Assembly: GCA_024277435.1 (NCBI GenBank)
Contig: JAJRVJ010000009.1
Location: 1,226 to 65,225 of the forward strand
Origin: Patescibacteria group bacterium
Lineage (GTDB): Bacteria; Patescibacteriota; Patescibacteriia; UBA9570
Direction of reading: 5' to 3'
Length of the DNA: 64,000 nt
In this document: one piece after another, positions 1-64,000 of the stretch
How positions within the stretch are numbered: the first letter of the stretch is position 1
How the letters are laid out: each line of letters begins with the position of its first letter
Notes under the pieces: model-generated
The model's database searches: none
What the model saw: only the letters and a program-made list of their open reading frames with translations
Told to the model about the DNA's origin: nothing
Program-made: the position numbers and the translations under genes

Positions 1-1862
1 CAATCATTGGATTTTCTTCATCTGGTTCAAACTGCTTACCACCAATTAATCCAGCATATTCATTCGATTTAAAATCCGACATGCGTACAATTACTTGATG
101 AGGAGCATACGCAGCCGCTAACCGACCTACTCCTAATGCTAATTGATCTACAAAGTAATCAGCTTTATTTTCATAACCAAATGTAATTTCTTCAATCTCT
201 TTCTTCACCTTTTCATCTTCAAGTTCATCGAACCGTAACAATGCAAGTGGATGCACTTTGATAGCATTCAAGATAATCATCTCTAAGCGCGCTAACCCAA
301 TTCCACGATTTGGAATCATAGAGAAATCAAACGCACGTGATGGATCACCCACAATTTGCATAATATCTGTTTTCGGCTCCTTCAACTCTCCTAAATCTGT
401 CTTCTTCACTTCAAATGGAACATCACCTTCATATACAAATCCCTTTTCACCTTCAGCACACGATACTGTTACTTCTTGATCGGTTTTAAGTAACGAAGTA
501 GCATTCTTCGTACCTACTACCGCTGGAATACCGAGTTCACGCGATACAATCGCTGCATGCGATGTGCGTCCGCCAGAATTTGTAACGATAGCTGAAGCAA
601 TTTTCATAATTGGCTCCCAATCTGGATCGGTAATTTCTGTAACCAATACTTCACCTTCTTTAAAATCGTGAATAGAGCTTACGTCTTTAAGAACGCGTAC
701 TTTACCTTGGCCAACTTTTGAACCAACCGATACACCTTCAGTAATTACTTTACCCTCACCCTTCATGAGATACTCTTCAAGAACATTTACATCACCTTGT
801 GAATGCACAGTTTCTGGACGAGCCTGTACAATATATAATTTTCCATTAATACCATCCTTAGCCCACTCAATGTCCATTGGCTTCTCATAATGCTCTTCGA
901 TTAAGCATGCCCAATATGCTAACTTCAGTACTTCATCATCAGTGAGCACATACTGTTTACTATCTTCTTCTGGAACAGGAACCTCACGTACAGGATCGTT
1001 ACCTTCCATGCTATAAATCATTTTGATCTCTTTATGACCCTTGGATTTAGCAACGATAGGACGATACTTAAACTCAGGCTCACCACCTTTCATAGTTACA
1101 CCTTCTCTTAAGGTTGGCTTATATACATAATACTCATCTGGCTCCACTTTACCTTGCACAACCATTTCACCTAATCCATATGATGCATTAATAAGCACTG
1201 CGTTTTCAAATCCAGATTCAGTATCAATAGAAAACATCACACCAGAACCCGATTTGTCAGACCGTACCATTTTTTGCACACCAACAGACAACGCTACATT
1301 AAAATGGTCGTAGCCTTTATCTTGACGATAGGAAATTGCCCGATTCGTAAATAATGAAGCCATGCACCGTTTGGTAGCATCAATTACTTCATAGTCACCC
1401 CGAACATTTAAAAATGTTTCTTGCTGCCCTGCAAATGAAGCATCGGGCATATCTTCTGCAGTTGCCGAGCTACGTACCGCTACATCCATATCATCACCAT
1501 CTTGACCCTCTAGTTTATTTAATTCTATATAAGCTTCTTCAATCGCCTTCTTCAATGCCTCCGGTAACTCAGCTTGCAAAATAGCTTCACGCACTTTATG
1601 GCCATGCTCCTGTAAATTATGTAAATCTGAAGTATCTAGTGTCGCCAAAATATCAACAATTTCCTTACGAACACCTGTTTCATCTAAGAACATATTGTAC
1701 GCATGTGCGGTAATTGCAAATCCGTTAGGAACTACAATACCTTTTGCTGCCATGTTTTGATACATTTCACCAAGAGATGCATTTTTACCACCAGCATATT
1801 GAACATCGTCCATACCTAGCTCTTTAAACCAGAGAATGAGTGCGTCTTTTTTATCTGCCATA
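1..1862 (-). CDS. ppsA: Phosphoenolpyruvate synthase (pyruvate, water dikinase), N-terminal ~620 aa; 3' end runs off window start
   Basis: No ORF-track entry because it is truncated. My translation from the ATG at 1862 downward gives MADKKDALILWFKELGMDDVQYAGGKNASLGEM...VRSSATAEDMPDASFAGQQETFLNV...GGRTSHAAIVSRELGIPAVVG, which follows E. coli PpsA along its whole length, including the PEP-utilizing mobile His domain. Confidence 0.9.
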
Positions 1863-2067
1863 ATGAATAATTGAGGGATTAATTAATGAATATAACACGG
1901 CGTATTATATAGTATGATGATATCATTGTCTAGATTAAGTGTAAGCCAAAATACCTATATTAATACTAGTTCTTTTTTTTGAATATATCGCTTCTTGGAT
2001 TGTTTAAATTTCATTGTATTACTGTGCGCACCGGTAACAGTAATCTTTACTCGTTTAACGCTACTTG

Positions 2068-2451
2068 TTAAAAACCCTTAACATCAAACCGCACTGTCTT
2101 AAACTCTTTATTGCGTGAAAAAGATTGTGGCACAATTGTTACTTTATTATACGTGGCTGTATCAATGACTTCTGTTGAAGAAGCATCTATACCAGCTCTA
2201 CTATTTAAATTTATGATGTTCTTTTTAAGAATTGCGCCTTTCTTATTTACTCCTTCAATTTTGATGCGATTAAAATCTTGTTCATCACTAGGAATCTTTA
2301 TGCGAACCCGCAACTGCCTACCTACTCTTCGTAAACGCATCTTGACTGTATTATTTTGCGTATATTCTAAAAACAATAATGAATTTACGTGCGGATCAAA
2401 ACCAATAGCGTTACAGTTAGCCTCCAACGAACAGGTTGTGCCTACGTGCAC
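2068..2451 (-). CDS. Hypothetical 127-aa protein (weak PilZ-like RxxxR arrangement, not verified)
   Basis: ORF from the track. Basic [11 protein letters not shown] segment. No confident family assignment. Sits between ppsA and the esterase. Confidence 0.3.
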   Translation of the reverse strand: MHVGTTCSLEANCNAIGFDPHVNSLLFLEYTQNNTVKMRLRRVGRQLRVRIKIPSDEQDFNRIKIEGVNKKGAILKKNIINLNSRAGIDASSTEVIDTATYNKVTIVPQSFSRNKEFKTVRFDVKGF

Positions 2452-2592
2452 ATCACCAGCATATCGCTACTCTATATATATGCATCTACAGCCGCAACAT
2501 ATTGTTGATACGTGCGCTCACGCACATTCGCTTCTCTACCCCCCCCTGTATACTCTGAATAAGAATCCATAAATCACAAATGTGTTAAATAC

Positions 2593-3645
2593 CTAATTTA
2601 GCCACCAACTCATGAGCTGATCTTTTTCTGTGCTAGAAATTGTATGCCCACCTGAGTACACATTATATGTTACATCAAAACCAAGACCTTGAAGTGTAGA
2701 TTCATACAGTGAAAGTTCGTCAGGTATGCGTAATGTGTCATCTTCGCCTGTTGAAAGCCAGGCCCTTGGTTTTTCATCACCAAATCCTCCAGAAAATATT
2801 CCGCCATGCAATACAGCGAAGTGCGTAAACCGATCATCGTTAGTTGCAAGATACGCCGTGTAGCTACCTCCGGCTGAAAAGCCCGCTGTAAGCATATGGT
2901 TAGCATCTTCATATACATTACTCTTTGCTAGCACTTCTTCAAGAGTGTTGAGCGTATGTGTATAATCTTCTGTAATTTCACCTTCTATGGTGCCCACCTC
3001 CCAAATATATTCCCCACTTGGAGACATGCGTGAATCTGGCGCTACAATAATGAAGCCGTATTCTTCTGCATACTCATCAAAAAAATTCAGTATCTCATTA
3101 CCATCTCCACCCGTACCATGAAAAGCCACCATTACCGGTAAGCATTGAGTATTGTATCCGGTTGGTAAATAATACTTACCATCTCGGCCAGCAGAATTTT
3201 TCGTACTGATATCTCCACGAACAGCTGCTAATGGACTTGCGCTAGTATCTGCTTCACAGGTAAATGACTCTTCCTCTGGTTCTTCTGGAACTACCTCACA
3301 GCTAGTATGTACGTATTTTTTCTTGGCCCATTTCGAGGCTTTCTTTTTCTTGGTCTTAACTACTCGTACGCGAATACGATATGTTTTATCTTCTACAAAA
3401 GTACTATCACTAAATTTCTTCTTCTTGTTCTTGGTCTTTTTATTCTTAATAACATTACTACTACCTTTAATCACTTTCACACGATACTTCTTTGCGCCGC
3501 TGCGGCGCTTCCACTTAATCTCCACTTTTTCACCAGAGCATTCTACCGTAAGATTTTGTGGCTTCTTAAAGCTTTTCTTGGCTACCACACTTGATGGCGC
3601 TAACATAAATATTGATACCAATAGAATAGCGCTAATGTACCGCAT
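2593..3645 (-). CDS. Secreted alpha/beta-hydrolase esterase (PHB-depolymerase/LpqC-like) with Lys-rich FN3-like N-terminal region
   Basis: Signal peptide MRYISAILLVSIFMLAPSSVVA; I chose the internal Met so the start lies 1 nt after the pyk stop. Lys-rich stretch KNKKTKNKKKKF...KTKKKKASKWAKKK. Catalytic part carries HGTGGDG and nucleophile elbow GFSAGG. Confidence 0.6.
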   Translation of the reverse strand: MRYISAILLVSIFMLAPSSVVAKKSFKKPQNLTVECSGEKVEIKWKRRSGAKKYRVKVIKGSSNVIKNKKTKNKKKKFSDSTFVEDKTYRIRVRVVKTKKKKASKWAKKKYVHTSCEVVPEEPEEESFTCEADTSASPLAAVRGDISTKNSAGRDGKYYLPTGYNTQCLPVMVAFHGTGGDGNEILNFFDEYAEEYGFIIVAPDSRMSPSGEYIWEVGTIEGEITEDYTHTLNTLEEVLAKSNVYEDANHMLTAGFSAGGSYTAYLATNDDRFTHFAVLHGGIFSGGFGDEKPRAWLSTGEDDTLRIPDELSLYESTLQGLGFDVTYNVYSGGHTISSTEKDQLMSWWLN

Positions 3646-3646
3646 A

Positions 3647-5071
3647 TTACACTGTGTGTAATTTAACCATGTTCGCTCCATGCGATTTACCTACCGGCTG
3701 ACCAGTAACTATTACAATATTATCTTTGGCTTTTACCAACTTAGTTTTTTTCATAAGAGCAGCCGACTTACGAATCAACTCATCAAGCGTTTTACACTTC
3801 GGTAATACATATGCCTGCGCACCCCATGTTAGAGCCATTTTATTTTGTGTGAGAGAATCATTTGTGAGTACAGCAATAATTATTTCCGGACGATGCCGCG
3901 CTACCATACGTGCTGTATGACCAGTAATCGAATTTACCACAATAGCTTTCACACCTTCTTGCTGAGCTAAATCATATGCCACAATAGAAATAGAGTCTTC
4001 AATGGATGCATGTTTAATCTGCAAATAATGCCCTGGCAGATCATCAAATTGAGAAGCTTCAGTTTTCTTAATAATATCAGTCATCATTTTTACCGATTCC
4101 ACTGGATATTTTCCAGAGGCGCTTTCACCGGAAAGCATTACTGCATCGGTATGATCTATTACTGCATTGGCTACGTCGGAAACTTCGGCACGAGTTGGCC
4201 GAGGATTAATCATCATCGATTCCAACATTTGTGTTGCCACAATTACTGGCTTGCCAACTAACATACATTTTTCAATCATGGTTTTTTGCGCCAATGGCAC
4301 GTCCGATGCTTTAATTTCAATACCCAAATCACCACGCGCTACCATAATCCCATCGGCCGCTTCAAGAATGCCATCAAAATTCTTTAACGCCTCCTTACGC
4401 TCGATCTTAGCAATAATATGTACGTCTTTATTTCCAAGTAATTTACGTAATGCCTGGACATTATTAGCATCCTTCACAAAGGATAGTGCTACAAAATCAA
4501 TACCGTTGCGCAAACCAAATTTTAGATCCTCTTTATCTTTTTTTGTAATTACCGTAGCATCGATAGTTGTGCCTGGTAAATTAATGCCTTTGTGTGAAAA
4601 AATAATACCCGCCTTTTGGACTACTCCATAAATATGCTGATCTTTTACACTCGTTACCTTAATATCAATCAAGCCATCATTAATTAAAATATGGCTACCC
4701 TTTTTTACATTCTTATATAGTGGCTTGTATCCAACAGGGATAATCTTCTCTTTACCCATAACCACCATTTTGTAATCTACCAAATCCTCGTGCGCTAATA
4801 CCACCTTCTCTCCCCGCGTAAGTTCAACGCCATCTTTTTGCACCTCTCCAACACGAATGCGTGGCCCCTGCAAATCTTGCATGATGGCAACGGTGTGGCC
4901 AAGCTCTTTAGCGGTACTACGAATGGTTTTTATAATTTCTTTGTGTTGAGTATATGTGCCATGAGAAAAATTTAAACGGGCCACATTCATACCCGCTTGC
5001 ATCATTTTCTTTAAGGTTATTTTTGTATTGGATGCTGGTCCAATTGTGCAGACAATTTTCGTTTTTTTCAT
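3647..5071 (-). CDS. pyk: Pyruvate kinase
   Basis: 474 aa beginning MKKTKIVCTIGPAS...ARLNFSHG, with full-length PK domain architecture. Confidence 0.92.
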   Translation of the reverse strand: MKKTKIVCTIGPASNTKITLKKMMQAGMNVARLNFSHGTYTQHKEIIKTIRSTAKELGHTVAIMQDLQGPRIRVGEVQKDGVELTRGEKVVLAHEDLVDYKMVVMGKEKIIPVGYKPLYKNVKKGSHILINDGLIDIKVTSVKDQHIYGVVQKAGIIFSHKGINLPGTTIDATVITKKDKEDLKFGLRNGIDFVALSFVKDANNVQALRKLLGNKDVHIIAKIERKEALKNFDGILEAADGIMVARGDLGIEIKASDVPLAQKTMIEKCMLVGKPVIVATQMLESMMINPRPTRAEVSDVANAVIDHTDAVMLSGESASGKYPVESVKMMTDIIKKTEASQFDDLPGHYLQIKHASIEDSISIVAYDLAQQEGVKAIVVNSITGHTARMVARHRPEIIIAVLTNDSLTQNKMALTWGAQAYVLPKCKTLDELIRKSAALMKKTKLVKAKDNIVIVTGQPVGKSHGANMVKLHTV

Positions 5072-5163
5072 AGATTTATTGTAACATATCTCGACCCCTC
5101 TCCCAATTCTTTCACTAACCGTTCAAGATCCCCTTCCCTCATTTTTAGGAGAGAAGGGGATAC

Positions 5164-5188
5164 AAAAAACCCCTCCTGAAAGGAGGGG
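5164..5188 (-). terminator. Intrinsic terminator downstream of efp
   Basis: cccctcct-gaaa-ggagggg hairpin followed by a T-run on the minus strand (AAAAAA on the plus strand at 5164-5169). A second hairpin lies at 5129-5160. Confidence 0.6.
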
Positions 5189-5209
5189 TTGGGGAGGGTC
5201 GATAAAAGC

Positions 5210-5782
5210 TTAATTCGAGCTCTTATTGGCACGCTCTACATATTCGCCAGTTTCTGTATTTACGATAATTTGCTCATCTTGCTTAATGAATAGCGGTACT
5301 GGTAATTCATATCCAGTTCCTAATCTCACACGTTTAGTGGCATTTCCAGCGGTATCACCTTTTACTCCCGGAGGAGCTTCCACAACGGTAAGCGTTACCT
5401 TTGGTGGAAGTGAGATTGTTACCGGCCTACCATTAAAACTCATTACTTCAACATCCTCACCTTCTTTCACAAAGTTTGAAATTTCACCAATAGCCTCAGC
5501 TTCAAGTGCAAACTGTTCGTAGGATTCATTATCCATAAATTGATACTGACTACCTTCAATGTACAAAAAATTTGCTTTTGTACGTGTTAAGTCAGCTTCC
5601 TCAATTTTATCACCACCCTTAAAGGTATGTTCACGAACAGATCCAGTGATGAGATTTTTAAGCTTAGTGCGTAATACAGCACTACCACGACCCATTTGCA
5701 AATGATCGGTTGAAATTACTCGGAATGGCGCCCCTTCAAAATCGAGCACCTTTCCAAGTTTAATATCGCTCATTGTTAACAT
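5210..5782 (-). CDS. efp: Elongation factor P
   Basis: 190 aa with full-length EF-P similarity (KLGKVLDFEGAPFRV...GDTAGNATK...). Start 3 nt after the rpsR stop. Confidence 0.9.
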   Translation of the reverse strand: MLTMSDIKLGKVLDFEGAPFRVISTDHLQMGRGSAVLRTKLKNLITGSVREHTFKGGDKIEEADLTRTKANFLYIEGSQYQFMDNESYEQFALEAEAIGEISNFVKEGEDVEVMSFNGRPVTISLPPKVTLTVVEAPPGVKGDTAGNATKRVRLGTGYELPVPLFIKQDEQIIVNTETGEYVERANKSSN

Positions 5783-5785
5783 AGT

Positions 5786-6013
5786 TTATCTACGAACGTA
5801 AGGAATTAACGCCATGTAACGAGCTCGCTTTACAGCCTGAGCTAATTTACGTTGTGTTTTTGCATCGGTACCCAAACGTTTTGCTGGAAGAATTTTTGCA
5901 TAATTAGAAATTACGCGACGCACAATTTGCAAATTCTTATAATCCAACGCCCGCGGATCGATGTCTAACGGTTCGCGCTGTTTCTTTTTGCGCTTGTTAT
6001 ATTTGTAAGCCAT
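5786..6013 (-). CDS. rpsR: 30S ribosomal protein S18
   Basis: 75 aa: ...DYKNLQIVRRVISNYAKILPAKRLGTDAKTQRKLAQAVKRARYMALIPY. Confidence 0.92.
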   Translation of the reverse strand: MAYKYNKRKKKQREPLDIDPRALDYKNLQIVRRVISNYAKILPAKRLGTDAKTQRKLAQAVKRARYMALIPYVRR

Positions 6014-6040
6014 TATGATGTATGTTTGTTATTCGATAAT

Positions 6041-6484
6041 TTAGAATGGAATGTCTTCTACACTAATTTCTTCAGCTGCAGAACTTACATTTGGTTCTGG
6101 CGGAGCTTCTGTTGGTGCTGGAGCTGTAGTAGAAACTGGAGCTCCGCCACCGCCGGCACGAGAACTTAGCATAATAAGGTTATTGGCAATAATTTCTGTA
6201 CGATATTTCTTTACTCCACTCGGATCTTCCCAAGAACGAGTTTCAAGGCGTCCTTCAATATATACCTTCATACCTTTTTTCACATACTGCTGAATAATCT
6301 CGGCTAATTTGCGCCAAGCAACAATATTATGAAATTCTGCCTTCTCTTGCTTCCCACCAGATTGATCTGTCCATTGACGATTCGTAGCAATTGAAAATGA
6401 AGCTACCATTTGTCCAGATGGAATTGTTTTTACTTCAGGATCACGGGTTACATTACCGATGATCATTACTTTATTAAGATCCAT
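6041..6484 (-). CDS. ssb: Single-stranded DNA-binding protein
   Basis: OB-fold N-terminus, Gly/Pro-rich linker and the canonical acidic DIPF C-terminal tail. Confidence 0.9.
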   Translation of the reverse strand: MDLNKVMIIGNVTRDPEVKTIPSGQMVASFSIATNRQWTDQSGGKQEKAEFHNIVAWRKLAEIIQQYVKKGMKVYIEGRLETRSWEDPSGVKKYRTEIIANNLIMLSSRAGGGGAPVSTTAPAPTEAPPEPNVSSAAEEISVEDIPF

Positions 6485-6503
6485 AGATGTAATACTTAAT
6501 AAT

Positions 6504-7130
6504 TTATAATTTAGTTTCGATATCTGTATCGTCTAAGATTGCGTCGAGCTTTTTATCAAGATCTTCTACTGATACACTTTTAGGATCTGCTGCTTCTTTT
6601 TCTTCAGTAACTTCTTCAGCTTTTGTTTCACCAGGCGCTAAATCACCTTTTGCTTCAGCTGCACTTTCTTCCGCTGGTTTTTCCACTGGTTTCTCAATAG
6701 GTTTTTCGGCTGCACGTTCTTTAGCGCGTTTAGCATCTTCTTCTACACCACCTTCAGTAGCCTTTACTGGCTCTTCAACAATTGGTTGAGCTTGCCCAGG
6801 ATGATGATCGGCTAACATTTTTGTAAGCTCTTCTTCAGTACGTTGAATACCTTTTACAAGTAGGTACCGTAATACATCTGGATCAAGGCGAAGTTGCTTA
6901 TCTAACTCAGCCATTTGGCTACGTTCGATATTAAAATACACCAAGTAATAATGACCTGATGTTTGTCGCTTTACTTGGTATTGTAAACGACGTCGACCTA
7001 AATCATGGTCGGCAACGATGCTACCACCTGCGGCAGTAACAAGACCCATGGCGCGTTCTTTCACTGCAGGAACTTGGCTCTCATCTAAGGAACCAGGAAC
7101 AATGAACATTAGTTCATATACTTCATTCAT
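6504..7130 (-). CDS. rpsF: 30S ribosomal protein S6 with ~110-aa acidic E/K/P-rich C-terminal extension
   Basis: MNEVYELMFIVPG... S6 fold, then a tail EKPIEKPVEKPAEE.... The ORF could extend to the upstream Met at 7154. Forms the classic rpsF-ssb-rpsR arrangement. Confidence 0.85.
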   Translation of the reverse strand: MNEVYELMFIVPGSLDESQVPAVKERAMGLVTAAGGSIVADHDLGRRRLQYQVKRQTSGHYYLVYFNIERSQMAELDKQLRLDPDVLRYLLVKGIQRTEEELTKMLADHHPGQAQPIVEEPVKATEGGVEEDAKRAKERAAEKPIEKPVEKPAEESAAEAKGDLAPGETKAEEVTEEKEAADPKSVSVEDLDKKLDAILDDTDIETKL

Positions 7131-7278
7131 ATATTTTTTCTTTTGTGCGTACATCCATTATTGCTATACTCGCACGATTCGAGGACAATAATATGGATAA
7201 TTAAGGATGCAACACTTAATAAATTAGCCTGCGTAGTGTACCAATAAGTTATTATGGTGTCAACTGCCGTGAGATGCC

Positions 7279-7307
7279 AAAAAACCCCTGTATTTTCAGG
7301 GGTTTTT
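7279..7307 (-). terminator. Bidirectional intrinsic terminator (cccctg-tatttt-cagggg) after the response-regulator gene
   Basis: Hairpin flanked by an A-run upstream and TTTTT downstream. Confidence 0.55.
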
Positions 7308-7330
7308 GATACATATTATTATGTGAGAAG

Positions 7331-7696
7331 CTAGATATATTTATTAATCTTCTCAACTACACTACTCATTGTTTGCTCGGCTTTAAGTAAGTAGTCAACT
7401 GCGCCGAGATCTAACCCTCGTTGCTTATCTGACTCCTGTTCTAATACAGTTAGAATAATCACAGGAATATCCTTAAGAGCTTCATCAGCCTTTACTTCTT
7501 TAAGAACATCAAATCCATTCTTTACAGGTAAAATAAGGTCAAGAAGAATTAAGTCTGGTTTTTCTTTACCTAGCGCTACCAATGCCTCTGCTCCATCTAA
7601 AACAGACTCAACAACAAACCCTCCCCTTTCAAGGCCATCCTTGAAGATTCTGGAATAGAACTTATCATCTTCAACAAGTAAGATTTTTTTATTCAT
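7331..7696 (-). CDS. Stand-alone CheY-like receiver-domain response regulator (no output domain)
   Basis: 121 aa: ILLVEDD...DLILLDLILP...K motifs. Lies immediately downstream of the histidine kinase. Confidence 0.85.
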   Translation of the reverse strand: MNKKILLVEDDKFYSRIFKDGLERGGFVVESVLDGAEALVALGKEKPDLILLDLILPVKNGFDVLKEVKADEALKDIPVIILTVLEQESDKQRGLDLGAVDYLLKAEQTMSSVVEKINKYI

Positions 7697-7723
7697 ACTC
7701 TTCTTTTTAATGATTATTGATAA

Positions 7724-9073
7724 TTATATTCGTCTTATGGGAATAGTAACATAAAATATAGAGCCCCTCCCCTTTCCTTTTGACTCAAACCAAATTTTAC
7801 CTCCTAACGACTCAATAATTGATTTTGCAACATATAATCCTAATCCAGACCCTTCTGTTCTAGACCTTTTTGCATCATCTGTTCTAAAAAATTTAGTAAA
7901 AATATTCTTTCGATCCTTTTCATCTATCCCAATGCCTGAGTCTTTTACAGATATCTTATATTCTCCCGCCTGTGCATTTTTTGTTAATTCAACGAACACA
8001 CGAGATGCCTTTGGAGAATAATATAGTGCATTACTAATTAAATTCCGAATCACTTGAAAAAAATAAATATGATCCACTCTTATCATTTCATTATCTTGTA
8101 AATGTGGTGTAAATACAATTTCCTGCCCTTCCTCTCTTGCTAATAAGCTAAATTCTTTAATAAGTTCTTCAATACCCTCCTTGATATTAATATTAACTGG
8201 CTTGAATTCTAGTTTGGCAGACTCAAGCCTAGATACATCAAGTAGCTCATGAACAAGCTGATGCATGCGCACATTAGAATTATGTATTAAATCCAAATAT
8301 TCTTTTTGTTTTTCATTGATCTTTCCATAATCTTCATTCAATAATGATTCAGTAAGAAGCTTAATGGCGCCAAGCGGTGTATTAAGTTGATGAGATGCAG
8401 AAGATACAAACTCTGATTTTGCACGACTCAACCGCTGCTCTTCACTGACATCTTTAAATACCACAACGCTACCATGAATCTTCTCATCACCATCAATAAC
8501 AGGTGCCGCGCACACAGAAATAGGGATAACATTGTGTGATTTTTTTATTCGCAAATAAATATTATTTACCTCTGTGAAACCGCTACATAAATTAATAGAC
8601 TTATTTACCACAGAAGCAATTGAATCAAGAACATTTGCTCCAGACTCATCTGTGGTAACAAAAACAGCATCGTACTTTTTACCAAGTACATTACTTTCTT
8701 TAGCACCAATAAAATCAAGAGCAACCCGGTTTATAGCTGTAATAGCATTATCTTCATCTATTACAAATAAGCCTTCACCAATACTTTCAATAATAGCCTC
8801 CGCTCGATTTTTTTCTTTTTCTAAAGCCATCTCTCCTTTTTTTCTATCTGTAACATCACGAATAATGGCCATTGTTCCCGACTTCCCTTTAAAAGAAATT
8901 TGTTGCGCAGAAATTTCTGTATGCCTAATCACGCCGTCTTTTCTGATGGCATCAAACGAGTATTGTTTTGGAACATCTTTTCCGGCCAAACGATCCTGAT
9001 ATCTTTTTAAGATCAATGGACGATGATACTCTGCAACAAGTTGTAGTATTGGCATTCCAATAAGCTCTTCCAC
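7724..9073 (-). CDS. PAS-HisKA-HATPase sensor histidine kinase (C-terminal portion of a disrupted larger sensor; starts at GTG directly after an in-frame TAG)
   Basis: H-box FVSSASHQLNTPL and ATP-binding GSGLGLYVAKSIIESLGG. Its first codons, VEELIGMPILQL, complete a PAS motif begun in the upstream ORF. Confidence 0.8.
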   Translation of the reverse strand: MEELIGMPILQLVAEYHRPLILKRYQDRLAGKDVPKQYSFDAIRKDGVIRHTEISAQQISFKGKSGTMAIIRDVTDRKKGEMALEKEKNRAEAIIESIGEGLFVIDEDNAITAINRVALDFIGAKESNVLGKKYDAVFVTTDESGANVLDSIASVVNKSINLCSGFTEVNNIYLRIKKSHNVIPISVCAAPVIDGDEKIHGSVVVFKDVSEEQRLSRAKSEFVSSASHQLNTPLGAIKLLTESLLNEDYGKINEKQKEYLDLIHNSNVRMHQLVHELLDVSRLESAKLEFKPVNINIKEGIEELIKEFSLLAREEGQEIVFTPHLQDNEMIRVDHIYFFQVIRNLISNALYYSPKASRVFVELTKNAQAGEYKISVKDSGIGIDEKDRKNIFTKFFRTDDAKRSRTEGSGLGLYVAKSIIESLGGKIWFESKGKGRGSIFYVTIPIRRI

Positions 9074-9706
9074 CTAATAGCCTGTAATCTTAACGGTTGC
9101 ATGATTTGTAAATACTAATTTTCCATCCTGTATGATATTAATACTGTCATGCGCACCATTAACAACCGCAGAATACTTAGTCTCGGATTCTTGTAATTTT
9201 GCAAAAGCCTCCTGTCGCTCCGTAACATCTTCATGCATCATGACTACACTCTGAATCGTATCATTTTTATCTTTGATAGAGTATATCTGCGACTGCACCC
9301 AACGCTTCCTGCCCCTTATCTTAACCGACGTTGTTTTTTCTGGCGTATATTCAAACACTGGAAGAGTAACTACCTCTCCTGCAAACGCTTTTTCAATAAG
9401 AGGCATAAATCCCAATGCTCGAATCTGATCATCTTTTAAGATATTATACTTTTTATGAATCAACGATAATTCTTCTCGACTCACATCCCATAATTTACTA
9501 TACGCATCATTAACTTGTGTGATTTTACCGTCAGGCGTCATTATTTGAATAGCAATAGTAGACTGCTCCATTAACATTCTGAATTTTTCTTCGCTCTGCT
9601 GCAACTCAAGCTTTGTCTGCTCAAGATCTTCAAGCATATTCAATAAAACAGCAGGCTTAAGCAGCTTCTTAGTAGTACGTTCCTTGTTTCTTGCTCTCTT
9701 AATCAA
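9074..9706 (-). CDS. PAS-domain linker protein (middle fragment of disrupted sensor kinase)
   Basis: Coiled-coil linker followed by a PAS fold. Ends ...VFTNHATVKITGY then TAG, which is the TGYxxEELIG PAS signature interrupted by a stop. Confidence 0.7.
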   Translation of the reverse strand: MIKRARNKERTTKKLLKPAVLLNMLEDLEQTKLELQQSEEKFRMLMEQSTIAIQIMTPDGKITQVNDAYSKLWDVSREELSLIHKKYNILKDDQIRALGFMPLIEKAFAGEVVTLPVFEYTPEKTTSVKIRGRKRWVQSQIYSIKDKNDTIQSVVMMHEDVTERQEAFAKLQESETKYSAVVNGAHDSINIIQDGKLVFTNHATVKITGY

Positions 9707-10721
9707 GGGATGTATCTTTATACTTTTTTAGCTCCTTTTTAAGTTCGATCATCTTTTCTTCACGTCCAACAGAATGTTTCGCAAACTTCTGTAACTGTGT
9801 ATTTAATTTTGAAATTGAAACATACCTCCATGCAACCATCATAATCATCACCACTCCAATCATTATGCCAGCAAAAGATGCTACGCGCGCTGCCGTCCAA
9901 TATGGCGCTGGTTCTGCGAACCATTTCACATACATTTCATGATACTCTTCTGTTTCTAAAAACTGTCTAAGCGCTTGATCGAGGCGTTGCTGTAATTCAA
10001 CATCTCCCTCTGCAACGGCAATGCCTCTCTTTATTTCTTCAAGCGGCTCGCCAACAACTTGAATTTTATCACTCAAGCCAGTATCTTCTGTAAGTCGTAA
10101 CATCACCGGCTGTGGATATGCTAGCGCATCAACATTGCCCGATAATAATTCAAAAAAAGCATCGTATGGATGTTGAAATACTTCAAAATACATCCCTTTA
10201 TTCTGCAGTAAGGTTACAGCAACATTCTCCTCAACAATAGCAACGTGCTTACCACGCAAATCATCAACGCTTTCGATTCCCTTACTATCTGCTCGAACAA
10301 ATATAGACACACTAAATGCCTCCATTGGAATAGTAAAATCTAAATATTCATCACGCTCATCAGTGATGCCAATATTTGGGATCACATCGGCCTCGCCGTC
10401 ACGCATTACCTGTAATACCTCGGACCATGTCTCCTCTATTTGATAGGTTAGATTGATATTCGCACGCTTAGCCACCTCATTCATTACATCAATGGCAAAC
10501 CCATATGGCTCACCTAATTCGTCTATAGAATATTGCGGTGGAAATAATTTTGGTATCACAGCAATAACATCAATTTCTTCCATAACATCACCTGTAGCCA
10601 CTGTCTCGTCTTTATCATGGGCAGCAAAAATAACATGTGGAGCACTAAATAACGCTATAGAAACACAAACAAATACAATACTAGCTATTGTATAATTAAA
10701 TTTTGTAAGCTCATTTGTCAT
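9699..10721 (-). CDS. Periplasmic solute-binding (SBP family 3 / amino-acid-binding-like) sensor domain + TM + coiled-coil (N-terminal fragment of sensor kinase)
   Basis: Signal/TM anchor, PBPb-type domain, C-terminal TM (FAGIMIGVVMIMMVAW) and a coiled-coil. Overlaps the next ORF by 8 nt in another frame. Confidence 0.7.
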   Translation of the reverse strand: MTNELTKFNYTIASIVFVCVSIALFSAPHVIFAAHDKDETVATGDVMEEIDVIAVIPKLFPPQYSIDELGEPYGFAIDVMNEVAKRANINLTYQIEETWSEVLQVMRDGEADVIPNIGITDERDEYLDFTIPMEAFSVSIFVRADSKGIESVDDLRGKHVAIVEENVAVTLLQNKGMYFEVFQHPYDAFFELLSGNVDALAYPQPVMLRLTEDTGLSDKIQVVGEPLEEIKRGIAVAEGDVELQQRLDQALRQFLETEEYHEMYVKWFAEPAPYWTAARVASFAGIMIGVVMIMMVAWRYVSISKLNTQLQKFAKHSVGREEKMIELKKELKKYKDTSLD

Positions 10722-10889
10722 CTCGAAAAATCTTATCGAGTTATTCCTGCAGCATGCTCTATGCTATGCAGTATATCACTTCATATTTGCGTGGCAAATA
10801 AAACCCCCGCTCAAACTCATCCCTCTTCTCTACATACATCAATATAGTATATGTACAGGAAAGGACCGGAAGATACGTGGATCAATCCA

Positions 10890-11370
10890 CTATTCTCGAC
10901 GTCCGGCTGGAACACAATCAAGATAGCTCCTAGCTCCATCGAGGTAGATCCGCCAGCGGCCCTCATAGAAGGCCTGACTGAACTCGATCTCCTCGCGGGT
11001 GTAGTGCTTGTAACGCTTCAGCAAGGCGTCAATATCCTTGACCAGGCCAAAGTACAGATGGGTACAGAGGTGAATCCTCTCCAGCTGCCTGCCAACAGTT
11101 ATCTGCGGATCAATGTCTCCCTGCTCGGTCAACTGCTGCGTTCAAGATGCAGATGTAGGCTTCAGCCGTAAGAGGCTTCGTGTTCTTAGCGAGGTCGATA
11201 AGCCGCCGTATGACGCAGATGTAGCGTCCCTTCGTGCGACAAGTGTGGGAGGTGCGGAACTTCCCACTCTTGCGGAACATCTCCTCAGCAACGAGAATCT
11301 GCACATCTTCAAGAGTAATGCGATCCATGATGTAAATTCCTTTGGGAATGTGCGGTATCAAGTGAAACAA
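10890..11370 (-). pseudogene. GC-rich island carrying a frameshifted ~165-aa ORF of unknown family (foreign-looking remnant)
   Basis: Composition at 10860-11340 is clearly more GC-rich than the flanks. Two overlapping minus-strand ORFs (11370-11110 and 11132-10890) would join by a 1-nt shift near 11125. Confidence 0.4.
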
Positions 11371-11475
11371 AAGCGATTCAAATGACTATGCAGTATAGTT
11401 AATTAGCGTATAATGTAAATTTAATAATTATATATAGTAAATATTGAATATTTTTAGCTAACATTATATAATTAT

Positions 11476-11507
11476 TTGTAATAATATTTATTACAACATT
11501 ATATAAT
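11476..11507 (+). promoter_or_regulatory. Putative sigma70-like promoter for the TrmB-family regulator, embedded in two direct repeats aacattatataat (11460 and 11495)
   Basis: TTGTAA ... TATAAT/TTATAT 12-20 nt upstream of the ATG. Direct repeat and ATTATT-N3-AATAAT dyad in the same AT-rich spacer. Confidence 0.3.
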
Positions 11508-11518
11508 AATCTCAAGAC

Positions 11519-12289
11519 ATGAAGTTAGATGAAGTAAAAAAACTTGTAGAAAGCATTGGATTATCCGATAAAGAAGCCTCCGTATATTTATCTCTATTAT
11601 CTTTTGATTACTTAAAAGTGTCTGATTTAGCCAAAAAAGTCGATATTCACCGAGTTGCACTATATGCAGTACTGGATAACTTAATTCAAAAGGGCTTAGC
11701 TAATAAATTCAAAAAAAGTGGCGCAACTTACTTTAGCGCCTTATCCCCTAAGCGACTGTTAAACTACATGGATCGTGAACGTGAAGATATGGAGGCTCGA
11801 TACGAAAAGCAACGCAAATTATTAGAAGAAATGATCCCTAAAATAGAATCTACTCGATTTGAACAAAGTGATAAGCCGCACGTCCAGTTTTATGAAGGAA
11901 AAAAAGGTATGCGTGAAGCCTACGAAGATACACTCACTGCCCAAGAAACTATTAGAGCATATGCCAATGTACAAACCATGCACGAAGCATTACCAAATTT
12001 CTTTCCAAAATATTATAAACGCCGTACCGACGCTAAAATCGCGATCCGTGCAATTATGCCAAACAATACCGCCTCACAAGAACGCGCAGAAAAAGACCCG
12101 CAAGAATTACGCCAATCACGATTTCTTACTGATGACAATACATTTTCACCAGAGGTAAATATTTATAACAACAAAGTACTCATCACTTCATGGAAAGAAC
12201 AGATGGCTATTATTATTGAATCCAAAGAATACGCCGATCTTCAAAAAAGTATTTACGACCAACTCTGGAAATCCCTGCCAAAAAGCTAG
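11519..12289 (+). CDS. TrmB-family transcriptional regulator (HTH + sugar-binding-like C-terminal domain)
   Basis: N-terminal wHTH DKEASVYLSLLSFDYLKVSDLAKKVDIHRVALYAVLDNLIQKGLA. The length of 256 aa is typical. Confidence 0.75.
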   Translation: MKLDEVKKLVESIGLSDKEASVYLSLLSFDYLKVSDLAKKVDIHRVALYAVLDNLIQKGLANKFKKSGATYFSALSPKRLLNYMDREREDMEARYEKQRKLLEEMIPKIESTRFEQSDKPHVQFYEGKKGMREAYEDTLTAQETIRAYANVQTMHEALPNFFPKYYKRRTDAKIAIRAIMPNNTASQERAEKDPQELRQSRFLTDDNTFSPEVNIYNNKVLITSWKEQMAIIIESKEYADLQKSIYDQLWKSLPKS

Positions 12290-12295
12290 AAAAGA

Positions 12296-12326
12296 AAAAC
12301 CCTCCCCTAAGTTAGGGGGGGGTAAA
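12296..12326 (-). terminator. Intrinsic terminator of ahcY (ccctcccctaa-g-ttagggggggg)
   Basis: GC hairpin followed on the minus strand by TTTTTCTTTT. Sits between convergent genes. Confidence 0.55.
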
Positions 12327-12352
12327 TCTTATAGTGATTTTGATAAACTACT

Positions 12353-14568
<2,216 letters not shown>

Positions 14569-14573
14569 GCGTA

Positions 14574-15734
14574 TTACTGAACCGCCTTCTTAAGCTGATC
14601 AACTTTATTGGTTTGTTCCCATGGAAACTCAGGGCGACCAAAGTGACCGTATGCTGCAGTAGCTCTATAAATAGGACGCTTAAGATCTAACTCCGTAATA
14701 ATTCCAGCTGGAGTAAGATCAAATGCTTCACGTACAGCTGCCACTAATTTTTCTGCGTCCACTTTACCGGTTCCAAATGTTTCAACCATTACACTTACTG
14801 GCTCTGGGAATCCAATGGCATAGGATAATTGTACTTCACAACGATCTGCTAAATCTGCCGCTACAATGTTCTTCGCAACGTACCGTGCCATGTAGGCACC
14901 GGATCGATCTTGCTTATTTGGTACTTTTCCAGAGAAGGCCCCACCACCATGTCGTCCCATACCACCGTAGGTATCAACAATAATTTTACGACCGGTTAAT
15001 CCAGTATCGCCGTGTGGGCCGCCAATTACGAACTTACCTGTCTCATTAATATAATATGTCGTATTTTCATCTGCTAAATCACCAATTACTGGGTCAATCA
15101 CATGCTTTTTAATATCTGCTCGAACCTGCTCTAAATCCATGTCGTCATGTTGAGCAGCAATTACTACTGCATCTACGCGTACTGGTTTACCATCTTCGTA
15201 CTCTACAGTTACCTGACTTTTACCATCTGGCCGTAGGTACGCAAGGGTACCATCTTTACGAACCTCTGCTAATTTCTTCGTTAGCCCATGTGCCAACATA
15301 ATTGGCATTGGCATAAGTTCTTCTGTTTCTTTACATGCATAACCAAACATCATACCTTGATCACCAGCACCTTGCTCTTTATGATCACCCTCTTCTAATT
15401 TTTCACCTTGAGCGATTTCAGTGCTCTGTTCATCAACGGTAACCATTACACCACAACTATTGGCATCAATACCATACGCATCATCGGTATAACCAATATC
15501 GGTTAATACACCCCGAACGATACCAGGAATATCAACATATGTTTTTGTGGTGATCTCGCCACCCACTACTACTAAACCTGTTGTAGTGAACACCTCACAA
15601 CAACACGCTCCATCTGGGTCGTCTTTCAGTACTGCATCGAGTACTGCATCGGAAATTTGATCAGCAATCTTATCTGGATGCCCTTCGGTTACCGACTCCG
15701 AAGTAAATAATGTTCGTTCTTTTGAATTAGACAT
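14574..15734 (-). CDS. metK: S-adenosylmethionine synthetase
   Basis: [19 protein letters not shown] and the full MetK fold. Confidence 0.93.
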
Positions 15735-15941
15735 ATTTTACCTATCTTACGTAATTAAACGCGGTTAGGTATTGAGGCCTAGAAGTAATCGTTTATCTCG
15801 TAGAGAGCATAAGCGATGCAACCGCTAAACCTCGATATCTAAAAACCACGACGGTTAGTATAAACTAAGGTGAATAGCAGGTCAAACCCCATACTATGGC
15901 TTGTATCTTGAACGAAAAAATGACATAATAAGCAGCAGATT

Positions 15942-16619
15942 ATGCTAGAAAGCCTACAGCCATTATTCTCCACCTACACCTGGATAGATCGCCGTATTTT
16001 GAAACGAGAACTTGCTTCATTTTCTGGAAAAATTCTTGATGTTGGATGTGGCAATAAACGGCTGCAAGAATATTTACCAAGCGATACAGACTATACTGGA
16101 ATAGATTTTAATGCCGCCGCCGATATTCAAATGGATATCAGTAAAGAGCCTTATCCATTTAAAGATAATTCGTTCGACTATATTATATGCAACGCGGTAC
16201 TAGAACATGTGAAAAATGATGATTTTGTATTAAACGAAATTTATCGCGTGCTAAAGCCTGGTGGCACATTATATGTAAGCATTCCATTCATGCAACCATA
16301 TCATGCCGACCCTGATGACTTCCGTCGCTATACTGGCTATGGATTGGAGAACAAACTCAAAGAACATGGCTTTGCTGATATGCGTAGCCTAGAAGCCTAT
16401 GGAACGTTGCTTACTATTGAATATCTTGTATTCGCCGAGGTTGGAAAATATCTTGAGAATAAAAAACGGCTACTCAACCCATTCCGTTGGCTTTATCTCC
16501 TCTTGTTATTGAATGTCTACATTACCAGTAAAATTGCTTCTCTAATCCTTTATCCATTGCAAAAAAACGATTCCTACATTTCGCCCGGATCGAAATGTAT
16601 TTGCAAAAAGCCTGCATAG
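15942..16619 (+). CDS. Class I SAM-dependent methyltransferase (type 11)
   Basis: Motif I ILDVGCGNKRL and motif post-II DNSFDYIICNAVLEHV. Confidence 0.75.
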   Translation: MLESLQPLFSTYTWIDRRILKRELASFSGKILDVGCGNKRLQEYLPSDTDYTGIDFNAAADIQMDISKEPYPFKDNSFDYIICNAVLEHVKNDDFVLNEIYRVLKPGGTLYVSIPFMQPYHADPDDFRRYTGYGLENKLKEHGFADMRSLEAYGTLLTIEYLVFAEVGKYLENKKRLLNPFRWLYLLLLLNVYITSKIASLILYPLQKNDSYISPGSKCICKKPA

Positions 16620-16646
16620 TCAATACATATTGCCTAAAACAAGTAT

Positions 16647-17600
16647 TTGTGTTCAAATACAGTGGTTATGAATATAAAAATCGAGAATCCTGAAATAGCG
16701 GTCATTATACCGTGCTTAAATGAAAAAACTACAATCGCTAAAGTTGTTGGCGATTTTAAAGCTGAACTACCACAAGCAAAAATATATGTGTACGACAATG
16801 GCTCAACCGACAATTCAGTTGAGCTAGCAGAAAACGCTGGAGCAATTGTTCGAGTAGAGCCACATAAGGGTAAAGGAAATGTTGTGCGCCGGATGTTCGA
16901 GGAAATTGAAGCTGACATCTATATTATGATTGATGGTGACGATACATATCCGGCGAAAGAAGTGCATCATCTGTTAAAACCAGTTGTAGAAGAAGGTGTA
17001 GATATGGTTGTGGGTGATCGCTTGGCACATACCGAGAATCATAAAGATAGTATTAGTTGGCTACATCAATTAGGAAACAAATTTTTTCTATTGATGCTTA
17101 ATACATTATTTCGATCAAACTTCAAAGACATTCTCTCTGGGTATCGTGTAATGAATCGCGACTTTGTAAAGAATATTCCATTACTCGCTCAAGAATTTGA
17201 AGTTGAAACAGAAATGACAATTCAAGCATTAGAGCGCCGATACATTGTTGTAGAACGACCAATTCATTATCGATCTAGACCAGACGGCAGTGAATCGAAA
17301 GTAAATACTTTCCGAGACGGTTTCAAAATTCTGTTTACCATTGTGTGGATCTTGCGTGATTATCGACCGATGACATTCTTTAGTATAGTAGCTGGTGGAT
17401 TTCTTGGAACCGGCATGATATTAGGCTCAGTAATTATTCAAGAATTTATTCAAACAGGTGAGGTATTACGCATGCCAACAGCATTATTATCTATTGGCCT
17501 TGTGTTAATTGGTGTATTTGTATGGTTAACTGGATTTATGATAAGCACAATTAACCGACGCTTTAACGAACTCGACACGTTAATGAAAAAACGCCGCTAA
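16647..17600 (+). CDS. GT2 polyprenyl-phosphate glycosyltransferase (GtrB/ArnC/DPM1-like) with C-terminal TM helices
   Basis: IAVIIPCLNE...YVYDNGSTDNS...DGDDTY plus two C-terminal TM segments. The true start is probably the internal Met at about 16668. Confidence 0.8.
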   Translation: MCSNTVVMNIKIENPEIAVIIPCLNEKTTIAKVVGDFKAELPQAKIYVYDNGSTDNSVELAENAGAIVRVEPHKGKGNVVRRMFEEIEADIYIMIDGDDTYPAKEVHHLLKPVVEEGVDMVVGDRLAHTENHKDSISWLHQLGNKFFLLMLNTLFRSNFKDILSGYRVMNRDFVKNIPLLAQEFEVETEMTIQALERRYIVVERPIHYRSRPDGSESKVNTFRDGFKILFTIVWILRDYRPMTFFSIVAGGFLGTGMILGSVIIQEFIQTGEVLRMPTALLSIGLVLIGVFVWLTGFMISTINRRFNELDTLMKKRR

Positions 17601-17614
17601 CCCTAAAGGTACAT

Positions 17615-18727
17615 ATGCGCGTTTGCATCATCACTCCGTTTTTTAACGAATATCCAAATGCCATGGCCAGTGCTGAAAAAATGGCCAAGGCATTATCCGA
17701 GCAACACACCGTAACTGTATATACTAGCCGCACATATAATGCTGCTGCAATAGAACAATTAGATAACGTACACATTGAACGCTTACCTGCCTGGTACATT
17801 CCAGAGCCAGCTAATTATGTGTTTACACGTGGCTTGATTCGTAGACTCTGGAAACACCGTAATGATTTTGATATATTTATTATCAATAAATATATGTGGC
17901 CAGTTGCGTGGTCTACTATATTTCTGAAGCTATTAGGCAAACCGGTGATTTTGGCGACCGATGCGTTTCAAGGTTACGATTGGTGGAGCTGGTCCAAACC
18001 AGTTAATACCATTATGTGGTTGTATGCCAGAACCATCGGCTTAGTTGTTCTAAAACTAGCTGATACAGTTGTGTTATTTCATCAGGGCCTCGTAACACGA
18101 GCCAAAGCATTAACACTTCCCTTTCAAGTAATTCATAATGGCATTCATGCAGAGAATTTTCACAACGCCCAGCCAGCTAAAGATATTCGCGATAATAAAA
18201 ATCAAATAATTATTACCTATATAGGCAGGCTTGATAAAATTAAAGGCTATCTTGATTTCTTAACAGTTGCTAAAAAATTAGCCTCAAGCAATGTGCAGTA
18301 TAAATTTGTGGTAGTAGGCAATACACATAATCGTGAAGAAGTGATGAAACAATATAGTAACAAACAAATTGTATTTACAGGTGTACGCAAAGATATTCCT
18401 GCGGTACTAGCCGTCAGCGATATGTTGATACTACCAACCTATGGTGATGGATTGCCAAATGTAATAATGGAAGCAATGGCTGCCGGACTTCCATGTATTG
18501 GAACAAATATTAATGGCCTACCCTATTTAATTGAAGATTCCGTAACTGGATTTACTATTAGCCCAGGCGATACTAAAGCGTTAGAAGAAAAAATTCAGCG
18601 ATTAGCTAATAATAAAGAGTTGAGAGAACATATGGGGGTAGCTGGCTATAAAAAGATTATGCGAGAATTTAATTGGGAGTATATTGTTAAAGAATACAGC
18701 GAACTATTTGGCAACCTTACGAACTAG
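17615..18727 (+). CDS. GT4 (GT-B fold, group 1) glycosyltransferase
   Basis: C-terminal GDGLPNVIMEAMAAGLPCIGTNINGLPYLIEDSVTGF. Confidence 0.8.
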   Translation: MRVCIITPFFNEYPNAMASAEKMAKALSEQHTVTVYTSRTYNAAAIEQLDNVHIERLPAWYIPEPANYVFTRGLIRRLWKHRNDFDIFIINKYMWPVAWSTIFLKLLGKPVILATDAFQGYDWWSWSKPVNTIMWLYARTIGLVVLKLADTVVLFHQGLVTRAKALTLPFQVIHNGIHAENFHNAQPAKDIRDNKNQIIITYIGRLDKIKGYLDFLTVAKKLASSNVQYKFVVVGNTHNREEVMKQYSNKQIVFTGVRKDIPAVLAVSDMLILPTYGDGLPNVIMEAMAAGLPCIGTNINGLPYLIEDSVTGFTISPGDTKALEEKIQRLANNKELREHMGVAGYKKIMREFNWEYIVKEYSELFGNLTN

Positions 18728-18746
18728 CTGATATACTAGTTCTGGT

Positions 18747-19814
18747 ATGAAAATCATCCATCTTATTACCGGACTCACTGTGGGAGGAGCCGAACAGATG
18801 TTATTGAAAACTGTTCCCTATTTACAGGGCGAACACGTTGTTATTAGTATTATTCCGCAAGCAAAAATTGGTGAGGAATTAGAAGCAGCTGGAGTAGATG
18901 TACGATATTTGAATTTACACTCAATGCTAGACATCCACGCACCTTTTAAGCTCTATAAAATATTACGTACCGAGCAACCCAATATTCTTATTACCTATTT
19001 ATTACACGCCGATATTCTCGGTCGCTTGATTGGAAAACTCGCTCGCGTGCCAAAAATTATTTCCTCCATACGATGTGCTCATAAAGATAAGAAATTCTTT
19101 GTATGGCTATCCAAGCTAACCGCCAACCTTGCTGACCACTACGTGGCAGTATCTCATGAAGTATGCACATGGACACAACAACGCCTCAATGTGCCAGCAG
19201 AAAACATCACTGTAATTCATAATGGAATTCTATTGCCTGAACTAAATAGCGCTAAACCAGTAACTGATGTTCCAAAAGATACCATCACTCTTACATTTAT
19301 AGGAAGATTAGATGCGCAAAAAGGCTTACAATATTTAATACAAGCTGCAGAAATTCTACAATCACACGCTTCGCCATGGACATTACTACTTATTGGTGAT
19401 GGACCTGAGCGAAAAAATATTGAGCAACAAATCAAAGCAAAAAAATTATCTAACGTACGCCTCCTAGGATTCCGGCGTGATGTACCGGCTATTCTGCAGC
19501 AATCTGATATCTTCGTATCACCTACATTATTTGAAGGAATCTCTAACGCCATTATGGAAGCCATGAGTTATTCTCTGTCAGTAGTTACAACCGATATTCC
19601 TGAAAATCGTGAATTGATTGATCATGAAAAGAATGGTATAGTTGTTCCGGTTCGCAGCGGCTCTGCACTAGCCGAAGCCCTGCAATTATTGATGAATAAC
19701 GCAGAAATGCGACATACACTAGGAACGGCAGCACGTAAAACCATCGAATATGATTTTAGTATCGAACATACTCGAGAGCAATTAAATACTCTCTTTAATT
19801 CACACAGCAAATAA
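18747..19814 (+). CDS. GT4 glycosyltransferase
   Basis: MKIIHLITGLTVGGAEQ... N-terminus and an EGISNAIMEAMSYSLSVVTTDIPENRELI C-terminal motif. Confidence 0.8.
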   Translation: MKIIHLITGLTVGGAEQMLLKTVPYLQGEHVVISIIPQAKIGEELEAAGVDVRYLNLHSMLDIHAPFKLYKILRTEQPNILITYLLHADILGRLIGKLARVPKIISSIRCAHKDKKFFVWLSKLTANLADHYVAVSHEVCTWTQQRLNVPAENITVIHNGILLPELNSAKPVTDVPKDTITLTFIGRLDAQKGLQYLIQAAEILQSHASPWTLLLIGDGPERKNIEQQIKAKKLSNVRLLGFRRDVPAILQQSDIFVSPTLFEGISNAIMEAMSYSLSVVTTDIPENRELIDHEKNGIVVPVRSGSALAEALQLLMNNAEMRHTLGTAARKTIEYDFSIEHTREQLNTLFNSHSK

Positions 19815-19820
19815 TACTCT

Positions 19821-21704
19821 ATGTGCGGAATAGCCGGCAAACTCTATTTTAACCAAGACAGCAATATTCATTCCGATGAATTAGATTTGATGCTTAACGA
19901 AATTAAGCATCGCGGACCTGATGATCAAGGAATTGAAACATTTGGAAATGTAGCGCTTGGTCAACGCCGTCTTTCTATTATTGATCTATCGCCTGCTGGA
20001 CATAATCCAATGAGTAACGCGGATGGCACTGTGTGGATTACCTTTAACGGTGAAATTTTCAATCATACAGATTATCGTCCTGAATTAGAAAAAAAAGGAT
20101 ACAAATTTAAATCCCAAACCGATACCGAAGTTATCTTGTACCTCTATGAAGAATATGGCGAAGAGTGCTTACAATATTTGCGTGGCTTTTTTGCATTTGC
20201 TATTTGGGATGCGCCAAAGAAAAAATTATTTATCGCTCGTGACCGGGTTGGTAAAAAACCATTAAAATATTATCTTACCGATACACAATTATCATTTGCC
20301 TCAGAACTTAAAGCTATCTTGGCCGACCCTTCCGTTCCACGTGAAGTTGATGAAGAAGCCATCCATCATTACTTAACCTTAGAATACGTTCAGCATCCAC
20401 AAACTGGCTTCAAACATATTAAAAAACTACCACCAGCTCACTACATGGTGGTACAAGATGGCAAAGTAGAAATTAAACGTTACTGGAAACTTGATTACAG
20501 CAAGAAGCTTGATTTACCCGAAGAAGAATGGATTGAACGCATTCAAGATAAATTAAGTGAAGCCACAAAATTACGCCTCATGAGTGATGTACCGCTTGGC
20601 GCCTTTCTTAGTGGTGGGGTAGATTCCAGTGCAGTAGTGGCCATAATGGCTAAACATACTACTGGACGCGTAAAAACCTTTACCATTGGCTTCAATGAAG
20701 CCTCGCATGATGAATCAGACTACGCACGAATGATTGCTGAAAAATTCAATACCGAACATACAGAATTTATTGTTGAACCTAAATCTGTTGAACTATTTCC
20801 AAAATTAGCCTGGCAGTACGAAGAGCCATTTGCCGATCCTTCCGCCATTCCCTCATACTATCTTGCGGAATTAACTCGTAAGCACGTAACTGTTGCCCTT
20901 AACGGTGATGGTGGCGATGAAAATTTTGCTGGCTACGGACGGTACGATTATCACTTACTCGGGAAACGCTATGAAAAAATTCCTCGCTGGATCCGACAAG
21001 GTATTATTGCAAATAGCACATCTATTGCAAGTAAACTGATTAAAACTACATTCTTCGATAGAGCTAACCGCTTTGCGCAATCCGTGGCTGATACACCAGA
21101 ACGCCGCTACTACAATTATATTTGTTATTTCACTACCGAACAGAAAAAAGAAATTTACACTGAAGAGTTTTGGAATAAAATGAAGGATAAAGAAACGCAA
21201 GATATTCTCGCAGAACTTGCACAACATGCTGGCAATGATGACTATCTTGACAAAACACTCTATACAGATTTCAACTCGTATCTACCAAATGCGTTAATGG
21301 CAAAAGTAGATATTGCCACTATGGCACATTCACTTGAGGGGCGCTCGCCGTTACTTGATCACGAATTACTTGAACTCTCTGCACAAATTCCTTCCAACTT
21401 AAAAATAAAAAATGGTGAGAAGAAATATATTCTTAAAAAATCTTTAGAGGGTATTCTTCCAAATGAAATTCTATATCGACCTAAAATGGGTTTTGGCGTT
21501 CCGTTAGTACATTGGTTCCGCGATGAACTAAAAGACTACATGTATGATGTGATCATGAATGGTGAAGCCATTAAGCGGGGATATTTAGATAAAAATAAAG
21601 TGCAGAAATTACTTGATACTCATGCAAATACTAAAGTGGATTACGCTAATCACATCTGGGCACTCATTATGTTAGAACACTGGTTTGCCACTTGGTTTAA
21701 ATAG
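19821..21704 (+). CDS. asnB: Asparagine synthetase (glutamine-hydrolysing), WbpS-like amidotransferase in glycan locus
   Basis: N-terminal MCGIAG nucleophile and a PP-loop SGGVDSS. Confidence 0.88.
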   Translation: MCGIAGKLYFNQDSNIHSDELDLMLNEIKHRGPDDQGIETFGNVALGQRRLSIIDLSPAGHNPMSNADGTVWITFNGEIFNHTDYRPELEKKGYKFKSQTDTEVILYLYEEYGEECLQYLRGFFAFAIWDAPKKKLFIARDRVGKKPLKYYLTDTQLSFASELKAILADPSVPREVDEEAIHHYLTLEYVQHPQTGFKHIKKLPPAHYMVVQDGKVEIKRYWKLDYSKKLDLPEEEWIERIQDKLSEATKLRLMSDVPLGAFLSGGVDSSAVVAIMAKHTTGRVKTFTIGFNEASHDESDYARMIAEKFNTEHTEFIVEPKSVELFPKLAWQYEEPFADPSAIPSYYLAELTRKHVTVALNGDGGDENFAGYGRYDYHLLGKRYEKIPRWIRQGIIANSTSIASKLIKTTFFDRANRFAQSVADTPERRYYNYICYFTTEQKKEIYTEEFWNKMKDKETQDILAELAQHAGNDDYLDKTLYTDFNSYLPNALMAKVDIATMAHSLEGRSPLLDHELLELSAQIPSNLKIKNGEKKYILKKSLEGILPNEILYRPKMGFGVPLVHWFRDELKDYMYDVIMNGEAIKRGYLDKNKVQKLLDTHANTKVDYANHIWALIMLEHWFATWFK

Positions 21705-22821
21705 AATCTGTAACTAATTGAAGAAATTGTTCACTCACCACGGTAATATCGTGGTGAGTTTTTGCATACACGTATGCTTTCTTACTCATTACATCTAATT
21801 GCTGCTCATTATTTGAAACCTGCTGAATAACCTGTATTAATTCTTTATCTGTATCAGCAATTAACCCAAAGTTATGCTTTTGAAGAATATCATCAGGATT
21901 CACCCCGCGTGAAATAATTGGCGTACCGTGTTTTGCGGCCTGAATATACGTATTAGGAAATCCTTCCATACTTGATGTATTCACAAATAGCTTAGCCTTA
22001 GCGAAATATTCATCTATATCATTAAGCGGTACGCTCTCTATAAAATCTACATTCGATAATTTCCCGGCACGTTTACACCACTCTTCATATTGTTGCGGAT
22101 AATTACCAGCCGGCATTATCATAATAAACCGTTCATCAGGCAAAGCTTCTGCTGCATCAAGTAGCCGCTCTGGATGTTTCCATGTTTCGCCTCGGCCAAC
22201 CCATAGCACGCCATCACGTTCATTCATTGGTACTATATCTGTAGGAATTTCATAAGCTGTTGATAATAATGGGCCTTTAATACCATAATTATCCTTTAGC
22301 ATTGTTTGCTGATTGTTATTTTGTAAAATAACCAAAGAAGCATTACGCATACCCCATACTCCTAACTTACCAATGAGGCCTCGTTCCCGTTCAAACTGAC
22401 CAGATACATCCCACTCATGAGCCACCATATACACAAACTTCTTTCTGAATACCTTGCAGTATAGCGCTGCAAACCCTGTTTCTGGACCCATAGCGCGCTG
22501 AATATATATATCTGACTGCGATCTATGAAGTTGCCAAAAAAAACGTACTAGGCCAGTAATATGAGAAAAAATAGGAATAGCTCTACTAATACGCAATGTA
22601 CGTCGTAATTCAATATTCTTATACTGCGATACCTCAGATGATTTGCCTGAAGTTAAAAAAACAACTTTCGGTTTTTTATCTTTGCTAATAGTGGTAGCTA
22701 ATTGATACAACTGCACTTCCGCGCCTCCATACGTAACGCCTTCCGATGGAGCAAATAATCCATAAGCGTAATATGCAATAAAGCAAATTGATTGTTGATT
22801 ATCTTTATTGTTTGACATCAA
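21697..22821 (-). CDS. GT4 glycosyltransferase
   Basis: EGFPNTYIQAAKHGTPIIS C-terminal GT-B motif. Converges with asnB, overlapping it by 8 nt. Confidence 0.75.
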   Translation of the reverse strand: MMSNNKDNQQSICFIAYYAYGLFAPSEGVTYGGAEVQLYQLATTISKDKKPKVVFLTSGKSSEVSQYKNIELRRTLRISRAIPIFSHITGLVRFFWQLHRSQSDIYIQRAMGPETGFAALYCKVFRKKFVYMVAHEWDVSGQFERERGLIGKLGVWGMRNASLVILQNNNQQTMLKDNYGIKGPLLSTAYEIPTDIVPMNERDGVLWVGRGETWKHPERLLDAAEALPDERFIMIMPAGNYPQQYEEWCKRAGKLSNVDFIESVPLNDIDEYFAKAKLFVNTSSMEGFPNTYIQAAKHGTPIISRGVNPDDILQKHNFGLIADTDKELIQVIQQVSNNEQQLDVMSKKAYVYAKTHHDITVVSEQFLQLVTDSI

Positions 22822-25162
22822 ATAACTTTGTTAATACTGATCCGTTACGCGCAAATGAATGATTTTTTAACGCATACATGTACGCATTCTCTACATATGT
22901 TACTACGTCTACATCCTTTTCCATAACACGATGCAAAAGATCAATGAGTGTATTCTCATCACCTTGAGCACACCACCCCATCTTATGCGACTGTAATATA
23001 GTATCAGGATCAACATGCAACGAAATAATAGGGCATCGATGTAACGCTGCTTGCACAAACGTATTTGGAAAACCTTCGCTTTTCGAAGTGTTTATAAATA
23101 CTCGAGCTTGCGCAAAATATTGAGATATATCCTGAAAAGGAACATTAGGAATGTATTGCACATTATCCAGCAAATTAACTTTCTTACGAACCTGTGCAAT
23201 TAACTCTTGATCAACAGTTTCGGCCATGATCATAACATACCGATACTGAGGATACTGCTCTGCTAATCGCAAAAATATTTCCGGCTGTTTTACTGCCGCC
23301 GCACGACCCACCCACAATATAGTATCTCGCTCTGATACTTTCGTACCTTCTAATTTCTTTGTAACAAAATATGAAGAATAAATTAAAGTGCTGGAAATAT
23401 TAGGCATCATTATTTGTAATTGTTTATGCTGATCATCACTCTGTGTGATAACTGCATTAGCCTGCTTCATGCCCCAAAATGCAAATTTCGTTAGCAGATC
23501 ACCTTGCCTCCGATACTTCATATCAACTTCACGATCATGAGCGATCATATAAATAAATTGTTTACGCATTATTTTGCAATATAGTGCGATCATACCTGTT
23601 TCTGGACCAATAGAACGCTGTATAAAGGTAGTTGCGCCACTAAGTTGCATGTGATGCCATAAACGTATCATGGCAGCAATATTAGAAACAACGCCGTACT
23701 TGCGTTGCGAAGAAATGGATTTATGTACAACAACACCATCATATTCTTCAATAGTAAATTTCTTAGCGCCCTGAGTAATAACGTGTACAGAATAACCTTG
23801 TTCAAGTAAATATTTAGACCACAAGTATAGCTGCACCTCAGCCCCGCCATATTTTATACCCGCATTTGAATTATATAACCCATATCCATGGTAGCTGACC
23901 ATACATACATCAGAGCGTTGCTTACACTTTTGCAAATAAGTGCTTATTGTTAATCCAGCAGATAACAGTAGTAGTGGATACAAGGGAATACCATAACGCG
24001 GCACTGCATTAAGAGGCATATAAATGACAATATGATACAAAAAAATAACAGAAAAAACTGTATAAAATATTGAAAATTTCTTAAACTGAAATACCCCAAG
24101 CAACGCCAGTGATAAAATAATAACTTGCACTGTAAAAGCTAAAACTAAAGCTATGCTGGCTATAACATTGGATTGTAATGCCCCCATTATTAATAACGTT
24201 TGCATGCCTTCTGGTTGAAATAAGATTTTTAGAGGCTTTTTTGCGTATACCACCGCAACAGCTAAAGGATCTTCCTTGATATTTTGCAAAGTCATTTCAC
24301 GCAACAACGCCTCCTGTTCATCCACAGTAAGTGATTTATCTTTCACTTCAGATAATGGCCATATATGGCCCTGCCAATCCCCGTCCCATGGAACATAACT
24401 TCCTGTCCAATAAATTGCGCCACCACCCTGTCGCCCAAGCACAAATTCGTCAAATTGTATTGCATTACGAATGAACCACGGGCTCACAACAGCCGCAAAG
24501 ACAATGATAAACACACTGCTATGGACAAAAATAGTTTTTATACTACGTGTCCGTCGCTCTACCAGCCAAATGATACCTACCATAAGTAACGGTAAAAATA
24601 AAGCAGCCGACCGAGTTAATGCTAATAATCCTATAGCCATGCCACTAACAATGAACCATCTTACCGTCTTTTTATCTAATGCCAACAAAAAAAGAAAAAT
24701 ACATAGCACCAACAATGCTGCATATAACGTTTCTGTCATTATCTCACCAGAATAGACTATCACCGCAGGAAACATTCCAAATGAAAATGCAGCAATAATA
24801 CCAGATTGATTTGATAAAAATTTCCTACCAATCCAATATATTCCCACACACGTAACTGCCGCTAATAAAGCCTGAACAATTTGCGGACCAATAATCGAAT
24901 GTCCAAACATTGCATAAAGCGGCGCTAATATAAATAATGAATACCCTGGTTCACGTTCTGCGCTAGGGATGCCTGAGGTAACTGATAAGCCATCCCCCTG
25001 CACAACATTCCAGGCCATAGCGTCAAAAATACTGGAATCATTCCAGTGCAAAGGCGCTATACCTAAAGCAATATATGACAAATGTATCACTGCAATCACT
25101 ACAAAAATTGCAAGCGAGACATATCGTGGCGGCATTGTCGTAAATACTTTTTTTAGATTCAT
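22805..25162 (-). CDS. Fusion protein: N-terminal GT-C (ArnT/PMT-like, GT39/83) membrane glycosyltransferase + C-terminal GT4 domain
   Basis: The N-terminal 400 aa are a paralog of the next two genes (REPGY...FGHS, GEIMTE, YVPWDGDWQGHIWPL). The C-terminus carries ...GGAEVQLY... and EGFPNTFVQAALHRCPIIS like the 21697 GT4. Confidence 0.75.
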   Translation of the reverse strand: MNLKKVFTTMPPRYVSLAIFVVIAVIHLSYIALGIAPLHWNDSSIFDAMAWNVVQGDGLSVTSGIPSAEREPGYSLFILAPLYAMFGHSIIGPQIVQALLAAVTCVGIYWIGRKFLSNQSGIIAAFSFGMFPAVIVYSGEIMTETLYAALLVLCIFLFLLALDKKTVRWFIVSGMAIGLLALTRSAALFLPLLMVGIIWLVERRTRSIKTIFVHSSVFIIVFAAVVSPWFIRNAIQFDEFVLGRQGGGAIYWTGSYVPWDGDWQGHIWPLSEVKDKSLTVDEQEALLREMTLQNIKEDPLAVAVVYAKKPLKILFQPEGMQTLLIMGALQSNVIASIALVLAFTVQVIILSLALLGVFQFKKFSIFYTVFSVIFLYHIVIYMPLNAVPRYGIPLYPLLLLSAGLTISTYLQKCKQRSDVCMVSYHGYGLYNSNAGIKYGGAEVQLYLWSKYLLEQGYSVHVITQGAKKFTIEEYDGVVVHKSISSQRKYGVVSNIAAMIRLWHHMQLSGATTFIQRSIGPETGMIALYCKIMRKQFIYMIAHDREVDMKYRRQGDLLTKFAFWGMKQANAVITQSDDQHKQLQIMMPNISSTLIYSSYFVTKKLEGTKVSERDTILWVGRAAAVKQPEIFLRLAEQYPQYRYVMIMAETVDQELIAQVRKKVNLLDNVQYIPNVPFQDISQYFAQARVFINTSKSEGFPNTFVQAALHRCPIISLHVDPDTILQSHKMGWCAQGDENTLIDLLHRVMEKDVDVVTYVENAYMYALKNHSFARNGSVLTKLFDVKQ

Positions 25163-25164
25163 AC

Positions 25165-26403
25165 TTATGTATGTTTACGATAATTCGTTACAAAGCTAAA
25201 GGTATCAATCACGCCTAAACCACTCAATAACAAAATAAGAGGGTATAATGGCACTGCATAGCGTGGCACTGCATTTAATGGTAAATACACTATCACAAAA
25301 TATATCAGGATACACACTGTAATAATCGCATAATTTCTATACTTCGAAAAACGTAACATACCAATACCGGCTAATACTAGCAACACACAGTGATATACAT
25401 ACAATATAATTGCCATTAACGTCATGAATGTATTATTATTAAAAGCACCGCGCTCTAATGTAAAGTGTAGACCTTCAGGTTGAATAAATATCTTAAGAGG
25501 TTTCTTAAGATATAACCAAGCCACTGTGAGTGGATCCTGCTTAATATTTTCAATAGCTCTATCTATCATTTGAGCATCATGCTCAAAAAAATCTGCACCT
25601 GTCCGATATTCGGTAAGCGGCCATATATACCCTTGCCAGTCACCATCCCACGGAACATAACTTCCTGTCCAAATAATTTCTCCACCACCTGTTCTGCCTA
25701 ATAATACCCTATCAAACATTGTATAATTTCGTACAACCCATGGCGTATATACTGCTAAGCTAATCACACCAATCACTATTCCATACCTAATACTAAATCG
25801 AACATTTCTGGTTATTAATAACAACACTACTGGTACTATACCAATTAATGGTAATGCAGCCATGCGAGTGAGCGCGGCTAAACCGAGTAATACCCCACCT
25901 AATACGAACCATCGTGTCATTTTCTTCTCTACACCTACTAACAGCACATATGTAAACGCCGTTAATAGTAGCATAAACCAAGCTTCAGTCATGATTTCAC
26001 CAACATTCACAATAATAGCTGGATGAAGAGCAAAGATGAGAGCCGCAGCAATGCCCGCATTTTTAGATATAAATCGTTTTCCAATAACAATTAATAATAC
26101 AGCCGTAAAGGCGCTCAATAAAGCTTGAGCTACCTGAGCTGCAAAAATACTATGACCAAAAATCGCATACACTGGAACAAGTACAAAAAATGCATAACCG
26201 GGCTCTCGTAATGCATCTGGAATTCCTGGTGTATATGTAAAGCCATCACCCTGAACAAAATTCCAGGCAGTAGCATCATAAATAGCAGAATCAAACCAAT
26301 TCAATGGAGCATTTGTTAGCGCTACATACAGCAATTGAACGGCCACCACCATTATAAATACACCTATCTCAACTTTATACTTTCTTAATACGCTTATAAA
26401 CAT
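25165..26403 (-). CDS. GT-C (ArnT/PMT-like) membrane glycosyltransferase, paralog 2
   Basis: Polytopic protein with the same conserved loops (DSAIYDATAWNFVQGDG, REPGYAFF, GEIMTEA, YVPWDGDWQGYIWPL). Confidence 0.7.
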   Translation of the reverse strand: MFISVLRKYKVEIGVFIMVVAVQLLYVALTNAPLNWFDSAIYDATAWNFVQGDGFTYTPGIPDALREPGYAFFVLVPVYAIFGHSIFAAQVAQALLSAFTAVLLIVIGKRFISKNAGIAAALIFALHPAIIVNVGEIMTEAWFMLLLTAFTYVLLVGVEKKMTRWFVLGGVLLGLAALTRMAALPLIGIVPVVLLLITRNVRFSIRYGIVIGVISLAVYTPWVVRNYTMFDRVLLGRTGGGEIIWTGSYVPWDGDWQGYIWPLTEYRTGADFFEHDAQMIDRAIENIKQDPLTVAWLYLKKPLKIFIQPEGLHFTLERGAFNNNTFMTLMAIILYVYHCVLLVLAGIGMLRFSKYRNYAIITVCILIYFVIVYLPLNAVPRYAVPLYPLILLLSGLGVIDTFSFVTNYRKHT

Positions 26404-27655
26404 TACTATACATATTATATACTACCGGAGCAGCTGGGATAATCAATAGAGCCATAATGGGAACATTATATCGTGTAACAGGATTTAACGGAACATAAAT
26501 GAGCGCCGCAAATATTAGTACAGATAATAATCCAATACGTACAGTGTGATCCATTTTTTTATTACGTAGTAATCCAAATAATCCAATAAACAATATGAAC
26601 CAATGAAGTAAAATCATACTACCAGTTACTACCCATAATATTGGATTTCTATTCTCCAATAGTGTAGTACCCGTTCGATTTGTGTAGTTTATTGATTCAG
26701 GAAGTAAGTAGATTTTAAATGGCTTTTTGAACCAGATCCAAGCTACGCCTAATGGATTCTCTTTAATATTTTCAATAGCAGCAGCAGTAAATTTCTTATC
26801 ATATTCCTCTCGCGTAAGATCGCCACGAATTTCATCGATAATTGGATCATCTATTCTCCACTCGCCATCAAAAGGAATATAGCTACCAGACCAATATATT
26901 TGTCCGCCACCAATTCTTCCAAAAATAAATTCATCAAACAGCACATAATTACGAACCAGCCATGGCGCTACCACAATACCTACCCCCACCAACAATAAAC
27001 CGCTATACAATATAGTCTTTTTTATATCACGCAATATAGCAAATATTCCTACAATAAGAAAAAAGGGTAGCACTATCGCACCCCAACGAACCAACGCCGT
27101 ATAACCCAACGCTAACCCAACGCTAAATATTAACCAGCGTGACTTACGTTGCAACGCCAAAATAAACAAAAACAATGTTACTAGCAACCAAAACTGATAT
27201 GGAGCTTCAGTCATAATCTCACCATGCTGAAAAATAAACGGCAAGTACAAAACATACAACATGCCTCCAATCAACGCGGTGCGTTCCCCCATATATTTGC
27301 GCAAAAAATACACCACCATTAACATCATTGCAATATCTAATAGCAATTGCACAACAGCAGCCATCTCCACAGAATGACCAAATAATACATATGTAGGGAC
27401 TAATAGAAACAAGGCATATCCTGGTTCACGAAAAGCAAACGCCACCCCTTCTTCATAAACATATCCATTCCCCTCAACTACGTTCCAAGCCGGAATGTCG
27501 TACGCTGGAGAATCTCCACTATACGGCGTTAGTGGTGGATTATAACTAAAAAAATACACCGTGCGAATAATTAACGCACAAAGAACCAAGGCTATTACAC
27601 CAGTTCGGAAAAATACTTTACTATTTAAGGAATTTTTTTCCAATGCGGATTTCAT
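26375..27655 (-). CDS. GT-C (ArnT/PMT-like) membrane glycosyltransferase, paralog 3
   Basis: DSPAYDIPAWNVVEGNG, REPGYALF, GEIMTEAPY, YIPFDGEW. Overlaps paralog 2 by 29 nt. Confidence 0.7.
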   Translation of the reverse strand: MKSALEKNSLNSKVFFRTGVIALVLCALIIRTVYFFSYNPPLTPYSGDSPAYDIPAWNVVEGNGYVYEEGVAFAFREPGYALFLLVPTYVLFGHSVEMAAVVQLLLDIAMMLMVVYFLRKYMGERTALIGGMLYVLYLPFIFQHGEIMTEAPYQFWLLVTLFLFILALQRKSRWLIFSVGLALGYTALVRWGAIVLPFFLIVGIFAILRDIKKTILYSGLLLVGVGIVVAPWLVRNYVLFDEFIFGRIGGGQIYWSGSYIPFDGEWRIDDPIIDEIRGDLTREEYDKKFTAAAIENIKENPLGVAWIWFKKPFKIYLLPESINYTNRTGTTLLENRNPILWVVTGSMILLHWFILFIGLFGLLRNKKMDHTVRIGLLSVLIFAALIYVPLNPVTRYNVPIMALLIIPAAPVVYNMYSNVYKRIKKV

Positions 27656-28325
27656 TCCATAAACACTTTAAAAATGCGATACCTGTTGGAATTGATTTAG
27701 CGTAGCTTTCTCCGCCAATGCGCTCACCTTCGTTAGTAGGAAATTCAATAATATTCTTACCCAATTTCATGCAACGAGTAGTCATTTGATATTCAATAGT
27801 ATACCCAACTGCATCTTGATTGAGCGTTCGAAATAGATCTGTTTTAAAACCACGAAATCCATTAATACTATCCGTTACGTAGTTGCCAGATTTATTGAAA
27901 AATAGATTGATCAACCAATTAAAGGCATTATTAGCCCACTTTCGCATGCGGAAGAATTGCTCATCTTCTTCATTATGAGCCCCCTTCATCATACGTGAGG
28001 CAATTACCAAATCCGCATTATCTTCTTCAAAATATTTTTTGAATTTCTTAATATCTTCAGGATCCTCATTTCCATCTGGGCTATAAATAATCATTACATC
28101 ACCTGTAGCACGCTCTAGAGCAACGCGAAAAGCTTCACCACGACCCTTGCGTGATTTTTGTTCTACTACTTCTACATTATGTTTAGCAAAAAACTCCAGG
28201 GTTCCATCAGTAGAGCCACCATCAACTACAAATGTTTCATCAACTGCGTCCATTGGAATTTTATCCAGCAGTGCAGTAACTCCGTCAATTTCATTATAGG
28301 TAAGAATAACTAGGCTGTATTTCAT
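27621..28325 (-). CDS. GT2 polyprenyl-phosphate sugar synthase (ArnC/DPM-like, soluble type)
   Basis: MKYSLVILTYNE...VVDGGSTDGT...DGNEDP. I chose the internal Met start at 28325, 4 nt after the upstream stop; the ORF could extend to 28394. Confidence 0.75.
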   Translation of the reverse strand: MKYSLVILTYNEIDGVTALLDKIPMDAVDETFVVDGGSTDGTLEFFAKHNVEVVEQKSRKGRGEAFRVALERATGDVMIIYSPDGNEDPEDIKKFKKYFEEDNADLVIASRMMKGAHNEEDEQFFRMRKWANNAFNWLINLFFNKSGNYVTDSINGFRGFKTDLFRTLNQDAVGYTIEYQMTTRCMKLGKNIIEFPTNEGERIGGESYAKSIPTGIAFLKCLWNEIRIGKKFLK

Positions 28326-28329
28326 GATA

Positions 28330-29316
28330 TTAATATGGTAGTGAATTTTTATGTTCTTTATACCACTCGATAGTATTGCGTAAACCATCTTCAAGTGACA
28401 TCTGGGCTTTATAATCTAATTTTTCCGCGGCTTTTGTTATATCACAATGGCGTCGCGGTTGGCCAGTTGGTTTTGATATATCAAATTCAATAGCTGTATC
28501 CACACCCGATAGTTCAACAATTTTCTCTACAAGATCTTTGATAGTAGTTTCTTCATCAGCGCCAATATTTACTACATCACTCTCGGCATATTTTTCACAT
28601 ACCTCAATTAAGCCACGAGCAAAATCTGTTACATACAAGAATGATCGGCTAGCAGAGCCATCACCCCACACTTGCAAAGGATTTTCTCCATCAATTACGC
28701 GTTTAATAAGTGCTGGAATAACATGACTAGATTCTGGATTGAAATTATCGCGCGGACCATAACAATTATATGGGCGAGCAATACCAACCTTCATTCCATA
28801 TTCACGATGATACGCATCTCCAAGAAATTCTTCCATACGCTTTGCCCAACCATAGCCTTCATTGGTAGGTTCTGGGCGATCGCGAAATCCTTCCGCTTCT
28901 GGGGTTGGAATTTCACAATGCCGTGGATACACACAAGCAGAACTTGTTACTAAAAATCGCTCAACTTCTGCATGACGCGCTGCTTCAATGACGTTCATGA
29001 AAATTTGCAAATTATCACGAAAAATTGAACCAGGATGCTTAATGTTATATTCAATACCACCAACATTAGCAGCTAGATTCATCACAATATCTTTACCCGC
29101 GGCAATTTCTTTTGTACGTTGCGCATCGAGTAAATCCGCATACACAATTTCAACATCATTCTTAACATCACCAAGAAATTCTACATAACTTTTTTCTGAA
29201 CGCACAGGAACACTTACGCGCGCACCTCGTTTTACTAACATTTCCACTAAGTGTGAACCAATAAATCCAGCCCCACCTGTAACTAATACCTTTTTCCCGT
29301 CGTAAAAATCTACCAT
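28330..29316 (-). CDS. GDP-L-fucose synthase family epimerase/reductase (Fcl/ColC-like GDP-4-keto-(3,)6-deoxyhexose reductase)
   Basis: GGAGFIGSH, EPTNEGYGWAKR, PYNCYGPRDNFNPESSHVIPALI and KPTGQPRR align with Fcl/ColC. Confidence 0.7.
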   Translation of the reverse strand: MVDFYDGKKVLVTGGAGFIGSHLVEMLVKRGARVSVPVRSEKSYVEFLGDVKNDVEIVYADLLDAQRTKEIAAGKDIVMNLAANVGGIEYNIKHPGSIFRDNLQIFMNVIEAARHAEVERFLVTSSACVYPRHCEIPTPEAEGFRDRPEPTNEGYGWAKRMEEFLGDAYHREYGMKVGIARPYNCYGPRDNFNPESSHVIPALIKRVIDGENPLQVWGDGSASRSFLYVTDFARGLIEVCEKYAESDVVNIGADEETTIKDLVEKIVELSGVDTAIEFDISKPTGQPRRHCDITKAAEKLDYKAQMSLEDGLRNTIEWYKEHKNSLPY

Positions 29317-29319
29317 ATA

Positions 29320-30495
29320 TTATTGATCAAATAAATCAAGTACGCCAGAGATTTCTTCTTCTGTAAGTTCAGGATTATTCCCAAAGTAAAAACCTTGAAC
29401 ATGAATTTTATGAGCATTCTTCAATTCACTAAAATCACCAATACCTAACTTTTTGAAGAATGGTTGCTCTACCATAGAACCACCAACAATTGGACGAATT
29501 TCTACACCATGATCCATCAATAGCTTCGTATAATAATCAAAAATATCTTGATCCTTACAGATAATCGGCATAGCAAAATTTGAAACCACGTCCATATGAT
29601 CCATATTTAACATTTCAAACTTATCACTATGCTTTTCTAAAATTGTCATGAAGCGCTTGAAATTATCCTCTCGCTTCTTTGTAATTTCATCTAAATACTT
29701 AATCTGTACATGCCCTAGGAAACCATTAATTTCTGTGGGACGTAGGTTATATCCAAGCGTATAAAATGTATACCGTGAATAAAATCCATCAATACCATTT
29801 TCTTCACGAATCTTTTTCTGATCAGCTTCCTCTAAATTACGATCCCAACCATGGGATCGTACCATCCGTAACATCATGTCTAACTCTTTATCATCCGTAC
29901 ACACCATACCACCTTCGATAGTAGACATATGATGCCCTACGTACGTAGAGAATGTACTCGCTAATCCGAAGTTACCTAGTTTTTTACCCGCAATTTCAGA
30001 ACCAAGTGATTCGCAATTATCTTCAATAAGAATAATATTATTCTGCTCACAGTACTCAGCAATCTTATCAATATCGGCAGAAAATCCTAAGAGATTAGTC
30101 AAAAATACAGCCTTAAGTGGTGTAGCCTCATGCGCTTCCTGCACATAACGCTTTGAAGCATTTAAATTATCAAGCTCTACTTCCAATGGCCGGATACCAA
30201 TGTTTAACTGAATCATTGGGGTAACATTTGTAACCCATGTTAACGAAGAAAACCCAACCGTATCATCCTTTTGCAGCTTACCCATATTAGCCAAGGCCTG
30301 AATAAGTGCTAAGTTGGCTGAACTACCACTATTATACATAGTGCAATATTTGCGACCTTGATATTTTGCAAAATCTTCTTCAAACTTCTTTACCTCTGCA
30401 CCAATACTTAACTGTTCAGCGCCAGCAATAAAATCAATTAGTTTCTTCTTAGTATCTGCCTCATTATAAAATGTAGATTTGATGAGTTTAATCAT
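29320..30495 (-). CDS. DegT-family PLP enzyme with His replacing the Schiff-base Lys: GDP-4-keto-6-deoxy-D-mannose 3-dehydratase-like (ColD/E1-type)
   Basis: LIEDNCESLGS, TFSTYVGHHMSTIEGG (His at the Lys position), RSHGWDRN and GYNLRPTEINGFLG closely resemble ColD as I recall it. Confidence 0.6.
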   Translation of the reverse strand: MIKLIKSTFYNEADTKKKLIDFIAGAEQLSIGAEVKKFEEDFAKYQGRKYCTMYNSGSSANLALIQALANMGKLQKDDTVGFSSLTWVTNVTPMIQLNIGIRPLEVELDNLNASKRYVQEAHEATPLKAVFLTNLLGFSADIDKIAEYCEQNNIILIEDNCESLGSEIAGKKLGNFGLASTFSTYVGHHMSTIEGGMVCTDDKELDMMLRMVRSHGWDRNLEEADQKKIREENGIDGFYSRYTFYTLGYNLRPTEINGFLGHVQIKYLDEITKKREDNFKRFMTILEKHSDKFEMLNMDHMDVVSNFAMPIICKDQDIFDYYTKLLMDHGVEIRPIVGGSMVEQPFFKKLGIGDFSELKNAHKIHVQGFYFGNNPELTEEEISGVLDLFDQ

Positions 30496-30504
30496 AGGTA
30501 TATG

Positions 30505-31497
30505 TTATACAGTATCTTTAGCAAGATTATAGTTATCTGGCTTCATATCAGCATCCACCATAATTTTTACCAAATCTTTATATTTAGTTTTAGCAACCCA
30601 GCCAAGTTTTTCCTTCGCTTTTGTTGGGTCACCCAATAATAAGTCTACTTCCGATGGTCGCATATACTTCTCGGATACTTCTACATGATCTTCCCAATTC
30701 AATCCGGCGTAACTAAAAGCCGCTTCTACAAATTCTTTTACAGTATGGGTTTCACCAGTGGCTAACACAAAATCATCCGGCTTATCCTGCTGCAACATTC
30801 TCCACATACCTTCAACATAGTCTGGAGCGTATCCCCAATCACGTTTAGCATCTAAGTTACCTAGATATAACTTATCTTGCTCACCACGCTTAATCGCACC
30901 AACAGCCCGCGTAATTTTACGAGTTACAAACGTTTCACCACGGCGTGGAGACTCATGATTAAATAAAATTCCAGAGCAATTATACATATTATAAGATTCT
31001 CGATAGTTTACTGTTATCCAGTGAGCATACAATTTAGCCGCCGCATATGGGCTGCGTGGGTAAAACGGTGTAGTTTCCGATTGTGGCACAGCTTGTACTA
31101 AGCCATACATTTCTGAAGTTGAAGCTTGATAAAATCGGGTATTCTTTAAGCCAGCACTTCGAATAGCATCCAATAACCGTAATGCACCAACTGCAGAAAC
31201 CTGCGCTGTATATTCTGGAACTTCAAAACTTACTTGCACATGACTTTGTGCGCCTAAATTATACACTTCATCAGGCTTAATAGTGTTCATCAATTTTGTT
31301 AACACCGCTGAATCTGCTAAATCACCATAACTCAATTTCAAATCGTCAAAAATATGTAGAATACGACCCGTGTTAAATGAGCTCGAACGACGGATAATGC
31401 CGTGCACTTCGTAACCTTTTTCTAATAACAGTTCCGCAAGATAGGAACCGTCTTGTCCGGTAATACCGGTAATGAATGCTTTTCGTTTATTTGCCAT
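30505..31497 (-). CDS. gmd: GDP-mannose 4,6-dehydratase
   Basis: [46 protein letters not shown]... matches GMD throughout. Confidence 0.9.
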
Positions 31498-32479
31498 AAA
31501 GTAATTCTGCGAGGAAGGCTAAGGACTGTGTTGTTTCCCGAATTTCGGTAAAATCCTTATCTTGAACCTCAAGATTAATAGAGTATTCTTTATCTGGGTT
31601 AGATTCTAAATGATGCAATAATTCACTTAATTCCTGCTGATTTTGCTCACCAGCATTAAGCGCCAGTCCACCAACTGGCATCGAAGCCTTATTCTGCCAT
31701 AAACCCGTAGAATCGGCAAGGTGAATATGGCCGAGTCCAGCCCCTAAATTTTTAACTACCGTGAGATAATCTGGCTGCACCCCATGCTCATAAATACCCA
31801 CTATTTGATCACGTATAGCAATCAATTTAGGATCAATCTTGCCATCACGGGTAATCAGGTAATTCCAGAGCCGGCGCATCATATCATAATGACAAATATC
31901 AAACGTTACATCGATACCAGCTTGAGTGGCTGCTAATAAATCTTGAAATGTTACTAAACAAGGATTAAATCGCATATCATCAGCATTGTCTACTGTATCA
32001 GCAAATAACGGTAATGGCATATTCTCTAAACAAAACCGAATGCCTGGAAATTCATTCTGCAGTTTCTTAATAGAAGCAAATATTTCCTCATACAAAGCAT
32101 CGCGCCATGTATTAGTAGATTGCTCTGACTTCCAATCCCTAAGTAAATACGCTAATTGTGAGTGCACCACAACAATACCTGCGCCAATTTCCTGTGCAAT
32201 TTCGGCAGTAACCCGCATTTTTTCTAAACCAGCTTCCGTGCGCGGATCAAAAGCTGTATGATCACCATCAATTTGCGGAAATGGCACATGCACAGAAATA
32301 ACAGGAAACGAAAACTGCTTAAGATTAGCTACAATCACATCCTTTTTCGTATAATCATCCTCTAATAAAATAAGCTCCCCGCCTAATCGTAATACGCTAG
32401 GAGCCGCTGCAAGCATTGTTTGACGGGCAGCAACATCATGTGCCGCCGCTCCCCGCATGGGGGTAAGAAATCTAATCAT
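31487..32479 (-). CDS. Xylose-isomerase-like TIM-barrel sugar (phosphate) isomerase/epimerase
   Basis: 330-aa AP-endonuclease-2/TIM-barrel family pattern. Substrate unknown. Confidence 0.5.
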
Positions 32480-32490
32480 TGAGCTATGGC

Positions 32491-32847
32491 TTAGCCCTTA
32501 GTAACAAAATAAATACCTAAAATAATAACGCCGGCACCTAGCCATTGCCAACCATTTACTTTTTCTTGCAATACTATCATTGCCAATAAAATACTAAACA
32601 CATACGACATACCCATAATTGGATATGCATAACTTACATTTGCTTTCGATAAAATCACTAACCACAACCCTAGAGAGAAGCCATATAACACGGTACCGCC
32701 TAATATAAAAGGATTAACAGCTGCTTTCAAAAAAAATTGAACTAACTTATCTGGATCCAGTACCCCAACCTTATTTACACCTAATTTCAATACAATTTGT
32801 GCTGTAGCGGTAATAATAGCGTTAAATATAATGAGTCCAAATACCAT
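32491..32847 (-). CDS. Small 4-TM DMT/SMR-like protein, ArnE/ArnF-like lipid-linked sugar flippase subunit
   Basis: 118 aa with four hydrophobic helices and an EamA-like pattern. Adjacent to the GT2 and GT-C genes. Confidence 0.55.
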   Translation of the reverse strand: MVFGLIIFNAIITATAQIVLKLGVNKVGVLDPDKLVQFFLKAAVNPFILGGTVLYGFSLGLWLVILSKANVSYAYPIMGMSYVFSILLAMIVLQEKVNGWQWLGAGVIILGIYFVTKG

Positions 32848-32849
32848 AC

Positions 32850-33806
32850 TTATACTTTGTAGTATCCTTTATACCAAACAATAAAATTATGTAACCCATC
32901 TGCTAGGCTAGTTTGAGGTGAAAAATCCAGTAATTCTTTAGCTTTTGAAATATCAGCATAGGTTTTATGTACATCACCTGGCTGCATAGGAAGCATATTT
33001 TTCTTCGATTCAATTCCTAATTCTTTTTCTAGTGTTTCAATCATATACATTAATTCTTCAGTTTGAGAGTTACCTAAATTGATAATTTCATAGCCAAAAT
33101 CTTTATCAAGTGCAGTTACTATTCCCGCAACAATATCATCAATATATGTGAAGTCACGTTGGTGATCGCCATTATTATAGACATCAATAGTATCACCAGC
33201 TAGCATTTTTTGTGTGAACTTGAAGTACGCCATATCTGGCCGACCCCATGGTCCGTACACGGTAAAGAAACGCAACACAATGCAATTCAAACCATATAAG
33301 TGATGATAGGTGTGAGCGAGTAACTCTCCAGCTTTTTTAGTAGCTGCATATGGAGAAACTGGATGATCTACTGGATCAGTCTCCGAAAAAGGTACCTTCT
33401 CATTACCGCCGTATACAGAAGATGTAGAAGCTAACACAAAATCCTTAACATCAAAATCGCGAGCTAACTCTAATAAGTTCAGAGTGCCGTTTACATTGGC
33501 TTGCTCATATATATATGGATTCTCTAACGATGCCCGTACACCAGCCCTCGCTCCTAAATGACAAATCTTATCAAACGCATGCTGCTCAAAAATCTTCCGT
33601 GTTCCTTCTAAATCTGAAAAATCCTGTTCATAGAATGTAAAGCCATCATAAGGCTCTAAAAAAGCCACGCGATCCCGCTTTAATTGAGTATCATAATAAT
33701 CATTAACATTATCGATGCCAATTACTGTATGTCCAGCCTCTAACAATGCTTTAGCTGTGTGACTGCCAATAAATCCTGCTACTCCGGTTACTAAAATGGT
33801 GCTCAT
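32850..33806 (-). CDS. NAD-dependent nucleotide-sugar epimerase (UDP-glucuronate 4-epimerase-like)
   Basis: TGVAGFIGSH...GIDNVNDYYD..LK..R, a YxxxK catalytic pair and a GalE-like fold. Confidence 0.7.
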   Translation of the reverse strand: MSTILVTGVAGFIGSHTAKALLEAGHTVIGIDNVNDYYDTQLKRDRVAFLEPYDGFTFYEQDFSDLEGTRKIFEQHAFDKICHLGARAGVRASLENPYIYEQANVNGTLNLLELARDFDVKDFVLASTSSVYGGNEKVPFSETDPVDHPVSPYAATKKAGELLAHTYHHLYGLNCIVLRFFTVYGPWGRPDMAYFKFTQKMLAGDTIDVYNNGDHQRDFTYIDDIVAGIVTALDKDFGYEIINLGNSQTEELMYMIETLEKELGIESKKNMLPMQPGDVHKTYADISKAKELLDFSPQTSLADGLHNFIVWYKGYYKV

Positions 33807-33815
33807 AGATAATTT

Positions 33816-35153
33816 ATGTATAATAAAGCTGCTGAACTATATCATATGCATACAAAAGCTTCAACTCACATTATTATCATAATTACCCTAGGTTTTATAT
33901 TGGCAATAATACCTTTTATTCAAAGTAATTGGTTGCCAACCTCACCAGATAGCGCAGGCTTAAGTTGTGCCGCTCAACATCTAACCTCCGCTGGAGAATT
34001 TGCTCAAAACCGAACTCGTGGATTTGATTTTCATTATAACCCATGTTGGACGCAACAAACCTATCCTGGAAACCAAGTGTTCACTGCAGGTATTATCACC
34101 ATCACAGGCGCACCTGCTAGTAGTGTTGTGGTATGGCTAAGCATTCTCACATTCATTGCCATTGCCATTGCCATATATATTGCGGTATGGCTAAGCACAG
34201 ATGAACGCACATTAGCTCTCTGGTCTGGATTAGGGGCTATTACATCATTAGCACTGGCTCGCTCACTATTGCTTACACCGCATAATTTATACGGATATTT
34301 AGGAATCATCCTGATTATTTTAGGAATTGTTATCTGGGAACGATCGCGCCACTGGTTGAGTGTTGTACTTATCATTCTGAGCATAGCTTTCCTAACAGTA
34401 TTTCACGCTTTGTCACTAGCCATTGTAGGCATTAGCCTAGCTCTCTATACTCTTGCATCTACATATAAGAAGCCAAAAATACTACTGATACTTTTTGGCG
34501 TATTACTACTAATTAATATTGGCGTTGCGCTCATCATGTTCGGCACCATAAATCCAATCGTGCCAGTTGAAAGTATTTTGGCAATGTCTATACCAGGTAT
34601 CACAAATCCTTGGTACGACCATCCTGCGGTATGGGGATATATCGCAACTAGTATTGGTGCACTTGGTATTGCCTACCGTATTAGCAGCAAAGATATGCAT
34701 CCTGCATTACATCTTGGTATCTGGATTGGCCTTGTAAGTATTTTTTTTGGTCATCCAGAAATTACACAAATTGAAATACTACCAGAACGCGTAATTGCTT
34801 ATGGATGGATACCTCTTGCAATAGCATTAGGCGATGGCGTGCTTGTAAGTACTGGTTGGCTAAAAGCTAAGTGGAGATACCTACTATCAATACTAATTAT
34901 TGCCGGCATGGCGCTACATTTTAGTATCTTTATTCAAGATAGCTATGAAGGCATTAGTAAGCGTTTTATACCTGATACAGATTTTATAGAAAGTATGCAA
35001 TGGTTAGAAACACAACGCACCGATGATACATTCCTCTTAGCAGTAGGAAATACTATTAACCGGAAAATTACCTATTCTGGATTATGGTATTACGGTGATA
35101 GTGCTTGGTATCCATGGTATCGTTTAAATCATAAAAACATCCACGCATTCTAA
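33816..35153 (+). CDS. Large polytopic membrane protein (paralog of 36805 gene); reading frame continues past an in-frame TAA to 35399
   Basis: More than 10 TM segments. The 81 codons after the TAA at 35151 align with the C-terminal domain of the 36805 paralog (TESAQAAVINYGITHMLV vs TESQIKYIQTWDIKYIAI; IVYENDQYLIYEL vs AIYKSDEFSLYQI). Confidence 0.6.
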   Translation: MYNKAAELYHMHTKASTHIIIIITLGFILAIIPFIQSNWLPTSPDSAGLSCAAQHLTSAGEFAQNRTRGFDFHYNPCWTQQTYPGNQVFTAGIITITGAPASSVVVWLSILTFIAIAIAIYIAVWLSTDERTLALWSGLGAITSLALARSLLLTPHNLYGYLGIILIILGIVIWERSRHWLSVVLIILSIAFLTVFHALSLAIVGISLALYTLASTYKKPKILLILFGVLLLINIGVALIMFGTINPIVPVESILAMSIPGITNPWYDHPAVWGYIATSIGALGIAYRISSKDMHPALHLGIWIGLVSIFFGHPEITQIEILPERVIAYGWIPLAIALGDGVLVSTGWLKAKWRYLLSILIIAGMALHFSIFIQDSYEGISKRFIPDTDFIESMQWLETQRTDDTFLLAVGNTINRKITYSGLWYYGDSAWYPWYRLNHKNIHAF

Positions 35154-35408
35154 ACAGTAGATACCACCTACTTCCCAATCGTTTATCTGGAAGACAATCC
35201 GTTACATCAACGTTTAGTTGATCTATACACAATAGTAACCACACCAGATACAGAGTCTGCTCAGGCTGCAGTTATCAACTATGGAATTACGCATATGTTG
35301 GTATGGAAAAAAGGTCCCGAGGCAAAAATATGGAAGGCTCGATTCTCCAACGAATCAATAGTCTACGAAAACGATCAATATCTGATTTATGAATTATAAG
35401 GCCACACT

Positions 35409-35660
35409 ATGAAACGCTCTCACGCTAAAATTCATATTCCCGACTGGCTACGATATATACTTCTCGCCGCTATTCTTATAGTAACCATAACAACTATTAT
35501 CAGCGCCGCCCTTCCAGATCATTTTACCATACTAGGTGACCCGTATCATCACAGCCTAAACTACGCTCCATCACGTGCCTTATGGCCATGGCTTGGAACC
35601 TGGCTCACTATTCTTATAAGTATCGTGTACGGCATATATGTACGCCACACTAAGCGCTAA
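35409..35660 (+). CDS. Small 2-TM membrane protein, hypothetical
   Basis: 83-aa ORF with two hydrophobic helices. Confidence 0.35.
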   Translation: MKRSHAKIHIPDWLRYILLAAILIVTITTIISAALPDHFTILGDPYHHSLNYAPSRALWPWLGTWLTILISIVYGIYVRHTKR

Positions 35661-35989
35661 TCTTCCTTTTGGAAAGGACTATACCCCCTATACCATACTA
35701 CGCAAATACAAATAACTACTACAACGATATATGTGATTAATGTACCAATGTACGTACTTCCAAGTATACGTGTTGCCATCATCTGCAATATTGGAAAAGT
35801 AACAACAGAAATTAACCAAGCATATAATAAACGCTCTCCCTTTGGAATTGTATTAAATGGCCATATTGCTACTGAAATAATATAGCCAATTCCGAAATAC
35901 ACTACAAAACTGGCAAGTAATACAAACATAATCATACTATGACAGCATAGCGATGGATAGATTGCTTGTAAAGTCAAAATCCGATACAA
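35657..35989 (-). CDS. Small 3-4-TM membrane protein (GtrA-like?), hypothetical
   Basis: 110-aa hydrophobic ORF. Converges with 35409 and overlaps it by 4 nt. Confidence 0.4.
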   Translation of the reverse strand: MYRILTLQAIYPSLCCHSMIMFVLLASFVVYFGIGYIISVAIWPFNTIPKGERLLYAWLISVVTFPILQMMATRILGSTYIGTLITYIVVVVICICVVWYRGYSPFQKED

Positions 35990-36001
35990 TCAAAATGTTT
36001 T

Positions 36002-36808
36002 ATGAAAAAATACATTACTAATTCTGTCGGATATACAATTGTAGCGCTGCTTGGTTTAGCTCCAATACTACTGTTACTAGCTATATATTCACCATATCCC
36101 GGAATTATCTACATGCGACAAACATTTCGACCAAGCCCTGCTGCACAAAAGCTAGGTGTAAGTAATTTTTTTCCAGACTCCTCGTTATCTCCCGGAATAA
36201 ACCCAATTGAAAATTACCAAATACGTACCATTAATGATGCGGTTGACTTCACCGTAAAAAAAATACCCCGCACCACTTCTGCGGTAATGTACATTAATAT
36301 GAAGCAAAATGCAGCCGCTAGCGCATTACTGCACATAAGCGACACTGGTGGAGATGTCTCATATCGACTACTTGGAGCTGATGATTTTATTTCAAGTCTA
36401 CTAAAAAATGAAGACTATACGTACATTCAAGACCCTGAAACAGATATTACACTCTTCCAAAAAAAGACAAGTGCGTATTCTAGTATAAAAGAATTTATGA
36501 GTAATCCGCCGCGTAGTACCATTGGCCTTTACTATCCCCCATCGGATCAGCTAGACTCTTTTATTGAAAAAATACATACCACGCCACTTCACGCGAAAAA
36601 AAATAAACTAGCAAACGGTAATATCACTCTACCTAACTATATCATTACTTCCTGGCAAAATATCAACAATGATGAATTTGTTGAATATGAATTAAACTGG
36701 AATATGAACGCCCTTGCCATTGAACGGCAAGATTACTTTGCGTTTCGATTACGACCAAGTAGTGAGTATCCCATTACTATCAAACCAATTATCGTAGGAA
36801 TGCAATGA
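36002..36808 (+). CDS. N-terminally anchored hypothetical protein
   Basis: One N-terminal TM segment. Its stop overlaps the next gene's start as ATGA. Confidence 0.5.
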   Translation: MKKYITNSVGYTIVALLGLAPILLLLAIYSPYPGIIYMRQTFRPSPAAQKLGVSNFFPDSSLSPGINPIENYQIRTINDAVDFTVKKIPRTTSAVMYINMKQNAAASALLHISDTGGDVSYRLLGADDFISSLLKNEDYTYIQDPETDITLFQKKTSAYSSIKEFMSNPPRSTIGLYYPPSDQLDSFIEKIHTTPLHAKKNKLANGNITLPNYIITSWQNINNDEFVEYELNWNMNALAIERQDYFAFRLRPSSEYPITIKPIIVGMQ

Positions 36809-38733
36809 ATATGCTAAAAATATTGAAAGACTGGATAATCGAAATAATGCGCATAATGTTCATCCCGCTAATTATAGCGTATCTATTATTAGTAGTTACT
36901 GATGGAGTTAACCAAGATATTATTAGTCCATTTATTATTATTTCCGACTTTTCTATCCCACTTATATTCGTAGCGATAGGGTACGGTGCGCATATGTATG
37001 CAAATAAAAAGGTAAAAACCGCACTTTCAAAAAAAGCTCAGTGGACTATCCACACTAGCATCGCATCGATAATTGCCATTATCACATGGATCGCATTACA
37101 AGATTCATTGATCCTCTACAAAATAATATGTGCTCTGATCATAATGGTTGGATCACTATCTGCATACATTGCACAAAATAAATCACAAAAACGTTGGGCT
37201 ATTATTTCCATAGTTACTGTGTGTATTTTAGCTACCGCGTTGATAATTTCTTTCATTGCACAATACGAAATAGGTTTTATATCATTTGATTTTTGGAATC
37301 ACTATAACTCTAGTAAGGTCTATTCACTTACTGGAGTAGTTGGGTCATTACTATTATCGTATCAATCTTTTTATGTACTAATTGGTAGCATTCTCAATTT
37401 AACAAATACAAGCATTGCAAACGCACAAATTGTGTACACACTAAGTGTAGCTATGGTATATCTTCTTGGTGCATATAGTATGTACTATATAGGTTGTAAC
37501 CTAGGTAGTCGTCGCTATGGAATCATTAGCGCCATTATCTTCGCTTTATTTCCAATGACCACCTGGGGTGGGGCGGGATTCTTTATTCCTAATACCCTCT
37601 CTCTTATTGTATGGCCTCTACTGTTCTACTTTGGAATGCAAAAAAGGAGCAAACGTTCCATATTTCTATTCATATTAAGCGGCTTAGTTATCTTCTTATA
37701 TCATCCTTGGGATTTAGGAATTATTTTACCAGCGTTTATTATCTGGAAAGTATTCTTACAAAAACATGTTAAAGGTTTTATTTTGTGGTTTATAGTTTTT
37801 TCTGTGGGCTTTATAAGCACAGAAATTATACTGTTTATATTTGCTCCTGATTTATTCTTTTCACTACATGATTGGCTACCAAATTTTTATGGAATTTACA
37901 ATAACATAATCAGCACCATAAATACTCAATCTAGCTTCAATCCTCAGGTATTGTTTACACTAAAAAATATTTTCATTACACCTCTAGCAATAATTGGATC
38001 ATTATTTGTAATCATACGGTACATCCAAGAGCGCAATACAGGTAAATTACAGCCTATCACAAAATTCTTACTTGCTCATGTAATATTACTATATCTACTG
38101 CTATTTCTTGGATTTATTTTCGCATATAATTTTCGCATTGTTGTATTTGTCTTATTTGTCTGTGTACCGCTAGCCGCATACATGCTTCATCAATTATCAC
38201 GCCGTCATATAATAACTGGCTCTATGATCTTAGGCCTATCATTTAGTGCCCTACTATTACACAACGTAAATGTATATACAATATTAAATGGCTCAACCTA
38301 TAGTTCTCAATCGGAAAGTCAAAACATATATGCAGGACTCAAACAGATTGATCAAGAGGCTATTATACTTACCGACCCATACAGCCGTACATTTCTTATA
38401 GCGCTTGGAGCTCGCTATCGCATCCATACTAATCCTGATGAAGAAAATGAATACTATCAGATTTTTCATGAGCAAGATTGGACAGAGTCTCAGATTAAAT
38501 ATATTCAAACATGGGATATTAAATATATTGCTATTACAAATCGTACCGTAGAATGGGCACGAACCGGTAAGCCAACAACTGCTGTAACCAACTACTTATC
38601 AAGAATTGATAGCTTTATTTCCACAAAAGAAACCCTGACAGATAAACTATCAGGCGATCTCAAAGCTATTTATAAGAGTGATGAATTTTCACTCTACCAG
38701 ATTCCGGAAGATCCGGCTGCGCTACTGTATTAA
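36805..38733 (+). CDS. Large polytopic membrane protein (>12 TM) with C-terminal extracytoplasmic domain; putative GT-C-like glycosyltransferase/polymerase
   Basis: 642-aa paralog of the 33816 gene. No confident family assignment. Confidence 0.55.
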   Translation: MNMLKILKDWIIEIMRIMFIPLIIAYLLLVVTDGVNQDIISPFIIISDFSIPLIFVAIGYGAHMYANKKVKTALSKKAQWTIHTSIASIIAIITWIALQDSLILYKIICALIIMVGSLSAYIAQNKSQKRWAIISIVTVCILATALIISFIAQYEIGFISFDFWNHYNSSKVYSLTGVVGSLLLSYQSFYVLIGSILNLTNTSIANAQIVYTLSVAMVYLLGAYSMYYIGCNLGSRRYGIISAIIFALFPMTTWGGAGFFIPNTLSLIVWPLLFYFGMQKRSKRSIFLFILSGLVIFLYHPWDLGIILPAFIIWKVFLQKHVKGFILWFIVFSVGFISTEIILFIFAPDLFFSLHDWLPNFYGIYNNIISTINTQSSFNPQVLFTLKNIFITPLAIIGSLFVIIRYIQERNTGKLQPITKFLLAHVILLYLLLFLGFIFAYNFRIVVFVLFVCVPLAAYMLHQLSRRHIITGSMILGLSFSALLLHNVNVYTILNGSTYSSQSESQNIYAGLKQIDQEAIILTDPYSRTFLIALGARYRIHTNPDEENEYYQIFHEQDWTESQIKYIQTWDIKYIAITNRTVEWARTGKPTTAVTNYLSRIDSFISTKETLTDKLSGDLKAIYKSDEFSLYQIPEDPAALLY

Positions 38734-40680
38734 ACGAGTAAGTTCCTCGTGAAGAATTTTGGAAACCCGTTCTATGGAATGATGTTTTCTAAAATATTGA
38801 CTTCCATTATCTCCAGCTTCTTGCAATTGTCGCGGATTACTTAAAATATCGTCAAGCAATGCACGTAATGTTTCAAAAGAATTTTGAGCTACCCATCCTA
38901 ATGCATGCTCTGTAATAATATTATCGGGATTTGCTGATAGACTCATAATAGGAGTGCCGTGCAATCCCGCTTGAATAAATGTATTTGGAAACCCCTCCAC
39001 TCGCGATGTATTCACAAATAGTTTAGCCTTACTAAAATATTCCCCAATTACATCAAAATCAACTTGATCATGAAATGTTACATTACTTAGCGCATTTACC
39101 TCTTGCTGTACGGAAGTAAATAGCACTTCATCACCTTTATTACAAATCATCACAAATTGCTCATCAGGAAATGCTTCAGCCAACCTTAAGAATACCATTG
39201 GTTGCTTCATTTCATGTGCGCGACCAACCCATAAAATACTATCTTTGATAGCACCCAATTCATCCTTACGCAATAAAAAGCCATTTGGTAAAAGCGTAAC
39301 ATGCGCCCCCATTTTTTCTAATAGAGATTGATGATTAGAATTTTGAGCAAAAAATTCTGTGGTATTATGCAACCCATACCTGTACGACTTACTCGCCAAC
39401 CAACTTGCACTATCGATAAATTCACCATTCACATCTATATCTGATGCTGTCATGTATACACCCCGCTTACGCGCCATTTTACAAAACCATGCTACAAGCC
39501 CAACTTCAAATGATGCAGAACGCGAAATATAAATATCTGCATTTATACGCTGGAAATCCAATAGCAATTTTAGCGTCCTCCAAAAACCAACAAATATGTT
39601 TGTGGATGCAGTATTGCGTACTTGCCAATATGTAATGTCGTTTTCACACACTAGCTTGGGTATGTCTTGAATCGCAGATACAACATGAATATCATATCCG
39701 TCACCATAACTACGACGTAACTCCTCCACTAACTGAAATAATTGAACCTCACTACCTCCAAAAACGCCTCCTCCTGGGTGGGAAACATTATACATATCAT
39801 AATTCACAATACATATACGTGTTTTTTCAGGTGGCGTTTTTTTAAACTCTAAAGCAATATCCATACCCTGATACTCCATGCCGAACATTACAAGAAAACG
39901 ATATATAATTCGCTTTATCGCTCTTGGTAATAAAGTGGTAACTATACTTAATCTGCCGCTCATCTCACGTTGCCATTCAACTGAAAAAAACTTTCCACCA
40001 TATTTTCGAGAAACTGCGCGAGATTCCTTCCAGAACTGATCGGCTCTACCTCCAGTTTTTGATTCTTCATGAATACGGAAGTGTCCTAATACCACAGGCA
40101 ATAACTCAATAGTCGTTTCTAATCCTATGCGAATATAGTAATCCTTATCCATCGAAAAATGTAATGACTCATCAAAATATCCAACACTGTCTAGTAATTC
40201 TCTTCGCCAAAAAACTGTGATATACGCCATAAACATCGTCTCATTCAATAATGCATCAAGAGAAAATTCCTGTGTTGGTAATAGATATTCTTCAGCCTGA
40301 CCATTCGTAGTGTTATATGCTAGGCACTTACCATACACCATACCCACCTCGGAATGTTCTTTAAAATGTTTGACGACAGCTTGAAATGCACCAGGCTCAA
40401 ACCAATCATCGGTACTTAGCCATACTACGATATCACCAGTAGCTTTACGTAAACCCTTATTCAAGGCATCGGACTGCCCTGTATCTGATTCAGAAATAAA
40501 TTTCACCTTATCCGGATACTTCTCCTGATACGCCTCTAGAATTTCAATGCTGTTGTCCGTGGATTCACCGTCATAAATAATATGCTCCCAATCTGCATGG
40601 CTTTGCTGCGTAACGCTATCAATAGCCTGCTGCAAATATTGCCCCTGGTTAAACGATGGAGTAACTACTGAAATTTTCAT
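38722..40680 (-). CDS. Bifunctional glycosyltransferase: N-terminal GT2 + C-terminal GT4 domains
   Basis: N-terminus ISVVTPSFNQGQYL...YDGESTDNS...LSTDDW. C-terminus GGSEVQLFQL... and EGFPNTFIQAGLHGTPIMS. Confidence 0.75.
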   Translation of the reverse strand: MKISVVTPSFNQGQYLQQAIDSVTQQSHADWEHIIYDGESTDNSIEILEAYQEKYPDKVKFISESDTGQSDALNKGLRKATGDIVVWLSTDDWFEPGAFQAVVKHFKEHSEVGMVYGKCLAYNTTNGQAEEYLLPTQEFSLDALLNETMFMAYITVFWRRELLDSVGYFDESLHFSMDKDYYIRIGLETTIELLPVVLGHFRIHEESKTGGRADQFWKESRAVSRKYGGKFFSVEWQREMSGRLSIVTTLLPRAIKRIIYRFLVMFGMEYQGMDIALEFKKTPPEKTRICIVNYDMYNVSHPGGGVFGGSEVQLFQLVEELRRSYGDGYDIHVVSAIQDIPKLVCENDITYWQVRNTASTNIFVGFWRTLKLLLDFQRINADIYISRSASFEVGLVAWFCKMARKRGVYMTASDIDVNGEFIDSASWLASKSYRYGLHNTTEFFAQNSNHQSLLEKMGAHVTLLPNGFLLRKDELGAIKDSILWVGRAHEMKQPMVFLRLAEAFPDEQFVMICNKGDEVLFTSVQQEVNALSNVTFHDQVDFDVIGEYFSKAKLFVNTSRVEGFPNTFIQAGLHGTPIMSLSANPDNIITEHALGWVAQNSFETLRALLDDILSNPRQLQEAGDNGSQYFRKHHSIERVSKILHEELTRLIQ

Positions 40681-42200
40681 ACCTTTGAACGTGAAGGAAT
40701 AATCTTACTAATATATGACGTGAACAACATCCGATCTTTTTTTGAAAAGATACCAATAACCAATCCAAGTAGAAGTATAAATACTCCAGCTAATAATAAT
40801 GCTAGCAAAACACCCCAAATAGATGATAACAACGATACACTATATCCCAATACAAAATATCCAACGCTCCCGATAATTAATAGCTTTACATAGATCATAA
40901 ACATCGATGTGTGCTGAACGCGTAACTTTCGCTCAATCATATATATATATATTGGTACAGGCCACTGAGCTATGAGTAATCCATACGCAGCGCCTTCAAT
41001 ATTAAATATTGGGATAAGAGTTGCTGTTAACGCTATATTAGAAATAACAATAGTGGCAATTACAGCAGCATTGGTCTTGGGTTTATCAAAACCAGCGAAA
41101 AAATAAAATGGAATTGCCGTAAGTGCATACAAACCATAACACACAACCAAAACCTGCATAATATACGCCGACTCAATAATATATGCATCACCCAACCAGT
41201 AACCAATAAATGGCTCTGCGTATACGATAAGTGGAATAACCATAGCCAATATAAACGTATAGGTAAATTTAGAAGCGCGTATATACAATTCCCGCAGTGC
41301 ATCTAGTCTCTGCTGTGTAAATAGTTCTGTTGATAGCGGAAATAATACATTATTGAGCGTTGCAATAAGTGCATGAATTTTCATAGCAATGGTCACTGGA
41401 ATTGCATAAAATGTTACAACAGTTGATCCTAAAAATGCGCTAATTAAAAATTTATCAAATTGAAATAACATATTACCAGCTATTGTTGCAATAAACGTAA
41501 AGCCCGCAAAATTCATTATTTTTTTCACAAGTCGCTTGTCCCAAGCAAGAACAAATGTGAAGTCAGGTAGTAATCGCTTTAATAAAATAATGTATCCAAT
41601 CAATAATGTAAGAGATGTAGCAGCGTTTACTAATAAAATAGCCAACAAACTTGGATGCAACCATAAAATGAACACAAGCACCGCCGTAAGGGCCATTGCG
41701 TTTATCAATACAACTATTGTATTAAGATGATATTTTTGCAAAGCTCGTGGAACCGCGCTCAATACACCATTGGCTAAATTAAAAAGTAAACTACCCACAG
41801 CCAACAGTAAACCGATTTTACTCACGTCACGTAGCTCTTCTGGAATCTTCAGTAAAGTAATGATAGAATCAGCGCCTAGCATCACAACAACGAATAACAC
41901 CACACCTAAACCAAGAAAGATGATGAGATTCGTACTAATAACTTTATTAACCTGTCTTGTGTCACCACGCGTATATGCTTCTGAAATATACCGTACAGAA
42001 GCTGATGCTAATCCAAGATCCAGAAACGATAATATGCCAATAACCGATAATAGCAGTGTATACACACCATATTGATCATCACCTAATGCACTCAATATAA
42101 ATGGAGTGATAGCAAAAGCTATCACAATAGACCAGCTAAACGCTAGTACATTACTCAGTGCATTAGTGATGGTTTGATGGGCCTTTTTCATAACAAACAT
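40677..42200 (-). CDS. Wzx-like MOP-superfamily polysaccharide flippase
   Basis: About 12-14 TM segments and a PST-family pattern. I chose the start at the Met preceding KKAHQTITNALSNVL; the ORF extends to 42272. Confidence 0.7.
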   Translation of the reverse strand: MFVMKKAHQTITNALSNVLAFSWSIVIAFAITPFILSALGDDQYGVYTLLLSVIGILSFLDLGLASASVRYISEAYTRGDTRQVNKVISTNLIIFLGLGVVLFVVVMLGADSIITLLKIPEELRDVSKIGLLLAVGSLLFNLANGVLSAVPRALQKYHLNTIVVLINAMALTAVLVFILWLHPSLLAILLVNAATSLTLLIGYIILLKRLLPDFTFVLAWDKRLVKKIMNFAGFTFIATIAGNMLFQFDKFLISAFLGSTVVTFYAIPVTIAMKIHALIATLNNVLFPLSTELFTQQRLDALRELYIRASKFTYTFILAMVIPLIVYAEPFIGYWLGDAYIIESAYIMQVLVVCYGLYALTAIPFYFFAGFDKPKTNAAVIATIVISNIALTATLIPIFNIEGAAYGLLIAQWPVPIYIYMIERKLRVQHTSMFMIYVKLLIIGSVGYFVLGYSVSLLSSIWGVLLALLLAGVFILLLGLVIGIFSKKDRMLFTSYISKIIPSRSKV

Positions 42201-42266
42201 AGTGAGTGTAGCGGCAATATACACTACAGTCAACGTACATATAAAGCTATGTGCTATACTGGGACT

Positions 42267-43397
42267 ATGCAATATTTAGCTATCCTTGGCAACGTACCAG
42301 AACTATCAGCCCTCGAGCTCAATCGCATGGGCATTACCGCTGAATGGCGAGGAGGTAGCGTAGCGGAATTATCCAACAAAATCGATATTAATCAGCTTGG
42401 TGGCACTGTTAAAATTGCTGAATATATAACTACTATTAAGCGCGATCTTGAAGGCTTAAAAGAACTATACGCACTCTTAGAGCAAGCCAGTGGGGATGGA
42501 AAAAAATTATGCTTTGGATTTAGCGTATATGCAGCCGATGCTGCAGTTACAGAAAAAGTGGAGAAACACTATAATAAAAAATTACGTGCTATTGGCATCG
42601 ATTGGAAAAAAAAGTTGAAAGAAGTGCATAATGGAGCAGTTCGTTATGTTGAAAGCAAAGAACCTGCTCTCTCTTCGGTAATTGTACAAAAAGAAAAATT
42701 ACTCAACCATAATACAGATTTCATCATTGCAATTCGTAAAAAAGAAATCATCCTGGGCCGCACTATAGAAGTACAAGATTATAAAGGTTTTTCTAAAAGA
42801 GACTTTGGTCGACCAGCGCGTGATCACCAATCTGGTATGTTACCACCAAAAGTAGCCCGTATGATGATGAATATCGCCCAACCAACCGGCGCAGGTTCAT
42901 TCGTTGATGCCTTTTGTGGATCGGGCACCGTGTTACAAGAAGCAACATTGCAAGGCCATAAAAATATCATTGGTGTTGATATCTCGAAGAAAGCCATTAC
43001 TGATACTAAAGAGAATTTCGAATGGATGAAACTGCCAGTACCAGAGCTCCATGTGGCTGATAGTCAAAAAATAAATGGGTTACTACCAAAGAATTCTGTG
43101 GAGTGTGTGGTAGGAGAAGGCTATCTTGGACCAACACGTCCTAAAAAAACCGAAAAGGTGCGTAGACAACTTATTAAACTCTACGATAATACAATTACCG
43201 CATTTAATGATATTTTAATTCCGGGCGGAAGAATTGTGTTAGCTGTTCCAGCATGGAAACGTTACGACGATATACTTACATTACCAATCAATGAAACCTT
43301 ACAGCGCTTGGGGATGAAGGAATTTCACGAACCGATTTTCTATGGCCGCGAACACGCACACGTATTGCGACACATTCACTTCTTAGAAAAGAAATAA
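42267..43397 (+). CDS. Putative RNA methyltransferase (N2-G/N6-A class, THUMP-like N-terminal domain)
   Basis: MTase motif I FVDAFCGSGTVLQEA. The internal Met at 42267 avoids the overlap with the Wzx-like gene; the ORF track starts it at 42174. Confidence 0.55.
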   Translation: MQYLAILGNVPELSALELNRMGITAEWRGGSVAELSNKIDINQLGGTVKIAEYITTIKRDLEGLKELYALLEQASGDGKKLCFGFSVYAADAAVTEKVEKHYNKKLRAIGIDWKKKLKEVHNGAVRYVESKEPALSSVIVQKEKLLNHNTDFIIAIRKKEIILGRTIEVQDYKGFSKRDFGRPARDHQSGMLPPKVARMMMNIAQPTGAGSFVDAFCGSGTVLQEATLQGHKNIIGVDISKKAITDTKENFEWMKLPVPELHVADSQKINGLLPKNSVECVVGEGYLGPTRPKKTEKVRRQLIKLYDNTITAFNDILIPGGRIVLAVPAWKRYDDILTLPINETLQRLGMKEFHEPIFYGREHAHVLRHIHFLEKK

Positions 43398-43475
43398 CTC
43401 CAACTCAGATTAATTCAATATTTTGATGTACTGTGAGGAACAGAACTTCTGACGAAACAGTACGCAAAATTTGGA

Positions 43476-44531
43476 TTAAGCTGCGTTGTGGAATACCATT
43501 ACGTCCCCTTCTTGTACTACATATTCCTTACCTTCCATGCGGATTTGCCCAGCATCTTTTGCAGCAGACCAACTACCTGCTTCAAGTAATACATCCCATT
43601 GAATAACTTCAGCCCGAATAAATTTTTCTTCAAAATCAGAATGAATAACTCCAGCAGCTTCTGGAGCCATCGCACCTTTACGCACAGTCCAAGCCCGTGT
43701 TTCTTTTTCACCGGTAGTAAAGTAAGACATTAATTCTAGCAATTCATAGCCAGCAGCAATAAGTTTATCCAAGCCAGTTTCTTTCATTTCTAATGCATCC
43801 ATCATTTCTTTTGCGTCCTCATCTGATAATTCTGTAAGTTCAGCCTCAATTTTTGCAGATACAACAATTGCTCCTTCAAGTGGAGATTCATTCACACCCT
43901 CATCTACATTCACAACATATAAAAATGGCTTACTCGTTAACAAATTGAGTTGCTTAATAAAATGTGCTTCTTTTTCTGGATCTAACTCAACACTGTTGAC
44001 TAACTTACCTTCTTGAAGAGCTGGTAATACTTTATCAATTACGGCTAATTCTGCTATTGCGTCTTTATCTTGGCCACGTGCTTTATTTTCTACTTTAATA
44101 CGATGCTTTTCTAGTAATTCAACATCAGCCATAACTAACTCTGTATTAATTACATCAATGTCGGAAGTAGGATTTACCTCACCATGCACATGAACTACAT
44201 TTTCATCTGTAAAGTAACGAACTACTTGAATGATTGCATCCACTTCACGAATGTTTGATAAAAATTTATTTCCAAGCCCCTCCCCTTTATGCGCTCCAGC
44301 CACTAATCCAGCAATATCTACAAACTCAATAGCAGCCGGAATAATTTTTTTTGTGCCCGACATTTTCGATAACTTATCTAAGCGCTCATCAGGCACAGCA
44401 ACAACGCCCACGTTAGGGTCTATCGTGCAGAATGGATAATTACTCGCCTCTACTTGTACCTTTGTTAGAGCGCGAAATAAGGTTGATTTTCCTACGTTGG
44501 GCAAGCCAACAATACCAATTTGTAATGCCAT
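43476..44531 (-). CDS. ychF: Ribosome-binding ATPase YchF
   Basis: [23 protein letters not shown]... and a TGS-domain C-terminus ...[18 protein letters not shown]. Confidence 0.9.
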
Positions 44532-44597
44532 AGGGGTCTATAATAACACAAAAGAGGGCTTTGCATACCCTCTATGTGCGTAAACTACTAGTAAATC

Positions 44598-45845
44598 CTA
44601 TTCGAACTCTGGATAGAGTGGGAATTTATTTGTTAGCTCAACTACTTCTTTAGCAATCTCTTGCTTAATTGCTTCATTTTCATGGTTCTTCAATGCCTTA
44701 AGAATCATTGCAGCAATTTGCTTCATTTCAGGCTCCTTCATACCACGCGTGGTTACCGGAGGCGTACCTAAACGAATACCAGATGGATCCATTGGCTTGC
44801 GTGGATCATCAGGAATTGTATTCATATTTAATGTAATACGCACTTCATCAAGAACCGTTTGTGCAATTTTACCGGTAATACCAAGTGGGGTAACATCAGC
44901 CAGGATAAGATGATTTTCGGTAATTTCACCAAACATCACTTTTAAGCCGCCAGCTTTTAGTTCATCACACAATACCTTAGCGTTCACTTTTACTTGCTTA
45001 GCGTACTCTTTGAATTCAGGCTTCATGGCTTCACCAAGTGCAACGGCCAGCGCAGCAATTTGATGATCATGTGGACCACCTTGTAAGCCTGGAAAAACCG
45101 CTTTATCAATAGCCTTCGCATGTTCTTTCTTACACATAATCATTCCACCGCGCGGACCACGTAATGTTTTATGCGTAGTAGTAGAAACCACGTCAAAAAT
45201 TGGTACTGGATTATTCAATTCACCTGCAGCTATTAATCCAGCAATATGTGCAATATCTGCCATGGTTAAAGCACCAACTTCATCAGCAATTTCTTTAAAC
45301 TTGGTGTAATCCAAATCACGAGAGTAGGCAGAAAATCCAGCCACAATAAGTTTTGGCTTATGCTCTAATGCCATAGCTCGTAAATTATCAAAATCAATCA
45401 AACCATCTTCACCAGTTTTATAACGAACAAAGTTGAAAATCTTCGCCATAAATGTAACTGGATGACCATGGGTAAGATGTCCGCCATGTGATAAATCCAT
45501 ACCAAGCACAGTGTCACCTGGCTCTAGCAATGCTGCATATACAGCAAGGTTAGCTGGCGCACCAGATAATGGCTGTACATTTACATGCTCCGCGTTAAAT
45601 AATTCTTTTGCCCGTTCAATGGCCATAGTTTCAATTTGATCCACCCATTCCTGACCACCATAATACCGTTTTCCAGAATATCCTTCAGAATACTTATTCG
45701 TCATGATGCTTCCTAGAGCCTCCAATACAGGTACAGAGACGAAATTCTCCGATGGAATAAGCTCAATATTGTTACGTTGACGTTGGAGCTCGCCCTTGAT
45801 AAACTGGGCAATCTCTGGATCTTGTTTAGTGAGATATTCGAGCAT
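44598..45845 (-). CDS. glyA: Serine hydroxymethyltransferase
   Basis: 415 aa, PLP-Lys region TTTHKTLRGPRGG. Confidence 0.93.
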   Translation of the reverse strand: MLEYLTKQDPEIAQFIKGELQRQRNNIELIPSENFVSVPVLEALGSIMTNKYSEGYSGKRYYGGQEWVDQIETMAIERAKELFNAEHVNVQPLSGAPANLAVYAALLEPGDTVLGMDLSHGGHLTHGHPVTFMAKIFNFVRYKTGEDGLIDFDNLRAMALEHKPKLIVAGFSAYSRDLDYTKFKEIADEVGALTMADIAHIAGLIAAGELNNPVPIFDVVSTTTHKTLRGPRGGMIMCKKEHAKAIDKAVFPGLQGGPHDHQIAALAVALGEAMKPEFKEYAKQVKVNAKVLCDELKAGGLKVMFGEITENHLILADVTPLGITGKIAQTVLDEVRITLNMNTIPDDPRKPMDPSGIRLGTPPVTTRGMKEPEMKQIAAMILKALKNHENEAIKQEIAKEVVELTNKFPLYPEFE

Positions 45846-45965
45846 TGACTTAAGATTTAAGTATTAATTAAGGTTGAATTGTAGCACATATTATCAATAA
45901 TGTCATGAAACAATTTTGTGTTCTTCCAACCCATACATAGTATCTTATAGTAATAGTCAGAATAT

Positions 45966-46304
45966 ATGAAAAAAATGTACTTTTCTTTTGGATAGCAAAA
46001 AGCGCAGGCACAAGCATTCATTCAGTATTAGAGAAATATGATTATCCCTTATTAAAGTTACCGAAGGATTATAAACAATTTACTAATAGCGGATTTATTA
46101 CATCGCTTTTCCCTTCGCTACAACAAAAAACTTACCTTTCTTCCACTGCCAAAATTGGGTAATTTCAATGCGATTGACCTAAGTCAAGCTAACCCACAAG
46201 TTGATTGGCTCACCAACGATAATGGAAATTTACTCGTTGACTTTGTTGGCAAAATGGAAACATTATCCGCTAATGCAAATACTGCATTTGATTACACATT
46301 TTAG
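45966..46304 (+). pseudogene. Relic of a sulfotransferase-family gene (N- and C-terminal fragments, frameshifted, middle deleted)
   Basis: MKKMYFSF/WIAKSAGTSIHSVLEKY matches the fIHIPKTGGTS motif. ...NGNLLVDFVGKMETLSANANTAFDYTF matches the C-terminal vDFvGr.E.L motif. Stops and shifts lie between them. Confidence 0.45.
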
Positions 46305-46384
46305 GAAATTTAGGTGTGAATACCGGGCTTACTTGAATCAGAGAAACCAACACACTCCCCGATGCAATCACATCTCTACGTTAA

Positions 46385-46885
46385 CTATCGACGCGGTACT
46401 CGATCTATCGATCGCCCAACTTCGACTAATCGTATTTGATAAGCTGCTAATATTTCTGTTCTTAGTTTAGAAAATATTTGATTCACACGTTCCGCCTCTT
46501 GATTTAAAGTAACTTGCCCAGATTCTGGAATAACTCCATCGTGCTTTATTTTCATTTCTGTATATAATGCATGTAGATATGCAGCCAATAATTCCGCTAC
46601 CGACCCAATTTCTTCTTGATCCCGTACTATGGTAAAAACCTCATCCCACATCGAATCATCATTTACTTTCTCAATAAGATTCTCTTCAATATAATCATCA
46701 ACTGCCATTTGATCTCCCCCATCATAAAAAAGATATGGCGAAACGTAATTATAAAAATATTCCTCCAGTTTTTCTCTTGCTAAGACAATTAATGCTCTTC
46801 GTAATAATTGAGCTTCCTCATGTAAAAAATTATCACCATCATCTACTGGTAATGTTTGTTCTAATTCCTGAAGAAATTGAGACAT
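46385..46885 (-). CDS. Acidic hypothetical protein translationally coupled to Elp3
   Basis: 166 aa and rich in D/E. Its start is 1 nt after the Elp3 stop. Confidence 0.5.
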   Translation of the reverse strand: MSQFLQELEQTLPVDDGDNFLHEEAQLLRRALIVLAREKLEEYFYNYVSPYLFYDGGDQMAVDDYIEENLIEKVNDDSMWDEVFTIVRDQEEIGSVAELLAAYLHALYTEMKIKHDGVIPESGQVTLNQEAERVNQIFSKLRTEILAAYQIRLVEVGRSIDRVPRR

Positions 46886-46886
46886 A

Positions 46887-48497
46887 CTAGAGTGATTTTA
46901 CCATATACTCTTCGGCTAATTCATAGCCAAGCTTCTCGTAATATTTTCGTACACCAACACCGGCAATTACTGCCGATTTTTTGAATCCTTTTTCTTTTGC
47001 CACCATCTCGGCTTCAGCCATAAGTTTTCTACCCAACCCACGATGCTGCGCTGCCTTACTTACTTTATCTGATACTGGAATTAATTGGCCATATACATGG
47101 AGTTCTCGAATAATCGCCGCATCCTGAAGCTCTTCATACCAGTGATGATCTATAGATTGTAACCGTAAACGCACAAAACCAAATAGCTTTGTTCTATCTG
47201 CATTTTCATACGAAATAAAATATTCTGTTCCATCAGATGCTTCATACTCATCAATATATAATTGCGCTTCTTCAATACCAGAAATATCATCGCGTGGCTC
47301 ACGACAACGGATACAATCACACTGTGCGCCCTTATCTTGCATCATCTGGCGTAAATTAGTTACTGTATTTCCGCCCTCAATAGAATTTTCAGGAATATCA
47401 CGGACTAATCTTTCAATTCGACAATAATAAGGAACCTCATTTTTAATATCAATTAATAAATCTGTCAACGTTTGCTCTGAATATGATTTATAACGCCCTG
47501 CTTTCCAATGGCGATACAGTGGTGCAGATTTTACTACTACACAAGGATAAATTTTAATGTGATCGGGCTGATACGCTGGATCTGAAAAAATAGTTTTAAT
47601 ATCATGCAAATCAGTTTCAGGTATTGCCCCCGGTAAGTTTTGCATCATGTGATAGGTAATTTTAATCCCGGCTTCTTTCAATAACTTAGTTGCCTGTTGC
47701 ACACCCTCATTTGTTTGATCACGCAGCGTTAAAGCTAATACATGCTTATTTAATGTTTGCACACCAATTTGCATACGGGTAGCACCAAACCAGCGCAACC
47801 GCTTTACTTCTGCCTCATCAATATGATCTGGTCGAGTTTCTAACGTACAACCAATCACTCTATATTTTGCTATTTCATTTAAACGCTTGGCCTCTTCAAG
47901 TGTTTCTGCACCATCCGGCCGCTCATCTAAATTAAAGCCATCGTAACAACGCTTCATGAACCATTCTTGATAATCATTTGGATACGCTGTCCAAGTTCCT
48001 CCCAATACAATTAATTCACACTTTTCTGGAATGTGTCCATTACGCTCCAATGCCTCAATGCGTTTTGTTACTTGTTCATACGGATCAAACTTTAAACGCA
48101 ACGCTCGCATTGCGCCCGGCTCGGTATCAATATAACTCTTCGGCATATTCGATTCGGTTGGACAGTACGTACAACGACCTGGACACTGATACGGTTTCGT
48201 AAGAACTGTAATAGGTGCAATACCAGATAGTGTACGCACACTCCGCACCTGAAGTATTCTCATAAACGCAAAATCCTCTTCCATGTCACCTTGCTCAATC
48301 ATAGTGCGATACTCTTTAAGGATATCTGCGTTCGTAGGCATTTGAATTTTATACTCCTTACATATCTCCGCTTTTACTCGGCGCAATTCCAAAGCATCGC
48401 CAACGCTGCGGTTGATGGATTTCGTAATAATTTCACGCACTGCCTCTACTGGTGACGTTACTTTATTATCTAATTTTGTTACAGGCCCTGTATTCAT
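46887..48497 (-). CDS. elp3: Elp3-like radical-SAM + GNAT protein (tRNA wobble-uridine carboxymethyl/acetyl-transferase homolog)
   Basis: Radical-SAM CPGRCTYC (CxxxCxxC), a TIM-barrel region, and a C-terminal GNAT with HRGLGRKLMAEAE. The length of 536 aa matches Elp3. Confidence 0.85.
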   Translation of the reverse strand: MNTGPVTKLDNKVTSPVEAVREIITKSINRSVGDALELRRVKAEICKEYKIQMPTNADILKEYRTMIEQGDMEEDFAFMRILQVRSVRTLSGIAPITVLTKPYQCPGRCTYCPTESNMPKSYIDTEPGAMRALRLKFDPYEQVTKRIEALERNGHIPEKCELIVLGGTWTAYPNDYQEWFMKRCYDGFNLDERPDGAETLEEAKRLNEIAKYRVIGCTLETRPDHIDEAEVKRLRWFGATRMQIGVQTLNKHVLALTLRDQTNEGVQQATKLLKEAGIKITYHMMQNLPGAIPETDLHDIKTIFSDPAYQPDHIKIYPCVVVKSAPLYRHWKAGRYKSYSEQTLTDLLIDIKNEVPYYCRIERLVRDIPENSIEGGNTVTNLRQMMQDKGAQCDCIRCREPRDDISGIEEAQLYIDEYEASDGTEYFISYENADRTKLFGFVRLRLQSIDHHWYEELQDAAIIRELHVYGQLIPVSDKVSKAAQHRGLGRKLMAEAEMVAKEKGFKKSAVIAGVGVRKYYEKLGYELAEEYMVKSL

Positions 48498-48556
48498 AAG
48501 CTACGGAAGGATACTGTAAATACACGAATAAATCAAGATACCCTTATACTACGGCT

Positions 48557-49064
48557 CTATGTAAGCTGCATTAACTGAATAGCATCTCCTATACGAGGAT
48601 TATAATATAGATAGTAATGAAAATCCGCCAATATAAATTCACTAGCACTCATCTGGCCAACAAATTCATAACCCTCCATTGGCGAAGTGAATCCATGCTG
48701 CACAGGCAACGGATACAGTCCAAAAAATACTCCTCTCCCCCTACCTTTAGATCCTGCATTGCAGTATATACTAAACTCTGCCAATTATTGTATTCAGCAT
48801 TATTCGTATCAATTACAGGTTGCGGTGGAACAGCAGCTGGCCAATCATAATCCGTAAATGCACATACCCCTTTGGCAACTTATCCGCGTATCCTGCAATT
48901 AGCTCCTCAAATGGAGCAATCTCTTTTACTGAAAAAGCAATGTCAGCAACCTTACCGTTTGTGTAAGAAATTTCTACCTCCTCAAGATCTGGCGCCTCCC
49001 AATATAATAACGGTAGCCGACCGCTCCACGCTGGACTTACTAATTGCAAATCAATCCAACACAA
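48557..49064 (-). pseudogene. Degenerate coding remnant (two out-of-frame minus-strand ORFs, possibly a GyrI-like/unknown small-protein gene)
   Basis: ORFs 49064-48813 and 48784-48557 are separated by a stop and shift. The protein-like composition is on the minus strand only. Confidence 0.25.
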
Positions 49065-49252
49065 TGGCGCAATCTTATCTTATAAGTGCTCAAATCCCTA
49101 TTGAAACACATCATTCCATTCAGGAAATAAGGTTGAGTGTTCGGCTCGTCTTTAAATGAATATGTAGTAAACATTTTCATAATGGTTGTACATGTTCTCT
49201 AACATTATCTATACTACCACATATACGGCCCACTAAAAGATGGCTAAGAATT

Positions 49253-50002
49253 ATGAATAAAGAATTTGCCGACAATCTCATCAAACAAATGGAGCAAGAT
49301 TACGATGCGATTGCTGATCATTTCTCGCAAACTCGCCAGGCGCCCTGGCCTGAATTTGATATTATTGAAAAGCTCGTTAATCCAGTAGCTTCAATTCATG
49401 AATTGAAGCTACTGGATATTGGCTGTGGCTCGGGTAGATTATCAGAAATTCAAAAGAACATTGCCGGATGCACATACACTGGCATTGATCTTTCTAATGA
49501 ACTTTTAGAATTAGGACGCAAACAATATCCCGATGTAAATTTTATACATGGCTCAATGCTAGAACTACCATTTAAAGATAACTCCTTTGATTTCATTACA
49601 GCTATAGCAAGCCTGCAACACATCCCTTCTCGGCAGTATCAAATTCAAGCCTTGCAAGAAATGGCTCGCGTTGCAAAAACTAGTGCCACATTATTTATGA
49701 CCAACTGGAATCTCTATCAAGATGTAATGCCAGATTACTTCACTTCAGCTAAAAAAGCTTTTGGAGATGAGTGGGAAGAAGGTGACACCCTCGTGCCATG
49801 GAAAGATAAGTATGGAAAAATTCAGGCCACTCGGTACTATCACAGCTTTAAGGAAAAAGAGATGGCTGAACTACTCGAAACTAGTGGCTGGAACATTCAA
49901 GAGCAATACTATATGGCACGCAGTAAACGCACCAACAGTGCAAAAGGATTCAATCTTGTAACTATCGCAAAAAACCATAAAAACAAGATAGATAGTACGT
50001 AG
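49253..50002 (+). CDS. Class I SAM-dependent methyltransferase (type 11)
   Basis: LLDIGCGSGRLS and DNSFDFITAIASLQHIP. Confidence 0.75.
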   Translation: MNKEFADNLIKQMEQDYDAIADHFSQTRQAPWPEFDIIEKLVNPVASIHELKLLDIGCGSGRLSEIQKNIAGCTYTGIDLSNELLELGRKQYPDVNFIHGSMLELPFKDNSFDFITAIASLQHIPSRQYQIQALQEMARVAKTSATLFMTNWNLYQDVMPDYFTSAKKAFGDEWEEGDTLVPWKDKYGKIQATRYYHSFKEKEMAELLETSGWNIQEQYYMARSKRTNSAKGFNLVTIAKNHKNKIDST

Positions 50003-50062
50003 AAATACTATAGATGCTACTATGACGGCGTTATTACACGATCAATAATTACCCATTCACAT

Positions 50063-50815
50063 ATGCATGAAAATCTATTACTCAAAGCTGGCTTAACTGA
50101 TAACCAAGTACGTATTTACGATCTCTTACTCCGTAAAGGGCCAGCCACCGCCGCTGAGCTAACCGAAGTCACTAAGATGCAACGCGGAAGCGTATATTAT
50201 GTTCTTGATAGTTTAATAGCAGAAGAACTCATTGAAAAAACCAAGCGAGGTGCAAAAACACTCTTTCAAGCGGCACATCCAACTGTATTAATGGAGTATA
50301 TTAATCGCAAAAAAAAATACAATTGAGCAAGTTGAAAACTCATTAAGTACAGCCATGCCAAGCATGATAGAAAACTATAAATTATCTAACAAGCTACCAG
50401 GTGTATATGCTTTAGAGGGTAAGAAGGTATTCAGCGAGCATTCAACGAATTACTAAAAGATAACTTACCAATTTTAGCTATTGAGGATACAGGTATTTTA
50501 TACGATTTAATGCCAGCATATGAAGAAGAATTCATGAGGCAAACAGTTGCCATGAAACATAAAAATCGCTCCGTCATTCCCTCAAGTAATCAACGCGTAT
50601 TCAAAGATGAAGAAAAAGCATGGGAGTATCGAAGTATCGATGTTGAAAAATTTCCATTTAAAATGGATATCACCATAACAGATAAACGTGTAATTATTAG
50701 TTCGGTTCAAGAAAAAACTGCCATTGGTGTAGTAATTATTCATGATGAAATTATCAGAAACTTCAAAATATTATTTGAAGTATTATGGTCTATTGGAAAA
50801 CCAGACGCAGTATAA
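50063..50815 (+). pseudogene. TrmB-family regulator paralog, disrupted by two frameshifts (first at an A9 homopolymer, 50315-50323)
   Basis: HTH ORF 50063-50326. Shifting frames gives ...IEQVENSLSTAMPSMIENYKLSNKLPGVYALEGKKVFSEH... and then IQRAFNELLKDNLPILAIEDTG..., both aligning with the 11519 TrmB protein. Confidence 0.6.
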
Positions 50816-50869
50816 TATACAGCTAGTTACTAGGGGTAACTACAAATAACTATTCGACATACATATATA

Positions 50870-50898
50870 TTGTCAAAATAGGGTTATTTAGGTATACT
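50870..50898 (+). promoter_or_regulatory. Putative sigma70-like promoter TTGTCA-17-TATACT for the 50912 gene
   Basis: The hexamers are 17 nt apart and lie 14 nt upstream of the ATG. Confidence 0.4.
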
Positions 50899-50911
50899 TA
50901 TCTGCATAATC

Positions 50912-52309
50912 ATGAAACAAAAGGTCGCTCAAACTTTACCCCTAATGCTAACGTTTAGTGCAGTACTCACTCTCGGTGTACTGTTTTTTTCGTTTACAGC
51001 AGTAGATGCCGCCTTAGAAATTAATGATGAAACTACGCCGCCAGAAACAACCACAGAAACTAAAGAAAAAACAAAACGTACCAATGCTGAAATTAATAAA
51101 AAGGATACCGATTCGATAAAAAAAGATTCGCCTAAAATAGAATCTACAAAAAATGTCGTTCAATCAGATACGGATGAACAATCAAGTACCCTAAAAGTAT
51201 ATGAAGATACCTACACTGTTGCTGGGGAAACAATAGAACTGAATGGGTATTTTAAAAATGATGTTATCGTTGCCGGGAATAACGTTACGATTTCTGGAGT
51301 TGTAGAAGGTGATGTAATTTCAGCTGCTGCTAATATTACAATCGATGCCGTTATAAGTGGCGACGCACGACTAGCTGGTGGAAATATTACCATCCAAAAT
51401 GTGATAGAACGCAATGCAACGGTATTCGGCGGAAGAGTTATTATAGAAGACAGTGCCAATATCCAGCGTGATCTTTTTGTACAGGCCGGAGACCTCCTCA
51501 TTGAGGGGGGTATTGATGGTGAGATTTCTGGAAGTGCTGGCAATACAATAATTGATGCGCCAGTTAACGGTGATGTGTATTTCAAAAGTGTCGGAAATTT
51601 ACGCTTACGCTCTAACGCAAAAATTAATGGCGATCTATATTATTCCTCCGCACAGCAAGTTGTAGCTGATGATATAGCTATTATTAATGGTGAAACAGTC
51701 TACTCACCGCCACTAGTTGAACCAAGAGAACAAACATCAAAATTCACACTATGGTTTTGGGTTCGTAAAGTAACCGGACTATTTGGATTGTGGTTATTGG
51801 GTATTGTTGTATTGAATGTACTTAAACGAAAATCTGTTGCTGTAGTAAAACATATGCTTGCTTATGTAGGACAAAGTATGGGGTGGGGCGTAATATACGT
51901 ATTCACTGTCCCGGCCGTACTTACAGTGCTATTAATTACTCTTGTAGGAATACCTTTAAGTATCTTTGGATTACTATTATTTGGAGCATCGCTGTACTTA
52001 GCAAAAATTTATATTGGCACAGCCATTGGTAAGCTTATATTCTCAAAACAACAATCAATGATTTGGCCAATGCTCGCCGGTGTAACTATTTACTACATCC
52101 TCATTGAAGGCCTAGGATTGCTGCCATTCCCATGGCTTATTGCTGGATCACTTGTAAATGCAATTGGTATTATCTGGGCTGCCGGTGGAATCGTGTTGTA
52201 CTTACGAGATCGTATGCGCGAACACAATGCTAAACCATCCATCAAACACCGTAAGAACAAAACAACCAAGTCCGTTAAAAACAAAAAGACAAAGCCAGTT
52301 AATCTGTAA
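50912..52309 (+). CDS. Secreted/membrane protein with bactofilin-like (polymer-forming, DUF583-type) β-helical repeat domain followed by ~6 TM helices and Lys-rich tail
   Basis: Signal peptide, T/E/K-rich spacer, and repeats such as VAGNNVTISGVVEGDVISAAANITIDAVISGDARLAGGNITIQNVIERNATVFGG. The C-terminal half is hydrophobic and the tail reads KHRKNKTTKSVKNKKTK. Confidence 0.6.
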   Translation: MKQKVAQTLPLMLTFSAVLTLGVLFFSFTAVDAALEINDETTPPETTTETKEKTKRTNAEINKKDTDSIKKDSPKIESTKNVVQSDTDEQSSTLKVYEDTYTVAGETIELNGYFKNDVIVAGNNVTISGVVEGDVISAAANITIDAVISGDARLAGGNITIQNVIERNATVFGGRVIIEDSANIQRDLFVQAGDLLIEGGIDGEISGSAGNTIIDAPVNGDVYFKSVGNLRLRSNAKINGDLYYSSAQQVVADDIAIINGETVYSPPLVEPREQTSKFTLWFWVRKVTGLFGLWLLGIVVLNVLKRKSVAVVKHMLAYVGQSMGWGVIYVFTVPAVLTVLLITLVGIPLSIFGLLLFGASLYLAKIYIGTAIGKLIFSKQQSMIWPMLAGVTIYYILIEGLGLLPFPWLIAGSLVNAIGIIWAAGGIVLYLRDRMREHNAKPSIKHRKNKTTKSVKNKKTKPVNL

Positions 52310-52321
52310 TTATTTTAAATC

Positions 52322-53692
52322 ATGAAAGTTGCTAGTCACATTTATAAAGCCTACGATATTCGAGGCATCTACGGAACAGAACTTACTGAAGAAGTTACTT
52401 ATAAAACTGCTCGAGCGTACGCTCAGCTCATGAAAAAAGAAAACGCGGATACACAATTAACAATAGCTGTTGGCGCTGATATGCGCATATCAACCCCTGT
52501 ATTGCAACCCGAAGTACTTCGTGGCTTAACTGATGAAGGTATTAACGTTGTTGATGTTGGATTAGTATCCACACCCGCATTTTACTATGCCGTTGCCAAA
52601 TATGAATACGATGGTGGGATTATGGTTACTGCCTCCCATAACCCTAAAGAATATAATGGATTAAAATTTGTGCGTGCTGACGTAAAGCCAGTAAGTATGG
52701 ATAATGGTATTGCGAAAATTCGAGACGCAGTAATTGCTGATAATCTGGGTGATATCATTGGTGGTGGAACAGTAGAAAAAAAAGACGGAATTGTTGAGGA
52801 ACATGCTAAATATGAAGTGGACTGGGTAGGTATCAATAATATTAAACCACTACGCATAATAGCTGATGCCGCAAACTCAATGGGTGCCACATACGTACGT
52901 GCTATGTTCTCACATCTACCCTGTGAATTAATTGAAATGAACTTCGAACTCGATGGAAATATGCCCTCTCATGAAGCTGATCAATTCAAGGAAGAAAATA
53001 ATGCAGCATTAATGCAGCAAGTTGTAGAGCGTAAAGCTGATTTAGGAATTGCTACCGATGGTGATGGTGACCGAATCTTTTTTATCGACAGTGAAGGAAA
53101 TATGATTGAGCCTGCTATTATCCGTGGATTAATTGCTCAATTAGTACTAGAACGTGAACCAGGATCAACTATTTGTTACGATATTCGCCCAGGACGCATT
53201 ACCCGAGACATGATTATAGAGGCTGGCGGAAAACCATCAGTAACTAAAGTAGGACATTCATTTATTAAAGCTCAAGCCATTGAGGAAGGCGCTGCCTTTG
53301 CTGGTGAATCTTCCGGACATTTCTTTATGCGTACAGAATTAGGTGTATTTGAAACACCGGTTATCGTAGCCATGATGTTATTACAATACTTCAGCAGAAG
53401 TAATGAATCTATCGCCGATCAAGTACGGCCATTTAGAAAATACTCACACTCTGGTGAAATTAATTCTGAAGTTGAAGAAAAAGAAACTATGGTACAAAAA
53501 CTAAAAGATACATACGGTAAGGATGCTAAAAACGTATCTGAACTGGATGGCATTACAATTGAATATGAAGACTACTGGTTTAATGTACGACCTTCCAATA
53601 CAGAATCCGTATTACGATTAAATTTAGAAGCTATTTCCGAAGAAGTACAAAAGCAAAAGACTAAGGAAATCCTTAGTATCATTCGAGGTTAA
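52322..53692 (+). CDS. Phosphomannomutase/phosphoglucomutase (alpha-D-phosphohexomutase)
   Basis: Active-site TASHNPKEYNG, metal loop DGDGDR and sugar-binding GESSGH. Confidence 0.88.
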   Translation: MKVASHIYKAYDIRGIYGTELTEEVTYKTARAYAQLMKKENADTQLTIAVGADMRISTPVLQPEVLRGLTDEGINVVDVGLVSTPAFYYAVAKYEYDGGIMVTASHNPKEYNGLKFVRADVKPVSMDNGIAKIRDAVIADNLGDIIGGGTVEKKDGIVEEHAKYEVDWVGINNIKPLRIIADAANSMGATYVRAMFSHLPCELIEMNFELDGNMPSHEADQFKEENNAALMQQVVERKADLGIATDGDGDRIFFIDSEGNMIEPAIIRGLIAQLVLEREPGSTICYDIRPGRITRDMIIEAGGKPSVTKVGHSFIKAQAIEEGAAFAGESSGHFFMRTELGVFETPVIVAMMLLQYFSRSNESIADQVRPFRKYSHSGEINSEVEEKETMVQKLKDTYGKDAKNVSELDGITIEYEDYWFNVRPSNTESVLRLNLEAISEEVQKQKTKEILSIIRG

Positions 53693-53712
53693 TTTTCGAA
53701 GACATTAGCTAT

Positions 53713-55266
53713 ATGAAAACAGATCGCCCAATTGTATTCATTGTACTCGATGGATGGGGTATTGGTACGGATGATGCGCATAATGCCATCTTTCAAGCCA
53801 ACACTCCTACAATTGATTACTTCCTAGCGAACTATCCAAATAAAGCCATTGGTGCAGCCGGACCACATATTGGATTACCAGATGGCCATCCCGGTTCAAC
53901 TGAAATGGGACATATGATTATGGGAGCTGGACGTGATTTATTATTACCACAAATGCAATTACTTAATGCTATTAGCACTGGGGAGCTTCGTAATAATAAA
54001 GCTATTGTTACGGCTATGAAAAAAGCGAAGCAAGGTAATGGTCGCCTGCATCTATTAGGGTTATTGTCAGACGGCGGAATTCACACATACGATACAGCTT
54101 GTCATGAATTGATGGCGATTGCAAAAGAATATGATATTCCTGAAGTATACGTTCATATCATTGGTGATGGTAGAGATGCACCACCTAAATCTATTTCAAA
54201 ATACGTACATGTACTACAAAATAAAATGGCAACCGTTGATAATGCTAAAGTAGCAAGCCTACAAGGCCGCTGGTGGGTAATGGATCGTGATCATCGGTGG
54301 GAACGAATTGAAGCTGCCTATAAATTAATGGTACTTGGTGAAGGCTTACATACAGCTCATACAATTAATGAAGCAATTGATGCAGCCTATACTCGCGGTG
54401 AGAGTGATGAATTTATTCAACCAACCGTTATTGATCCTAATGGTAACATGCGCGACGGTGATGTAGTAATTAACTTCAACTTTCGAATTGATCGCGAAAT
54501 TGAAATCACCCAGGCGCTCATTGAAGAAGATTTTACACATTTCGAACGTCGTGACTGGCCAAAACTACACTATGTTGGCATGAGTAAGTATTATGAGGAA
54601 ATGAAAGCTCCTACTGCACTGGAACGCATTGAGCTGAAAGCCAAAAATATTCTTGGAGAAGTATTAAGTGATCGTGGCTATAAACAACTACGGCTTACCG
54701 AAACCGAAAAATGGGTATATGTAACAAAAATATTTAATGTAATGCGGGAAGATCCATTTCCTGGCGAAGAACGCATTTTAATTCCTTCAGATAAAGTTGC
54801 TACATACGATTTAAAACCCGAAATGCAAGCTATGTCTATTGCTAAAGAAGCTGTGAAGCATTTAAACGCCAAAGCCTTCGATACGTATGTGATTAATTTT
54901 CCAAACGCAGACATGTTAGGGCATACAGGAAATCATGAAGCGGCTATGCGTGGGATAGAGGTAATTGATGCAGCACTTAATGTAATTTTTCAAGAACTTC
55001 AGCAACAGAATGGTATTATGATTATTACTGCCGACCATGGTGATGCAGAAGTAATGTGGGATGAAGAATGGAATAGCCCACATACCTTTCATACAGATTC
55101 ATATGTACCATTTATATTGATAGATGAGCAACGTAAGCACATGCAACTACGTGACGCAGGAGCGCTTAAAGATTGCGCACCAACTATTTTAGATTTACTT
55201 GGAGAAGAAATTCCAGAAGAAATGACTGGGACAAGCTTGCTTATTCAAGAGAAAAAAGAAGGCTAA
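53713..55266 (+). CDS. gpmI: 2,3-bisphosphoglycerate-independent phosphoglycerate mutase
   Basis: PIVFIVLDGWGIG..., 517 aa, with iPGM similarity along the full length. Confidence 0.88.
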   Translation: MKTDRPIVFIVLDGWGIGTDDAHNAIFQANTPTIDYFLANYPNKAIGAAGPHIGLPDGHPGSTEMGHMIMGAGRDLLLPQMQLLNAISTGELRNNKAIVTAMKKAKQGNGRLHLLGLLSDGGIHTYDTACHELMAIAKEYDIPEVYVHIIGDGRDAPPKSISKYVHVLQNKMATVDNAKVASLQGRWWVMDRDHRWERIEAAYKLMVLGEGLHTAHTINEAIDAAYTRGESDEFIQPTVIDPNGNMRDGDVVINFNFRIDREIEITQALIEEDFTHFERRDWPKLHYVGMSKYYEEMKAPTALERIELKAKNILGEVLSDRGYKQLRLTETEKWVYVTKIFNVMREDPFPGEERILIPSDKVATYDLKPEMQAMSIAKEAVKHLNAKAFDTYVINFPNADMLGHTGNHEAAMRGIEVIDAALNVIFQELQQQNGIMIITADHGDAEVMWDEEWNSPHTFHTDSYVPFILIDEQRKHMQLRDAGALKDCAPTILDLLGEEIPEEMTGTSLLIQEKKEG

Positions 55267-55290
55267 TAACAACCTAATAAATCTATCATA

Positions 55291-55321
55291 AAAACCCATG
55301 CTAAAATATGGGGGTTTTTTT
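55291..55321 (+). terminator. Intrinsic terminator of gpmI (cccat-gctaaaat-atggg + T7)
   Basis: Hairpin followed by TTTTTTT. Confidence 0.6.
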
Positions 55322-55611
55322 GATATCTCAGATTACTACTATATACGCCCCTAGGCCATTAACGATATGGTTATTTTATAGTACACTCCCTGGTCATCTT
55401 AGGTAAGTTTCATAAGCACGCGTGACCAAATGATATCGTGCTCTTTTTCAACCGGGAGATTCCCCTCATGTGTACCGCTACTTCCAAGCGCTACTCTCTC
55501 TTCACTATCCTGCTCGGACTCTTCCGCATCCATAAGTATTTTATGCAATACTATTGTTATAGAGTATTTATGGATGTTGACAAAAAGTAGCAAATACATG
55601 ATTCTATATGC

Positions 55612-56352
55612 ATGATTGGTATATATGATTCAGGAATAGGTGGCTTAGGAATTTTCAAAAAAATCCGTGGAATTCTACCATATGAATCTATCACGTATTT
55701 TGCAGATTCTGCACATTTTCCTTTTGGCGATCGAGATAAAGATGAAATCCGATCAATTACACTTACCGCTTTACAGAAACTAGAACAAACCTGTGACGTT
55801 ATTATTATTGCCTGCAATACTGCTTCAGTGAACGATATCGATTACTATCGCAACAATATTACAGCGCCAATCATCGCTGTTGTACCCGTAATTAAAACTG
55901 CAGCTCATGTAACCGATACAAATCATATTGCTTTACTGGCAACTACATCAACCAATTCGGCATCATACACCGATAATCTCATTCAACAATTTGCTAATAC
56001 TGTAACTGTAGAAAAAATTAGCTGCTCCGGATTAGCGGATGCAGTTGAATATGATGATGTGAACAAACAACGTTTACTACTTGAAGATGCGCTTAAAAAC
56101 TTAGGTGATATTGATGTGATTGTGCTCGGCTGTACTCACTACACATTAATTAAAGGCTTGATTCAAAACATCGCTGGGCCAGAGGTAAAAATCCTTGATT
56201 CCAATACAGCAGTCGCCCGCCACGCATTACGAATTATGCATGAAACCAATGTTGAGCAACCACAAAATACTCCAGAATACATATTTCTAAGTAGTAATAC
56301 AGATGATGCTAGCTATCGAGAACGCATCACTGCAATTCTTCAAACATTATAA
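55612..56352 (+). CDS. murI: Glutamate racemase
   Basis: IGIYDSGIGGL and ...IIIACNTAS...VLGCTHY catalytic Cys motifs. Confidence 0.9.
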   Translation: MIGIYDSGIGGLGIFKKIRGILPYESITYFADSAHFPFGDRDKDEIRSITLTALQKLEQTCDVIIIACNTASVNDIDYYRNNITAPIIAVVPVIKTAAHVTDTNHIALLATTSTNSASYTDNLIQQFANTVTVEKISCSGLADAVEYDDVNKQRLLLEDALKNLGDIDVIVLGCTHYTLIKGLIQNIAGPEVKILDSNTAVARHALRIMHETNVEQPQNTPEYIFLSSNTDDASYRERITAILQTL

Positions 56353-57639
56353 CGCCTTTACCAGCTTCACAAACTGTTTACCACGTGCAAACTCGTTCAT
56401 ATGCGGTAACCATGTAACACCTGGAGATAGTAAAATAATATCTCCTTTTTTAGATACTTCCCAAGCCTGCTGAACAGCATCTTTCATATCAATAGTAAGT
56501 GTACCTTCTGGAAATTGATCATTTGCATTACCGGGCTGTAGTAAGAACAAATGTTTCACGCTCTTCTCAATTTCTTTACGCAATTCACCTAATGGAAGCT
56601 GTTTGGAATTACCACCAGCTATTAAAATTACTTTCTTTTTAAATGAACGTAGTGCAGCAATGGCTGCATCAGGAGTAGTAGCGGTAGTATCATTATAAAA
56701 CTCTCGGCCTTTGTATGTACGAATCAATTCTAAACGATCTGGCACGCCTGCAAAATTTCTAATCACTTTCTTCATCTTTGCATCGGAAACACCCATTTGT
56801 TTACCTACCTCATATGCCGCAGCCACATTACTATGGTTGTGCTCACCCCGCAACTTCATATTCTTCACCTTCTTTTTCGCAAACATAATCACTTCAGCCG
56901 TGGTTAATGTAACCATCTTCTTTACCACCTCATCATTAGTATTAAGAATTGCTATATCATTATAGGTTTGCCCTAAGAAAATGCGCTCCTTATCTTTACG
57001 ATATGCCGCCATGCTTGGATACGCATTCATATGATCCTTCAAGAAGTTAGTAAACAGAGCAATATGAAAGGATGGATTCTGCAAATCTCGGAGCAACCAA
57101 CTTGATAGCTCCAATACAATAATATGACCAGATCGTACTTTCGATAAAAACTTCAACGGTGATACACCAATATTACCACCAACATGTACGGCATCTTTCC
57201 CATAATGTGCGCGCAAAATCTCACCAGTTAACGCTGTAGCAGTACTTTTCCCACGCGTACCAGTGATAGCGATAATTGGCACTTCCATGGAAGAATATTT
57301 TTTACGTAGTTCATTAATGAATATTCCAACATCATTTGTAATTGGCTTTTTGAGTTTATGCGCTAATTGTATATATTCTGATGAGTCAGGTACACCCGGA
57401 TTACGCACAATTAAACGCGCAGATCGAATATCAGATTTGCGATGCCTCCCTAATACCAATTCTACATTCTTATACTTTTTGAGTTTACGCAAGGTTGGTT
57501 GATGTAATTGATCAGCTGTTTTACTATCCGTAATAACAACTTTTTCTCCTTGCCTCTTTTGGCTTTGCCGAGCAAACCACAAAGCCGCTACTGTACCACT
57601 ACCCGTTGGATAACTACCTAAGCCAAAAATGAGAACCAT
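56347..57639 (-). CDS. murD: UDP-N-acetylmuramoyl-L-alanine--D-glutamate ligase
   Basis: Mur ligase pattern with P-loop IIAITGTRGKST and MurD-like N- and C-terminal domains. Confidence 0.85.
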   Translation of the reverse strand: MVLIFGLGSYPTGSGTVAALWFARQSQKRQGEKVVITDSKTADQLHQPTLRKLKKYKNVELVLGRHRKSDIRSARLIVRNPGVPDSSEYIQLAHKLKKPITNDVGIFINELRKKYSSMEVPIIAITGTRGKSTATALTGEILRAHYGKDAVHVGGNIGVSPLKFLSKVRSGHIIVLELSSWLLRDLQNPSFHIALFTNFLKDHMNAYPSMAAYRKDKERIFLGQTYNDIAILNTNDEVVKKMVTLTTAEVIMFAKKKVKNMKLRGEHNHSNVAAAYEVGKQMGVSDAKMKKVIRNFAGVPDRLELIRTYKGREFYNDTTATTPDAAIAALRSFKKKVILIAGGNSKQLPLGELRKEIEKSVKHLFLLQPGNANDQFPEGTLTIDMKDAVQQAWEVSKKGDIILLSPGVTWLPHMNEFARGKQFVKLVKAL

Positions 57640-57654
57640 AGTTATTCCCGATAA

Positions 57655-58638
57655 TTATATTACCCCTAACTTAGTTTTAACGTCATCAAGTGTTATTTGC
57701 GCAACAGTACTAGCCTTCTCTTTTCCAGCCTCAAGGATTTTTTGTAATTCTGCTGGATGATCAATAAGCTCATTATACTTTTCCTGAATTGGCCTTAAGA
57801 ATTCAATAATTGCTTCAGCTAATTCTTTCTTGAACCTACCATAACCTTGTCCAACATATAGTTGTTCAATTTCACCAATGGATTTAGCAGTAACAGCTGT
57901 ATAGATCGTAAGTAAATTTGTGAGAGCCGGTTTATCTGCAACCGCCTTAACCTCATCTCCAGAATCCGTAACTGCTCGCTTCACCTTTTTCATTACAACA
58001 TCTGGTGGGTCGATAAGTGAAATATAACCACGCTCAGTAGTTGCAGATTTACTCATTTTCTTTGTAGGATCATCTAAACTCATAATACGAGCGCCTTGCT
58101 TTGGATGCAGTACATCTGGAATACGAAATGTTTCACCATACCGTTGATTAAACCGCTCAGCAATATTGCGCGTTAGCTCTACATGCTGCTTTTGATCTTC
58201 CCCTACGGGCACCAAATGTGGTTGATACAATAAAATGTCAGCGGCCATCAACACCGGGTATGTAAATAATCCTACCGTAGAACGTTGCTTATGTTTAGCC
58301 TTCTTATCTTTATATTGCGTCATGCGCTCCAACTCACCCATATGAGAAAAACAATTCAATATCCACGCCAACTCGGTATGGGCTGATACATCAGATTGTT
58401 TAAACAATGTCACTTTATTTGGATCTAATCCAATAGCCACATACATTGCAGCTAACTGATGAATATTATCGTACAAATCCTGCGGATCTTGCGGAACAGT
58501 AATTGCATGATAATCCACAATGCAAAAAAATGCATCAGAAGAATCTTGCAAATCCTTCCATTGCCGAATGGCTCCAATATAATTACCTAAATGTAGGGCA
58601 CCACTAGGTTGGATGCCTGATAAAATTCGTTGTTTCAT
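57655..58638 (-). CDS. trpS: Tryptophan--tRNA ligase
   Basis: ILSGIQPSGALHLGNYIGA (HIGH-like) and KMSKS. The ORF may extend to 58662. Confidence 0.9.
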   Translation of the reverse strand: MKQRILSGIQPSGALHLGNYIGAIRQWKDLQDSSDAFFCIVDYHAITVPQDPQDLYDNIHQLAAMYVAIGLDPNKVTLFKQSDVSAHTELAWILNCFSHMGELERMTQYKDKKAKHKQRSTVGLFTYPVLMAADILLYQPHLVPVGEDQKQHVELTRNIAERFNQRYGETFRIPDVLHPKQGARIMSLDDPTKKMSKSATTERGYISLIDPPDVVMKKVKRAVTDSGDEVKAVADKPALTNLLTIYTAVTAKSIGEIEQLYVGQGYGRFKKELAEAIIEFLRPIQEKYNELIDHPAELQKILEAGKEKASTVAQITLDDVKTKLGVI

Positions 58639-58661
58639 AGTGTACAGTATATCACATTCCA

Positions 58662-59303
58662 CTATACAAGCGGATCGGTACTAAACCCTTGCATATTATG
58701 TCGTAACTGCAGCGTAATTGCAAATAACAAACTTACTATAGCTATACCTGTTGATAATAAAAATATCCAGGTTGAATTAGACAGCGCCTCTTCTTGAGTA
58801 ACCTCAAATTGAGCGACTACTTCTTCATCACTACGCACTCCATTATATATGGTTTGCACATATGCTTCATACATACCATGATCTAGTTCATCAACAGGAA
58901 CCTCCACACTCCACACTCCATCTATATTTGCAGTTGTTGAAGTACGTATATAACTATTTGGGATAAGAATTGTTACCGCAGTACCTGGTTGCAATGCCTC
59001 TCCAGAAAAATAGATTACTGTTTCTTGATCCTTCTCTAAAAAACTATCTAATCCAATATATTGAATGGTATTTAATCGAACCGTATTATTAACAACCTCC
59101 TTTTGAGCAATGACAATATCATTTTGCTTAGCTTGAACGCTCATGTTAGGAATAATTTCTTGTTGCAAAATACGATTAGCCTCTTGTAGATCATTAACAG
59201 AAACTACTTGATATTCTTGGGTAGCAAAACCAACACTAGGCAATAATACGCTAAGTGCAATATATATTCCTATTATATATTTTAAATTTGCATTAATTTG
59301 CAT
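58662..59303 (-). CDS. Secreted hypothetical protein sharing the C-terminal anchor module (..EE.LSN.TW-TM-LQLR) with the adjacent giant protein
   Basis: Signal peptide. C-terminus AQFEVTQEEALSNSTWIFLLSTGIAIVSLLFAITLQLRHN matches the giant protein's ARFVIEEETRLSNTTWLVIINIIVALIALMVSIILQLRKQ. Confidence 0.55.
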   Translation of the reverse strand: MQINANLKYIIGIYIALSVLLPSVGFATQEYQVVSVNDLQEANRILQQEIIPNMSVQAKQNDIVIAQKEVVNNTVRLNTIQYIGLDSFLEKDQETVIYFSGEALQPGTAVTILIPNSYIRTSTTANIDGVWSVEVPVDELDHGMYEAYVQTIYNGVRSDEEVVAQFEVTQEEALSNSTWIFLLSTGIAIVSLLFAITLQLRHNMQGFSTDPLV

Positions 59304-62300
59304 TGGAAATTTCTTGAAGTGAGCGAGTTCGTTGTTTTCGAAGTTGTAAAATAATCGATACCATCAAGGCTATCAACGCTACAATAATATTAATAATCAC
59401 TAACCATGTTGTATTCGATAGTCGCGTCTCTTCTTCAATAACAAACCGAGCTATCTCCACTTGATCTCCCTGTACACCATTTATTTGACTAGCTACATGA
59501 ACTGTATGCTCACCTTCTACAAGTAAGTTTGTTGGTAGCGTCATCTGCCAAGCGCCATCAGATGCTTGCGCAATTTGTACAATAGGATCGGAAAATACTG
59601 TAGTAGTAATTAATGCTGGTAGTTGTTTTAAAAATAATGGCTTCACATTCTCTTGTAGTGACGGCAATACACCAGCCAATACAATTGAAGTATCTTGATC
59701 TTGATTAGGCTGCGGCTTTCTTAATACCCAAGCCACGATATCAGCAATGGTAATTGTACGTTGAATAGTTACCACAGGGATATCATCATCACTAACCGTT
59801 GCATTCGCACCAACGTTGATTGAAAATAATGTTTCACGCATATCCAATGTTAGGCCGCCTTGGAAGAAAAATGACTGCAATTCAGATAGTGCAATAACTG
59901 GCTCTGTAAGGGCATATGTCGTTGGCTCTTCTGTACCAGTTGCGTCGTATGTTGAGGAAGCGGTATCTTGGGCAGTATCTTGCGCTGAGTTCACATCAAT
60001 TTCAATGGATAAATCACCATCCAATTGATCAATAATTCCATCATTATCGGTATCACTAGTTGTAGGATCTGTACCTAACGTATCTTCAACGGCATCAAGT
60101 AAGCCATCATCATCAGAATCCTTATCATTAGGATCTGAGCCCTTATCAACCTCTTCACCATCCGATAATTCATCATCATCACTATCCTCATCTACTGGAT
60201 CAGTACCAGCTTCTGATTCTTCATTATCATCTAGGCCATCACCGTCGGTGTCGGCATCTGTAGGATTAGTACCAGCTGCTAGCTCATCTGCATCATTAAT
60301 ACCATCACCATCGGTGTCGGCGTTAGTAGGATCAGTTCCTAAACTAAGCTCATCTGCATCATTAATACCATCACCATCGGTGTCGACTGATAATGGATTT
60401 GTACCAAGTAAAACTTCATCACTATCAGAAATACCATCACCATCGGTGTCGGCGTTAGTAGGATCAGTTCCTAATTCATCTTCTTGATCTCCGCCAATCC
60501 AATCATCGTCTTCATCATCTTCTCCTGGGTTATCAATTTCCTCCTCAATACCGTCAGAAATACCATCTCCATCACTATCAGCATTTGTTGGATCTGTTCC
60601 TGCATCTTGCTCATCGCTATCAGAAATACCATCACCGTCGGTGTCGGCATCTGTAGGATTAGTACCAGCTGCTAGCTCGTCGCCATCGGAAATACCATCA
60701 TTATCGCTGTCCATCGCTAACGGATTACTGAGCGCAATAACTTCATCACCATCCGAGATGCCATCGCTATCGCTATCAGTATTAGTAGGATCGGTTCCTA
60801 AATCTACTTCTTCACCATCAGTAAGTCCATCGCCATCGGTGTCGGCATTAGTAGAATCGGTACTATATAATGGCTCATCATAATCACTTAACCCATCATC
60901 ATCAGCGTCATCATCAATTGGGCTAGGATCTTCACCATCGGGTATTCCATCGCCATCAGAATCATTACTCCCTGGCTCAGTCCCTAATATAATTTCTAAA
61001 CCATCACCCAAACCATCGTTATCTGTATCGGCATTTACAGGATCGGTACCATTTTGTATTTCCTGACCATCAGTAATACCATCACCATCAGAATCACTTT
61101 GATTAACATCTGTGCCAAGATCCCGCTCTATATCATCATCTACACCATCATTATCGGCATCAGTATCGGTAACATCTGGAATACCATCACTATCAGTATC
61201 GGGCAAGTCACTACTATCATCAACATCAACTAGCTCTATAACCACACCCGGATCATCATCTTCACCGTCATTAATACCATCATTATCAGTATCAGGATTA
61301 TCTGGTAATGTACCTTGATTAATTTCCTCTTGATCACTCACACCATCACCGTCGGTGTCGGCGTTAGTAGGATCAGTACCCAAGTCTTGCTCTTCTTGAT
61401 CTGTTAAACCATCATTATCAGAATCAATATCTGTATCATCAACGGGAGCGTCGTCAATAACCGGCGTATCATCAACTTGATCGCTAGCGTCTGTTGCGTC
61501 ATCTGTATCAGTTGCATCGTCTACCTGACCATCAACATCATCAGTGGTATCAATAGCATCCACTGGAAGTGTACTTACTACTGGCGCTGGTTTATATGTA
61601 ATAATACTTAATGATGTAAAAACAGATTTAAATAAATTTGGACTAATGCCTCGTAAATAAAACTGCTGTGTGCCTGTACTTGTTCCAATATATTGATTCA
61701 AATTAATAGTTGCGCCATTATTTACCGATACTCTTTCAAACAATAGTTGTTTATTCTTATCAAACAACTGAATCAGATAATCATTAGGAGCTGCAACAGT
61801 TAAATTAATCGTACTATCTAATGAATGACGTGAACCCTCTTCTGGAGCAATGATGCCTGGTTGCACTGGTTTATGAATTGACCATACTTTGACCTTATAA
61901 TCTTGAATTACCTTACCCTTACCACCAGTTTCTTTAATGGTTAATTCCACTGGCCCTTTGGGCCATGGGAATAATGTGAATTTATTACTACCCGAAATCA
62001 CACCTTGTCCCGTATTATCAGTTGGCCCCTCTAATGTATATGGGCCACCAAGAAAATCAGCGGACATTGTTAGCGTACTGCCCGGATTATACTTAAGGTA
62101 TGCCAATGTTGGATTTTTTGCAGTAGTAACACGCTGGCCACTACGCTGATCTAATGAAAGTACATTACTCACTCCATCCGCTACAATCATTTCCAGAGTG
62201 TTAGTAACATTTTTGCCATTAGTAGCTTTAATCTCTAAATCATACACCCCAGCCCCCACAAAAAATGGCATGGCACACGATGCTAGATTACTCGCATCAA

Positions 62301-64000
62301 TACTTCCATTACAACTTACAGCCACTGCGCCAGATTTTTGATTTAATATATTGAATACAATTTTTGCTCCTTGTTGCATGGTTGGTACATATGCAATGAA
62401 TTCTTCAGGTACACTATTCAAAATTATTGCATCACCAAATTGTGGATTCGGAAACACTAATTGAGCCGCCTGATGTTTCGCTGTAAATGTAAAACGCTTC
62501 TTTAAAGCAACATTCTTTTTTGCATTATTTGGATTTGTTAACCCAGTAGAAACCGCATACGATTTACCAAGTTCAAGCTGCTTTTTCTTTACAACGAAAT
62601 CAACTTGCTTCTTTTTATCTGCAGCTTTCTTCTTATTTACAATCTGCTTACCAACTTTATCTGTTTTCTTCTTATAGTTATTTACTACAAACTGAACGAT
62701 ATTACCTTCATCAACGCCCTCCAATTCAAATGTAAGCTTTTCGTTCGGAAGATCAATATGCACGTTATCACCACCTTCAACTTTTGCATTTGCGGTATTG
62801 CCAGTAATTGTAAAATTATTAATACTCTCCTCCGTATCACTTAATGTTGTAACTGTCTGATCAGCTGAAGTACGAGCATTACCATTTGCATCAGTGACTG
62901 TAACTTGATAGTGATACTGCGTACCAGCTGTTAAGCCCTTAAAGGTATGTGTATGTACTTTTTGTAAATTAGTATATGATGCGGCTTTGCCATAGTTAGT
63001 AGTTTCACCCATGTGAATTACCACTGTACTATTTTCATCGGTTTGCACACTAGCTGTAAAAGCACTCGCTGTTATATTAGTTGCTGTTAAGCTTTGAATT
63101 ACCGGCGCCGCGGTATCCTGTACCTCCTCTTCTTGAGCTACATCAGTAGCAAAATTACGAACACTATCGGTAAAAATCCCACTAACTCTATCACCATCCT
63201 TAAACAACACAATCATATAATAATATGTAGTTTCTGTGGTAAGACCTGTTATTTCCACTGCAAAATCGTTAGTTACCTCTGTTACTTGAACAAAATCTGT
63301 TTGTTTATTTTCAACGGCTGCTTGATCGGTACCATAATACACATCAGCCGTACCAGAGGCTTGGCCAGTTAACCATGTAATAGTTGCTGTAGTATCTGTA
63401 GTTGCAACCTCCAGATTGGTAATAGGATCATCATCCTGAGATTTTTGTGTAACAGTAAATTCTGATGAATTACCACCTGAAGTTTGCATTACCGCCACAG
63501 CTGATGCATCACCTAATTTTACGTCAGTTAATGTAAATTTCCCATCACCATCAGCCGTAACAGTACCAATATAATTTAAATTATCCTCAACCTCTGGATA
63601 CGCATATACATCAATCGTTGCATTAAATTCCGCTGCACCTTGCACAGTAGAGCTAGTATAATTCACCTCTGGCACAGTTAAGCTATCTTGCGCACCAGTA
63701 AAAATTGAAAAAATGTCATCGGTACCATTTTTATCATACATATTCTTCCTCCATTGATTTTGACGAGACGTAGCATCTCGCACAGCGATTCCTACTCTAG
63801 TATTGCCTACAATAGTATTTTGCGCTCGATCTGTTACTACTGTAGAACCAATTTCATTACCAATTGAACCATTATTAAGCATTACACCAGTTTGATTTAC
63901 TTCAATAACATTACCAGATACAATAGTATTTGATACCTCATCTAGTTGAATTCCTGATTGGGCGTTATACGATATTGTATTATATGTAATACGATTATTG
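59293..64000 (-). CDS. Giant cell-surface protein (>1,560 aa, 5' end beyond window): parallel β-helix repeats, FN3/Ig-like domains, Lys-rich linker, ~20 TSP3-type Ca-binding Asp-rich repeats, C-terminal TM anchor
   Basis: The frame stays open from 63882 to the window end (NNRITYNTISYNAQSGIQLDEVSNTIVSGNVIEVNQTGV...). FN3 segments (TATITWL...TYYYMIV). Repeats DTDGDGISDGDE(L)xxGTDPTNA. C-terminal hydrophobic helix plus RKQR. Confidence 0.8.
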   Translation of the reverse strand, partial: NNRITYNTISYNAQSGIQLDEVSNTIVSGNVIEVNQTGVMLNNGSIGNEIGSTVVTDRAQNTIVGNTRVGIAVRDATSRQNQWRKNMYDKNGTDDIFSIFTGAQDSLTVPEVNYTSSTVQGAAEFNATIDVYAYPEVEDNLNYIGTVTADGDGKFTLTDVKLGDASAVAVMQTSGGNSSEFTVTQKSQDDDPITNLEVATTDTTATITWLTGQASGTADVYYGTDQAAVENKQTDFVQVTEVTNDFAVEITGLTTETTYYYMIVLFKDGDRVSGIFTDSVRNFATDVAQEEEVQDTAAPVIQSLTATNITASAFTASVQTDENSTVVIHMGETTNYGKAASYTNLQKVHTHTFKGLTAGTQYHYQVTVTDANGNARTSADQTVTTLSDTEESINNFTITGNTANAKVEGGDNVHIDLPNEKLTFELEGVDEGNIVQFVVNNYKKKTDKVGKQIVNKKKAADKKKQVDFVVKKKQLELGKSYAVSTGLTNPNNAKKNVALKKRFTFTAKHQAAQLVFPNPQFGDAIILNSVPEEFIAYVPTMQQGAKIVFNILNQKSGAVAVSCNGSIDASNLASCAMPFFVGAGVYDLEIKATNGKNVTNTLEMIVADGVSNVLSLDQRSGQRVTTAKNPTLAYLKYNPGSTLTMSADFLGGPYTLEGPTDNTGQGVISGSNKFTLFPWPKGPVELTIKETGGKGKVIQDYKVKVWSIHKPVQPGIIAPEEGSRHSLDSTINLTVAAPNDYLIQLFDKNKQLLFERVSVNNGATINLNQYIGTSTGTQQFYLRGISPNLFKSVFTSLSIITYKPAPVVSTLPVDAIDTTDDVDGQVDDATDTDDATDASDQVDDTPVIDDAPVDDTDIDSDNDGLTDQEEQDLGTDPTNADTDGDGVSDQEEINQGTLPDNPDTDNDGINDGEDDDPGVVIELVDVDDSSDLPDTDSDGIPDVTDTDADNDGVDDDIERDLGTDVNQSDSDGDGITDGQEIQNGTDPVNADTDNDGLGDGLEIILGTEPGSNDSDGDGIPDGEDPSPIDDDADDDGLSDYDEPLYSTDSTNADTDGDGLTDGEEVDLGTDPTNTDSDSDGISDGDEVIALSNPLAMDSDNDGISDGDELAAGTNPTDADTDGDGISDSDEQDAGTDPTNADSDGDGISDGIEEEIDNPGEDDEDDDWIGGDQEDELGTDPTNADTDGDGISDSDEVLLGTNPLSVDTDGDGINDADELSLGTDPTNADTDGDGINDADELAAGTNPTDADTDGDGLDDNEESEAGTDPVDEDSDDDELSDGEEVDKGSDPNDKDSDDDGLLDAVEDTLGTDPTTSDTDNDGIIDQLDGDLSIEIDVNSAQDTAQDTASSTYDATGTEEPTTYALTEPVIALSELQSFFFQGGLTLDMRETLFSINVGANATVSDDDIPVVTIQRTITIADIVAWVLRKPQPNQDQDTSIVLAGVLPSLQENVKPLFLKQLPALITTTVFSDPIVQIAQASDGAWQMTLPTNLLVEGEHTVHVASQINGVQGDQVEIARFVIEEETRLSNTTWLVIINIIVALIALMVSIILQLRKQRTRSLQEISNAN
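60010..61560 (-). repeat. Coding tandem-repeat region (TSP3-like DxDxDGxxDxxE units); includes near-identical 66-bp DNA repeats (60281/60347) and ~390-bp-spaced duplicates (60241/60634)
   Basis: The direct nucleotide repeats are visible in the sequence. The plus-strand Ser-rich antisense ORFs are their mirror images. Confidence 0.8.

Follow-up and report, generated by a model that had tools for sequence, protein, structure and literature searches.

Is the 445-residue open reading frame (ORF) at 33816..35153 a complete gene, or the front part of a longer one cut short by a premature stop codon? If it is cut short, is the stop a real mutation, an error in the sequence, or a signal that the cell decodes? 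The ORF lies on the forward strand of a stretch of DNA of 64,000 nucleotides that belongs to an uncultured bacterium of groundwater type; the whole stretch was analyzed and is called the window here. According to the ORF list and the translation, it is closed by TAA at 35151-35153, and the frame beyond this codon continues for 81 further codons without a stop until TAA at 35397-35399. The original prediction had placed the stop and the 81 open codons, ending at 35399, correctly.

At the base composition of the window, 81 codons free of stops would be expected by chance with a probability of ~0.006. No other window ORF of 100 aa or more is followed in frame by a long open stretch (>40 codons) that lacks a start codon within its first few codons, where a neighboring gene would have one. 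Codon-usage log-odds trained on 30 confident window genes gave a score per codon of 0.173 for the tail versus 0.165 for the head, and the other five frames of the tail scored negative. In-frame ATG, GTG, and TTG codons are missing from the first 47 codons of the tail, the earliest being found at 35295 (codon 494). The gene can be divided into the following parts.

33816..35150, forward strand: 5' part of the GT-C gene, 445 codons, predicted to encode ~13 transmembrane (TM) helices and the first half of a C-terminal α/β domain.
35151..35153, forward strand: premature TAA, codon 446, placed by codon alignment and falling in loop 433-452 of the structural model.
35154..35396, forward strand: 81-codon tail, the predicted distal half of the C-terminal α/β domain, recognized by ortholog matches, conservation, and coding signature.
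35397..35399, forward strand: ancestral stop TAA of the full-length gene of 527 codons, aligned with the ends of the orthologs.

The ATG at 33846 (M11), where the N-termini of the orthologs align, may be the true start.

We searched the fused product, in which both sides of the stop are joined, against 5.8 billion protein clusters. The deposited 445-aa ORF itself was recovered as P0001, which comes from one 72,679-bp NCBI contig. The remaining matches were four homologs with lengths of 517-525 aa, and each of them spans 96-98% of the fused sequence. At the column of the stop, the four homologs carry Ala, Gln, Lys, and Ser. The closest are P0002 and P0003, which share ~55% identity with the fused product and are both syntenic with it. 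The tail alone matches P0003 with E=2e-22 and P0005, a Candidatus Kerfeldbacteria protein, with E=3e-14. Identity to the orthologs is 0.53 in the tail versus 0.55-0.57 in the head, and the order of conservation by codon position, second > first > third, persists in the tail.

The wider family gives the same picture at the site of the stop. Across 28 aligned relatives, the column holds a sense residue in 23, a gap in five, and a stop in none; in the 29-sequence alignment, K, A, S, Q, E, and D are among the residues of this variable column. Further along, N519 of the YEN motif in the tail is the sole residue that is invariant in all 29 sequences, and two other tail residues, P477 (27/29) and I524 (28/29), are highly conserved. 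The original prediction that this gene carries a nonsense codon is thus borne out by the orthologs: the full-length members (505-570 aa) have a sense residue at the stop column, no relative has a stop there, and homology continues through the tail. These comparisons support the conclusion that the gene bears an in-frame nonsense codon and that the 81-codon tail is its own conserved C-terminus. An in-frame stop facing a sense codon in intact orthologs, with homology continuing beyond it, is what identifies a nonsense pseudogene or a loss-of-function allele.

The codons at the site suggest how the stop may have arisen. The window reads TTC TAA ACA, one syntenic locus (L002) TTT CAA ACA, and another (L001) TTT GCA AGC. 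Since the CAA of L002 is one C>T change away from TAA, a single C>T substitution would be the simplest origin of the stop, with the ancestral CAA being read from an ortholog that is just 55% identical, at a variable column.

The tail had initially been identified in a different way, through a proposed alignment with the C-terminal extracytoplasmic domain of a presumed paralog encoded downstream.

36805..38733, forward strand: intact 642-aa polytopic membrane protein, with syntenic counterparts of 637 and 639 aa at the orthologous loci.

That alignment did not reach significance. The tail compared with the last 143 aa of the 36805 protein gave a BLASTP E-value of 0.10, and the best BLASTP alignment of the fused product with the whole 642-aa protein covered 12 residues (E=2.9). 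Comparison of the two small family profiles by hhalign assigned the C-terminal region a probability of 2.9%. With deeper profiles, hhalign matched the TM core, at 79.7% and E=1.5e-5, between residues 83-222 and 186-324. The proposal that the 36805 protein is a paralog sharing the C-terminal tail is therefore not supported, the similarity being confined to the membrane core, through which it would be a distant relative at most.

The family is small: when its profile HMM was run exhaustively against 1.84 billion representative proteins (E<=1e-3), just 64 clusters at 50% identity were recovered. About 24 of these 64 are full-length (511-563 aa) and reach the C-terminal end of the profile. P0001 (445 aa) stops at profile position 439, and among the relatives that fall short of the profile end it is the closest one. 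The other short proteins among the close relatives are fragments only (P0012, P0023), and several more distant relatives are unmatched at the C-terminal end of the profile. With the 5-sequence alignment as the query, eight loci with relatives were found in species-representative genomes; they are labeled as four Candidatus Kerfeldbacteria metagenome-assembled genomes (MAGs), three 'uncultured Gammaproteobacteria' bins, and one unclassified bacterial MAG. The gene is uninterrupted in six of the eight, the L008 copy being broken by an N-run and the L010 copy running off the contig end. A second word-index homology search, also with an alignment as the query, returned fewer matches than the first.

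Neither the window protein nor its ortholog matched a Pfam or NCBIfam model above threshold, and a PDB sequence search returned nothing for the window protein. Weak matches appear among the 29 aligned members (one to PMT_2, one to PTPS_related), and three of ten more distant relatives that were scanned match PMT_2 or DUF6541. We take PMT_2 (PF13231), DUF6541 (PF20176), and PTPS_related (PF10131) to belong to the GT-C superfamily, going by the Pfam clans. The family thus resembles these groups in the weak matches of its most distant profile members, and the window also encodes three clear PMT_2 proteins, but the window protein and its close relatives stay below threshold for all of these models.

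The fold was modeled with AlphaFold2. A model built on the 5-sequence alignment was poor (pLDDT 58) and was replaced by one built on the 29-sequence alignment, with a mean pLDDT of 92.7 and a pTM of 0.91. In the model, ~13 membrane helices take up the chain as far as residue ~379, and residues 383-527 form an extracytoplasmic α/β domain. When it was compared with the PDB using Foldseek, ranks 1-27 were occupied exclusively by GT-C enzymes (E 2e-8 to 1e-3, TM up to 0.64), with STT3, PglB, AglB, ArnT, DPY19, AftA, ALG9, ALG12, AftD, and Pmt4 represented; the shallow model retrieved the same families.

The modeled protein shares several traits with solved GT-C enzymes that have a C-terminal extracytoplasmic domain, namely ~13 TM helices, an α/β domain on the outer face, and an Asp in the first loop. 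Query-normalized TM scores to the window model are 0.62-0.64 for yeast and human STT3, 0.56-0.59 for PglB, 0.59 for ArnT, and 0.57 for AglB, yet sequence identity to the solved enzymes is merely 10-14%. The Asp is D45 of an SPD motif, situated in the first external loop directly after TM1 and invariant in 25 of 25 full-length members. An acidic residue in the first loop is typical of GT-C enzymes, and a catalytic role for D45 would fit this pattern. Two other invariant residues, H197 and R325, likewise sit upstream of the stop. Direct reading of residues 383-527 of the fused translation revealed no oligosaccharyltransferase WWDYG-type motif, so by that criterion the protein is not an oligosaccharyltransferase. 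The only WWDYG-like string is NPWYDHPAVWGY, at about residues 264-275, and it belongs to one of the external loops of the membrane domain.

Based on the predicted structure, the product is a GT-C-fold membrane glycosyltransferase of a small uncharacterized family. Its gene sits in a surface-glycan biosynthesis cluster, together with genes for GT2 and GT1 transferases, the three PMT_2 proteins, epimerases/dehydratases, a DegT aminotransferase, a Wzx-like flippase, and an asparagine-synthase-type amidotransferase. This context is compatible with a polyprenyl-phosphate-linked donor. By analogy of fold and gene context, we infer that the intact enzyme would take sugar from a lipid-linked donor and pass it to an acceptor outside the cytoplasm. 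In the proposed mechanism, the sugar would be donated by polyprenyl phosphate and accepted on the outer side of the membrane, with the invariant Asp45 and the C-terminal extracytoplasmic α/β domain taking part in the transfer. For this rare and unannotated family, a confidently predicted structure and candidate catalytic residues are now available. Among the species-representative genomes scanned, its members turned up mostly in Candidatus Kerfeldbacteria MAGs.

The model also locates the stop. The original prediction had the stop separating the membrane part from the C-terminal domain. The tail is indeed the conserved C-terminus of this gene, as the orthologs show, but the stop falls inside domain 383-527, with codon 446 lying in the loop formed by residues 433-452. 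The elements in front of it are H388-399, E406-410, H417-423, and E428-432, and those behind it are H453-457, H464-475, H480-489, E493-497, H501-509, E515-518, and E522-526, so that the tail comprises four helices and three β-strands in the model. According to the model, the stop roughly halves the domain, and three of its five β-strands, four helices, and the residues N519, P477, and I524 are lost. A single-base nonsense substitution, most simply CAA>TAA, would end translation at codon 446 and deprive the enzyme of 81 residues inside its C-terminal domain. With three of the five strands, the four helices, and the most highly conserved C-terminal residues gone, the truncated 445-aa product is probably inactive.

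The GT-C gene is not the only interrupted gene in the window. A histidine kinase gene on the reverse strand is divided between two ORFs.

9074..9706, reverse strand: PAS ORF, 210 aa, ended by TAG at 9074-9076 in the translation.
7724..9073, reverse strand: PAS + HisKA + HATPase_c ORF, 449 aa, in the same frame without a gap, recognized by translation and domain matches.

The junction reads ...TNHATVKITGY*VEELIGMPIL... Once the two parts are fused, with the stop replaced by X, residues 191-287 match PAS_9 as a complete domain (profile 6-103 of 103), across position 211; judging by this match, the TAG at 9074-9076 splits a PAS domain of the kinase. Two of the ~57 genes in the window are thus interrupted by a nonsense codon, and broken genes are not unique to the GT-C site. 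A frameshift between the window kinase and the SBP_bac_3 ORF upstream of it was considered as a possible further lesion; a kinase relative (L026, 662 aa) is a cytoplasmic PAS kinase without an SBP domain. A third in-frame stop, at 48848-48850 between small same-frame ORFs (48617-49159), was rejected as a further case, as these ORFs have negative codon-usage scores and no Pfam matches.

We conclude, with a probability of roughly 0.62, that the stop is a recent and real nonsense allele of the GT-C-fold glycosyltransferase gene, causing loss of function, rather than a decoding device. Loss of function is itself probable, given the modeled structure and the conservation of what is lost. The tail is undamaged and conserved like the head, which points to a lesion that is evolutionarily recent. 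Each of the two lesions in the window is a substitution, and the genes that they hit, a surface-glycan gene and a sensor kinase gene, are accessory ones. This, the clean state of the rest of the window, and the large number of errors that two erroneous nonsense codons would imply all favor a real allele. In comparison with ordinary nonsense pseudogenes and loss-of-function surface-glycan alleles, the window gene is alike in having a single stop against intact syntenic orthologs, but it differs in that its tail has no additional frameshifts or stops. The lack of additional lesions across 81 codons means that the event is either very recent or not real.

The second of these options, an artefact of assembly, sequencing, or consensus calling, is less likely but is a realistic alternative. 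The true codon would then be a sense codon (e.g. CAA), or the assembler would have picked a minority strain variant. An intact gene would be expected to have just such a wholly undamaged tail, conserved like the head, but a recent real mutation would be expected to leave the tail in the same state. The only known source of the gene is one metagenome-type contig, and no independent copy was found. Exact DNA patterns with NNN at the stop had no match in species-representative genomes or JGI metagenomes, so that the comparison with strain variants yielded no second copy in either collection; the exact 445-aa protein has no encoding contig on record, and all window proteins tested, including P0001, form singleton clusters. 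A second in-frame stop within 64 kb could indicate a raised rate of substitution errors. Stops arise, however, from a small share of random substitutions, and by our own estimate two of them imply roughly tens of errors in 64 kb, whereas the rest of the window is clean, with long ORFs (1529, 785, 652, 642, and 627 aa), high coding density, and no scattered frame breaks. Whether allele or base error, this is an ordinary premature stop that requires no new mechanism.

In practical terms, the database entry of the 445-aa protein needs a note that it is truncated, and the 255 nt behind the deposited ORF are coding sequence and not "intergenic". If the stop is real, the strain carries a natural knockout in a surface-glycan cluster, and such knockouts are often tied to phage or host interactions.

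It is very improbable that the truncation is tolerated or adaptive, with activity kept or specificity altered, or that the gene is split and its product reassembles with a separately made tail. The stop does come after the membrane core and its invariant D45, H197, and R325, and bacteria can benefit from losing or altering surface-glycan genes, for instance by escaping phages, which would favor such a truncation. Against this, the lost segment holds N519 (29/29), P477, I524, and three of the five strands of one compact domain; with these strands and conserved residues gone, the leftover half-domain is unlikely to fold. A separately made tail is equally hard to reconcile with the sequence, in which no ATG, GTG, or TTG occurs before codon 494. 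A start there would leave 34 aa, which makes separate expression of the tail implausible and rules out its independent translation. Moreover, close relatives are otherwise short only where they are fragments.

We give slightly less credence still to functional read-through or suppression, in which the stops of both interrupted genes, the GT-C TAA and the kinase TAG, would be decoded, by an ochre-type suppressor tRNA reading UAA and UAG or by unusually leaky termination, and full-length proteins would be made. Programmed read-through is known from the A1 protein of phage Qβ and from eukaryotic and viral read-through genes. Known read-through stops are conserved among relatives and are usually UGA or UAG in a leaky context. 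The window gene resembles these cases in having an in-frame stop followed by an open, protein-like extension, but its stop is UAA, is unique to this sequence, and lies inside a folded domain. Suppression could account for the occurrence of TAA and TAG, a pair readable by one ochre suppressor, in two otherwise intact genes within 64 kb, with both downstream parts undamaged and coding in appearance. If it did occur, it would represent a lineage-specific tolerance of premature stops, with two such genes in 64 kb, in an uncultured bacterium that is probably related to Kerfeldbacteria.

Several results speak against decoding of these stops. The original prediction had listed regulated read-through among the possible explanations, and in its conserved, programmed form this is excluded, since a stop at this column is absent from all 28 aligned relatives and TAA is the main terminator in the window. 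TAA and TAG together close 50 of the 57 non-overlapping window ORFs, so efficient suppression would lengthen most proteins. No tRNA gene was found within the window, and a search for read-through signals among Rfam elements gave no match. Promoter and terminator patterns did not rise above chance. The RNA fold of 35130-35260 (131 nt) has a z-score of -1.7, with 10 of 200 shuffles folding equally well, and the contexts of the TAA and the TAG have no motif in common. A literature search on read-through in Candidate Phyla Radiation bacteria found no example. An alternative genetic code is ruled out by stop-codon usage (TAA 36, TAG 14, and TGA 7 among the 57 ORFs), in which TAA, as the main terminator, is evidently not reassigned.

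A nonsense allele of the GT-C gene may also affect the genes behind it, whose order is shared with the orthologous loci. The P0002 and P0003 loci have in common an EamA-like gene on the opposite strand, followed by the GT-C gene and genes for proteins of 81-92 aa, ~283 aa, and ~638 aa. In addition to the 642-aa protein described above, the window has the following counterparts.

35409..35660, forward strand: small partner gene, 83 aa, in which two hydrophobic segments can be seen by eye and an LGDPY motif is invariant, assigned by synteny and alignment.
36002..36808, forward strand: 268-aa protein, function unassigned, without a Pfam or NCBIfam match, syntenic (283 and 282 aa).

A homolog of the partner gene lies directly 3' of the GT-C gene in all four related loci checked (L001, L002, L005, and L008), and in three related loci its 5' end and the 3' end of the GT-C gene share 14-38 nt. 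Given this overlap, ribosomes that stop 255 nt early may lower the expression of the partner gene.

The small gene that follows the interrupted GT-C glycosyltransferase gene (33816-35399, plus strand; premature TAA at 35151-35153) recurs at the related loci, where it lies directly 3' of the GT-C gene, mostly overlapping it, in all four of those checked:

Window 35409-35660, plus strand: small partner gene
L001 7544-7789 and L002 7541-7819: counterparts beside the two syntenic GT-C orthologs
L005 7583-7831 and L008 7165-7560: counterparts at two further related loci

The encoded protein measures about 81-92 aa where the locus is cleanly called, shows two hydrophobic segments by eye, and retains an invariant LGDPY together with R56 and W61. 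It is likely a functional partner of the GT-C protein. Between this gene and the 268-aa gene (36002-36808, plus strand), and antisense to both, sits a further candidate gene:

35657-35989, minus strand: 110-aa hydrophobic ORF, codon score weakly positive (0.13)

At the counterpart position in L002, a 93-aa minus-strand gene is called.

The GT-C ortholog in the L008 MAG (5741-7316) also looks split. A lesion was ruled out there, as the break falls at a run of N, read as XXXX in translation, and is a scaffolding gap.

GT-C-type membrane proteins are unusually numerous in this cluster, with three PMT_2 proteins and a 642-aa protein in addition to the truncated gene. The members and the adjoining epimerase gene are as follows:

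22805-27655, minus strand: three consecutive PMT_2 proteins, 785, 412 and 426 aa long, the 785-aa one carrying a fused GT4/GT1 domain
32850-33806, minus strand: NAD-dependent epimerase, 318 aa (counterparts at L001 10886-11842 and L002 12075-13028)
36805-38733, plus strand: 642-aa GT-C-type membrane protein

In the window, the epimerase gene is the immediate 5' neighbour of the GT-C gene and is divergent from it, with only 9 nt separating the annotated starts, whereas both ortholog loci have it 3' of the gene for the ~638-aa counterpart of the 642-aa protein, immediately so in L001 and with an additional GT1 gene in between in L002. This difference in gene order indicates that a local rearrangement has taken place. 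For the GT-C gene, the ATG at 33846 may be the true start.

A second in-frame stop of the window, a TAG at 9074-9076 (minus strand), falls within a PAS domain of a histidine kinase:

7724-9706, minus strand: PAS/PAS/HisKA/HATPase histidine kinase, as two ORFs of 210 aa and 449 aa parted by the TAG
9699-10721, minus strand: 340-aa ORF with signal/TM, SBP_bac_3, TM and coiled coil

The stop junction reads KITGY*VEELIG, and a domain search of the fused translation gave a full PAS_9 match across it. The end of the SBP_bac_3 ORF overlaps the start of the PAS ORF by 8 nt in a different frame, and A5 and A6 runs (the latter at 9724-9729) adjoin the overlap. The two ORFs may reflect a frameshift in a former SBP-TM-PAS kinase; against this, the relative at L026, 662 aa long, lacks the SBP domain and is a cytoplasmic PAS kinase.

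Three stretches of 540-800 nt carry no convincing gene, which is unusual against the dense coding of the rest of the window:

10722-11518
45846-46384
48498-49252

Small ORFs inside them score negatively or weakly for codon usage and match nothing in Pfam, and searches for tRNAs and Rfam elements in the stretches were also negative. Decayed genes are one possible reading, non-coding elements of no known kind another.

Two further genes of the window are:

46887-48497, minus strand: full-length bacterial Elp3 homolog, a radical-SAM/GNAT enzyme type that modifies tRNA (TIGR01211, E=4e-160)
59293-63882, minus strand: 1529-aa protein with repeats

The repeats resemble CglD/MtsD-type (thrombospondin-3-like) adhesion proteins, with a match to NF033765 (E=8e-31) that lies far below the model's cut-off.

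What the first reader, a model, noticed from the sequence alone, without database searches (positions are those of the whole stretch)
46385..48497. Bacterial Elp3 (radical-SAM + GNAT) with a tightly coupled acidic partner ORF
Elp3 is the catalytic elongator subunit in eukaryotes and archaea. Stand-alone bacterial homologs are rare, Dehalococcoides being the characterised example. Here a full-length copy (CPGRCTYC cluster, C-terminal GNAT) is followed 1 nt later by a 166-aa D/E-rich protein with no obvious family. That is a candidate partner, possibly a tRNA-handling or acetyl-CoA-delivery factor.
Basis: partly seen in the sequence, partly recalled or inferred. Interest (0 to 1): 0.6.

Follow-up and report, generated by a model that had tools for sequence, protein, structure and literature searches.

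The report
Bacterial Elp3 plus clade-specific neighbour gene
This is an ordinary, full-length tRNA-modifying Elp3 enzyme of a Patescibacteria (Kerfeldbacteria-like) genome. The small acidic gene fused to its end is real, but it belongs to a tiny, fast-evolving family that many close relatives lack. The neighbour that is truly conserved is a Trm9-like methyltransferase on the other side of elp3.

Summary
A 536-aa Elp3 (46887..48497, minus strand) matches TIGR01211 end to end at 533.7 bits. A 166-aa acidic ORF (46385..46885, pI 4.4) starts 1 nt after its stop.

Bacterial Elp3 is not rare: thousands of homologues exist, mainly in Patescibacteria and Chloroflexota, and many are already annotated as Elp3.

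ORF166 matches nothing in Pfam, NCBIfam, PADLOC, PHROGs or PDB. A profile built from ORFs in the same slot of relatives still detects it (E 7e-5; best of 5000 shuffles 11.4 bits against 20.0). This defines a small family of acidic, all-helical proteins of about 150-200 aa with a basic tail. Every located copy lies between elp3 and glyA, in 0-3 tandem copies.

The family is present in 11 of 17 related loci. Three family-less loci join elp3 directly to glyA, and three carry unrelated genes such as toxin-antitoxin pairs and lipoproteins. Family dN/dS is 0.15-0.24 against 0.02-0.03 for Elp3 and SHMT. It is therefore a functional but dispensable clade-specific gene, not an obligate Elp3 partner.

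A divergent Trm9-like methyltransferase (49253..50002) neighbours elp3 in 72 of 87 loci, which predicts mcm5U synthesis.

The parts
46887..48497 (-). elp3: a 536-aa radical-SAM/GNAT tRNA U34 carboxymethyl (cm5U) synthase, full length, with an archaeal-type N-terminal extension
   Evidence: TIGR01211 at 533.7 bits, full length. Pfam domains. Best solved relatives are MinElp3 6ia8 (E 1.9e-112, aligned from residue 35) and DmcElp3 5l7j (E 4e-110, aligned only from residue 87).
48231..48446 (-). Elp3 N-terminal domain (residues 18-89). This extension is absent from Dehalococcoides Elp3.
   Evidence: Pfam ELP3_N at 25.9 bits, just under the 27-bit cut-off. DmcElp3 aligns only from residue 87. Lin et al. 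2019 describe this extension as a tRNA-binding element missing in DmcElp3 (PMC6367351).
48162..48185 (-). Radical-SAM [4Fe-4S] cysteine motif CPGRCTYC (CX3CX2C), residues 105-112
   Evidence: The bacterial Elp3s in the fetched loci use CX3CX2C; the archaeal ones use CX4 or CX5 spacing.
47304..47321 (-). CDCIRC cysteine motif between the radical-SAM and GNAT domains, residues 393-398
   Evidence: It aligns with CRCIRC of MinElp3. CxCxxC is present in 64 of 73 distinct Elp3s.
46920..47204 (-). GNAT (KAT) domain with the acetyl-CoA motif QHRGLG at 47031..47048
   Evidence: Pfam Acetyltransf_7 and Acetyltransf_1. Motif position. [QR]HxGxG is present in 69 of 73 Elp3s.
46385..46885 (-). ORF166: a member of a small clade-restricted family of acidic all-helical proteins with a short basic C-terminal tail. 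It starts 1 nt after the elp3 stop.
   Evidence: Homologue P0122 at E 1e-22, in the same position in L045. An independent profile hits it at E 7e-5, with a shuffle control. Iteration converges on 19 ORFs, all in the same slot. AF2 model: 8 helices, pLDDT 73.8, pTM 0.73. No fold or family match.
45846..46384 (.). 539-nt stretch without an ORF between ORF166 and glyA. It is the remainder of the variable elp3-glyA slot.
   Evidence: Stops in all six frames, no family-HMM hit and no blastn or tblastx similarity to any fetched locus. A promoter-like site at 45906..45878 (-) lies in front of glyA, but such sites are no more frequent than in shuffles.
44598..45845 (-). glyA (serine hydroxymethyltransferase), the conserved downstream border of the slot
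   Evidence: 78-85% identical and syntenic in relatives.
49253..50002 (+). Trm9-like class I SAM methyltransferase, divergent from elp3. It is the conserved neighbour of bacterial elp3 and is predicted to methylate cm5U to mcm5U.
   Evidence: Best PDB hit is Trm9 5cm2_Z (E 2.9e-12 with the single sequence; E 2.2e-30 over the full length with profile A3). Motifs TRQAPWP, LDIGCGSG, LQHIPS, NWNL, LVPW, RYYH and GFNLV cover the residues critical in ScTrm9 (PMC4678810). It lies next to elp3 in 72 of 87 loci.
48498..49252 (.). 755-nt spacer between the divergent elp3 and methyltransferase genes. It is unusually long compared with relatives.
   Evidence: In most relatives the two start codons are within about 60 nt of each other or overlap. 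The spacer has no similarity to any fetched locus. The 75-aa and 83-aa TTG-start ORFs inside it have no family hits.

Best explanation
The locus is the wobble-uridine modification module of a Kerfeldbacteria-like Patescibacterium.

Elp3 is a stand-alone enzyme. From what is known of the family, it makes cm5U34 from acetyl-CoA and SAM. The divergently transcribed Trm9-like methyltransferase most likely methylates that product to mcm5U. These two genes form the conserved functional pair.

ORF166 is a real gene, very probably co-transcribed with elp3 and translationally coupled to it. It belongs to a small family confined to this clade and to this chromosomal slot. Family members are acidic, all-helical, cytoplasmic proteins of about 150-200 aa with a short, disordered basic tail. 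The family has grown by tandem duplication to 0-3 copies, was probably lost several times, and evolves fast under relaxed purifying selection.

It is therefore an optional, lineage-specific accessory protein that Elp3 does not need. Its position next to elp3 is best explained by where the family arose and by vertical inheritance inside a variable elp3-glyA interval.

My best mechanistic guess is that it is a non-enzymatic binding protein. Its acidic helical body would dock onto a basic partner surface and its basic tail would contact RNA or an acidic surface. The target is unknown.

Shown: gene identities, synteny statistics, the selection regime and the absence of known relatives. Inferred: co-transcription, the chemistry of Elp3 and Trm9, and everything about what ORF166 binds.
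For: Elp3 identity.

ORF166 is a real, conserved gene:
- A 38%-identical homologue overlaps the elp3 stop in L045.
- dN/dS of family orthologues is 0.15-0.24, against 0.02-0.03 for Elp3 and SHMT in the same genome pairs.

Family definition:
- An HMM built without ORF166 hits it at 20.0 bits, E 7e-5 among 1631 ORFs. The best of 5000 shuffles scores 11.4 bits.
- Iteration converges on 19 ORFs, all between elp3 and glyA on the elp3 strand.
- Two further members located independently, P0126 and P0128, lie in the same slot.
- Two AF2 models give the same order of eight helices and a disordered basic tail.

Dispensability and variability:
- The family is present in 11 of 17 loci at 0-3 copies.
- elp3 is directly followed by glyA in L004, L005/L103 and L047.
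- Family-bearing and family-less genomes interleave on an Elp3 tree.
- The slot also holds lipoproteins, FN3 and BNR proteins, KilA-N, GNAT and toxin-antitoxin pairs.

Rarity: only 2 hits among 1.84e9 representatives and 8 among 5.8e9 proteins.

Tight junctions are common in this genome: 17 of 37 same-strand pairs.

Conserved partner: the Trm9-like methyltransferase neighbours elp3 in 72 of 87 loci. Profile A3 hits Trm9 at E 2.2e-30 over the full length and includes the catalytic motifs.
Against: - In 5 of the 11 family-bearing loci a family copy is joined to elp3 by a stop/start overlap or a 1-nt spacer (ATGA, TAATG, TAGtATG). That arrangement fits stoichiometric co-expression with Elp3, so a facultative functional link cannot be excluded.
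- Every copy that could be located is in this one slot. This could reflect function rather than history.
- The link between the ORF166/P0122 pair and the other subfamilies is remote. hhalign between the thin subfamily alignments gave only 1-2% probability, and the reciprocal two-sequence HMM finds nothing.
- No complete genome of the clade was examined, so copies elsewhere in those genomes cannot be ruled out.
- No experiment or expression data were available.
Confidence: 0.6

Rival explanations
1. The ORF166 family is a genuine, facultative accessory factor of Elp3. It could act as a regulator or chaperone whose acidic helical body occupies the basic tRNA-binding cleft or N-terminal extension of Elp3, or as an adaptor that hands over tRNA through its basic tail.
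For: - Stop/start overlap or a 1-nt spacer with elp3 in 5 loci.
- Every located member lies downstream of elp3 on the same strand.
- The body is acidic (net -4 to -24) and the tail basic.
- Purifying selection acts on the family.
Against: - The family is absent from 6 of 17 close relatives with an intact, 72-83% identical Elp3.
- In 6 of the 11 family-bearing loci another gene separates it from elp3, while 9 of 11 have a copy 93 nt or less from glyA.
- Copy number varies from 0 to 3.
- Members are 11-38% identical to one another while Elp3 stays at 74-83%, which is not how partners of a conserved enzyme usually behave.
- The family was not found beside elp3 in the more distant Patescibacteria, Anaerolineales or archaeal loci fetched.
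- Archaeal and bacterial Elp3 are active on their own in vitro (PMC6367351; PMC7663514).
Confidence: 0.17
2. The family is conflict-related cargo of a variable genomic islet. It could be an immunity, antitoxin-like or anti-defence protein whose fast divergence and tandem duplication reflect an arms race. It would be unrelated to tRNA modification.
For: - Patchy presence and tandem divergent paralogues.
- The same slot, and the elp3-methyltransferase spacer, carry toxin-antitoxin pairs: PhdYeFM/PIN in L102, RHH plus RelE-like pairs in L011, L027 and L101, and a KilA-N gene in L011.
- The proteins are small and acidic.
Against: - No consistent PADLOC, PHROGs or Pfam hit; each library family is matched by a single member only.
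- No cognate toxin or effector is consistently adjacent; in the window the neighbours are elp3 and glyA.
- No relative was found in viral contigs.
- dN/dS of 0.15-0.24 shows no gene-wide positive selection.
- The fixed chromosomal position argues against mobility.
Confidence: 0.13
3. The family is functionally tied to glyA/SHMT or to the downstream glyA-ychF unit rather than to elp3.
For: In 9 of 11 loci the last family copy ends 28-93 nt upstream of glyA on the same strand.
Against: - In the window a 539-nt ORF-free stretch separates ORF166 from glyA, and in L045 a 235-aa ORF does.
- A promoter-like site lies directly upstream of glyA (weak evidence).
- glyA in family-less relatives is equally conserved.
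Confidence: 0.05
4. ORF166 is a chance ORF or a decaying pseudogene with no function.
For: It has no match in public family libraries and almost no homologues.
Against: - A homologue at E 1e-22 in the same position.
- Family dN/dS well below 1.
- Confident helical models, pTM 0.73 and 0.80.
- An intact reading frame with a coupled start.
Confidence: 0.02

Closest known systems
Stand-alone archaeal Elp3 (Methanocaldococcus infernus MinElp3, PDB 6ia8/6iaz/6iad)
   Same: - Same domain order: N-terminal extension, radical-SAM, Cys-rich linker, GNAT/KAT.
- Alignment over residues 35-535 at E 1.9e-112.
- The acetyl-CoA motif and the CxCxxC motif are conserved.
- No other Elongator subunits are needed.
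   Different: - The host is bacterial (Patescibacteria).
- The cluster motif spacing is CX3CX2C rather than CX4CX2C.
- Activity was not tested here.
Dehalococcoides mccartyi Elp3 (DmcElp3, PDB 5l7j/5l7l/6ia6)
   Same: It is a bacterial stand-alone Elp3 with the same catalytic core (E 4e-110).
   Different: - DmcElp3 lacks the N-terminal extension; it aligns only from residue 87 of the window protein (PMC6367351).
- The window protein therefore resembles the archaeal and eukaryotic form.
- The DmcElp3 neighbourhood was not examined here.
Trm9 (the tRNA cm5U to mcm5U methyltransferase of the eukaryotic Trm9-Trm112 complex, PDB 5cm2 chain Z)
   Same: - The elp3-adjacent methyltransferase family aligns with Trm9 over its full length (E 2.2e-30).
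- The alignment includes the regions outside the Rossmann core that generic class I methyltransferases do not match.
- The counterparts of ScTrm9 R29, D72, H116, W145, W168, R241, Y243 and probably N271 are retained.
   Different: - No Trm112-like activator was identified here; this was not searched exhaustively.
- H115 is replaced by Q in the window protein.
- No NCBIfam model names the family; all hits are generic and below their cut-offs.
- Activity is untested.
Eukaryotic Elongator accessory proteins (Elp1, Elp2, Elp4-6, Kti11-13)
   Same: The only shared element is the idea of a protein that assists Elp3.
   Different: - ORF166 shows no sequence or fold similarity to any of them.
- Pfam and PDB profile searches and Foldseek against the PDB return nothing.
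Lineage-specific orphan families in variable intervals of Patescibacteria genomes
   Same: - Restricted to one clade.
- No known domains.
- Fast evolution and copy-number variation.
- Co-resident toxin-antitoxin and surface-protein genes.
   Different: It is unusually faithful to one chromosomal slot, and it is often stop/start-coupled to a conserved housekeeping gene.

Membership tests
Elp3 (TIGR01211; tRNA U34 cm5 radical-SAM/GNAT enzyme) | Full-length match to the family model above the curated cut-off | tested here: met
   533.7 bits against a cut-off of 350, covering model positions 2-522 of 522.
Elp3 (TIGR01211; tRNA U34 cm5 radical-SAM/GNAT enzyme) | Radical-SAM domain with a three-cysteine [4Fe-4S] motif | tested here: met
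   Pfam PF04055 and PF16199. CPGRCTYC at residues 105-112. The spacing is CX3CX2C, as in the other bacterial Elp3s.
Elp3 (TIGR01211; tRNA U34 cm5 radical-SAM/GNAT enzyme) | C-terminal GNAT/KAT domain with an acetyl-CoA binding motif (Q/RxxGxG) | tested here: met
   PF13508 and PF00583 above their cut-offs. QHRGLG at residues 484-489.
Elp3 (TIGR01211; tRNA U34 cm5 radical-SAM/GNAT enzyme) | Not better explained by another radical-SAM family (HemN/HemW, MnmL/YtqA) | tested here: met
   TIGR01212 scores 68 bits (cut-off 180). HemN-like models score 43 bits or less, against cut-offs of 205 or more.
Elp3 (TIGR01211; tRNA U34 cm5 radical-SAM/GNAT enzyme) | Catalyses cm5U34 formation on tRNA | not testable with these tools
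   This needs an in vitro assay or tRNA nucleoside mass spectrometry.
Trm9-type tRNA (cm5U34) methyltransferase (for the gene at 49253..50002) | Full-length similarity to Trm9, beyond the generic Rossmann core | tested here: met
   Profile A3 against the PDB puts 5cm2_Z top at E 2.2e-30, covering profile positions 26-233 and chain residues 3-198. Most other methyltransferases match only about positions 40-150.
Trm9-type tRNA (cm5U34) methyltransferase (for the gene at 49253..50002) | Conservation of the residues shown to be critical in ScTrm9 (R29, D72, H116, W145, W168, R241, Y243, N271) | tested here: met
   R28, D55, W152, W183 and R194 are invariant in A3, and Y195 is nearly invariant. The motifs are placed and the residue list comes from PMC4678810. 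The N271 counterpart (GFNLV) rests on a manual alignment. The H115 counterpart is Q.
Trm9-type tRNA (cm5U34) methyltransferase (for the gene at 49253..50002) | Conserved genomic association with the enzyme that makes its substrate (Elp3) | tested here: met
   It lies within 1.2 kb of the elp3 start in 72 of 87 loci that have upstream DNA, almost always divergently oriented. Some of these loci are redundant.
Trm9-type tRNA (cm5U34) methyltransferase (for the gene at 49253..50002) | Dependence on a Trm112-like activator, and mcm5U formation | not tested
   No search for a Trm112 homologue was made in the window, and the activity needs experiments.
Obligate Elp3 partner or subunit (claimed for ORF166) | Co-occurrence with elp3 across relatives | tested here: not met
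   It is present in 11 of 17 closely related loci. It was found in none of the more distant Patescibacteria, Anaerolineales or archaeal loci fetched.
Obligate Elp3 partner or subunit (claimed for ORF166) | Evolutionary rate comparable with its partner | tested here: not met
   dN/dS is 0.15-0.24 against 0.02-0.03. Identity within the family is 11-38%, while Elp3 is 74-83% identical.
Obligate Elp3 partner or subunit (claimed for ORF166) | Physical interaction with Elp3 | not testable with these tools
   The structure tool folds single chains of window proteins only, so a complex could not be predicted.
Known anti-phage defence, toxin-antitoxin or phage protein families (considered for ORF166) | A consistent profile match across family members | tested here: not met
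   In PADLOC, PHROGs and Pfam, every library family is hit by only 1 of 15 members, at E >= 1e-4.

The most novel reading that the evidence does not exclude
The ORF166 family would be a clade-specific, facultative modulator of the bacterial Elp3/Trm9 wobble-uridine pathway. It could be an acidic tRNA-mimicking regulator, or an adaptor that docks on the basic tRNA-binding surface of Elp3. It would be translated in fixed ratio with Elp3 through stop/start coupling. That would make it the first accessory protein described for a prokaryotic stand-alone Elp3, with a fold that has no neighbour in the PDB.
Probability: 0.12. Interest if true: 0.6.

Novelty: new member of a known kind. Interest (0 to 1): 0.3.

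Why it matters
As stated, the finding is mostly ordinary. Elp3 is common and already annotated in Patescibacteria, and the coupled ORF is an optional clade-specific gene.

Two by-products have some value.

1. Much of the Elp3 literature has treated bacterial Elp3 as a Dehalococcoides curiosity, with no evidence for xcm5U derivatives in bacteria (PMC7663514). The near-universal head-to-head pairing of elp3 with a Trm9-like methyltransferase, seen here across Patescibacteria and Anaerolineales, gives a testable prediction. These bacteria should make mcm5U, as eukaryotes and archaea do, by a two-gene module that could be expressed in E. coli.

2. The ORF166 family is a cleanly delimited example of a fast-evolving orphan family fixed in one chromosomal slot. 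Confident helical models of two members find no neighbour in the PDB. That makes it a modest target for structural or interaction studies.

Tried and rejected
- Searched ORF166 alone. The k-mer-indexed search of 5.8e9 proteins found only itself. The exhaustive search of 1.84e9 representatives found one homologue.
- Exact-sequence look-ups of the window proteins found no record, so the source contig could not be named.
- tblastn of ORF166 and P0122 against 45 loci hit only L045. This first suggested that the ORF is not conserved. Reading the slot ORFs by eye and building profiles corrected that.
- hhalign between the thin subfamily alignments linked C-D (91%) and D-E (70%), but linked A (ORF166/P0122) to the others at only 1-2%. 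One earlier hhalign script timed out.
- A reciprocal HMM built from the two-sequence A cluster finds no other subfamily.
- Tested whether the 539-nt and 755-nt gaps are decayed family copies or cargo. The family HMM, tblastn, blastn and tblastx all gave nothing. One search was run at too loose a threshold and printed only noise.
- Family libraries (PADLOC, PHROGs, Pfam) and a PDB profile search gave only scattered single-member noise.
- Viral contigs: the alignment was too divergent to make search patterns, and the single-protein scan found nothing.
- The promoter/terminator scan found no more sites than in shuffles, so operon limits are not established.
No complex prediction was possible.
- Literature searches combining Elp3 with Patescibacteria, CPR or Chloroflexi plus Trm9 returned nothing relevant.
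- tRNA and Rfam scans of the window were empty.
Full report
**1. What is in the sequence**

The window is about 38% G+C. It has no tRNA or Rfam hits.

At the reported coordinates there are two minus-strand ORFs: 46887..48497 (536 aa) and 46385..46885 (166 aa). The TAG stop of the first and the ATG of the second are separated by one base (TAGtATG).

Evidence that the 536-aa protein is Elp3:
- It matches NCBIfam TIGR01211 (Elp3) end to end at 533.7 bits against a cut-off of 350. HemN-like and MnmL/YtqA models fall far below their cut-offs.
- Pfam finds Radical_SAM, Radical_SAM_C and GNAT above threshold, and ELP3_N just below.
- The cysteine motif CPGRCTYC (residues 105-112), the CDCIRC motif (393-398) and the acetyl-CoA motif QHRGLG (484-489) are all present.
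- Its best solved relatives are the archaeal MinElp3 (6ia8, E 1.9e-112, aligned from residue 35) and Dehalococcoides DmcElp3 (5l7j, E 4e-110, aligned only from residue 87).

So, unlike DmcElp3, this protein carries the N-terminal extension that Lin et al. 2019 showed to contribute tRNA binding (PMC6367351).

The 166-aa protein has 33 D+E against 16 K+R, pI 4.43 and net charge -17. It has no Pfam or NCBIfam match.

**2. Is bacterial Elp3 rare?**

No. A search with the window Elp3 returned 6978 proteins at E <= 1e-30 among the 8000 candidates scored. Many are named Elp3 by NCBI or JGI and come from Patescibacteria, Kerfeldbacteria and similar groups.

Genome and metagenome scans returned 40 and 54 loci. 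The closest (68-83% identity) are labelled Candidatus Kerfeldbacteria or Patescibacteria. A second bacterial group is Anaerolineales at 43-45%, and archaea follow at 39-45%.

The literature has moved in the same direction. [quoted passage not shown] A 2026 paper writes 'numerous bacteria' (PMC13315578).

**3. Is the downstream ORF conserved?**

Taken alone, ORF166 looks like an orphan. The indexed search of 5.8e9 proteins found only itself. The exhaustive HMMER search of 1.84e9 representatives found one homologue, P0122 (169 aa, 38% identity, E 1e-22). That homologue lies on a 4.1-kb contig, and its ATG overlaps the stop of an Elp3 that is 79% identical to the window's (L045).

In other close relatives the gene order is fixed as methyltransferase <-> elp3 ... 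glyA - ychF, but the interval between elp3 and glyA varies from 21 nt to 4.3 kb.

Many ORFs in that interval share size (150-200 aa), strand and a recognisable motif order with ORF166:
- an N-terminal L..Y..L(T)..QQ..hR..L;
- a central hF...S...L;
- an 'FP' motif;
- a basic C-terminus.

Pairwise phmmer grouped them into subfamilies, and hhalign linked some of these (C-D 91%, D-E 70%).

An HMM built only from subfamilies C, D and E, without ORF166, hit ORF166 at 20.0 bits. That is E 7e-5 among all 1631 ORFs of 80 aa or more in 104 sequences, and there was no hit outside the slot. In a control with 5000 composition-matched shuffles of ORF166, the best score was 11.4 bits.

Iteration converged in three rounds on 19 ORFs (16 distinct). 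All lie between elp3 and glyA on the elp3 strand (alignment A1).

A profile search of 5.8e9 proteins with A1 returned only 8 proteins. The two new ones that could be placed, P0126 and P0128, are again in the elp3-glyA slot.

ORF166 therefore very probably belongs to a tiny family confined to this clade and this slot. The ORF166-P0122 pairing is solid. The link to the other subfamilies is remote but is statistically and positionally supported.

**4. Distribution and dynamics**

Among the 17 distinct loci in which the whole elp3-glyA interval is visible, 11 carry the family:

| Locus | Copies |
|---|---|
| window | 1 |
| L045 | 1 |
| L002/3 | 1 |
| L007 | 1 |
| L032 | 1 |
| L009 | 2 |
| L027 | 2 |
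| L008/46 | 3 |
| L101 | 3 |
| L104 | 3 |
| L105 | 1 intact, plus 1 split into 93 and 76 aa |

Six loci lack the family. L004/6, L005/103 and L047 have elp3 followed by glyA within 21-127 nt. L001, L011/48 and L102 carry other genes.

Two partly visible loci, L010 and L100, show no copy.

On a neighbour-joining Elp3 tree, family-bearing and family-less genomes interleave in three subclades. No bootstrap was run. The pattern is most simply explained by an ancestral family with repeated losses.

Other residents of the slot are unrelated to one another:
- lipoproteins and secreted proteins (FN3-like, BNR-like);
- a KilA-N protein;
- a GNAT-like and a methyltransferase-like protein;
- an arginase-fold protein;
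- toxin-antitoxin pairs (PhdYeFM/PIN; RHH plus RelE-like).

The interval is therefore a small plasticity zone.

A family copy is joined to elp3 by a stop/start overlap or a 1-nt spacer in 5 of the 11 loci: window TAGtATG, L045 ATGA, L008 ATGA, L009 TAATG and L105 ATGA. In 9 of the 11 loci the last copy ends 28-93 nt before glyA. The family is thus attached to glyA about as much as to elp3.

Tight junctions are not distinctive in this genome. Of 37 same-strand neighbouring ORF pairs, 17 are 3 nt or less apart. Shine-Dalgarno-like motifs are nearly absent, at 4 of 38 genes.

**5. Selection and structure**

Three orthologous pairs between two pairs of related genomes gave a usable family dN/dS:

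| Gene | Genome pair | dN/dS |
|---|---|---|
| Family copy 1 | L101/L104 | 0.24 |
| Family copy 2 | L101/L104 | 0.15 |
| Family copy | L007/L032 | 0.18 |
| Elp3 | L101/L104 | 0.025 |
| Elp3 (C-terminal part) | L007/L032 | 0.030 |
| SHMT | L101/L104 | 0.021 |
| SHMT | L007/L032 | 0.026 |

A third L101/L104 family pair is 99.4% identical with dS = 0, so it gave no ratio.

The proteins are therefore functional, but about seven-fold less constrained than their neighbours. There is no gene-wide signature of positive selection.

Family members have an acidic body (net -4 to -24) and a basic last 20 residues (0 to +6).

AlphaFold2 gives an eight-helix model for ORF166 (pLDDT 73.8, pTM 0.73). For P0124, a member of another subfamily, it gives pLDDT 86.5 and pTM 0.80. 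Both models have the same order of helices and a disordered C-terminal tail.

Nothing recognisable matches either the models or the family:
- Foldseek against the PDB (both models) and against BFVD (the ORF166 model) finds nothing better than E of about 0.3, with TM 0.32 or less.
- PADLOC, PHROGs and Pfam scans of all 15 aligned members gave only single-member chance hits.
- A PDB profile search and a viral-contig scan were negative.

**6. The conserved neighbour**

The gene divergent from elp3 (49253..50002, 249 aa) is a class I SAM methyltransferase. A homologue lies within 1.2 kb of the elp3 start, almost always head to head, in 72 of the 87 loci that have enough upstream DNA. These loci span Elp3 identities from 39% to 83%: Patescibacteria, Anaerolineales and some DPANN-type archaea. 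Some of the loci are redundant.

Its best solved relative is Trm9 of the Yarrowia Trm9-Trm112 complex (5cm2_Z; E 2.9e-12). A profile of 14 elp3-adjacent homologues hits the same chain at E 2.2e-30 over the full length. Other methyltransferases mostly match only the Rossmann core.

The counterparts of the residues whose mutation inactivates yeast Trm9 are conserved. Those residues are R29, D72, H116, W145, W168, R241, Y243 and N271 (PMC4678810). The matching motifs in the window protein are TRQAPWP, LDIGCGSG, LQHIPS, NWNL, LVPW, RYYH and GFNLV. The N271 counterpart rests on a manual alignment.

NCBIfam has no specific model for this protein. I found no paper in the searchable library that describes this bacterial Elp3/Trm9 pairing. 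That library is incomplete, so no novelty claim is made.

The inference is that these bacteria make mcm5U34 by Elp3 followed by a Trm9-like enzyme.

In the window the two start codons are 755 nt apart, against 60 nt or less in most relatives. The spacer has no detectable homologue.

**7. Verdict**

The Elp3 call is right but unremarkable.

The 'tightly coupled acidic partner' is a real gene. It is more conserved than a single-sequence search suggests. However, it is optional, fast-evolving, variable in copy number and tied to a variable interval rather than specifically to Elp3. It fails the tests expected of an obligate partner.

A facultative link to Elp3 remains possible (about 0.12-0.17) because of the repeated stop/start coupling. 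It could be settled by complex prediction, pull-downs and tRNA mass spectrometry.

The more useful lead from this locus is the conserved Elp3/Trm9-like gene pair.

Noticed in passing
window 49253..50002 (+): A Trm9-like class I methyltransferase is transcribed divergently from elp3. The same head-to-head pairing occurs in 72 of 87 loci across Patescibacteria, Anaerolineales and some archaea, and the residues critical for Trm9 catalysis are conserved. This predicts a bacterial mcm5U pathway. NCBIfam has no specific model for the protein.
   Followed up: yes
window 48498..49252: The spacer between the divergent elp3 and methyltransferase genes is 755 nt, against 60 nt or less (or overlapping starts) in most relatives. 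It has no similarity to any fetched locus. Its only ORFs are TTG-start ORFs of 75 and 83 aa with no homologues. In L101 and L104 the equivalent spacer holds an RHH/RelE-like toxin-antitoxin pair, and in L004 a 108-aa ORF.
   Followed up: partly
window 45846..46384: A 539-nt stretch between ORF166 and glyA has stop codons in all frames. It shows no remnant of a second family copy and no similarity to relatives. A promoter-like site (45906..45878, minus strand) lies in front of glyA, but such sites are no more frequent than in shuffles.
   Followed up: partly
window 50063..50326 and 50510..50815 (+): An 87-aa ArsR/TrmB-like HTH ORF is followed, after a gap, by a 101-aa ORF with no family hit. 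Relative L100 has a single 249-aa TrmB-family gene next to the methyltransferase, so the window gene may be split or frameshifted.
   Followed up: no
window 48162..48185, and Elp3 genes of loci L001-L105: The bacterial Elp3s (Patescibacteria and Chloroflexota) use the canonical CX3CX2C radical-SAM motif (54 of 73 distinct sequences). The archaeal ones in the same set use CX4CX2C or CX5CX2C.
   Followed up: yes
window, whole: Only 4 of 38 long ORFs have a Shine-Dalgarno-like motif upstream, and 17 of 37 same-strand neighbouring ORF pairs overlap or are 3 nt or less apart. The genome is compact and largely lacks SD motifs, so tight junctions carry little functional information.
   Followed up: yes
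L105 409..928: A family copy directly after elp3 is split into two ORFs of 93 and 76 aa. The first carries the N-terminal motif and the second the FP/basic-tail motif. This is either a pseudogene or an assembly frameshift. An intact copy follows before glyA.
   Followed up: partly
window 42174..43397 (+): A TIGR01177/Trm14-like (UPF0020) methyltransferase lies downstream of ychF and is syntenic in L004 and L104. It is probably another RNA methyltransferase. All NCBIfam hits are below their cut-offs.
   Followed up: no
L016 6539..6811; L024 6719..6768: elp3 is directly followed by glyA in the more distant Magasanikbacteria-like loci too (Elp3 42-46% identical). The elp3-glyA adjacency is therefore older than the family that now fills the gap in the Kerfeldbacteria-like clade.
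   Followed up: partly
L011 6650..8825; L027 6631..7186; L102 8559..9240: Toxin-antitoxin pairs (RHH plus RelE/ParE-like; PhdYeFM plus PIN) and a KilA-N gene occupy the same elp3-glyA interval in relatives. This marks the interval as a small hotspot for accessory genes.
   Followed up: partly

What the first reader, a model, noticed from the sequence alone, without database searches (positions are those of the whole stretch)
58662..64000. Shared novel-looking C-terminal sorting/anchor module on a giant surface protein and its small neighbour
Both proteins end with ...NGV..D.E.A.F.v.EE.(R/A)LSN(T/S)TW, then a ~22-aa hydrophobic helix, then LQLR(K/H).... They are otherwise unrelated in size: a protein of more than 1,560 aa versus a 213-aa secreted protein. 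This resembles the logic of PEP-CTERM, PGF-CTERM or LPXTG-type tripartite signals (motif, TM, basic tail) but with a different motif, SN[TS]TW. No sortase or exosortase is in the window.
Basis: seen in the sequence. Interest (0 to 1): 0.65.

Follow-up and report, generated by a model that had tools for sequence, protein, structure and literature searches.

The report
Shared Ig-plus-membrane-anchor base, not sorting signal
A giant surface protein and its small neighbour in an uncultured groundwater-type (Kerfeldbacteria) bacterium end in the same undescribed membrane-hugging domain plus conserved membrane helix, because the small protein is a "headless" copy of the giant's base; this looks like a permanent anchor and pairing device, not a new cleaved sorting signal.

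Summary
The giant ORF (59293 to beyond 64000, minus strand; 1,929 aa in full) and the 213-aa ORF (58662-59303) share ...F.V..E..LSN[TS]TW, a TM helix and LQLR[KH] (BLASTP E 2e-13). No Pfam or NCBIfam sorting-signal model matches.

The sortase-type reading is poorly supported:
- Homology is not confined to a short signal. The whole mature small protein aligns with the giant's last ~190 aa (hhalign E 1e-32).
- AlphaFold models place the last strand of an Ig-like domain directly into the TM helix, with no linker. LSNTTW is therefore the strand/helix junction.
- The TM is position-specifically conserved (Asn+5, Ala+9, Gln+20) and is the best-conserved part of the small protein.
- About 30% of giant homologues have 40-66-aa cytoplasmic tails ending in a second motif (HSALGV-COOH).
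- No sortase, exosortase or rhomboid was found in the window ORFs tested, and no such gene is a conserved neighbour in 20 related loci.

The module is found in about 96 of the 150 top-scoring representative clusters; every source-named member is Kerfeldbacteria (CPR). Giant and small genes are adjacent with overlapping stop/start in about 14 distinct loci.

Best reading: a lineage-specific type-I anchor base that probably pairs the giant adhesin-like protein with its headless paralogue. Interest is moderate to low.

The parts
59293..64000 (-). Giant surface-protein gene, 3' part (1,568 codons plus stop in the window). The full protein, P0007, is 1,929 aa and its first 361 codons lie beyond the window end.
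   Evidence: Pfam finds TSP3_bac x15, Pur_ac_phosph_N and fn3. The orthologue in L001 carries NosD/Beta_helix hits.
63645..64000 (-). C-terminal part of the right-handed beta-helix repeats of the giant (boundaries approximate).
   Evidence: Translation NNRITYNTISYNAQSGIQLDEVSNTIVSGNVIEVNQ.... Beta_helix/NosD hits on orthologue P0018. Database name 'right-handed parallel beta-helix repeat-containing protein' for P0043.
62863..63414 (-). Two FN3-like / purple-acid-phosphatase-N-like beta-sandwich domains of the giant.
   Evidence: Pfam PF16656 at residues 157-224 and PF00041 at 296-340 of the 1,529-aa ORF.
60013..61545 (-). Acidic array of bacterial thrombospondin type-3 (Ca2+-binding) repeats in the giant (boundaries approximate).
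   Evidence: PF18884 TSP3_bac, E 8e-77, 15 stretches. Sub-threshold CglD and MtsD hits arise from the same repeats.
59617..59883 (-). Pre-Ig 'base' region of the giant (helix plus small sheet), homologous to the N-terminal domain of the small protein.
   Evidence: hhalign in the same register, E 3.5e-5 for this part alone against 0.35-0.96 for 20 column shuffles. The AF2 models show the same order of secondary-structure elements.
59419..59616 (-). Membrane-apposed Ig-like (BIg/Big_13-like) domain of the giant.
   Evidence: AF2 strands 159-224 of the 265-aa model, pLDDT about 90-95. Weak Big_13 hit. Tandem Ig arrays of other giant proteins match profile positions 4-64 only.
59404..59421 (-). 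LSNTTW: junction between the last Ig strand and the start of the TM helix (helix N-cap plus interfacial Trp).
   Evidence: strand 211-224, helix from 226.
59341..59403 (-). TM helix of the giant, LVIINIIVALIALMVSIILQL, with the conserved Asn+5, Ala+9 and Gln+20.
59296..59340 (-). Short basic cytoplasmic tail of the giant, RKQRTRSLQEISNAN.
   Evidence: tail-length statistics.
59293..59303 (-). 11-nt overlap of the giant's stop codon with the small gene's ATG (...AATGCAAATTAA), suggesting translational coupling.
   Evidence: The same kind of overlap is seen in L001, L002, L008 and L009.
58662..59303 (-). Small partner gene (213 aa, P0001), a headless paralogue of the giant's base.
59220..59303 (-). 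Signal peptide of the small protein (residues 1-28, ...SVGFA/TQ).
   Evidence: AF2 helix 3-25.
59022..59195 (-). N-terminal helix plus small sheet of the small protein (residues 37-94).
58785..59021 (-). Ig-like domain of the small protein (residues 95-173).
   Evidence: AF2 pLDDT 93-97. Foldseek match to 4kdv, the MpIBP BIg domain: 24% identity, rmsd 4.0, probability 1.00. NCBIfam Ca_tandemer 25.7 bits, below the cut-off of 50.
58767..58784 (-). LSNSTW strand/helix junction of the small protein.
58704..58766 (-). TM helix of the small protein, IFLLSTGIAIVSLLFAITLQL.
58665..58703 (-). Conserved cytoplasmic tail of the small protein, RHNMQGFSTDPLV.

Best explanation
The shared C-terminus is a permanent type-I membrane-anchoring base, not a removable sorting tag.

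Proposed mechanism:
- Both proteins are exported by Sec. The small one has a classical signal peptide; the giant has a long conserved hydrophobic leader.
- Translocation stops at the C-terminal helix, and the basic residues (LQLR[KH]...) stay in the cytoplasm.
- The last beta-strand of an Ig-like (BIg-type) domain runs straight into that helix, so the Ig domain sits on the membrane surface.
- LS-x-T-T-W is the strand/helix junction: Ser, Asn and Thr act as helix N-cap residues, and the Trp sits at the lipid interface.

The small protein is an ancient headless duplicate of the giant's last ~190 residues (helix, small sheet, Ig domain, TM). It is encoded immediately downstream with an overlapping stop/start.

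I infer that the two assemble side by side through their paralogous Ig-TM bases, with the conserved polar TM residues (Asn+5, Gln+20) in the interface. This would give a membrane-anchored surface complex. Its head (beta-helix, FN3-like domains, Ca2+-binding TSP3 repeats) is adhesin-like, and its cytoplasmic tails can dock an unknown intracellular partner.

Shown by computation: homology, fold, the junction geometry, the conservation pattern and the gene adjacency.
Inferred: Sec export and topology, absence of cleavage, hetero-oligomerisation and an adhesive function.
For: Homology is extensive:
- BLASTP gives E 2e-13 over 75 aa.
- Profile-profile alignment of the whole mature small protein (residues 37-208) to the giants' last ~190 aa gives E 1.2e-32, probability 99.9%.
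- The pre-Ig part alone gives E 3.5e-5, against 0.35-0.96 for 20 shuffles.

Structure:
- AF2 models of the small protein (pLDDT 85.9) and of the giant's last 265 aa (pLDDT 85.0) show the same order of elements.
- In both, the last Ig strand (161-174 and 211-224) is followed two residues later by the TM helix (176-205 and 226-264). There is no linker.
- Fold matches are generic Ig/FN3 folds. The best local match is a BIg adhesin repeat, 4kdv.

Conservation of the TM:
- Over 95 modules: S-4 in 91, T-1 in 76, W0 in 84, N+5 in 63, A+9 in 62, L+13 in 68, Q+20 in 68, R+22 in 52.
- In the small family, pairwise identity is 0.48-0.74 for the motif, TM and QLRHN segments, against 0.27-0.29 for the ectodomain.

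Tails: 17 of 54 giants have cytoplasmic tails of at least 40 aa. 15 of the 54 giants end in [AP][LM][GDS][VI]-COOH, 11 of them with those long tails, and the tail often includes a poly-Asp run.

Gene arrangement: giant then small in the window and in L001-5, L007-10, L012-14 and L016, with overlapping stop/start.

No known signal: no sorting-signal model hits the last 100 aa at E<=1.
Against: - No experiment or proteomic data show that the C-terminus is retained.
- Hetero-oligomerisation is inferred only from paralogy, adjacency and TM conservation. No multimer model could be run.
- The pairing is not universal. Two giants lie 20 kb apart on one contig (L017, L020) without a small partner next to them. 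The 333-505-aa carriers such as P0053 appear to stand alone.
- Whole genomes could not be searched, so a distant processing enzyme cannot be excluded.
- The window proteins themselves have short basic tails, which is formally compatible with a tripartite signal.
Confidence: 0.6

Rival explanations
1. One reading: LSN[TS]TW, the TM helix and the basic tail form a new tripartite protein-sorting signal. An unidentified Kerfeldbacteria enzyme would recognise it, cleave at or near the motif, and transfer the protein to a lipid, the wall or the medium.
For: - The form fits: a conserved motif directly before a TM helix and basic residues at the extreme C-terminus of both window proteins.
- The motif is the most invariant short element across about 95 carriers.
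- At least four or five different ectodomain classes carry it: giants, two small classes, a 333-505-aa class, and P0147/P0150.
- No existing model describes it.
- Several multi-TM ORFs in the window have no family assignment.
Against: - The conserved unit includes a whole Ig domain and, for the small protein, the whole mature chain.
- The motif plus TM is never seen without the Ig domain in 303 kb of loci.
- There is no flexible linker. The motif is at a confidently modelled strand/helix junction.
- The TM sequence and the cytoplasmic face (QLRHN) are conserved more than the ectodomain.
- Long tails with a conserved extreme C-terminal motif occur in about 30% of giants.
- Only two carriers were found per locus. 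The conserved neighbours are housekeeping genes: trpS, murD, murI, gpmI, pgm and RNase J.
- The Asn is variable.
Confidence: 0.12
2. The two proteins are independent type-I membrane proteins that merely inherited the same anchor by duplication. They do not interact. The small protein has its own role, for example as a spacer or coat component or as a competitor for insertion sites, and the TM conservation reflects a shared requirement of the insertion machinery or the lipid environment.
For: - Some giants lack an adjacent small partner.
- Other carriers stand alone.
- TM conservation could reflect interaction with a common third component rather than with each other.
Against: - The giant-then-small order is kept, with overlapping stop/start, in about 14 distinct loci spanning roughly 25-60% identity.
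- The small protein retains exactly the membrane-proximal base and nothing else.
- There is a hint that tail motifs are complementary between partners: short-tailed giants are paired with small proteins ending in ...DPL[VML] or ...HPVL, and the long-tailed giant in L010 ends in ...HNALGV while its partner lacks such a motif.
Confidence: 0.2
3. The motif is conserved because it is a glycosylation site. N-T-T and N-S-T are N-X-S/T sequons, and the Ser/Thr could be O-mannosylated by the PMT_2-type enzymes encoded in the same window.
For: - The window carries a large glycosylation island with at least three PMT_2-type GT-C paralogues.
- 55 of 95 members have Asn at -3 followed by x-T.
Against: - Asn is replaced by S, K, D, Q, G, Y, W or L in 40% of members, including orthologues of both window proteins (LSRTTW, LSGSTW, LSYSTW, LSWPTW).
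- The invariant positions are Ser-4, Thr-1 and Trp0.
- The residues sit at the membrane surface at the start of the helix, which is a poor position for an oligosaccharyltransferase.
- No link between the island and the locus is shown.
Confidence: 0.05

Closest known systems
Tripartite C-terminal sorting signals: LPXTG/sortase, PEP-CTERM/exosortase, PGF-CTERM/archaeosortase A, GlyGly-CTERM/rhombosortase
   Same: The position at the extreme C-terminus and the order of elements: short conserved motif, hydrophobic helix, basic residues. The carriers are secreted surface proteins.
   Different: - None of their models match.
- The motif differs and its Asn is variable.
- Homology extends 100-190 aa upstream.
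- There is no linker before the motif.
- The TM is conserved position by position.
- Many members have long tails with a second terminal motif.
- Carriers are few and paralogous rather than many and unrelated.
- No cognate enzyme was found in the window or loci.
Bacterial Ig-like repeats of giant Ca2+-dependent adhesins: Pfam Big_13, NCBIfam Ca_tandemer, the MpIBP RII repeats (PDB 4kdv, 4p99) and Bap (7dm0)
   Same: - Beta-sandwich fold.
- The 'D-G-x-W-x-h-x-h-P...L..G.H...' signature.
- Tandem arrays in other giant proteins match profile positions 4-64.
- Foldseek match to 4kdv at 24% identity.
- Weak sequence hits.
   Different: - All family hits are below the curated cut-offs.
- Here there is a single copy, welded to a conserved TM helix, rather than a soluble tandem spacer in a T1SS-secreted RTX adhesin.
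Co-operonic type-I membrane adhesin pairs of minimal bacteria: Mycoplasma genitalium P140/P110 ('Nap') and M. pneumoniae P1 with P40/P90. This comparison rests on my own knowledge and was not tested here.
   Same: What it would work like: two adjacent genes each encoding a surface protein with a large ectodomain, one C-terminal TM helix and a cytoplasmic tail. They assemble into a heteromeric adhesion complex in small-genome, host-dependent bacteria.
   Different: - There is no sequence or fold relationship.
- The Mycoplasma partners are both large and do not share a paralogous base.
- A Kerfeldbacteria complex is hypothetical.
Ig-plus-TM subunits of eukaryotic immune receptors that pair through polar TM residues (TCR-CD3, BCR-Ig-alpha/beta). 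An analogy from my own knowledge.
   Same: A membrane-proximal Ig domain sits directly on a TM helix with conserved polar residues, and a small Ig-TM subunit supplies the cytoplasmic tail for a larger partner.
   Different: Unrelated lineage and no homology. The polar residues here are Asn and Gln, not charged pairs. It is purely a mechanistic analogy.
Myxococcus TSP3-repeat surface proteins CglD and MtsD (NCBIfam NF033765, NF047639)
   Same: They share arrays of Ca2+-binding thrombospondin type-3 repeats in a cell-surface protein.
   Different: - Scores are far below the cut-offs (106.6 against 400; 50.6 against 800).
- The similarity is limited to the repeats.
- Those proteins are lipoproteins or secreted proteins and lack the Ig-TM base.

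Membership tests
LPXTG / sortase sorting signal (TIGR01167 class) | LPXTG-like pentapeptide, then a TM helix and a basic tail at the C-terminus | tested here: not met
   No LPXTG-like motif is present in the sequence. No NCBIfam or Pfam anchor model hits the last 100 aa at E<=1.
LPXTG / sortase sorting signal (TIGR01167 class) | A sortase encoded in the genome, often nearby | tested here: inconclusive
   None of the 20 window ORFs scanned matched a sortase, and none is a conserved neighbour. The rest of the genome was not available.
PEP-CTERM/exosortase, PGF-CTERM/archaeosortase, GlyGly-CTERM/rhombosortase | The signature motif (PEP, PGF or GG) directly before the TM helix, matched by the family's HMM | tested here: not met
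   The motif here is LS-x-T-T-W. No such model is hit. The only archaeal S-layer-related hit has E 0.066 and 11.4 bits against a cut-off of 400.
PEP-CTERM/exosortase, PGF-CTERM/archaeosortase, GlyGly-CTERM/rhombosortase | A cognate multi-TM processing enzyme co-occurring with the targets | tested here: inconclusive
   No exosortase, archaeosortase or rhomboid family hit in the window ORFs tested. Some multi-TM ORFs remain unassigned. Whole-genome profiling was not possible.
Generic tripartite C-terminal sorting signal (any new family of that class) | Homology confined to a ~25-35-aa C-terminal tag on otherwise unrelated proteins | tested here: not met
   Homology covers about 100 aa in all carriers and about 170-190 aa between the small protein and the giant. 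The motif plus TM is never found without the Ig domain.
Generic tripartite C-terminal sorting signal (any new family of that class) | A TM region conserved only in hydrophobicity, with the protein ending a few basic residues after it | tested here: not met
   The TM is conserved position by position and is the best-conserved segment of the small protein. 25 of 54 giants have tails of at least 26 aa, and 15 end in a second conserved motif.
Generic tripartite C-terminal sorting signal (any new family of that class) | Multiple targets per genome | tested here: inconclusive
   Two carriers in the 64-kb window, two per related locus and two giants on one 91-kb contig. Complete genomes could not be scanned.
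Bacterial Ig-like domain (Pfam Big_13 PF19077; NCBIfam Ca_tandemer NF033510) | Score above the curated cut-off of the family HMM | tested here: not met
   Big_13 scores 12.8, 16.5 and 21.4 bits against a cut-off of 27. Ca_tandemer scores 25.7 bits against 50.
Bacterial Ig-like domain (Pfam Big_13 PF19077; NCBIfam Ca_tandemer NF033510) | Ig-like beta-sandwich fold with the D-G-x-W / G-x-H strand signature | tested here: met
   AF2 beta-sandwich with pLDDT above 90. Foldseek match to the BIg domain 4kdv. Tandem Ig arrays match profile positions 4-64.
Type-I (N-out, C-in) single-pass membrane protein | N-terminal export signal, one C-terminal TM helix, and positive charge on the C-terminal side | tested here: met
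   Signal peptide and C-terminal helix in the small protein. In the giant, a hydrophobic leader and a C-terminal helix followed by RKQRTR. The topology itself is inferred from the positive-inside rule and has not been measured.

The most novel reading that the evidence does not exclude
LS-x-T-T-W plus the conserved TM helix is the recognition element of a Kerfeldbacteria-specific processing or sorting system, run by an enzyme that belongs to no known sortase, exosortase or rhombosortase family. Candidate reactions are intramembrane shedding or lipid or wall attachment of the giant adhesin. The headless small paralogue would act as a co-substrate or regulator. A related but less radical version: the pair is a receptor-like complex whose conserved cytoplasmic tails (HSALGV-COOH, STDPLV-COOH) couple surface binding to an intracellular partner in an episymbiotic CPR cell.
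Probability: 0.12. Interest if true: 0.7.

Novelty: new variant of a known kind. Interest (0 to 1): 0.35.

Why it matters
CPR/Patescibacteria are thought to live attached to host cells, yet almost nothing is known about how their large surface proteins are held on the cell and organised.

This analysis defines an undescribed, lineage-specific base module: an Ig-like domain fused directly to a conserved TM helix. It also defines a conserved giant-plus-headless-paralogue gene pair in Kerfeldbacteria. That gives a concrete, testable candidate for a membrane-anchored adhesion complex, and a family that could be added to the domain databases.

It also shows that a 'motif, TM helix, basic tail' pattern alone is not enough to call a new sorting signal. 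The extent of homology, the linker geometry, the TM conservation and the tail conservation must all be checked.

In itself it is an ordinary kind of feature (a C-terminal membrane anchor shared by paralogues), so the wider impact is modest unless processing or signalling is demonstrated.

Tried and rejected
- The search for homologous proteins with the giant's last 130 aa and with an 18-sequence module alignment returned nothing. P0007 is in that collection, so this is a word-index limitation and not evidence of absence.
- The exact look-up of P0001 found no contig.

Known sorting-signal families: rejected after NCBIfam and Pfam scans of the whole proteins and of their last 100 aa.

Candidate enzymes:
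- 20 window ORFs (membrane or unannotated) gave no sortase, exosortase or rhomboid hit.
- The neighbours conserved across loci are housekeeping genes: trpS, murD, murI, gpmI, pgm and RNase J. There is also one membrane protein with a sub-threshold bactofilin domain.

N-glycosylation sequon idea: rejected as the main constraint, because Asn is present in only 55 of 95 members.

Other negatives:
- Sequence search of the PDB gave only a weak match to Bap Ig repeats, E 0.0066.
- The literature has no hit for LSNTTW, and nothing on such a module in papers on CPR surface proteins or Kerfeldbacteria.
- A fused-chain pseudo-dimer AlphaFold run was considered and dropped, because the tool reports no interface metrics.

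Co-variation between giant and small TM ends (giant His+20 with small ...[GR]YN; giant Gln+20 mostly with small ...RHN, with one exception, L014) cannot be separated from shared phylogeny.

Full report
**1. What is in the sequence**

Two ORFs lie on the minus strand. One is 59293..63882 as listed from its first ATG. The other is 58662..59303 and encodes 213 aa.

The larger reading frame stays open to base 63999. The 1,568 codons in the window are an exact substring of P0007, a 1,929-aa database protein. The giant therefore begins about 1.1 kb beyond the window.

Its stop codon overlaps the ATG of the small gene by 11 nt (...AATGCAAATTAA).

BLASTP of the two products gives one significant segment: small 128-202 against giant 1442-1516, 35% identity, E 2e-13.
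- NGV..D.., then A.F.V..EE..LSN[TS]TW
- about 21 hydrophobic residues ending in LQL
- then R[KH]

A six-frame scan finds this motif-plus-TM arrangement only twice in the 64 kb.

**2. Known families**

NCBIfam and Pfam scans of both proteins and of their last 100 residues hit no sorting-signal or anchor model at E<=1. The C-terminal region gives only sub-threshold Ig-like hits:
- Ca_tandemer, 25.7 bits against a cut-off of 50
- Big_13, 12.8-16.5 bits against a cut-off of 27

The body of the giant has these features:
- 15 bacterial TSP3 repeats (E 8e-77)
- two FN3 / Pur_ac_phosph_N sandwiches
- right-handed beta-helix repeats at its N-terminal side

**3. Distribution**

Close homologues of the small protein (P0002-P0005, 49-53% identity) keep the whole C-terminus, including the tail LQLRHNMxGFSTDPL[VML].

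A 107-column profile of the module was searched against 1.84 billion representatives. It gave 486 hits at E<=1e-3 and 149 at E<=1e-10. The 150 listed hits fall into two groups:
- About 96 have one full-length match at the extreme C-terminus. These are giants of 1,000-2,000 aa, two classes of small proteins (180-214 aa and 218-303 aa), a 333-505-aa class, and a few others.
- The rest are tandem Ig arrays that match only profile positions 4-64. This identifies the first two thirds of the module as a BIg-type domain.

Every member that a source names is from Candidatus Kerfeldbacteria (CPR). The proteins are annotated only as 'hypothetical' or as 'right-handed parallel beta-helix repeat-containing protein'.

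**4. Gene context**

The giant gene is immediately followed by a small module-bearing gene in the window and in L001-5, L007-10, L012-14 and L016. That is about 14 distinct loci. The stop and start usually overlap.

Exceptions:
- Two giants lie 20 kb apart on one contig, with valS and ruvB downstream instead of a small partner.
- P0053 (426 aa) appears to stand alone.

The neighbours conserved across loci are housekeeping genes: trpS, murD, murI, gpmI, pgm and RNase J. There is also one membrane protein with a sub-threshold bactofilin domain. None is sortase-, exosortase- or rhomboid-like. Ten membrane or unknown ORFs of the window were scanned against NCBIfam and ten against Pfam, and no such family was hit.

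**5. Anatomy of the module**

AlphaFold2 with an 18-sequence alignment models the small protein at mean pLDDT 85.9. The elements in order are:
- signal-peptide helix 3-25
- helix 36-50
- small sheet 54-83
- an Ig-like sandwich 95-174, whose last strand (161-174, ...EVVAQFEVTQEEAL) is followed two residues later by the TM helix 176-205

The giant's last 265 residues (pLDDT 85.0) show the same order of elements: helix 70-85, sheet 88-113, Ig 159-224, helix 226-264.

LSN[TS]TW is therefore the junction between the final Ig strand and the TM helix. Ser, Asn and Thr are typical helix N-cap residues, and Trp is a typical interfacial residue; this last point is an inference from general structural knowledge. 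There is no flexible linker of the kind that precedes known sorting motifs.

Foldseek finds only generic Ig/FN3 folds. The best local match is the BIg repeat of the M. primoryensis adhesin, 4kdv. Sequence search of the PDB gives only weak matches to Bap Ig repeats.

**6. Extent of homology**

Profile-profile alignment of the small-protein family against the giants' C-terminal region aligns small residues 37-208, essentially the whole mature chain. The result is probability 99.9% and E 1.2e-32.

The part upstream of the Ig domain, taken alone, aligns in the same register with E 3.5e-5. Twenty column-shuffled controls give E 0.35-0.96.

The small protein is thus a headless paralogue of the giant's base. 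It is not an unrelated protein carrying the same tag.

In 303 kb of window plus loci, the motif plus TM never occurs without the Ig domain.

**7. Conservation pattern**

Counts over 95 aligned modules, with positions numbered from the Trp:

| Position | Residue | Members |
|---|---|---|
| -13 | Phe | 85 |
| -5 | Leu (Ile in a further 14) | 69 |
| -4 | Ser | 91 |
| -3 | Asn | 55 |
| -2 | Thr | 71 |
| -1 | Thr | 76 |
| 0 | Trp | 84 |
| +5 | Asn | 63 |
| +9 | Ala | 62 |
| +13 | Leu | 68 |
| +20 | Gln | 68 |
| +22 | Arg | 52 |

Orthologues of both window proteins vary at the Asn position: LSRTTW, LSGSTW, LSYSTW and LSWPTW.

In the small family, mean pairwise identity by segment is as follows:

| Segment | Mean pairwise identity |
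|---|---|
| Motif | 0.57 |
| TM | 0.48 |
| QLRHN | 0.74 |
| Ectodomain | 0.27-0.29 |
| Signal peptide | 0.18 |

A TM helix with position-specific conservation and polar residues suggests specific helix-helix contacts rather than a disposable hydrophobic plug (inference).

Of 54 giants, 25 have cytoplasmic tails of at least 26 aa and 17 have tails of at least 40 aa. Fifteen end in [AP][LM][GDS][VI]-COOH (HSALGV, GGALGV, GPLDI), and many carry a poly-Asp run. A conserved extreme C-terminus beyond the TM argues that the tail is retained and used.

**8. Interpretation**

The best-supported reading is a permanent type-I anchor base:
- Sec export
- stop-transfer at the C-terminal helix
- an Ig domain seated on the membrane
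- a cytoplasmic tail

The conserved, translationally coupled giant/headless-paralogue pair, together with the TM conservation, suggests that the two assemble through their homologous Ig-TM bases. The result would be a surface complex with an adhesin-like head (beta-helix, FN3-like domains, Ca2+-binding TSP3 repeats).

The anchoring part is well supported. The pairing and the adhesive role are inferences.

The sorting-signal hypothesis keeps about 10-15% probability. Whole genomes could not be searched for extra carriers or for a co-distributed enzyme, and the window proteins themselves have short basic tails.

**9. Comparison and novelty**

It is not a member of the LPXTG, PEP-CTERM, PGF-CTERM or GlyGly-CTERM classes; their defining features were tested and not met.

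Its extracellular part has the fold and signature of BIg/Big_13-type domains but scores below their cut-offs.

Functionally it resembles co-operonic type-I adhesin pairs such as Mycoplasma P140/P110, and by analogy the Ig-TM subunits of immune receptors. Both comparisons rest on my own knowledge and were not tested.

I found no literature on it.

I rate it a new variant of a known kind: a lineage-specific C-terminal membrane-anchor base shared by paralogues, of moderate to low interest.

**10. What did not work**

Two searches of the 5.8-billion-protein collection with short module queries returned nothing. One alignment was too divergent for locus finding. Two fold libraries were unavailable. 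The per-genome copy number and the full taxonomic range therefore remain open.

Noticed in passing
P0007 residues 1-110 (beyond the window end); the same in P0018, P0034, P0032 and other giants: The giants share a conserved, unusual N-terminal leader. It has a basic N-tail, a hydrophobic segment at about 25-48, and a conserved loop 'LF.SPQ.SF...D...GY.GSY.SHRRWKHN.RFGT'. A second hydrophobic segment at about 87-107 follows, and then the beta-helix begins. It is unclear whether this is an extended signal peptide, a hairpin or an uncleaved signal anchor. In the last case the giant would be tethered at both ends.
   Followed up: partly
C-termini of P0015, P0016, P0019, P0027, P0031, P0033, P0039, P0061, P0064, P0082, P0090; L010:3091-3990: About 30% of giant homologues have 40-66-aa cytoplasmic tails, many with a poly-Asp run, ending in a conserved extreme C-terminal motif [HG][SG][AP]L[GDS][VI]-COOH (HSALGV, GGALGV, GPLDI). 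In lineages where the giant's tail is short, including the window, the small partner ends in a hydrophobic ...STDPL[VML] or ...HHPVL. This hints at a docking site for an unknown cytoplasmic partner.
   Followed up: partly
window 16000-42300: A large glycosylation island. It holds several GT-A/GT-B glycosyltransferases, sugar-nucleotide enzymes, at least three PMT_2-type (GT-C, protein-mannosyltransferase-like) multi-TM paralogues (22805-27655) and a flippase-like protein (40677-42272). Multi-TM ORFs with no Pfam or NCBIfam hit are also present (33816-35153, 36805-38733, 36002-36808). It may glycosylate surface proteins, but no link to the giant/small pair was shown.
   Followed up: partly
window 50912-52309 (+): A 465-aa protein with an N-terminal signal or TM segment, a sub-threshold bactofilin domain (27.3 bits against 27.9) and five C-terminal TM segments. 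It has no NCBIfam hit. It is conserved in synteny next to pgm in five Kerfeldbacteria loci.
   Followed up: partly
L004, L005, L006, L007 (CAZSXL010000083.1, CAYLOJ010000023.1, CAYTGF010000063.1, CAYZUI010000050.1): MAGs titled 'uncultured Gammaproteobacteria bacterium' carry the giant/small module genes typical of Kerfeldbacteria. L004 and L005 also have trpS-murD downstream. The taxonomic labels are probably wrong.
   Followed up: no
L001:1-4702: Directly upstream of the giant orthologue lies a second, unrelated giant protein of more than 2,154 aa (DUF2341, Laminin_G_3, cadherin-like and Big_9 domains). It lacks the Ig-TM module and ends in a basic ...WRPYKK. An 88-aa ORF with a C-terminal hydrophobic segment follows it.
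   Followed up: no
L001:11740-13071 compared with window 55612-56352: The L001 relative has a MurL-type (MurL_N / MurL_epimerase_C) gene between trpS and murD. The window and L002 instead have a classical glutamate racemase (murI) after murD. The route to D-Glu therefore seems to differ within one syntenic block.
   Followed up: no
L010:4725-8519: The gyrA gene next to a giant/small pair carries an intein with a LAGLIDADG homing-endonuclease domain.
   Followed up: no
L017 and L020 (contig Ga0210044_10000184, 91 kb): One Kerfeldbacteria contig carries two different module-bearing giants (1,913 aa ending in GGALGV; 1,614 aa ending in GPLDI) about 20 kb apart. Both lack TSP3 repeats and lack an adjacent small partner. 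The family therefore has more than one giant per genome in some lineages.
   Followed up: partly

Follow-up and report, generated by a model that had tools for sequence, protein, structure and literature searches.

A TSP3_bac repeat array with a small core of DNA-level repetition in a predicted surface protein of a Patescibacteria-type bacterium

The bacterial TSP3 family of tandem repeats is named for its resemblance to the type-3 repeats of eukaryotic thrombospondins. Arrays of this family (Pfam PF18884, TSP3_bac), such as those of CglD and MtsD from Myxococcus, consist of a 22-residue DxDxDGxxDxxE...GTDP unit repeated in tandem within a large cell-surface protein. In CglD, the DxDxDG motif is repeated twelve-fold, and the protein is required for Ca2+-dependent gliding on rigid glass coated with chitosan (bioRxiv 10.1101/2023.10.19.562135). 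Tandem-repeat stalks are also found in the RTX and BIg fibrillar adhesins, between an anchor and a distal head; their repeats are identical at the DNA level, and copy number differs from strain to strain. The extenders of RTX adhesins contain up to dozens of identical units of ~250 to 650 bp, those of the interior being alike and those at the edges less so (bioRxiv 10.1101/2025.09.30.679566).

Here, we analyze a TSP3_bac array encoded within a 64-kb stretch of DNA (the window). The initial annotation, made from the letters of the window, described an array of about 20 Asp-rich, TSP3-like units at 60010-61560, encoded by near-identical DNA repeats and constituting a built-in hotspot of length variation in a surface protein. 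That observation is partly confirmed by the results below and its interpretation is partly supported: the region encodes an unremarkable repeat protein in which a small zone has recently expanded, and its status as a variation hotspot is unproven.

The host protein and its repeat array

The array lies within a giant gene that runs off the end of the window (Table 1). The full-length product, P0005 (1929 aa), was recovered by profile search, and the 1568 aa encoded in the window are identical to it from residue 362 on. The ATG at 63882, chosen as the start by the ORF tool, was rejected as the true start because the frame continues to the window end and P0005 is longer. From its N-terminus, P0005 comprises a hydrophobic, signal-like segment (residues 27-45), a right-handed beta-helix (residues 183-338; Beta_helix/NosD), two FN3-like domains, ~450 residues without a Pfam match, an acidic linker, the array, a C-terminal region of ~220 residues that is modeled as helices and a beta-sandwich (pLDDT 90), and a strongly hydrophobic TM helix (residues 1894-1912) followed by RKQRTR; Ig-like domains were also counted in the head, along with the beta-helix and FN3-like domains. 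This layout suggests a secreted protein with a C-terminal membrane anchor and a predicted exposure on the cell surface. The proposal that the array belongs to a surface protein is thus upheld at the level of prediction, the signal-like N-terminus, the C-terminal TM helix and the basic residues after it all being hallmarks of such proteins. Plus-strand open reading frames within the array (for example, 60248-60487 and 60641-60883) were rejected as genes, being Ser/Pro-rich antisense read-through of the GAT/GGT-rich repeats, and Rfam and tRNA scans of the window found nothing.

Table 1. Features of the locus, in window coordinates.
Feature	Position	Strand	Remarks
Downstream partner gene, 213 aa	58662..59303	minus	Signal-like N-terminus; same C-terminal module as giant protein
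Giant gene, predicted surface protein	59293..64000	minus	Cut by window end; frame open to base 63999
Conserved C-terminal module	59293..59600	minus	Beta-sandwich, LSNTTW motif, TM helix (59347-59403), basic tail LQLRKQRTR
TSP3_bac array, 21 units of ~22 aa	59989..61425	minus	Motif count, Pfam
Exact 50-nt repeat, copy 1	60236..60285	minus	Encodes ELAAGTNPTDADTDGDG; partner 393 nt off
Exact 50-nt repeat, copy 2	60629..60678	minus	Partner of 60236..60285
Exact 45-nt repeat, copy 1	60298..60342	minus	Encodes LGTDPTNADTDGDGI; partner 132 nt off
Exact 45-nt repeat, copy 2	60430..60474	minus	Partner of 60298..60342
Tandem exact 39-nt pair	60281..60385 (60281-60319 and 60347-60385)	minus	Encodes TDGDGINDADEL; 66 nt apart
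Central lineage-specific block, units at window aa 1075-1228	60253..60777	minus	Missing or much shorter in P0012 and P0008
Asp/Thr-rich acidic linker, ahead of array	61426..61557	minus	Missing in two closest orthologues
Second FN3 match	62863-62997	minus	Pfam
FN3-like domain (Pur_ac_phosph_N type)	63211..63414	minus	Pfam PF16656, E = 8.5e-10; PF00041, E = 1.1e-5

The array itself is real, is encoded on the minus strand, and contains 21 DxDxDGxxD units; the acidic linker prolongs it to ~61557. Most units are 22 aa (66 nt) long, with the consensus DTDGDGxxDxxExxxGTDPTxx. Searched alone, the array matches PF18884, a model of 22 positions with a gathering score of 25 bits, in 17 stretches (296 bits, E = 2.3e-90), and the whole ORF matches it with 253 bits (E = 8e-77). 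Among 16 aligned units, D1, D3, D5, D9 and E12 are invariant and G6 is present in at least 90%. Asp makes up 29.5% of the array, the net charge is −176 over 485 aa, and there is no Cys in the 524 residues of linker and array.

An AlphaFold2 model of five units, which carries no ions, shows one acidic loop and one 6- or 7-residue helix per unit (pLDDT 87). Each unit is read as an acidic loop, DxDxDGxxDxxE, with a short helix after it, and the units most likely bind Ca2+; the array as a whole most likely forms a highly acidic, extended spacer. Both proposals draw on the acidic motif and on analogy with TSP3-bearing proteins such as CglD. The spacer would lie between a membrane-proximal beta-sandwich and TM anchor on one side and a distal beta-helix/FN3-like/Ig-like head on the other.

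DNA-level and amino-acid-level repetition

Exact direct repeats of at least 24 nt in the whole 64-kb window are limited to the 50-, 45- and 39-nt tracts of Table 1 and two further tracts of 26 nt. The three long tracts all touch 60236-60474. The duplication of about 50 bp at a distance of 393 bp, noted by eye, was found to be exact (60236-60285 and 60629-60678). The pair of 66-bp units at 60281-60346 and 60347-60412, which had been called nearly identical, fared less well: they agree at 50 of 66 positions (76%), with bases 1-39 exact and only 11 matches among the other 27. Tandem Repeats Finder reported only 3.5 copies with a 66-nt period and 76% matches, at 60236-60468, and only three 66-nt windows have at least 80% identity to another window of the array, all of them centred on 60240-60417. 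Outside the exact tracts, identity falls sharply to background. Across all 210 unit pairs, the mean identity is 57% for nucleotides and 45% for amino acids; the best pair matches at 57 of 66 nucleotides and an adjacent pair at 54 of 66.

Figures of this kind raise the possibility of a static array, in which the similarity between units at the DNA level is a by-product of protein conservation and a strong GAT/GGT codon bias and no recent duplication has occurred. Identical residues of the array use the same codon in a fraction of 0.612, where the codon usage of the array itself predicts 0.600, and Asp is encoded by GAT in 125 of 143 cases; the arrays of orthologous proteins also fit the null model (see below). 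As codon sharing equals the expectation, repetition over most of the array is limited to the amino-acid level. The exact tracts are a different matter. When synonymous codons were permuted with the protein sequence kept (500 runs), the longest exact tract had a mean of 20-21 nt and a maximum of 34; under a stricter null, in which the codon shuffle was confined to the same position within the unit (500 runs), the mean was 22.5 and the maximum 38, with a tract of at least 39 nt in 0/500. The lengths of the 50-, 45- and 39-nt tracts were thus reached in 0/1000 permutations. Furthermore, units 1097 and 1228 use the same codon at 17 of 18 positions, against 9.7 expected. The permutation tests therefore disfavor the static reading, and of the explanations considered here, we regard it as the least probable.

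A core of ~250 nt in the array thus carries real and recent duplication or conversion at the DNA level, and the rest is repetitive at the amino-acid level. Accordingly, the description of the array as encoded by near-identical DNA repeats applies to the three 39-50 nt tracts in this core and not to the array at large, where the mean unit identity stands at 57%; repetition confined to the amino-acid level, which the initial annotation had named as the finding that would speak against it, holds for ~85% of the array and not for the core. What appears by eye as a hotspot of DNA repeats is here mostly amino-acid-level repetition combined with codon bias, and permutation of synonymous codons provides a simple test that separates the two levels.

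Orthologous loci, the partner gene and array turnover

Relatives of the protein were sought with several of its parts. The 840-aa N-terminal part gave only three weak, FN3-level matches and no orthologue in an index of 5.8 billion proteins, and scans of genome and metagenome contigs with the same part gave one relative each, at 23-24% identity, and no close relative. Neither the C-terminal 228 aa nor, subsequently, a 30-sequence profile of the C-terminal module found a match in the 5.8-billion-protein index. A two-sequence profile of the module, made from the giant protein and the 213-aa protein (35% identity over 75 aa, E = 1e-15), was used on a library of 1.84 billion representatives and matched 187 clusters, 98 of them at E ≤ 1e-10. 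Most members of this family are either 1200-2000 aa long, with the module at the very C-terminus, or 180-270 aa long. The only named member is from Candidatus Kerfeldbacteria, and a more distant relative with FN3 and TSP3 sits on a Patescibacteria contig.

Six family members were traced to contigs, and all are found in the gene order of the window: big protein, small protein, TrpRS, MurD. The TrpRS is 65-80% identical to that of the window in the four loci for which it was compared. Because gene order and TrpRS identity are kept, the six loci are taken as positional orthologues. The N-terminal part of the giant protein is 46% identical to its closest orthologue, for which the identity of the neighboring TrpRS is 80%.

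A by-product of these searches, which we judge to be more interesting than the DNA repeats, is a conserved gene pair with an unannotated C-terminal anchoring module: the partner gene overlaps the giant gene by 11 nt and is syntenic in 6/6 orthologous loci. Patescibacteria (CPR) are believed to live in attachment to host cells, and large, fast-evolving surface proteins are obvious candidates for mediating it. As a tentative suggestion, about which we have more doubt than confidence, the big gene and the small one (~180-215 aa), with their common module, might form a lineage-specific system for surface anchoring or attachment. The TSP3 array would then act as a Ca2+-dependent tether, both optional and evolvable (0-21 units), that determines how far the head extends toward the host cell, and its expanded centre would be a snapshot of this tuning.

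The number of repeat units differs widely between the orthologous proteins. Against 21 units in the window, there are 20 in P0040 (partly as a 50-aa double-unit super-repeat), 17 in P0026, 10 in P0012, 6 in P0008, and 6 and 0, both from motif counts, in P0039 and P0016, respectively. Stalk length at one syntenic locus thus ranges from 0 to 21 units. The comparison of P0026 with P0016 is particularly direct: their flanks are collinear (52% identity over 1149 aa and 56% over 232 aa), their TrpRS enzymes are 83% identical, and ~496 array residues in P0026 correspond to ~23 residues in P0016. P0037 and P0154, the one pair of near-identical relatives with a long array, have 20 units each and the same length, and they differ by only 1 aa.

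Permutation tests on the arrays of P0026, P0012, P0008 and P0040 gave longest exact repeats of 15-21 nt, inside the null, and codon sharing in the same four arrays is near expectation. Such arrays are therefore normally old and have diverged at synonymous sites. On this comparison of sequences, the family looks stable for long enough that synonymous sites would have saturated, with the four orthologue arrays apparently free of recent duplication. The window's array differs in its interior. Alignment with P0012 and P0008, its two closest orthologues, shows that position is conserved for about six units at the start, for two or three at the end and for a non-repeat acidic insert (EEEIDNPGEDDEDDDW...); the insert, also kept in P0012, is called ancestral. 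Specific to the window relative to these two proteins are about ten units flanking the insert, together with two units at the N-terminal edge and the linker. Each unit at window aa 1075-1228 is most similar to another unit of the same array; of the remaining 14, 12 are most similar to a unit of P0012 or P0008, and for two the match is a tie. Each of the three long exact tracts reaches into this central block. They are not shared with the DNA of the orthologous loci, with which the longest common run is ≤17 nt, and a DNA cassette common to several genomes is ruled out by the same figure.

The tracts are arranged as a patchwork around unit 1228. The head of this unit equals that of unit 1206 (39 nt), its tail together with the next head equals the 1097/1119 junction (50 nt), and the junction that precedes it equals the junction preceding unit 1184 (45 nt). 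Taken together with the abrupt drop in identity at the tract ends, this patchwork fits the breakpoints of recombination or gene conversion better than a gradual decay of whole duplicated units.

An origin of the tracts and the central block in mis-joined or collapsed short reads must also be weighed. The source is a single NCBI contig of 72.7 kb, probably from a metagenome assembly, and the collection contains no second copy. Assembly of repetitive adhesin genes from short reads often goes wrong (bioRxiv 10.1101/2025.09.30.679566). Against such an artefact, the tracts are at most 50 nt long, below typical read length, and each has unique flanks, the frame is intact across 1929 codons, and the borders of the block coincide with unit borders and with the ancestral non-repeat insert kept in P0012. 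Given tracts shorter than a typical read and an intact frame, mis-assembly is unlikely.

The same data bear on the proposal of a built-in length-variation hotspot, that is, of a true contingency locus in which a DNA-level repeat is maintained so that slippage or recombination varies stalk length within populations. Recombination between direct repeats can add or remove blocks in frame. The three exact tracts (39-50 nt) are spaced by 66, 132 and 393 nt; since each distance is divisible by 3, recombination between them would be in frame, as had been anticipated. The counts among orthologues (0, 6, 6, 10, 17, 20, 21) also agree with what is seen at loci of the contingency type, where copy number differs between orthologues, and interior units resemble one another more than edge units do, as in the extenders of RTX adhesins (bioRxiv 10.1101/2025.09.30.679566). 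Such loci are, however, built of several identical or nearly identical nucleotide units, and the units here have a mean identity of only 57%, a best pair of 57/66 and codon sharing equal to the expectation. The four orthologue arrays have no DNA identity beyond that given by protein repeats and codon usage, and known variable adhesins possess many identical units of ~250 to 650 bp, far beyond the array described here. Cluster listings at 90% identity, used to look for strain variants, showed P0005 and five housekeeping proteins of its contig as singletons. We did not retain the hotspot claim and consider a contingency locus unlikely.

Our preferred reading, which we consider probable, is that the array forms the stalk of a surface protein anchored in the membrane of a Patescibacteria-type (CPR, Kerfeldbacteria-like) bacterium and that it is a mosaic with a lineage-expanded centre. 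The edge units would be old, having positional counterparts in the orthologues, and the central block at ~60253-60777 would have grown in this lineage through unit duplication, unequal recombination or gene conversion, the latest of these events having left the three exact tracts. From the comparison of orthologous sequences, stalk length changes over evolutionary time, with a recent expansion of the centre in this lineage; the array centre would thus be its growth zone. The tracts could allow further in-frame change of 1, 2 or ~6 units (66, 132 and 393 nt). Judged by what holds in E. coli, exact tracts of 39-50 nt offer homologous recombination only a short substrate, and the organism here is a CPR bacterium. 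The tracts could hence act as a modest recombination substrate, not a dedicated variation device, through which changes in length might continue.

Comparison with known repeat proteins

The stalk described here is a bacterial TSP3 repeat in a large surface protein, and thus of a known kind; the finding leaves knowledge of TSP3-type repeats unchanged. The nearest described arrays are those of CglD and MtsD, with which it has the tandem 22-residue unit and the setting in a large, here predicted, cell-surface protein in common. The corresponding NCBIfam models (NF033765 for CglD and NF047639 for MtsD) match on the repeat region only, and orthology to either protein was rejected, with scores of 106.3 bits against a cutoff of 400 for CglD and 51.5 bits against a cutoff of 800 for MtsD. 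In contrast to CglD and MtsD, the protein has no VWA or EGF-like domain, but has a beta-helix and FN3-like head and a C-terminal TM anchor.

The type-3 repeats of eukaryotic thrombospondins and COMP have in common with the array a tandem, acidic, calcium-binding DxDxDG motif. Thrombospondin repeats are disulfide-bonded, and the array has 0 Cys; the eukaryotic TSP_3 model (PF02412) did not match the array even at E ≤ 10, and no thrombospondin or COMP structure was among the four matches at E ≤ 10 that Foldseek returned from the PDB for the five-unit model. Membership of the eukaryotic family was rejected on these three grounds, and the label "TSP3-like" is correct for the bacterial family and not for the eukaryotic one.

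Searches of PDB sequences with the array, the N-terminal part and a unit profile gave no meaningful match. The only structural neighbor named by Foldseek, and the best, is the B domain of S. aureus Bap (PDB 7c7r), which superimposes over 45 columns with an rmsd of 0.7 Å and 44% identity; this match is local and statistically weak (E = 0.16), and the overall architecture of Bap is unrelated to that of the protein described here.

In overall plan, the closest parallel is provided by the RTX/BIg fibrillar adhesins, which likewise have a tandem-repeat stalk between an anchor and a distal head and a copy number that differs among relatives. Their interior repeats are more alike than those at the edges, as in the array here, but far more strongly so: the units here are 66 nt long with 57% mean identity, and exact repetition is confined to three tracts of 39-50 nt. 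With only three such short tracts, the scope for recombination is far smaller than in the RTX/BIg adhesins, and the array resembles them in the arrangement of its stalk and in the greater likeness of its interior units.

Shared C-terminal module and the conserved gene pair

The giant surface protein (predicted, 1929 aa) and the 213-aa protein encoded directly downstream have in common a C-terminal module of ~95 aa, in which a beta-sandwich is followed by LSN(T/S)TW, a TM helix and LQLR(K/H). No Pfam family matches this module, and its sole NCBIfam match, in the small protein, was sub-threshold. At 50% identity, 187 protein clusters contain the module, which may serve for anchoring or sorting and be specific to the lineage. 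One subfamily of the proteins that carry it (P0014, P0015, P0021, P0022, P0025, P0049, P0051 and others) has a long tail beyond the TM helix, which ends in an acidic run and then a conserved terminal motif (e.g. ...HSALGV, GGALGV or GPLDI).

The order of the big and small genes, together with those for TrpRS and MurD, is syntenic in all six related contigs fetched (L003–L008; window 58662–64000), which suggests that the big and small proteins act together. The small protein of the pair comprises 180–215 aa, and its gene abuts or slightly overlaps the big gene.

Coordinates of features in the window
Feature	Position	Strand
C-terminal module, giant protein	59293–59600	−
C-terminal module, 213-aa protein	58662–58964	−
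Elp3-like radical-SAM/GNAT protein (ELP3_N, Radical_SAM and acetyltransferase domains)	46887–48497	−
465-aa protein, weak bactofilin match	50912–52309	+
ORFs within the array, 68–80 aa, Ser/Pro/Val-rich	60248–60487, 60641–60883, 61112–61318	+

Extent of the giant-protein gene and its repeat array

The frame of the big gene is open up to the end of the window (63883–64000, minus strand); the ATG at 63882 chosen by the ORF tool is therefore not the true start. The window does not cover the first 361 residues of the giant protein, which hold the signal and the greater part of the beta-helix. The plus-strand ORFs within the array were rejected as genes, being antisense artefacts of the GAT/GGT/ACT-rich repeats. 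In the orthologue from the syntenic contig L006 (P0040, 3910–9984), about seven copies of a double unit of 50 aa (22 + 28 aa) make up part of the array. This expansion unit differs from that of the window and retains no DNA-level identity.

Lineage sampling and the closest orthologous locus

Each of the seven window proteins that were looked up, SHMT, iPGM, MurD and YchF among them, is a singleton when ~15 billion sequences are clustered at 90% identity; the lineage has no other sampled member. Scans of the whole 64-kb window for tRNAs and Rfam families gave no hits.

At the closest orthologous locus, on contig L004, another giant surface protein (>2154 aa; positions 1–4659) with DUF2341, Laminin_G_3, cadherin-like and Big_9 domains is encoded upstream of the big-protein gene, and surface-protein genes appear to be clustered there. 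The same contig encodes a MurL-type epimerase and a divergent Mur ligase (11697–14343), the latter 28% identical to the MurD of the window, whereas the window (55612–57639) and the other loci encode a Glu racemase and a MurD-like ligase instead. This difference suggests that close relatives obtain the D-Glu of their peptidoglycan stem in two alternative ways.
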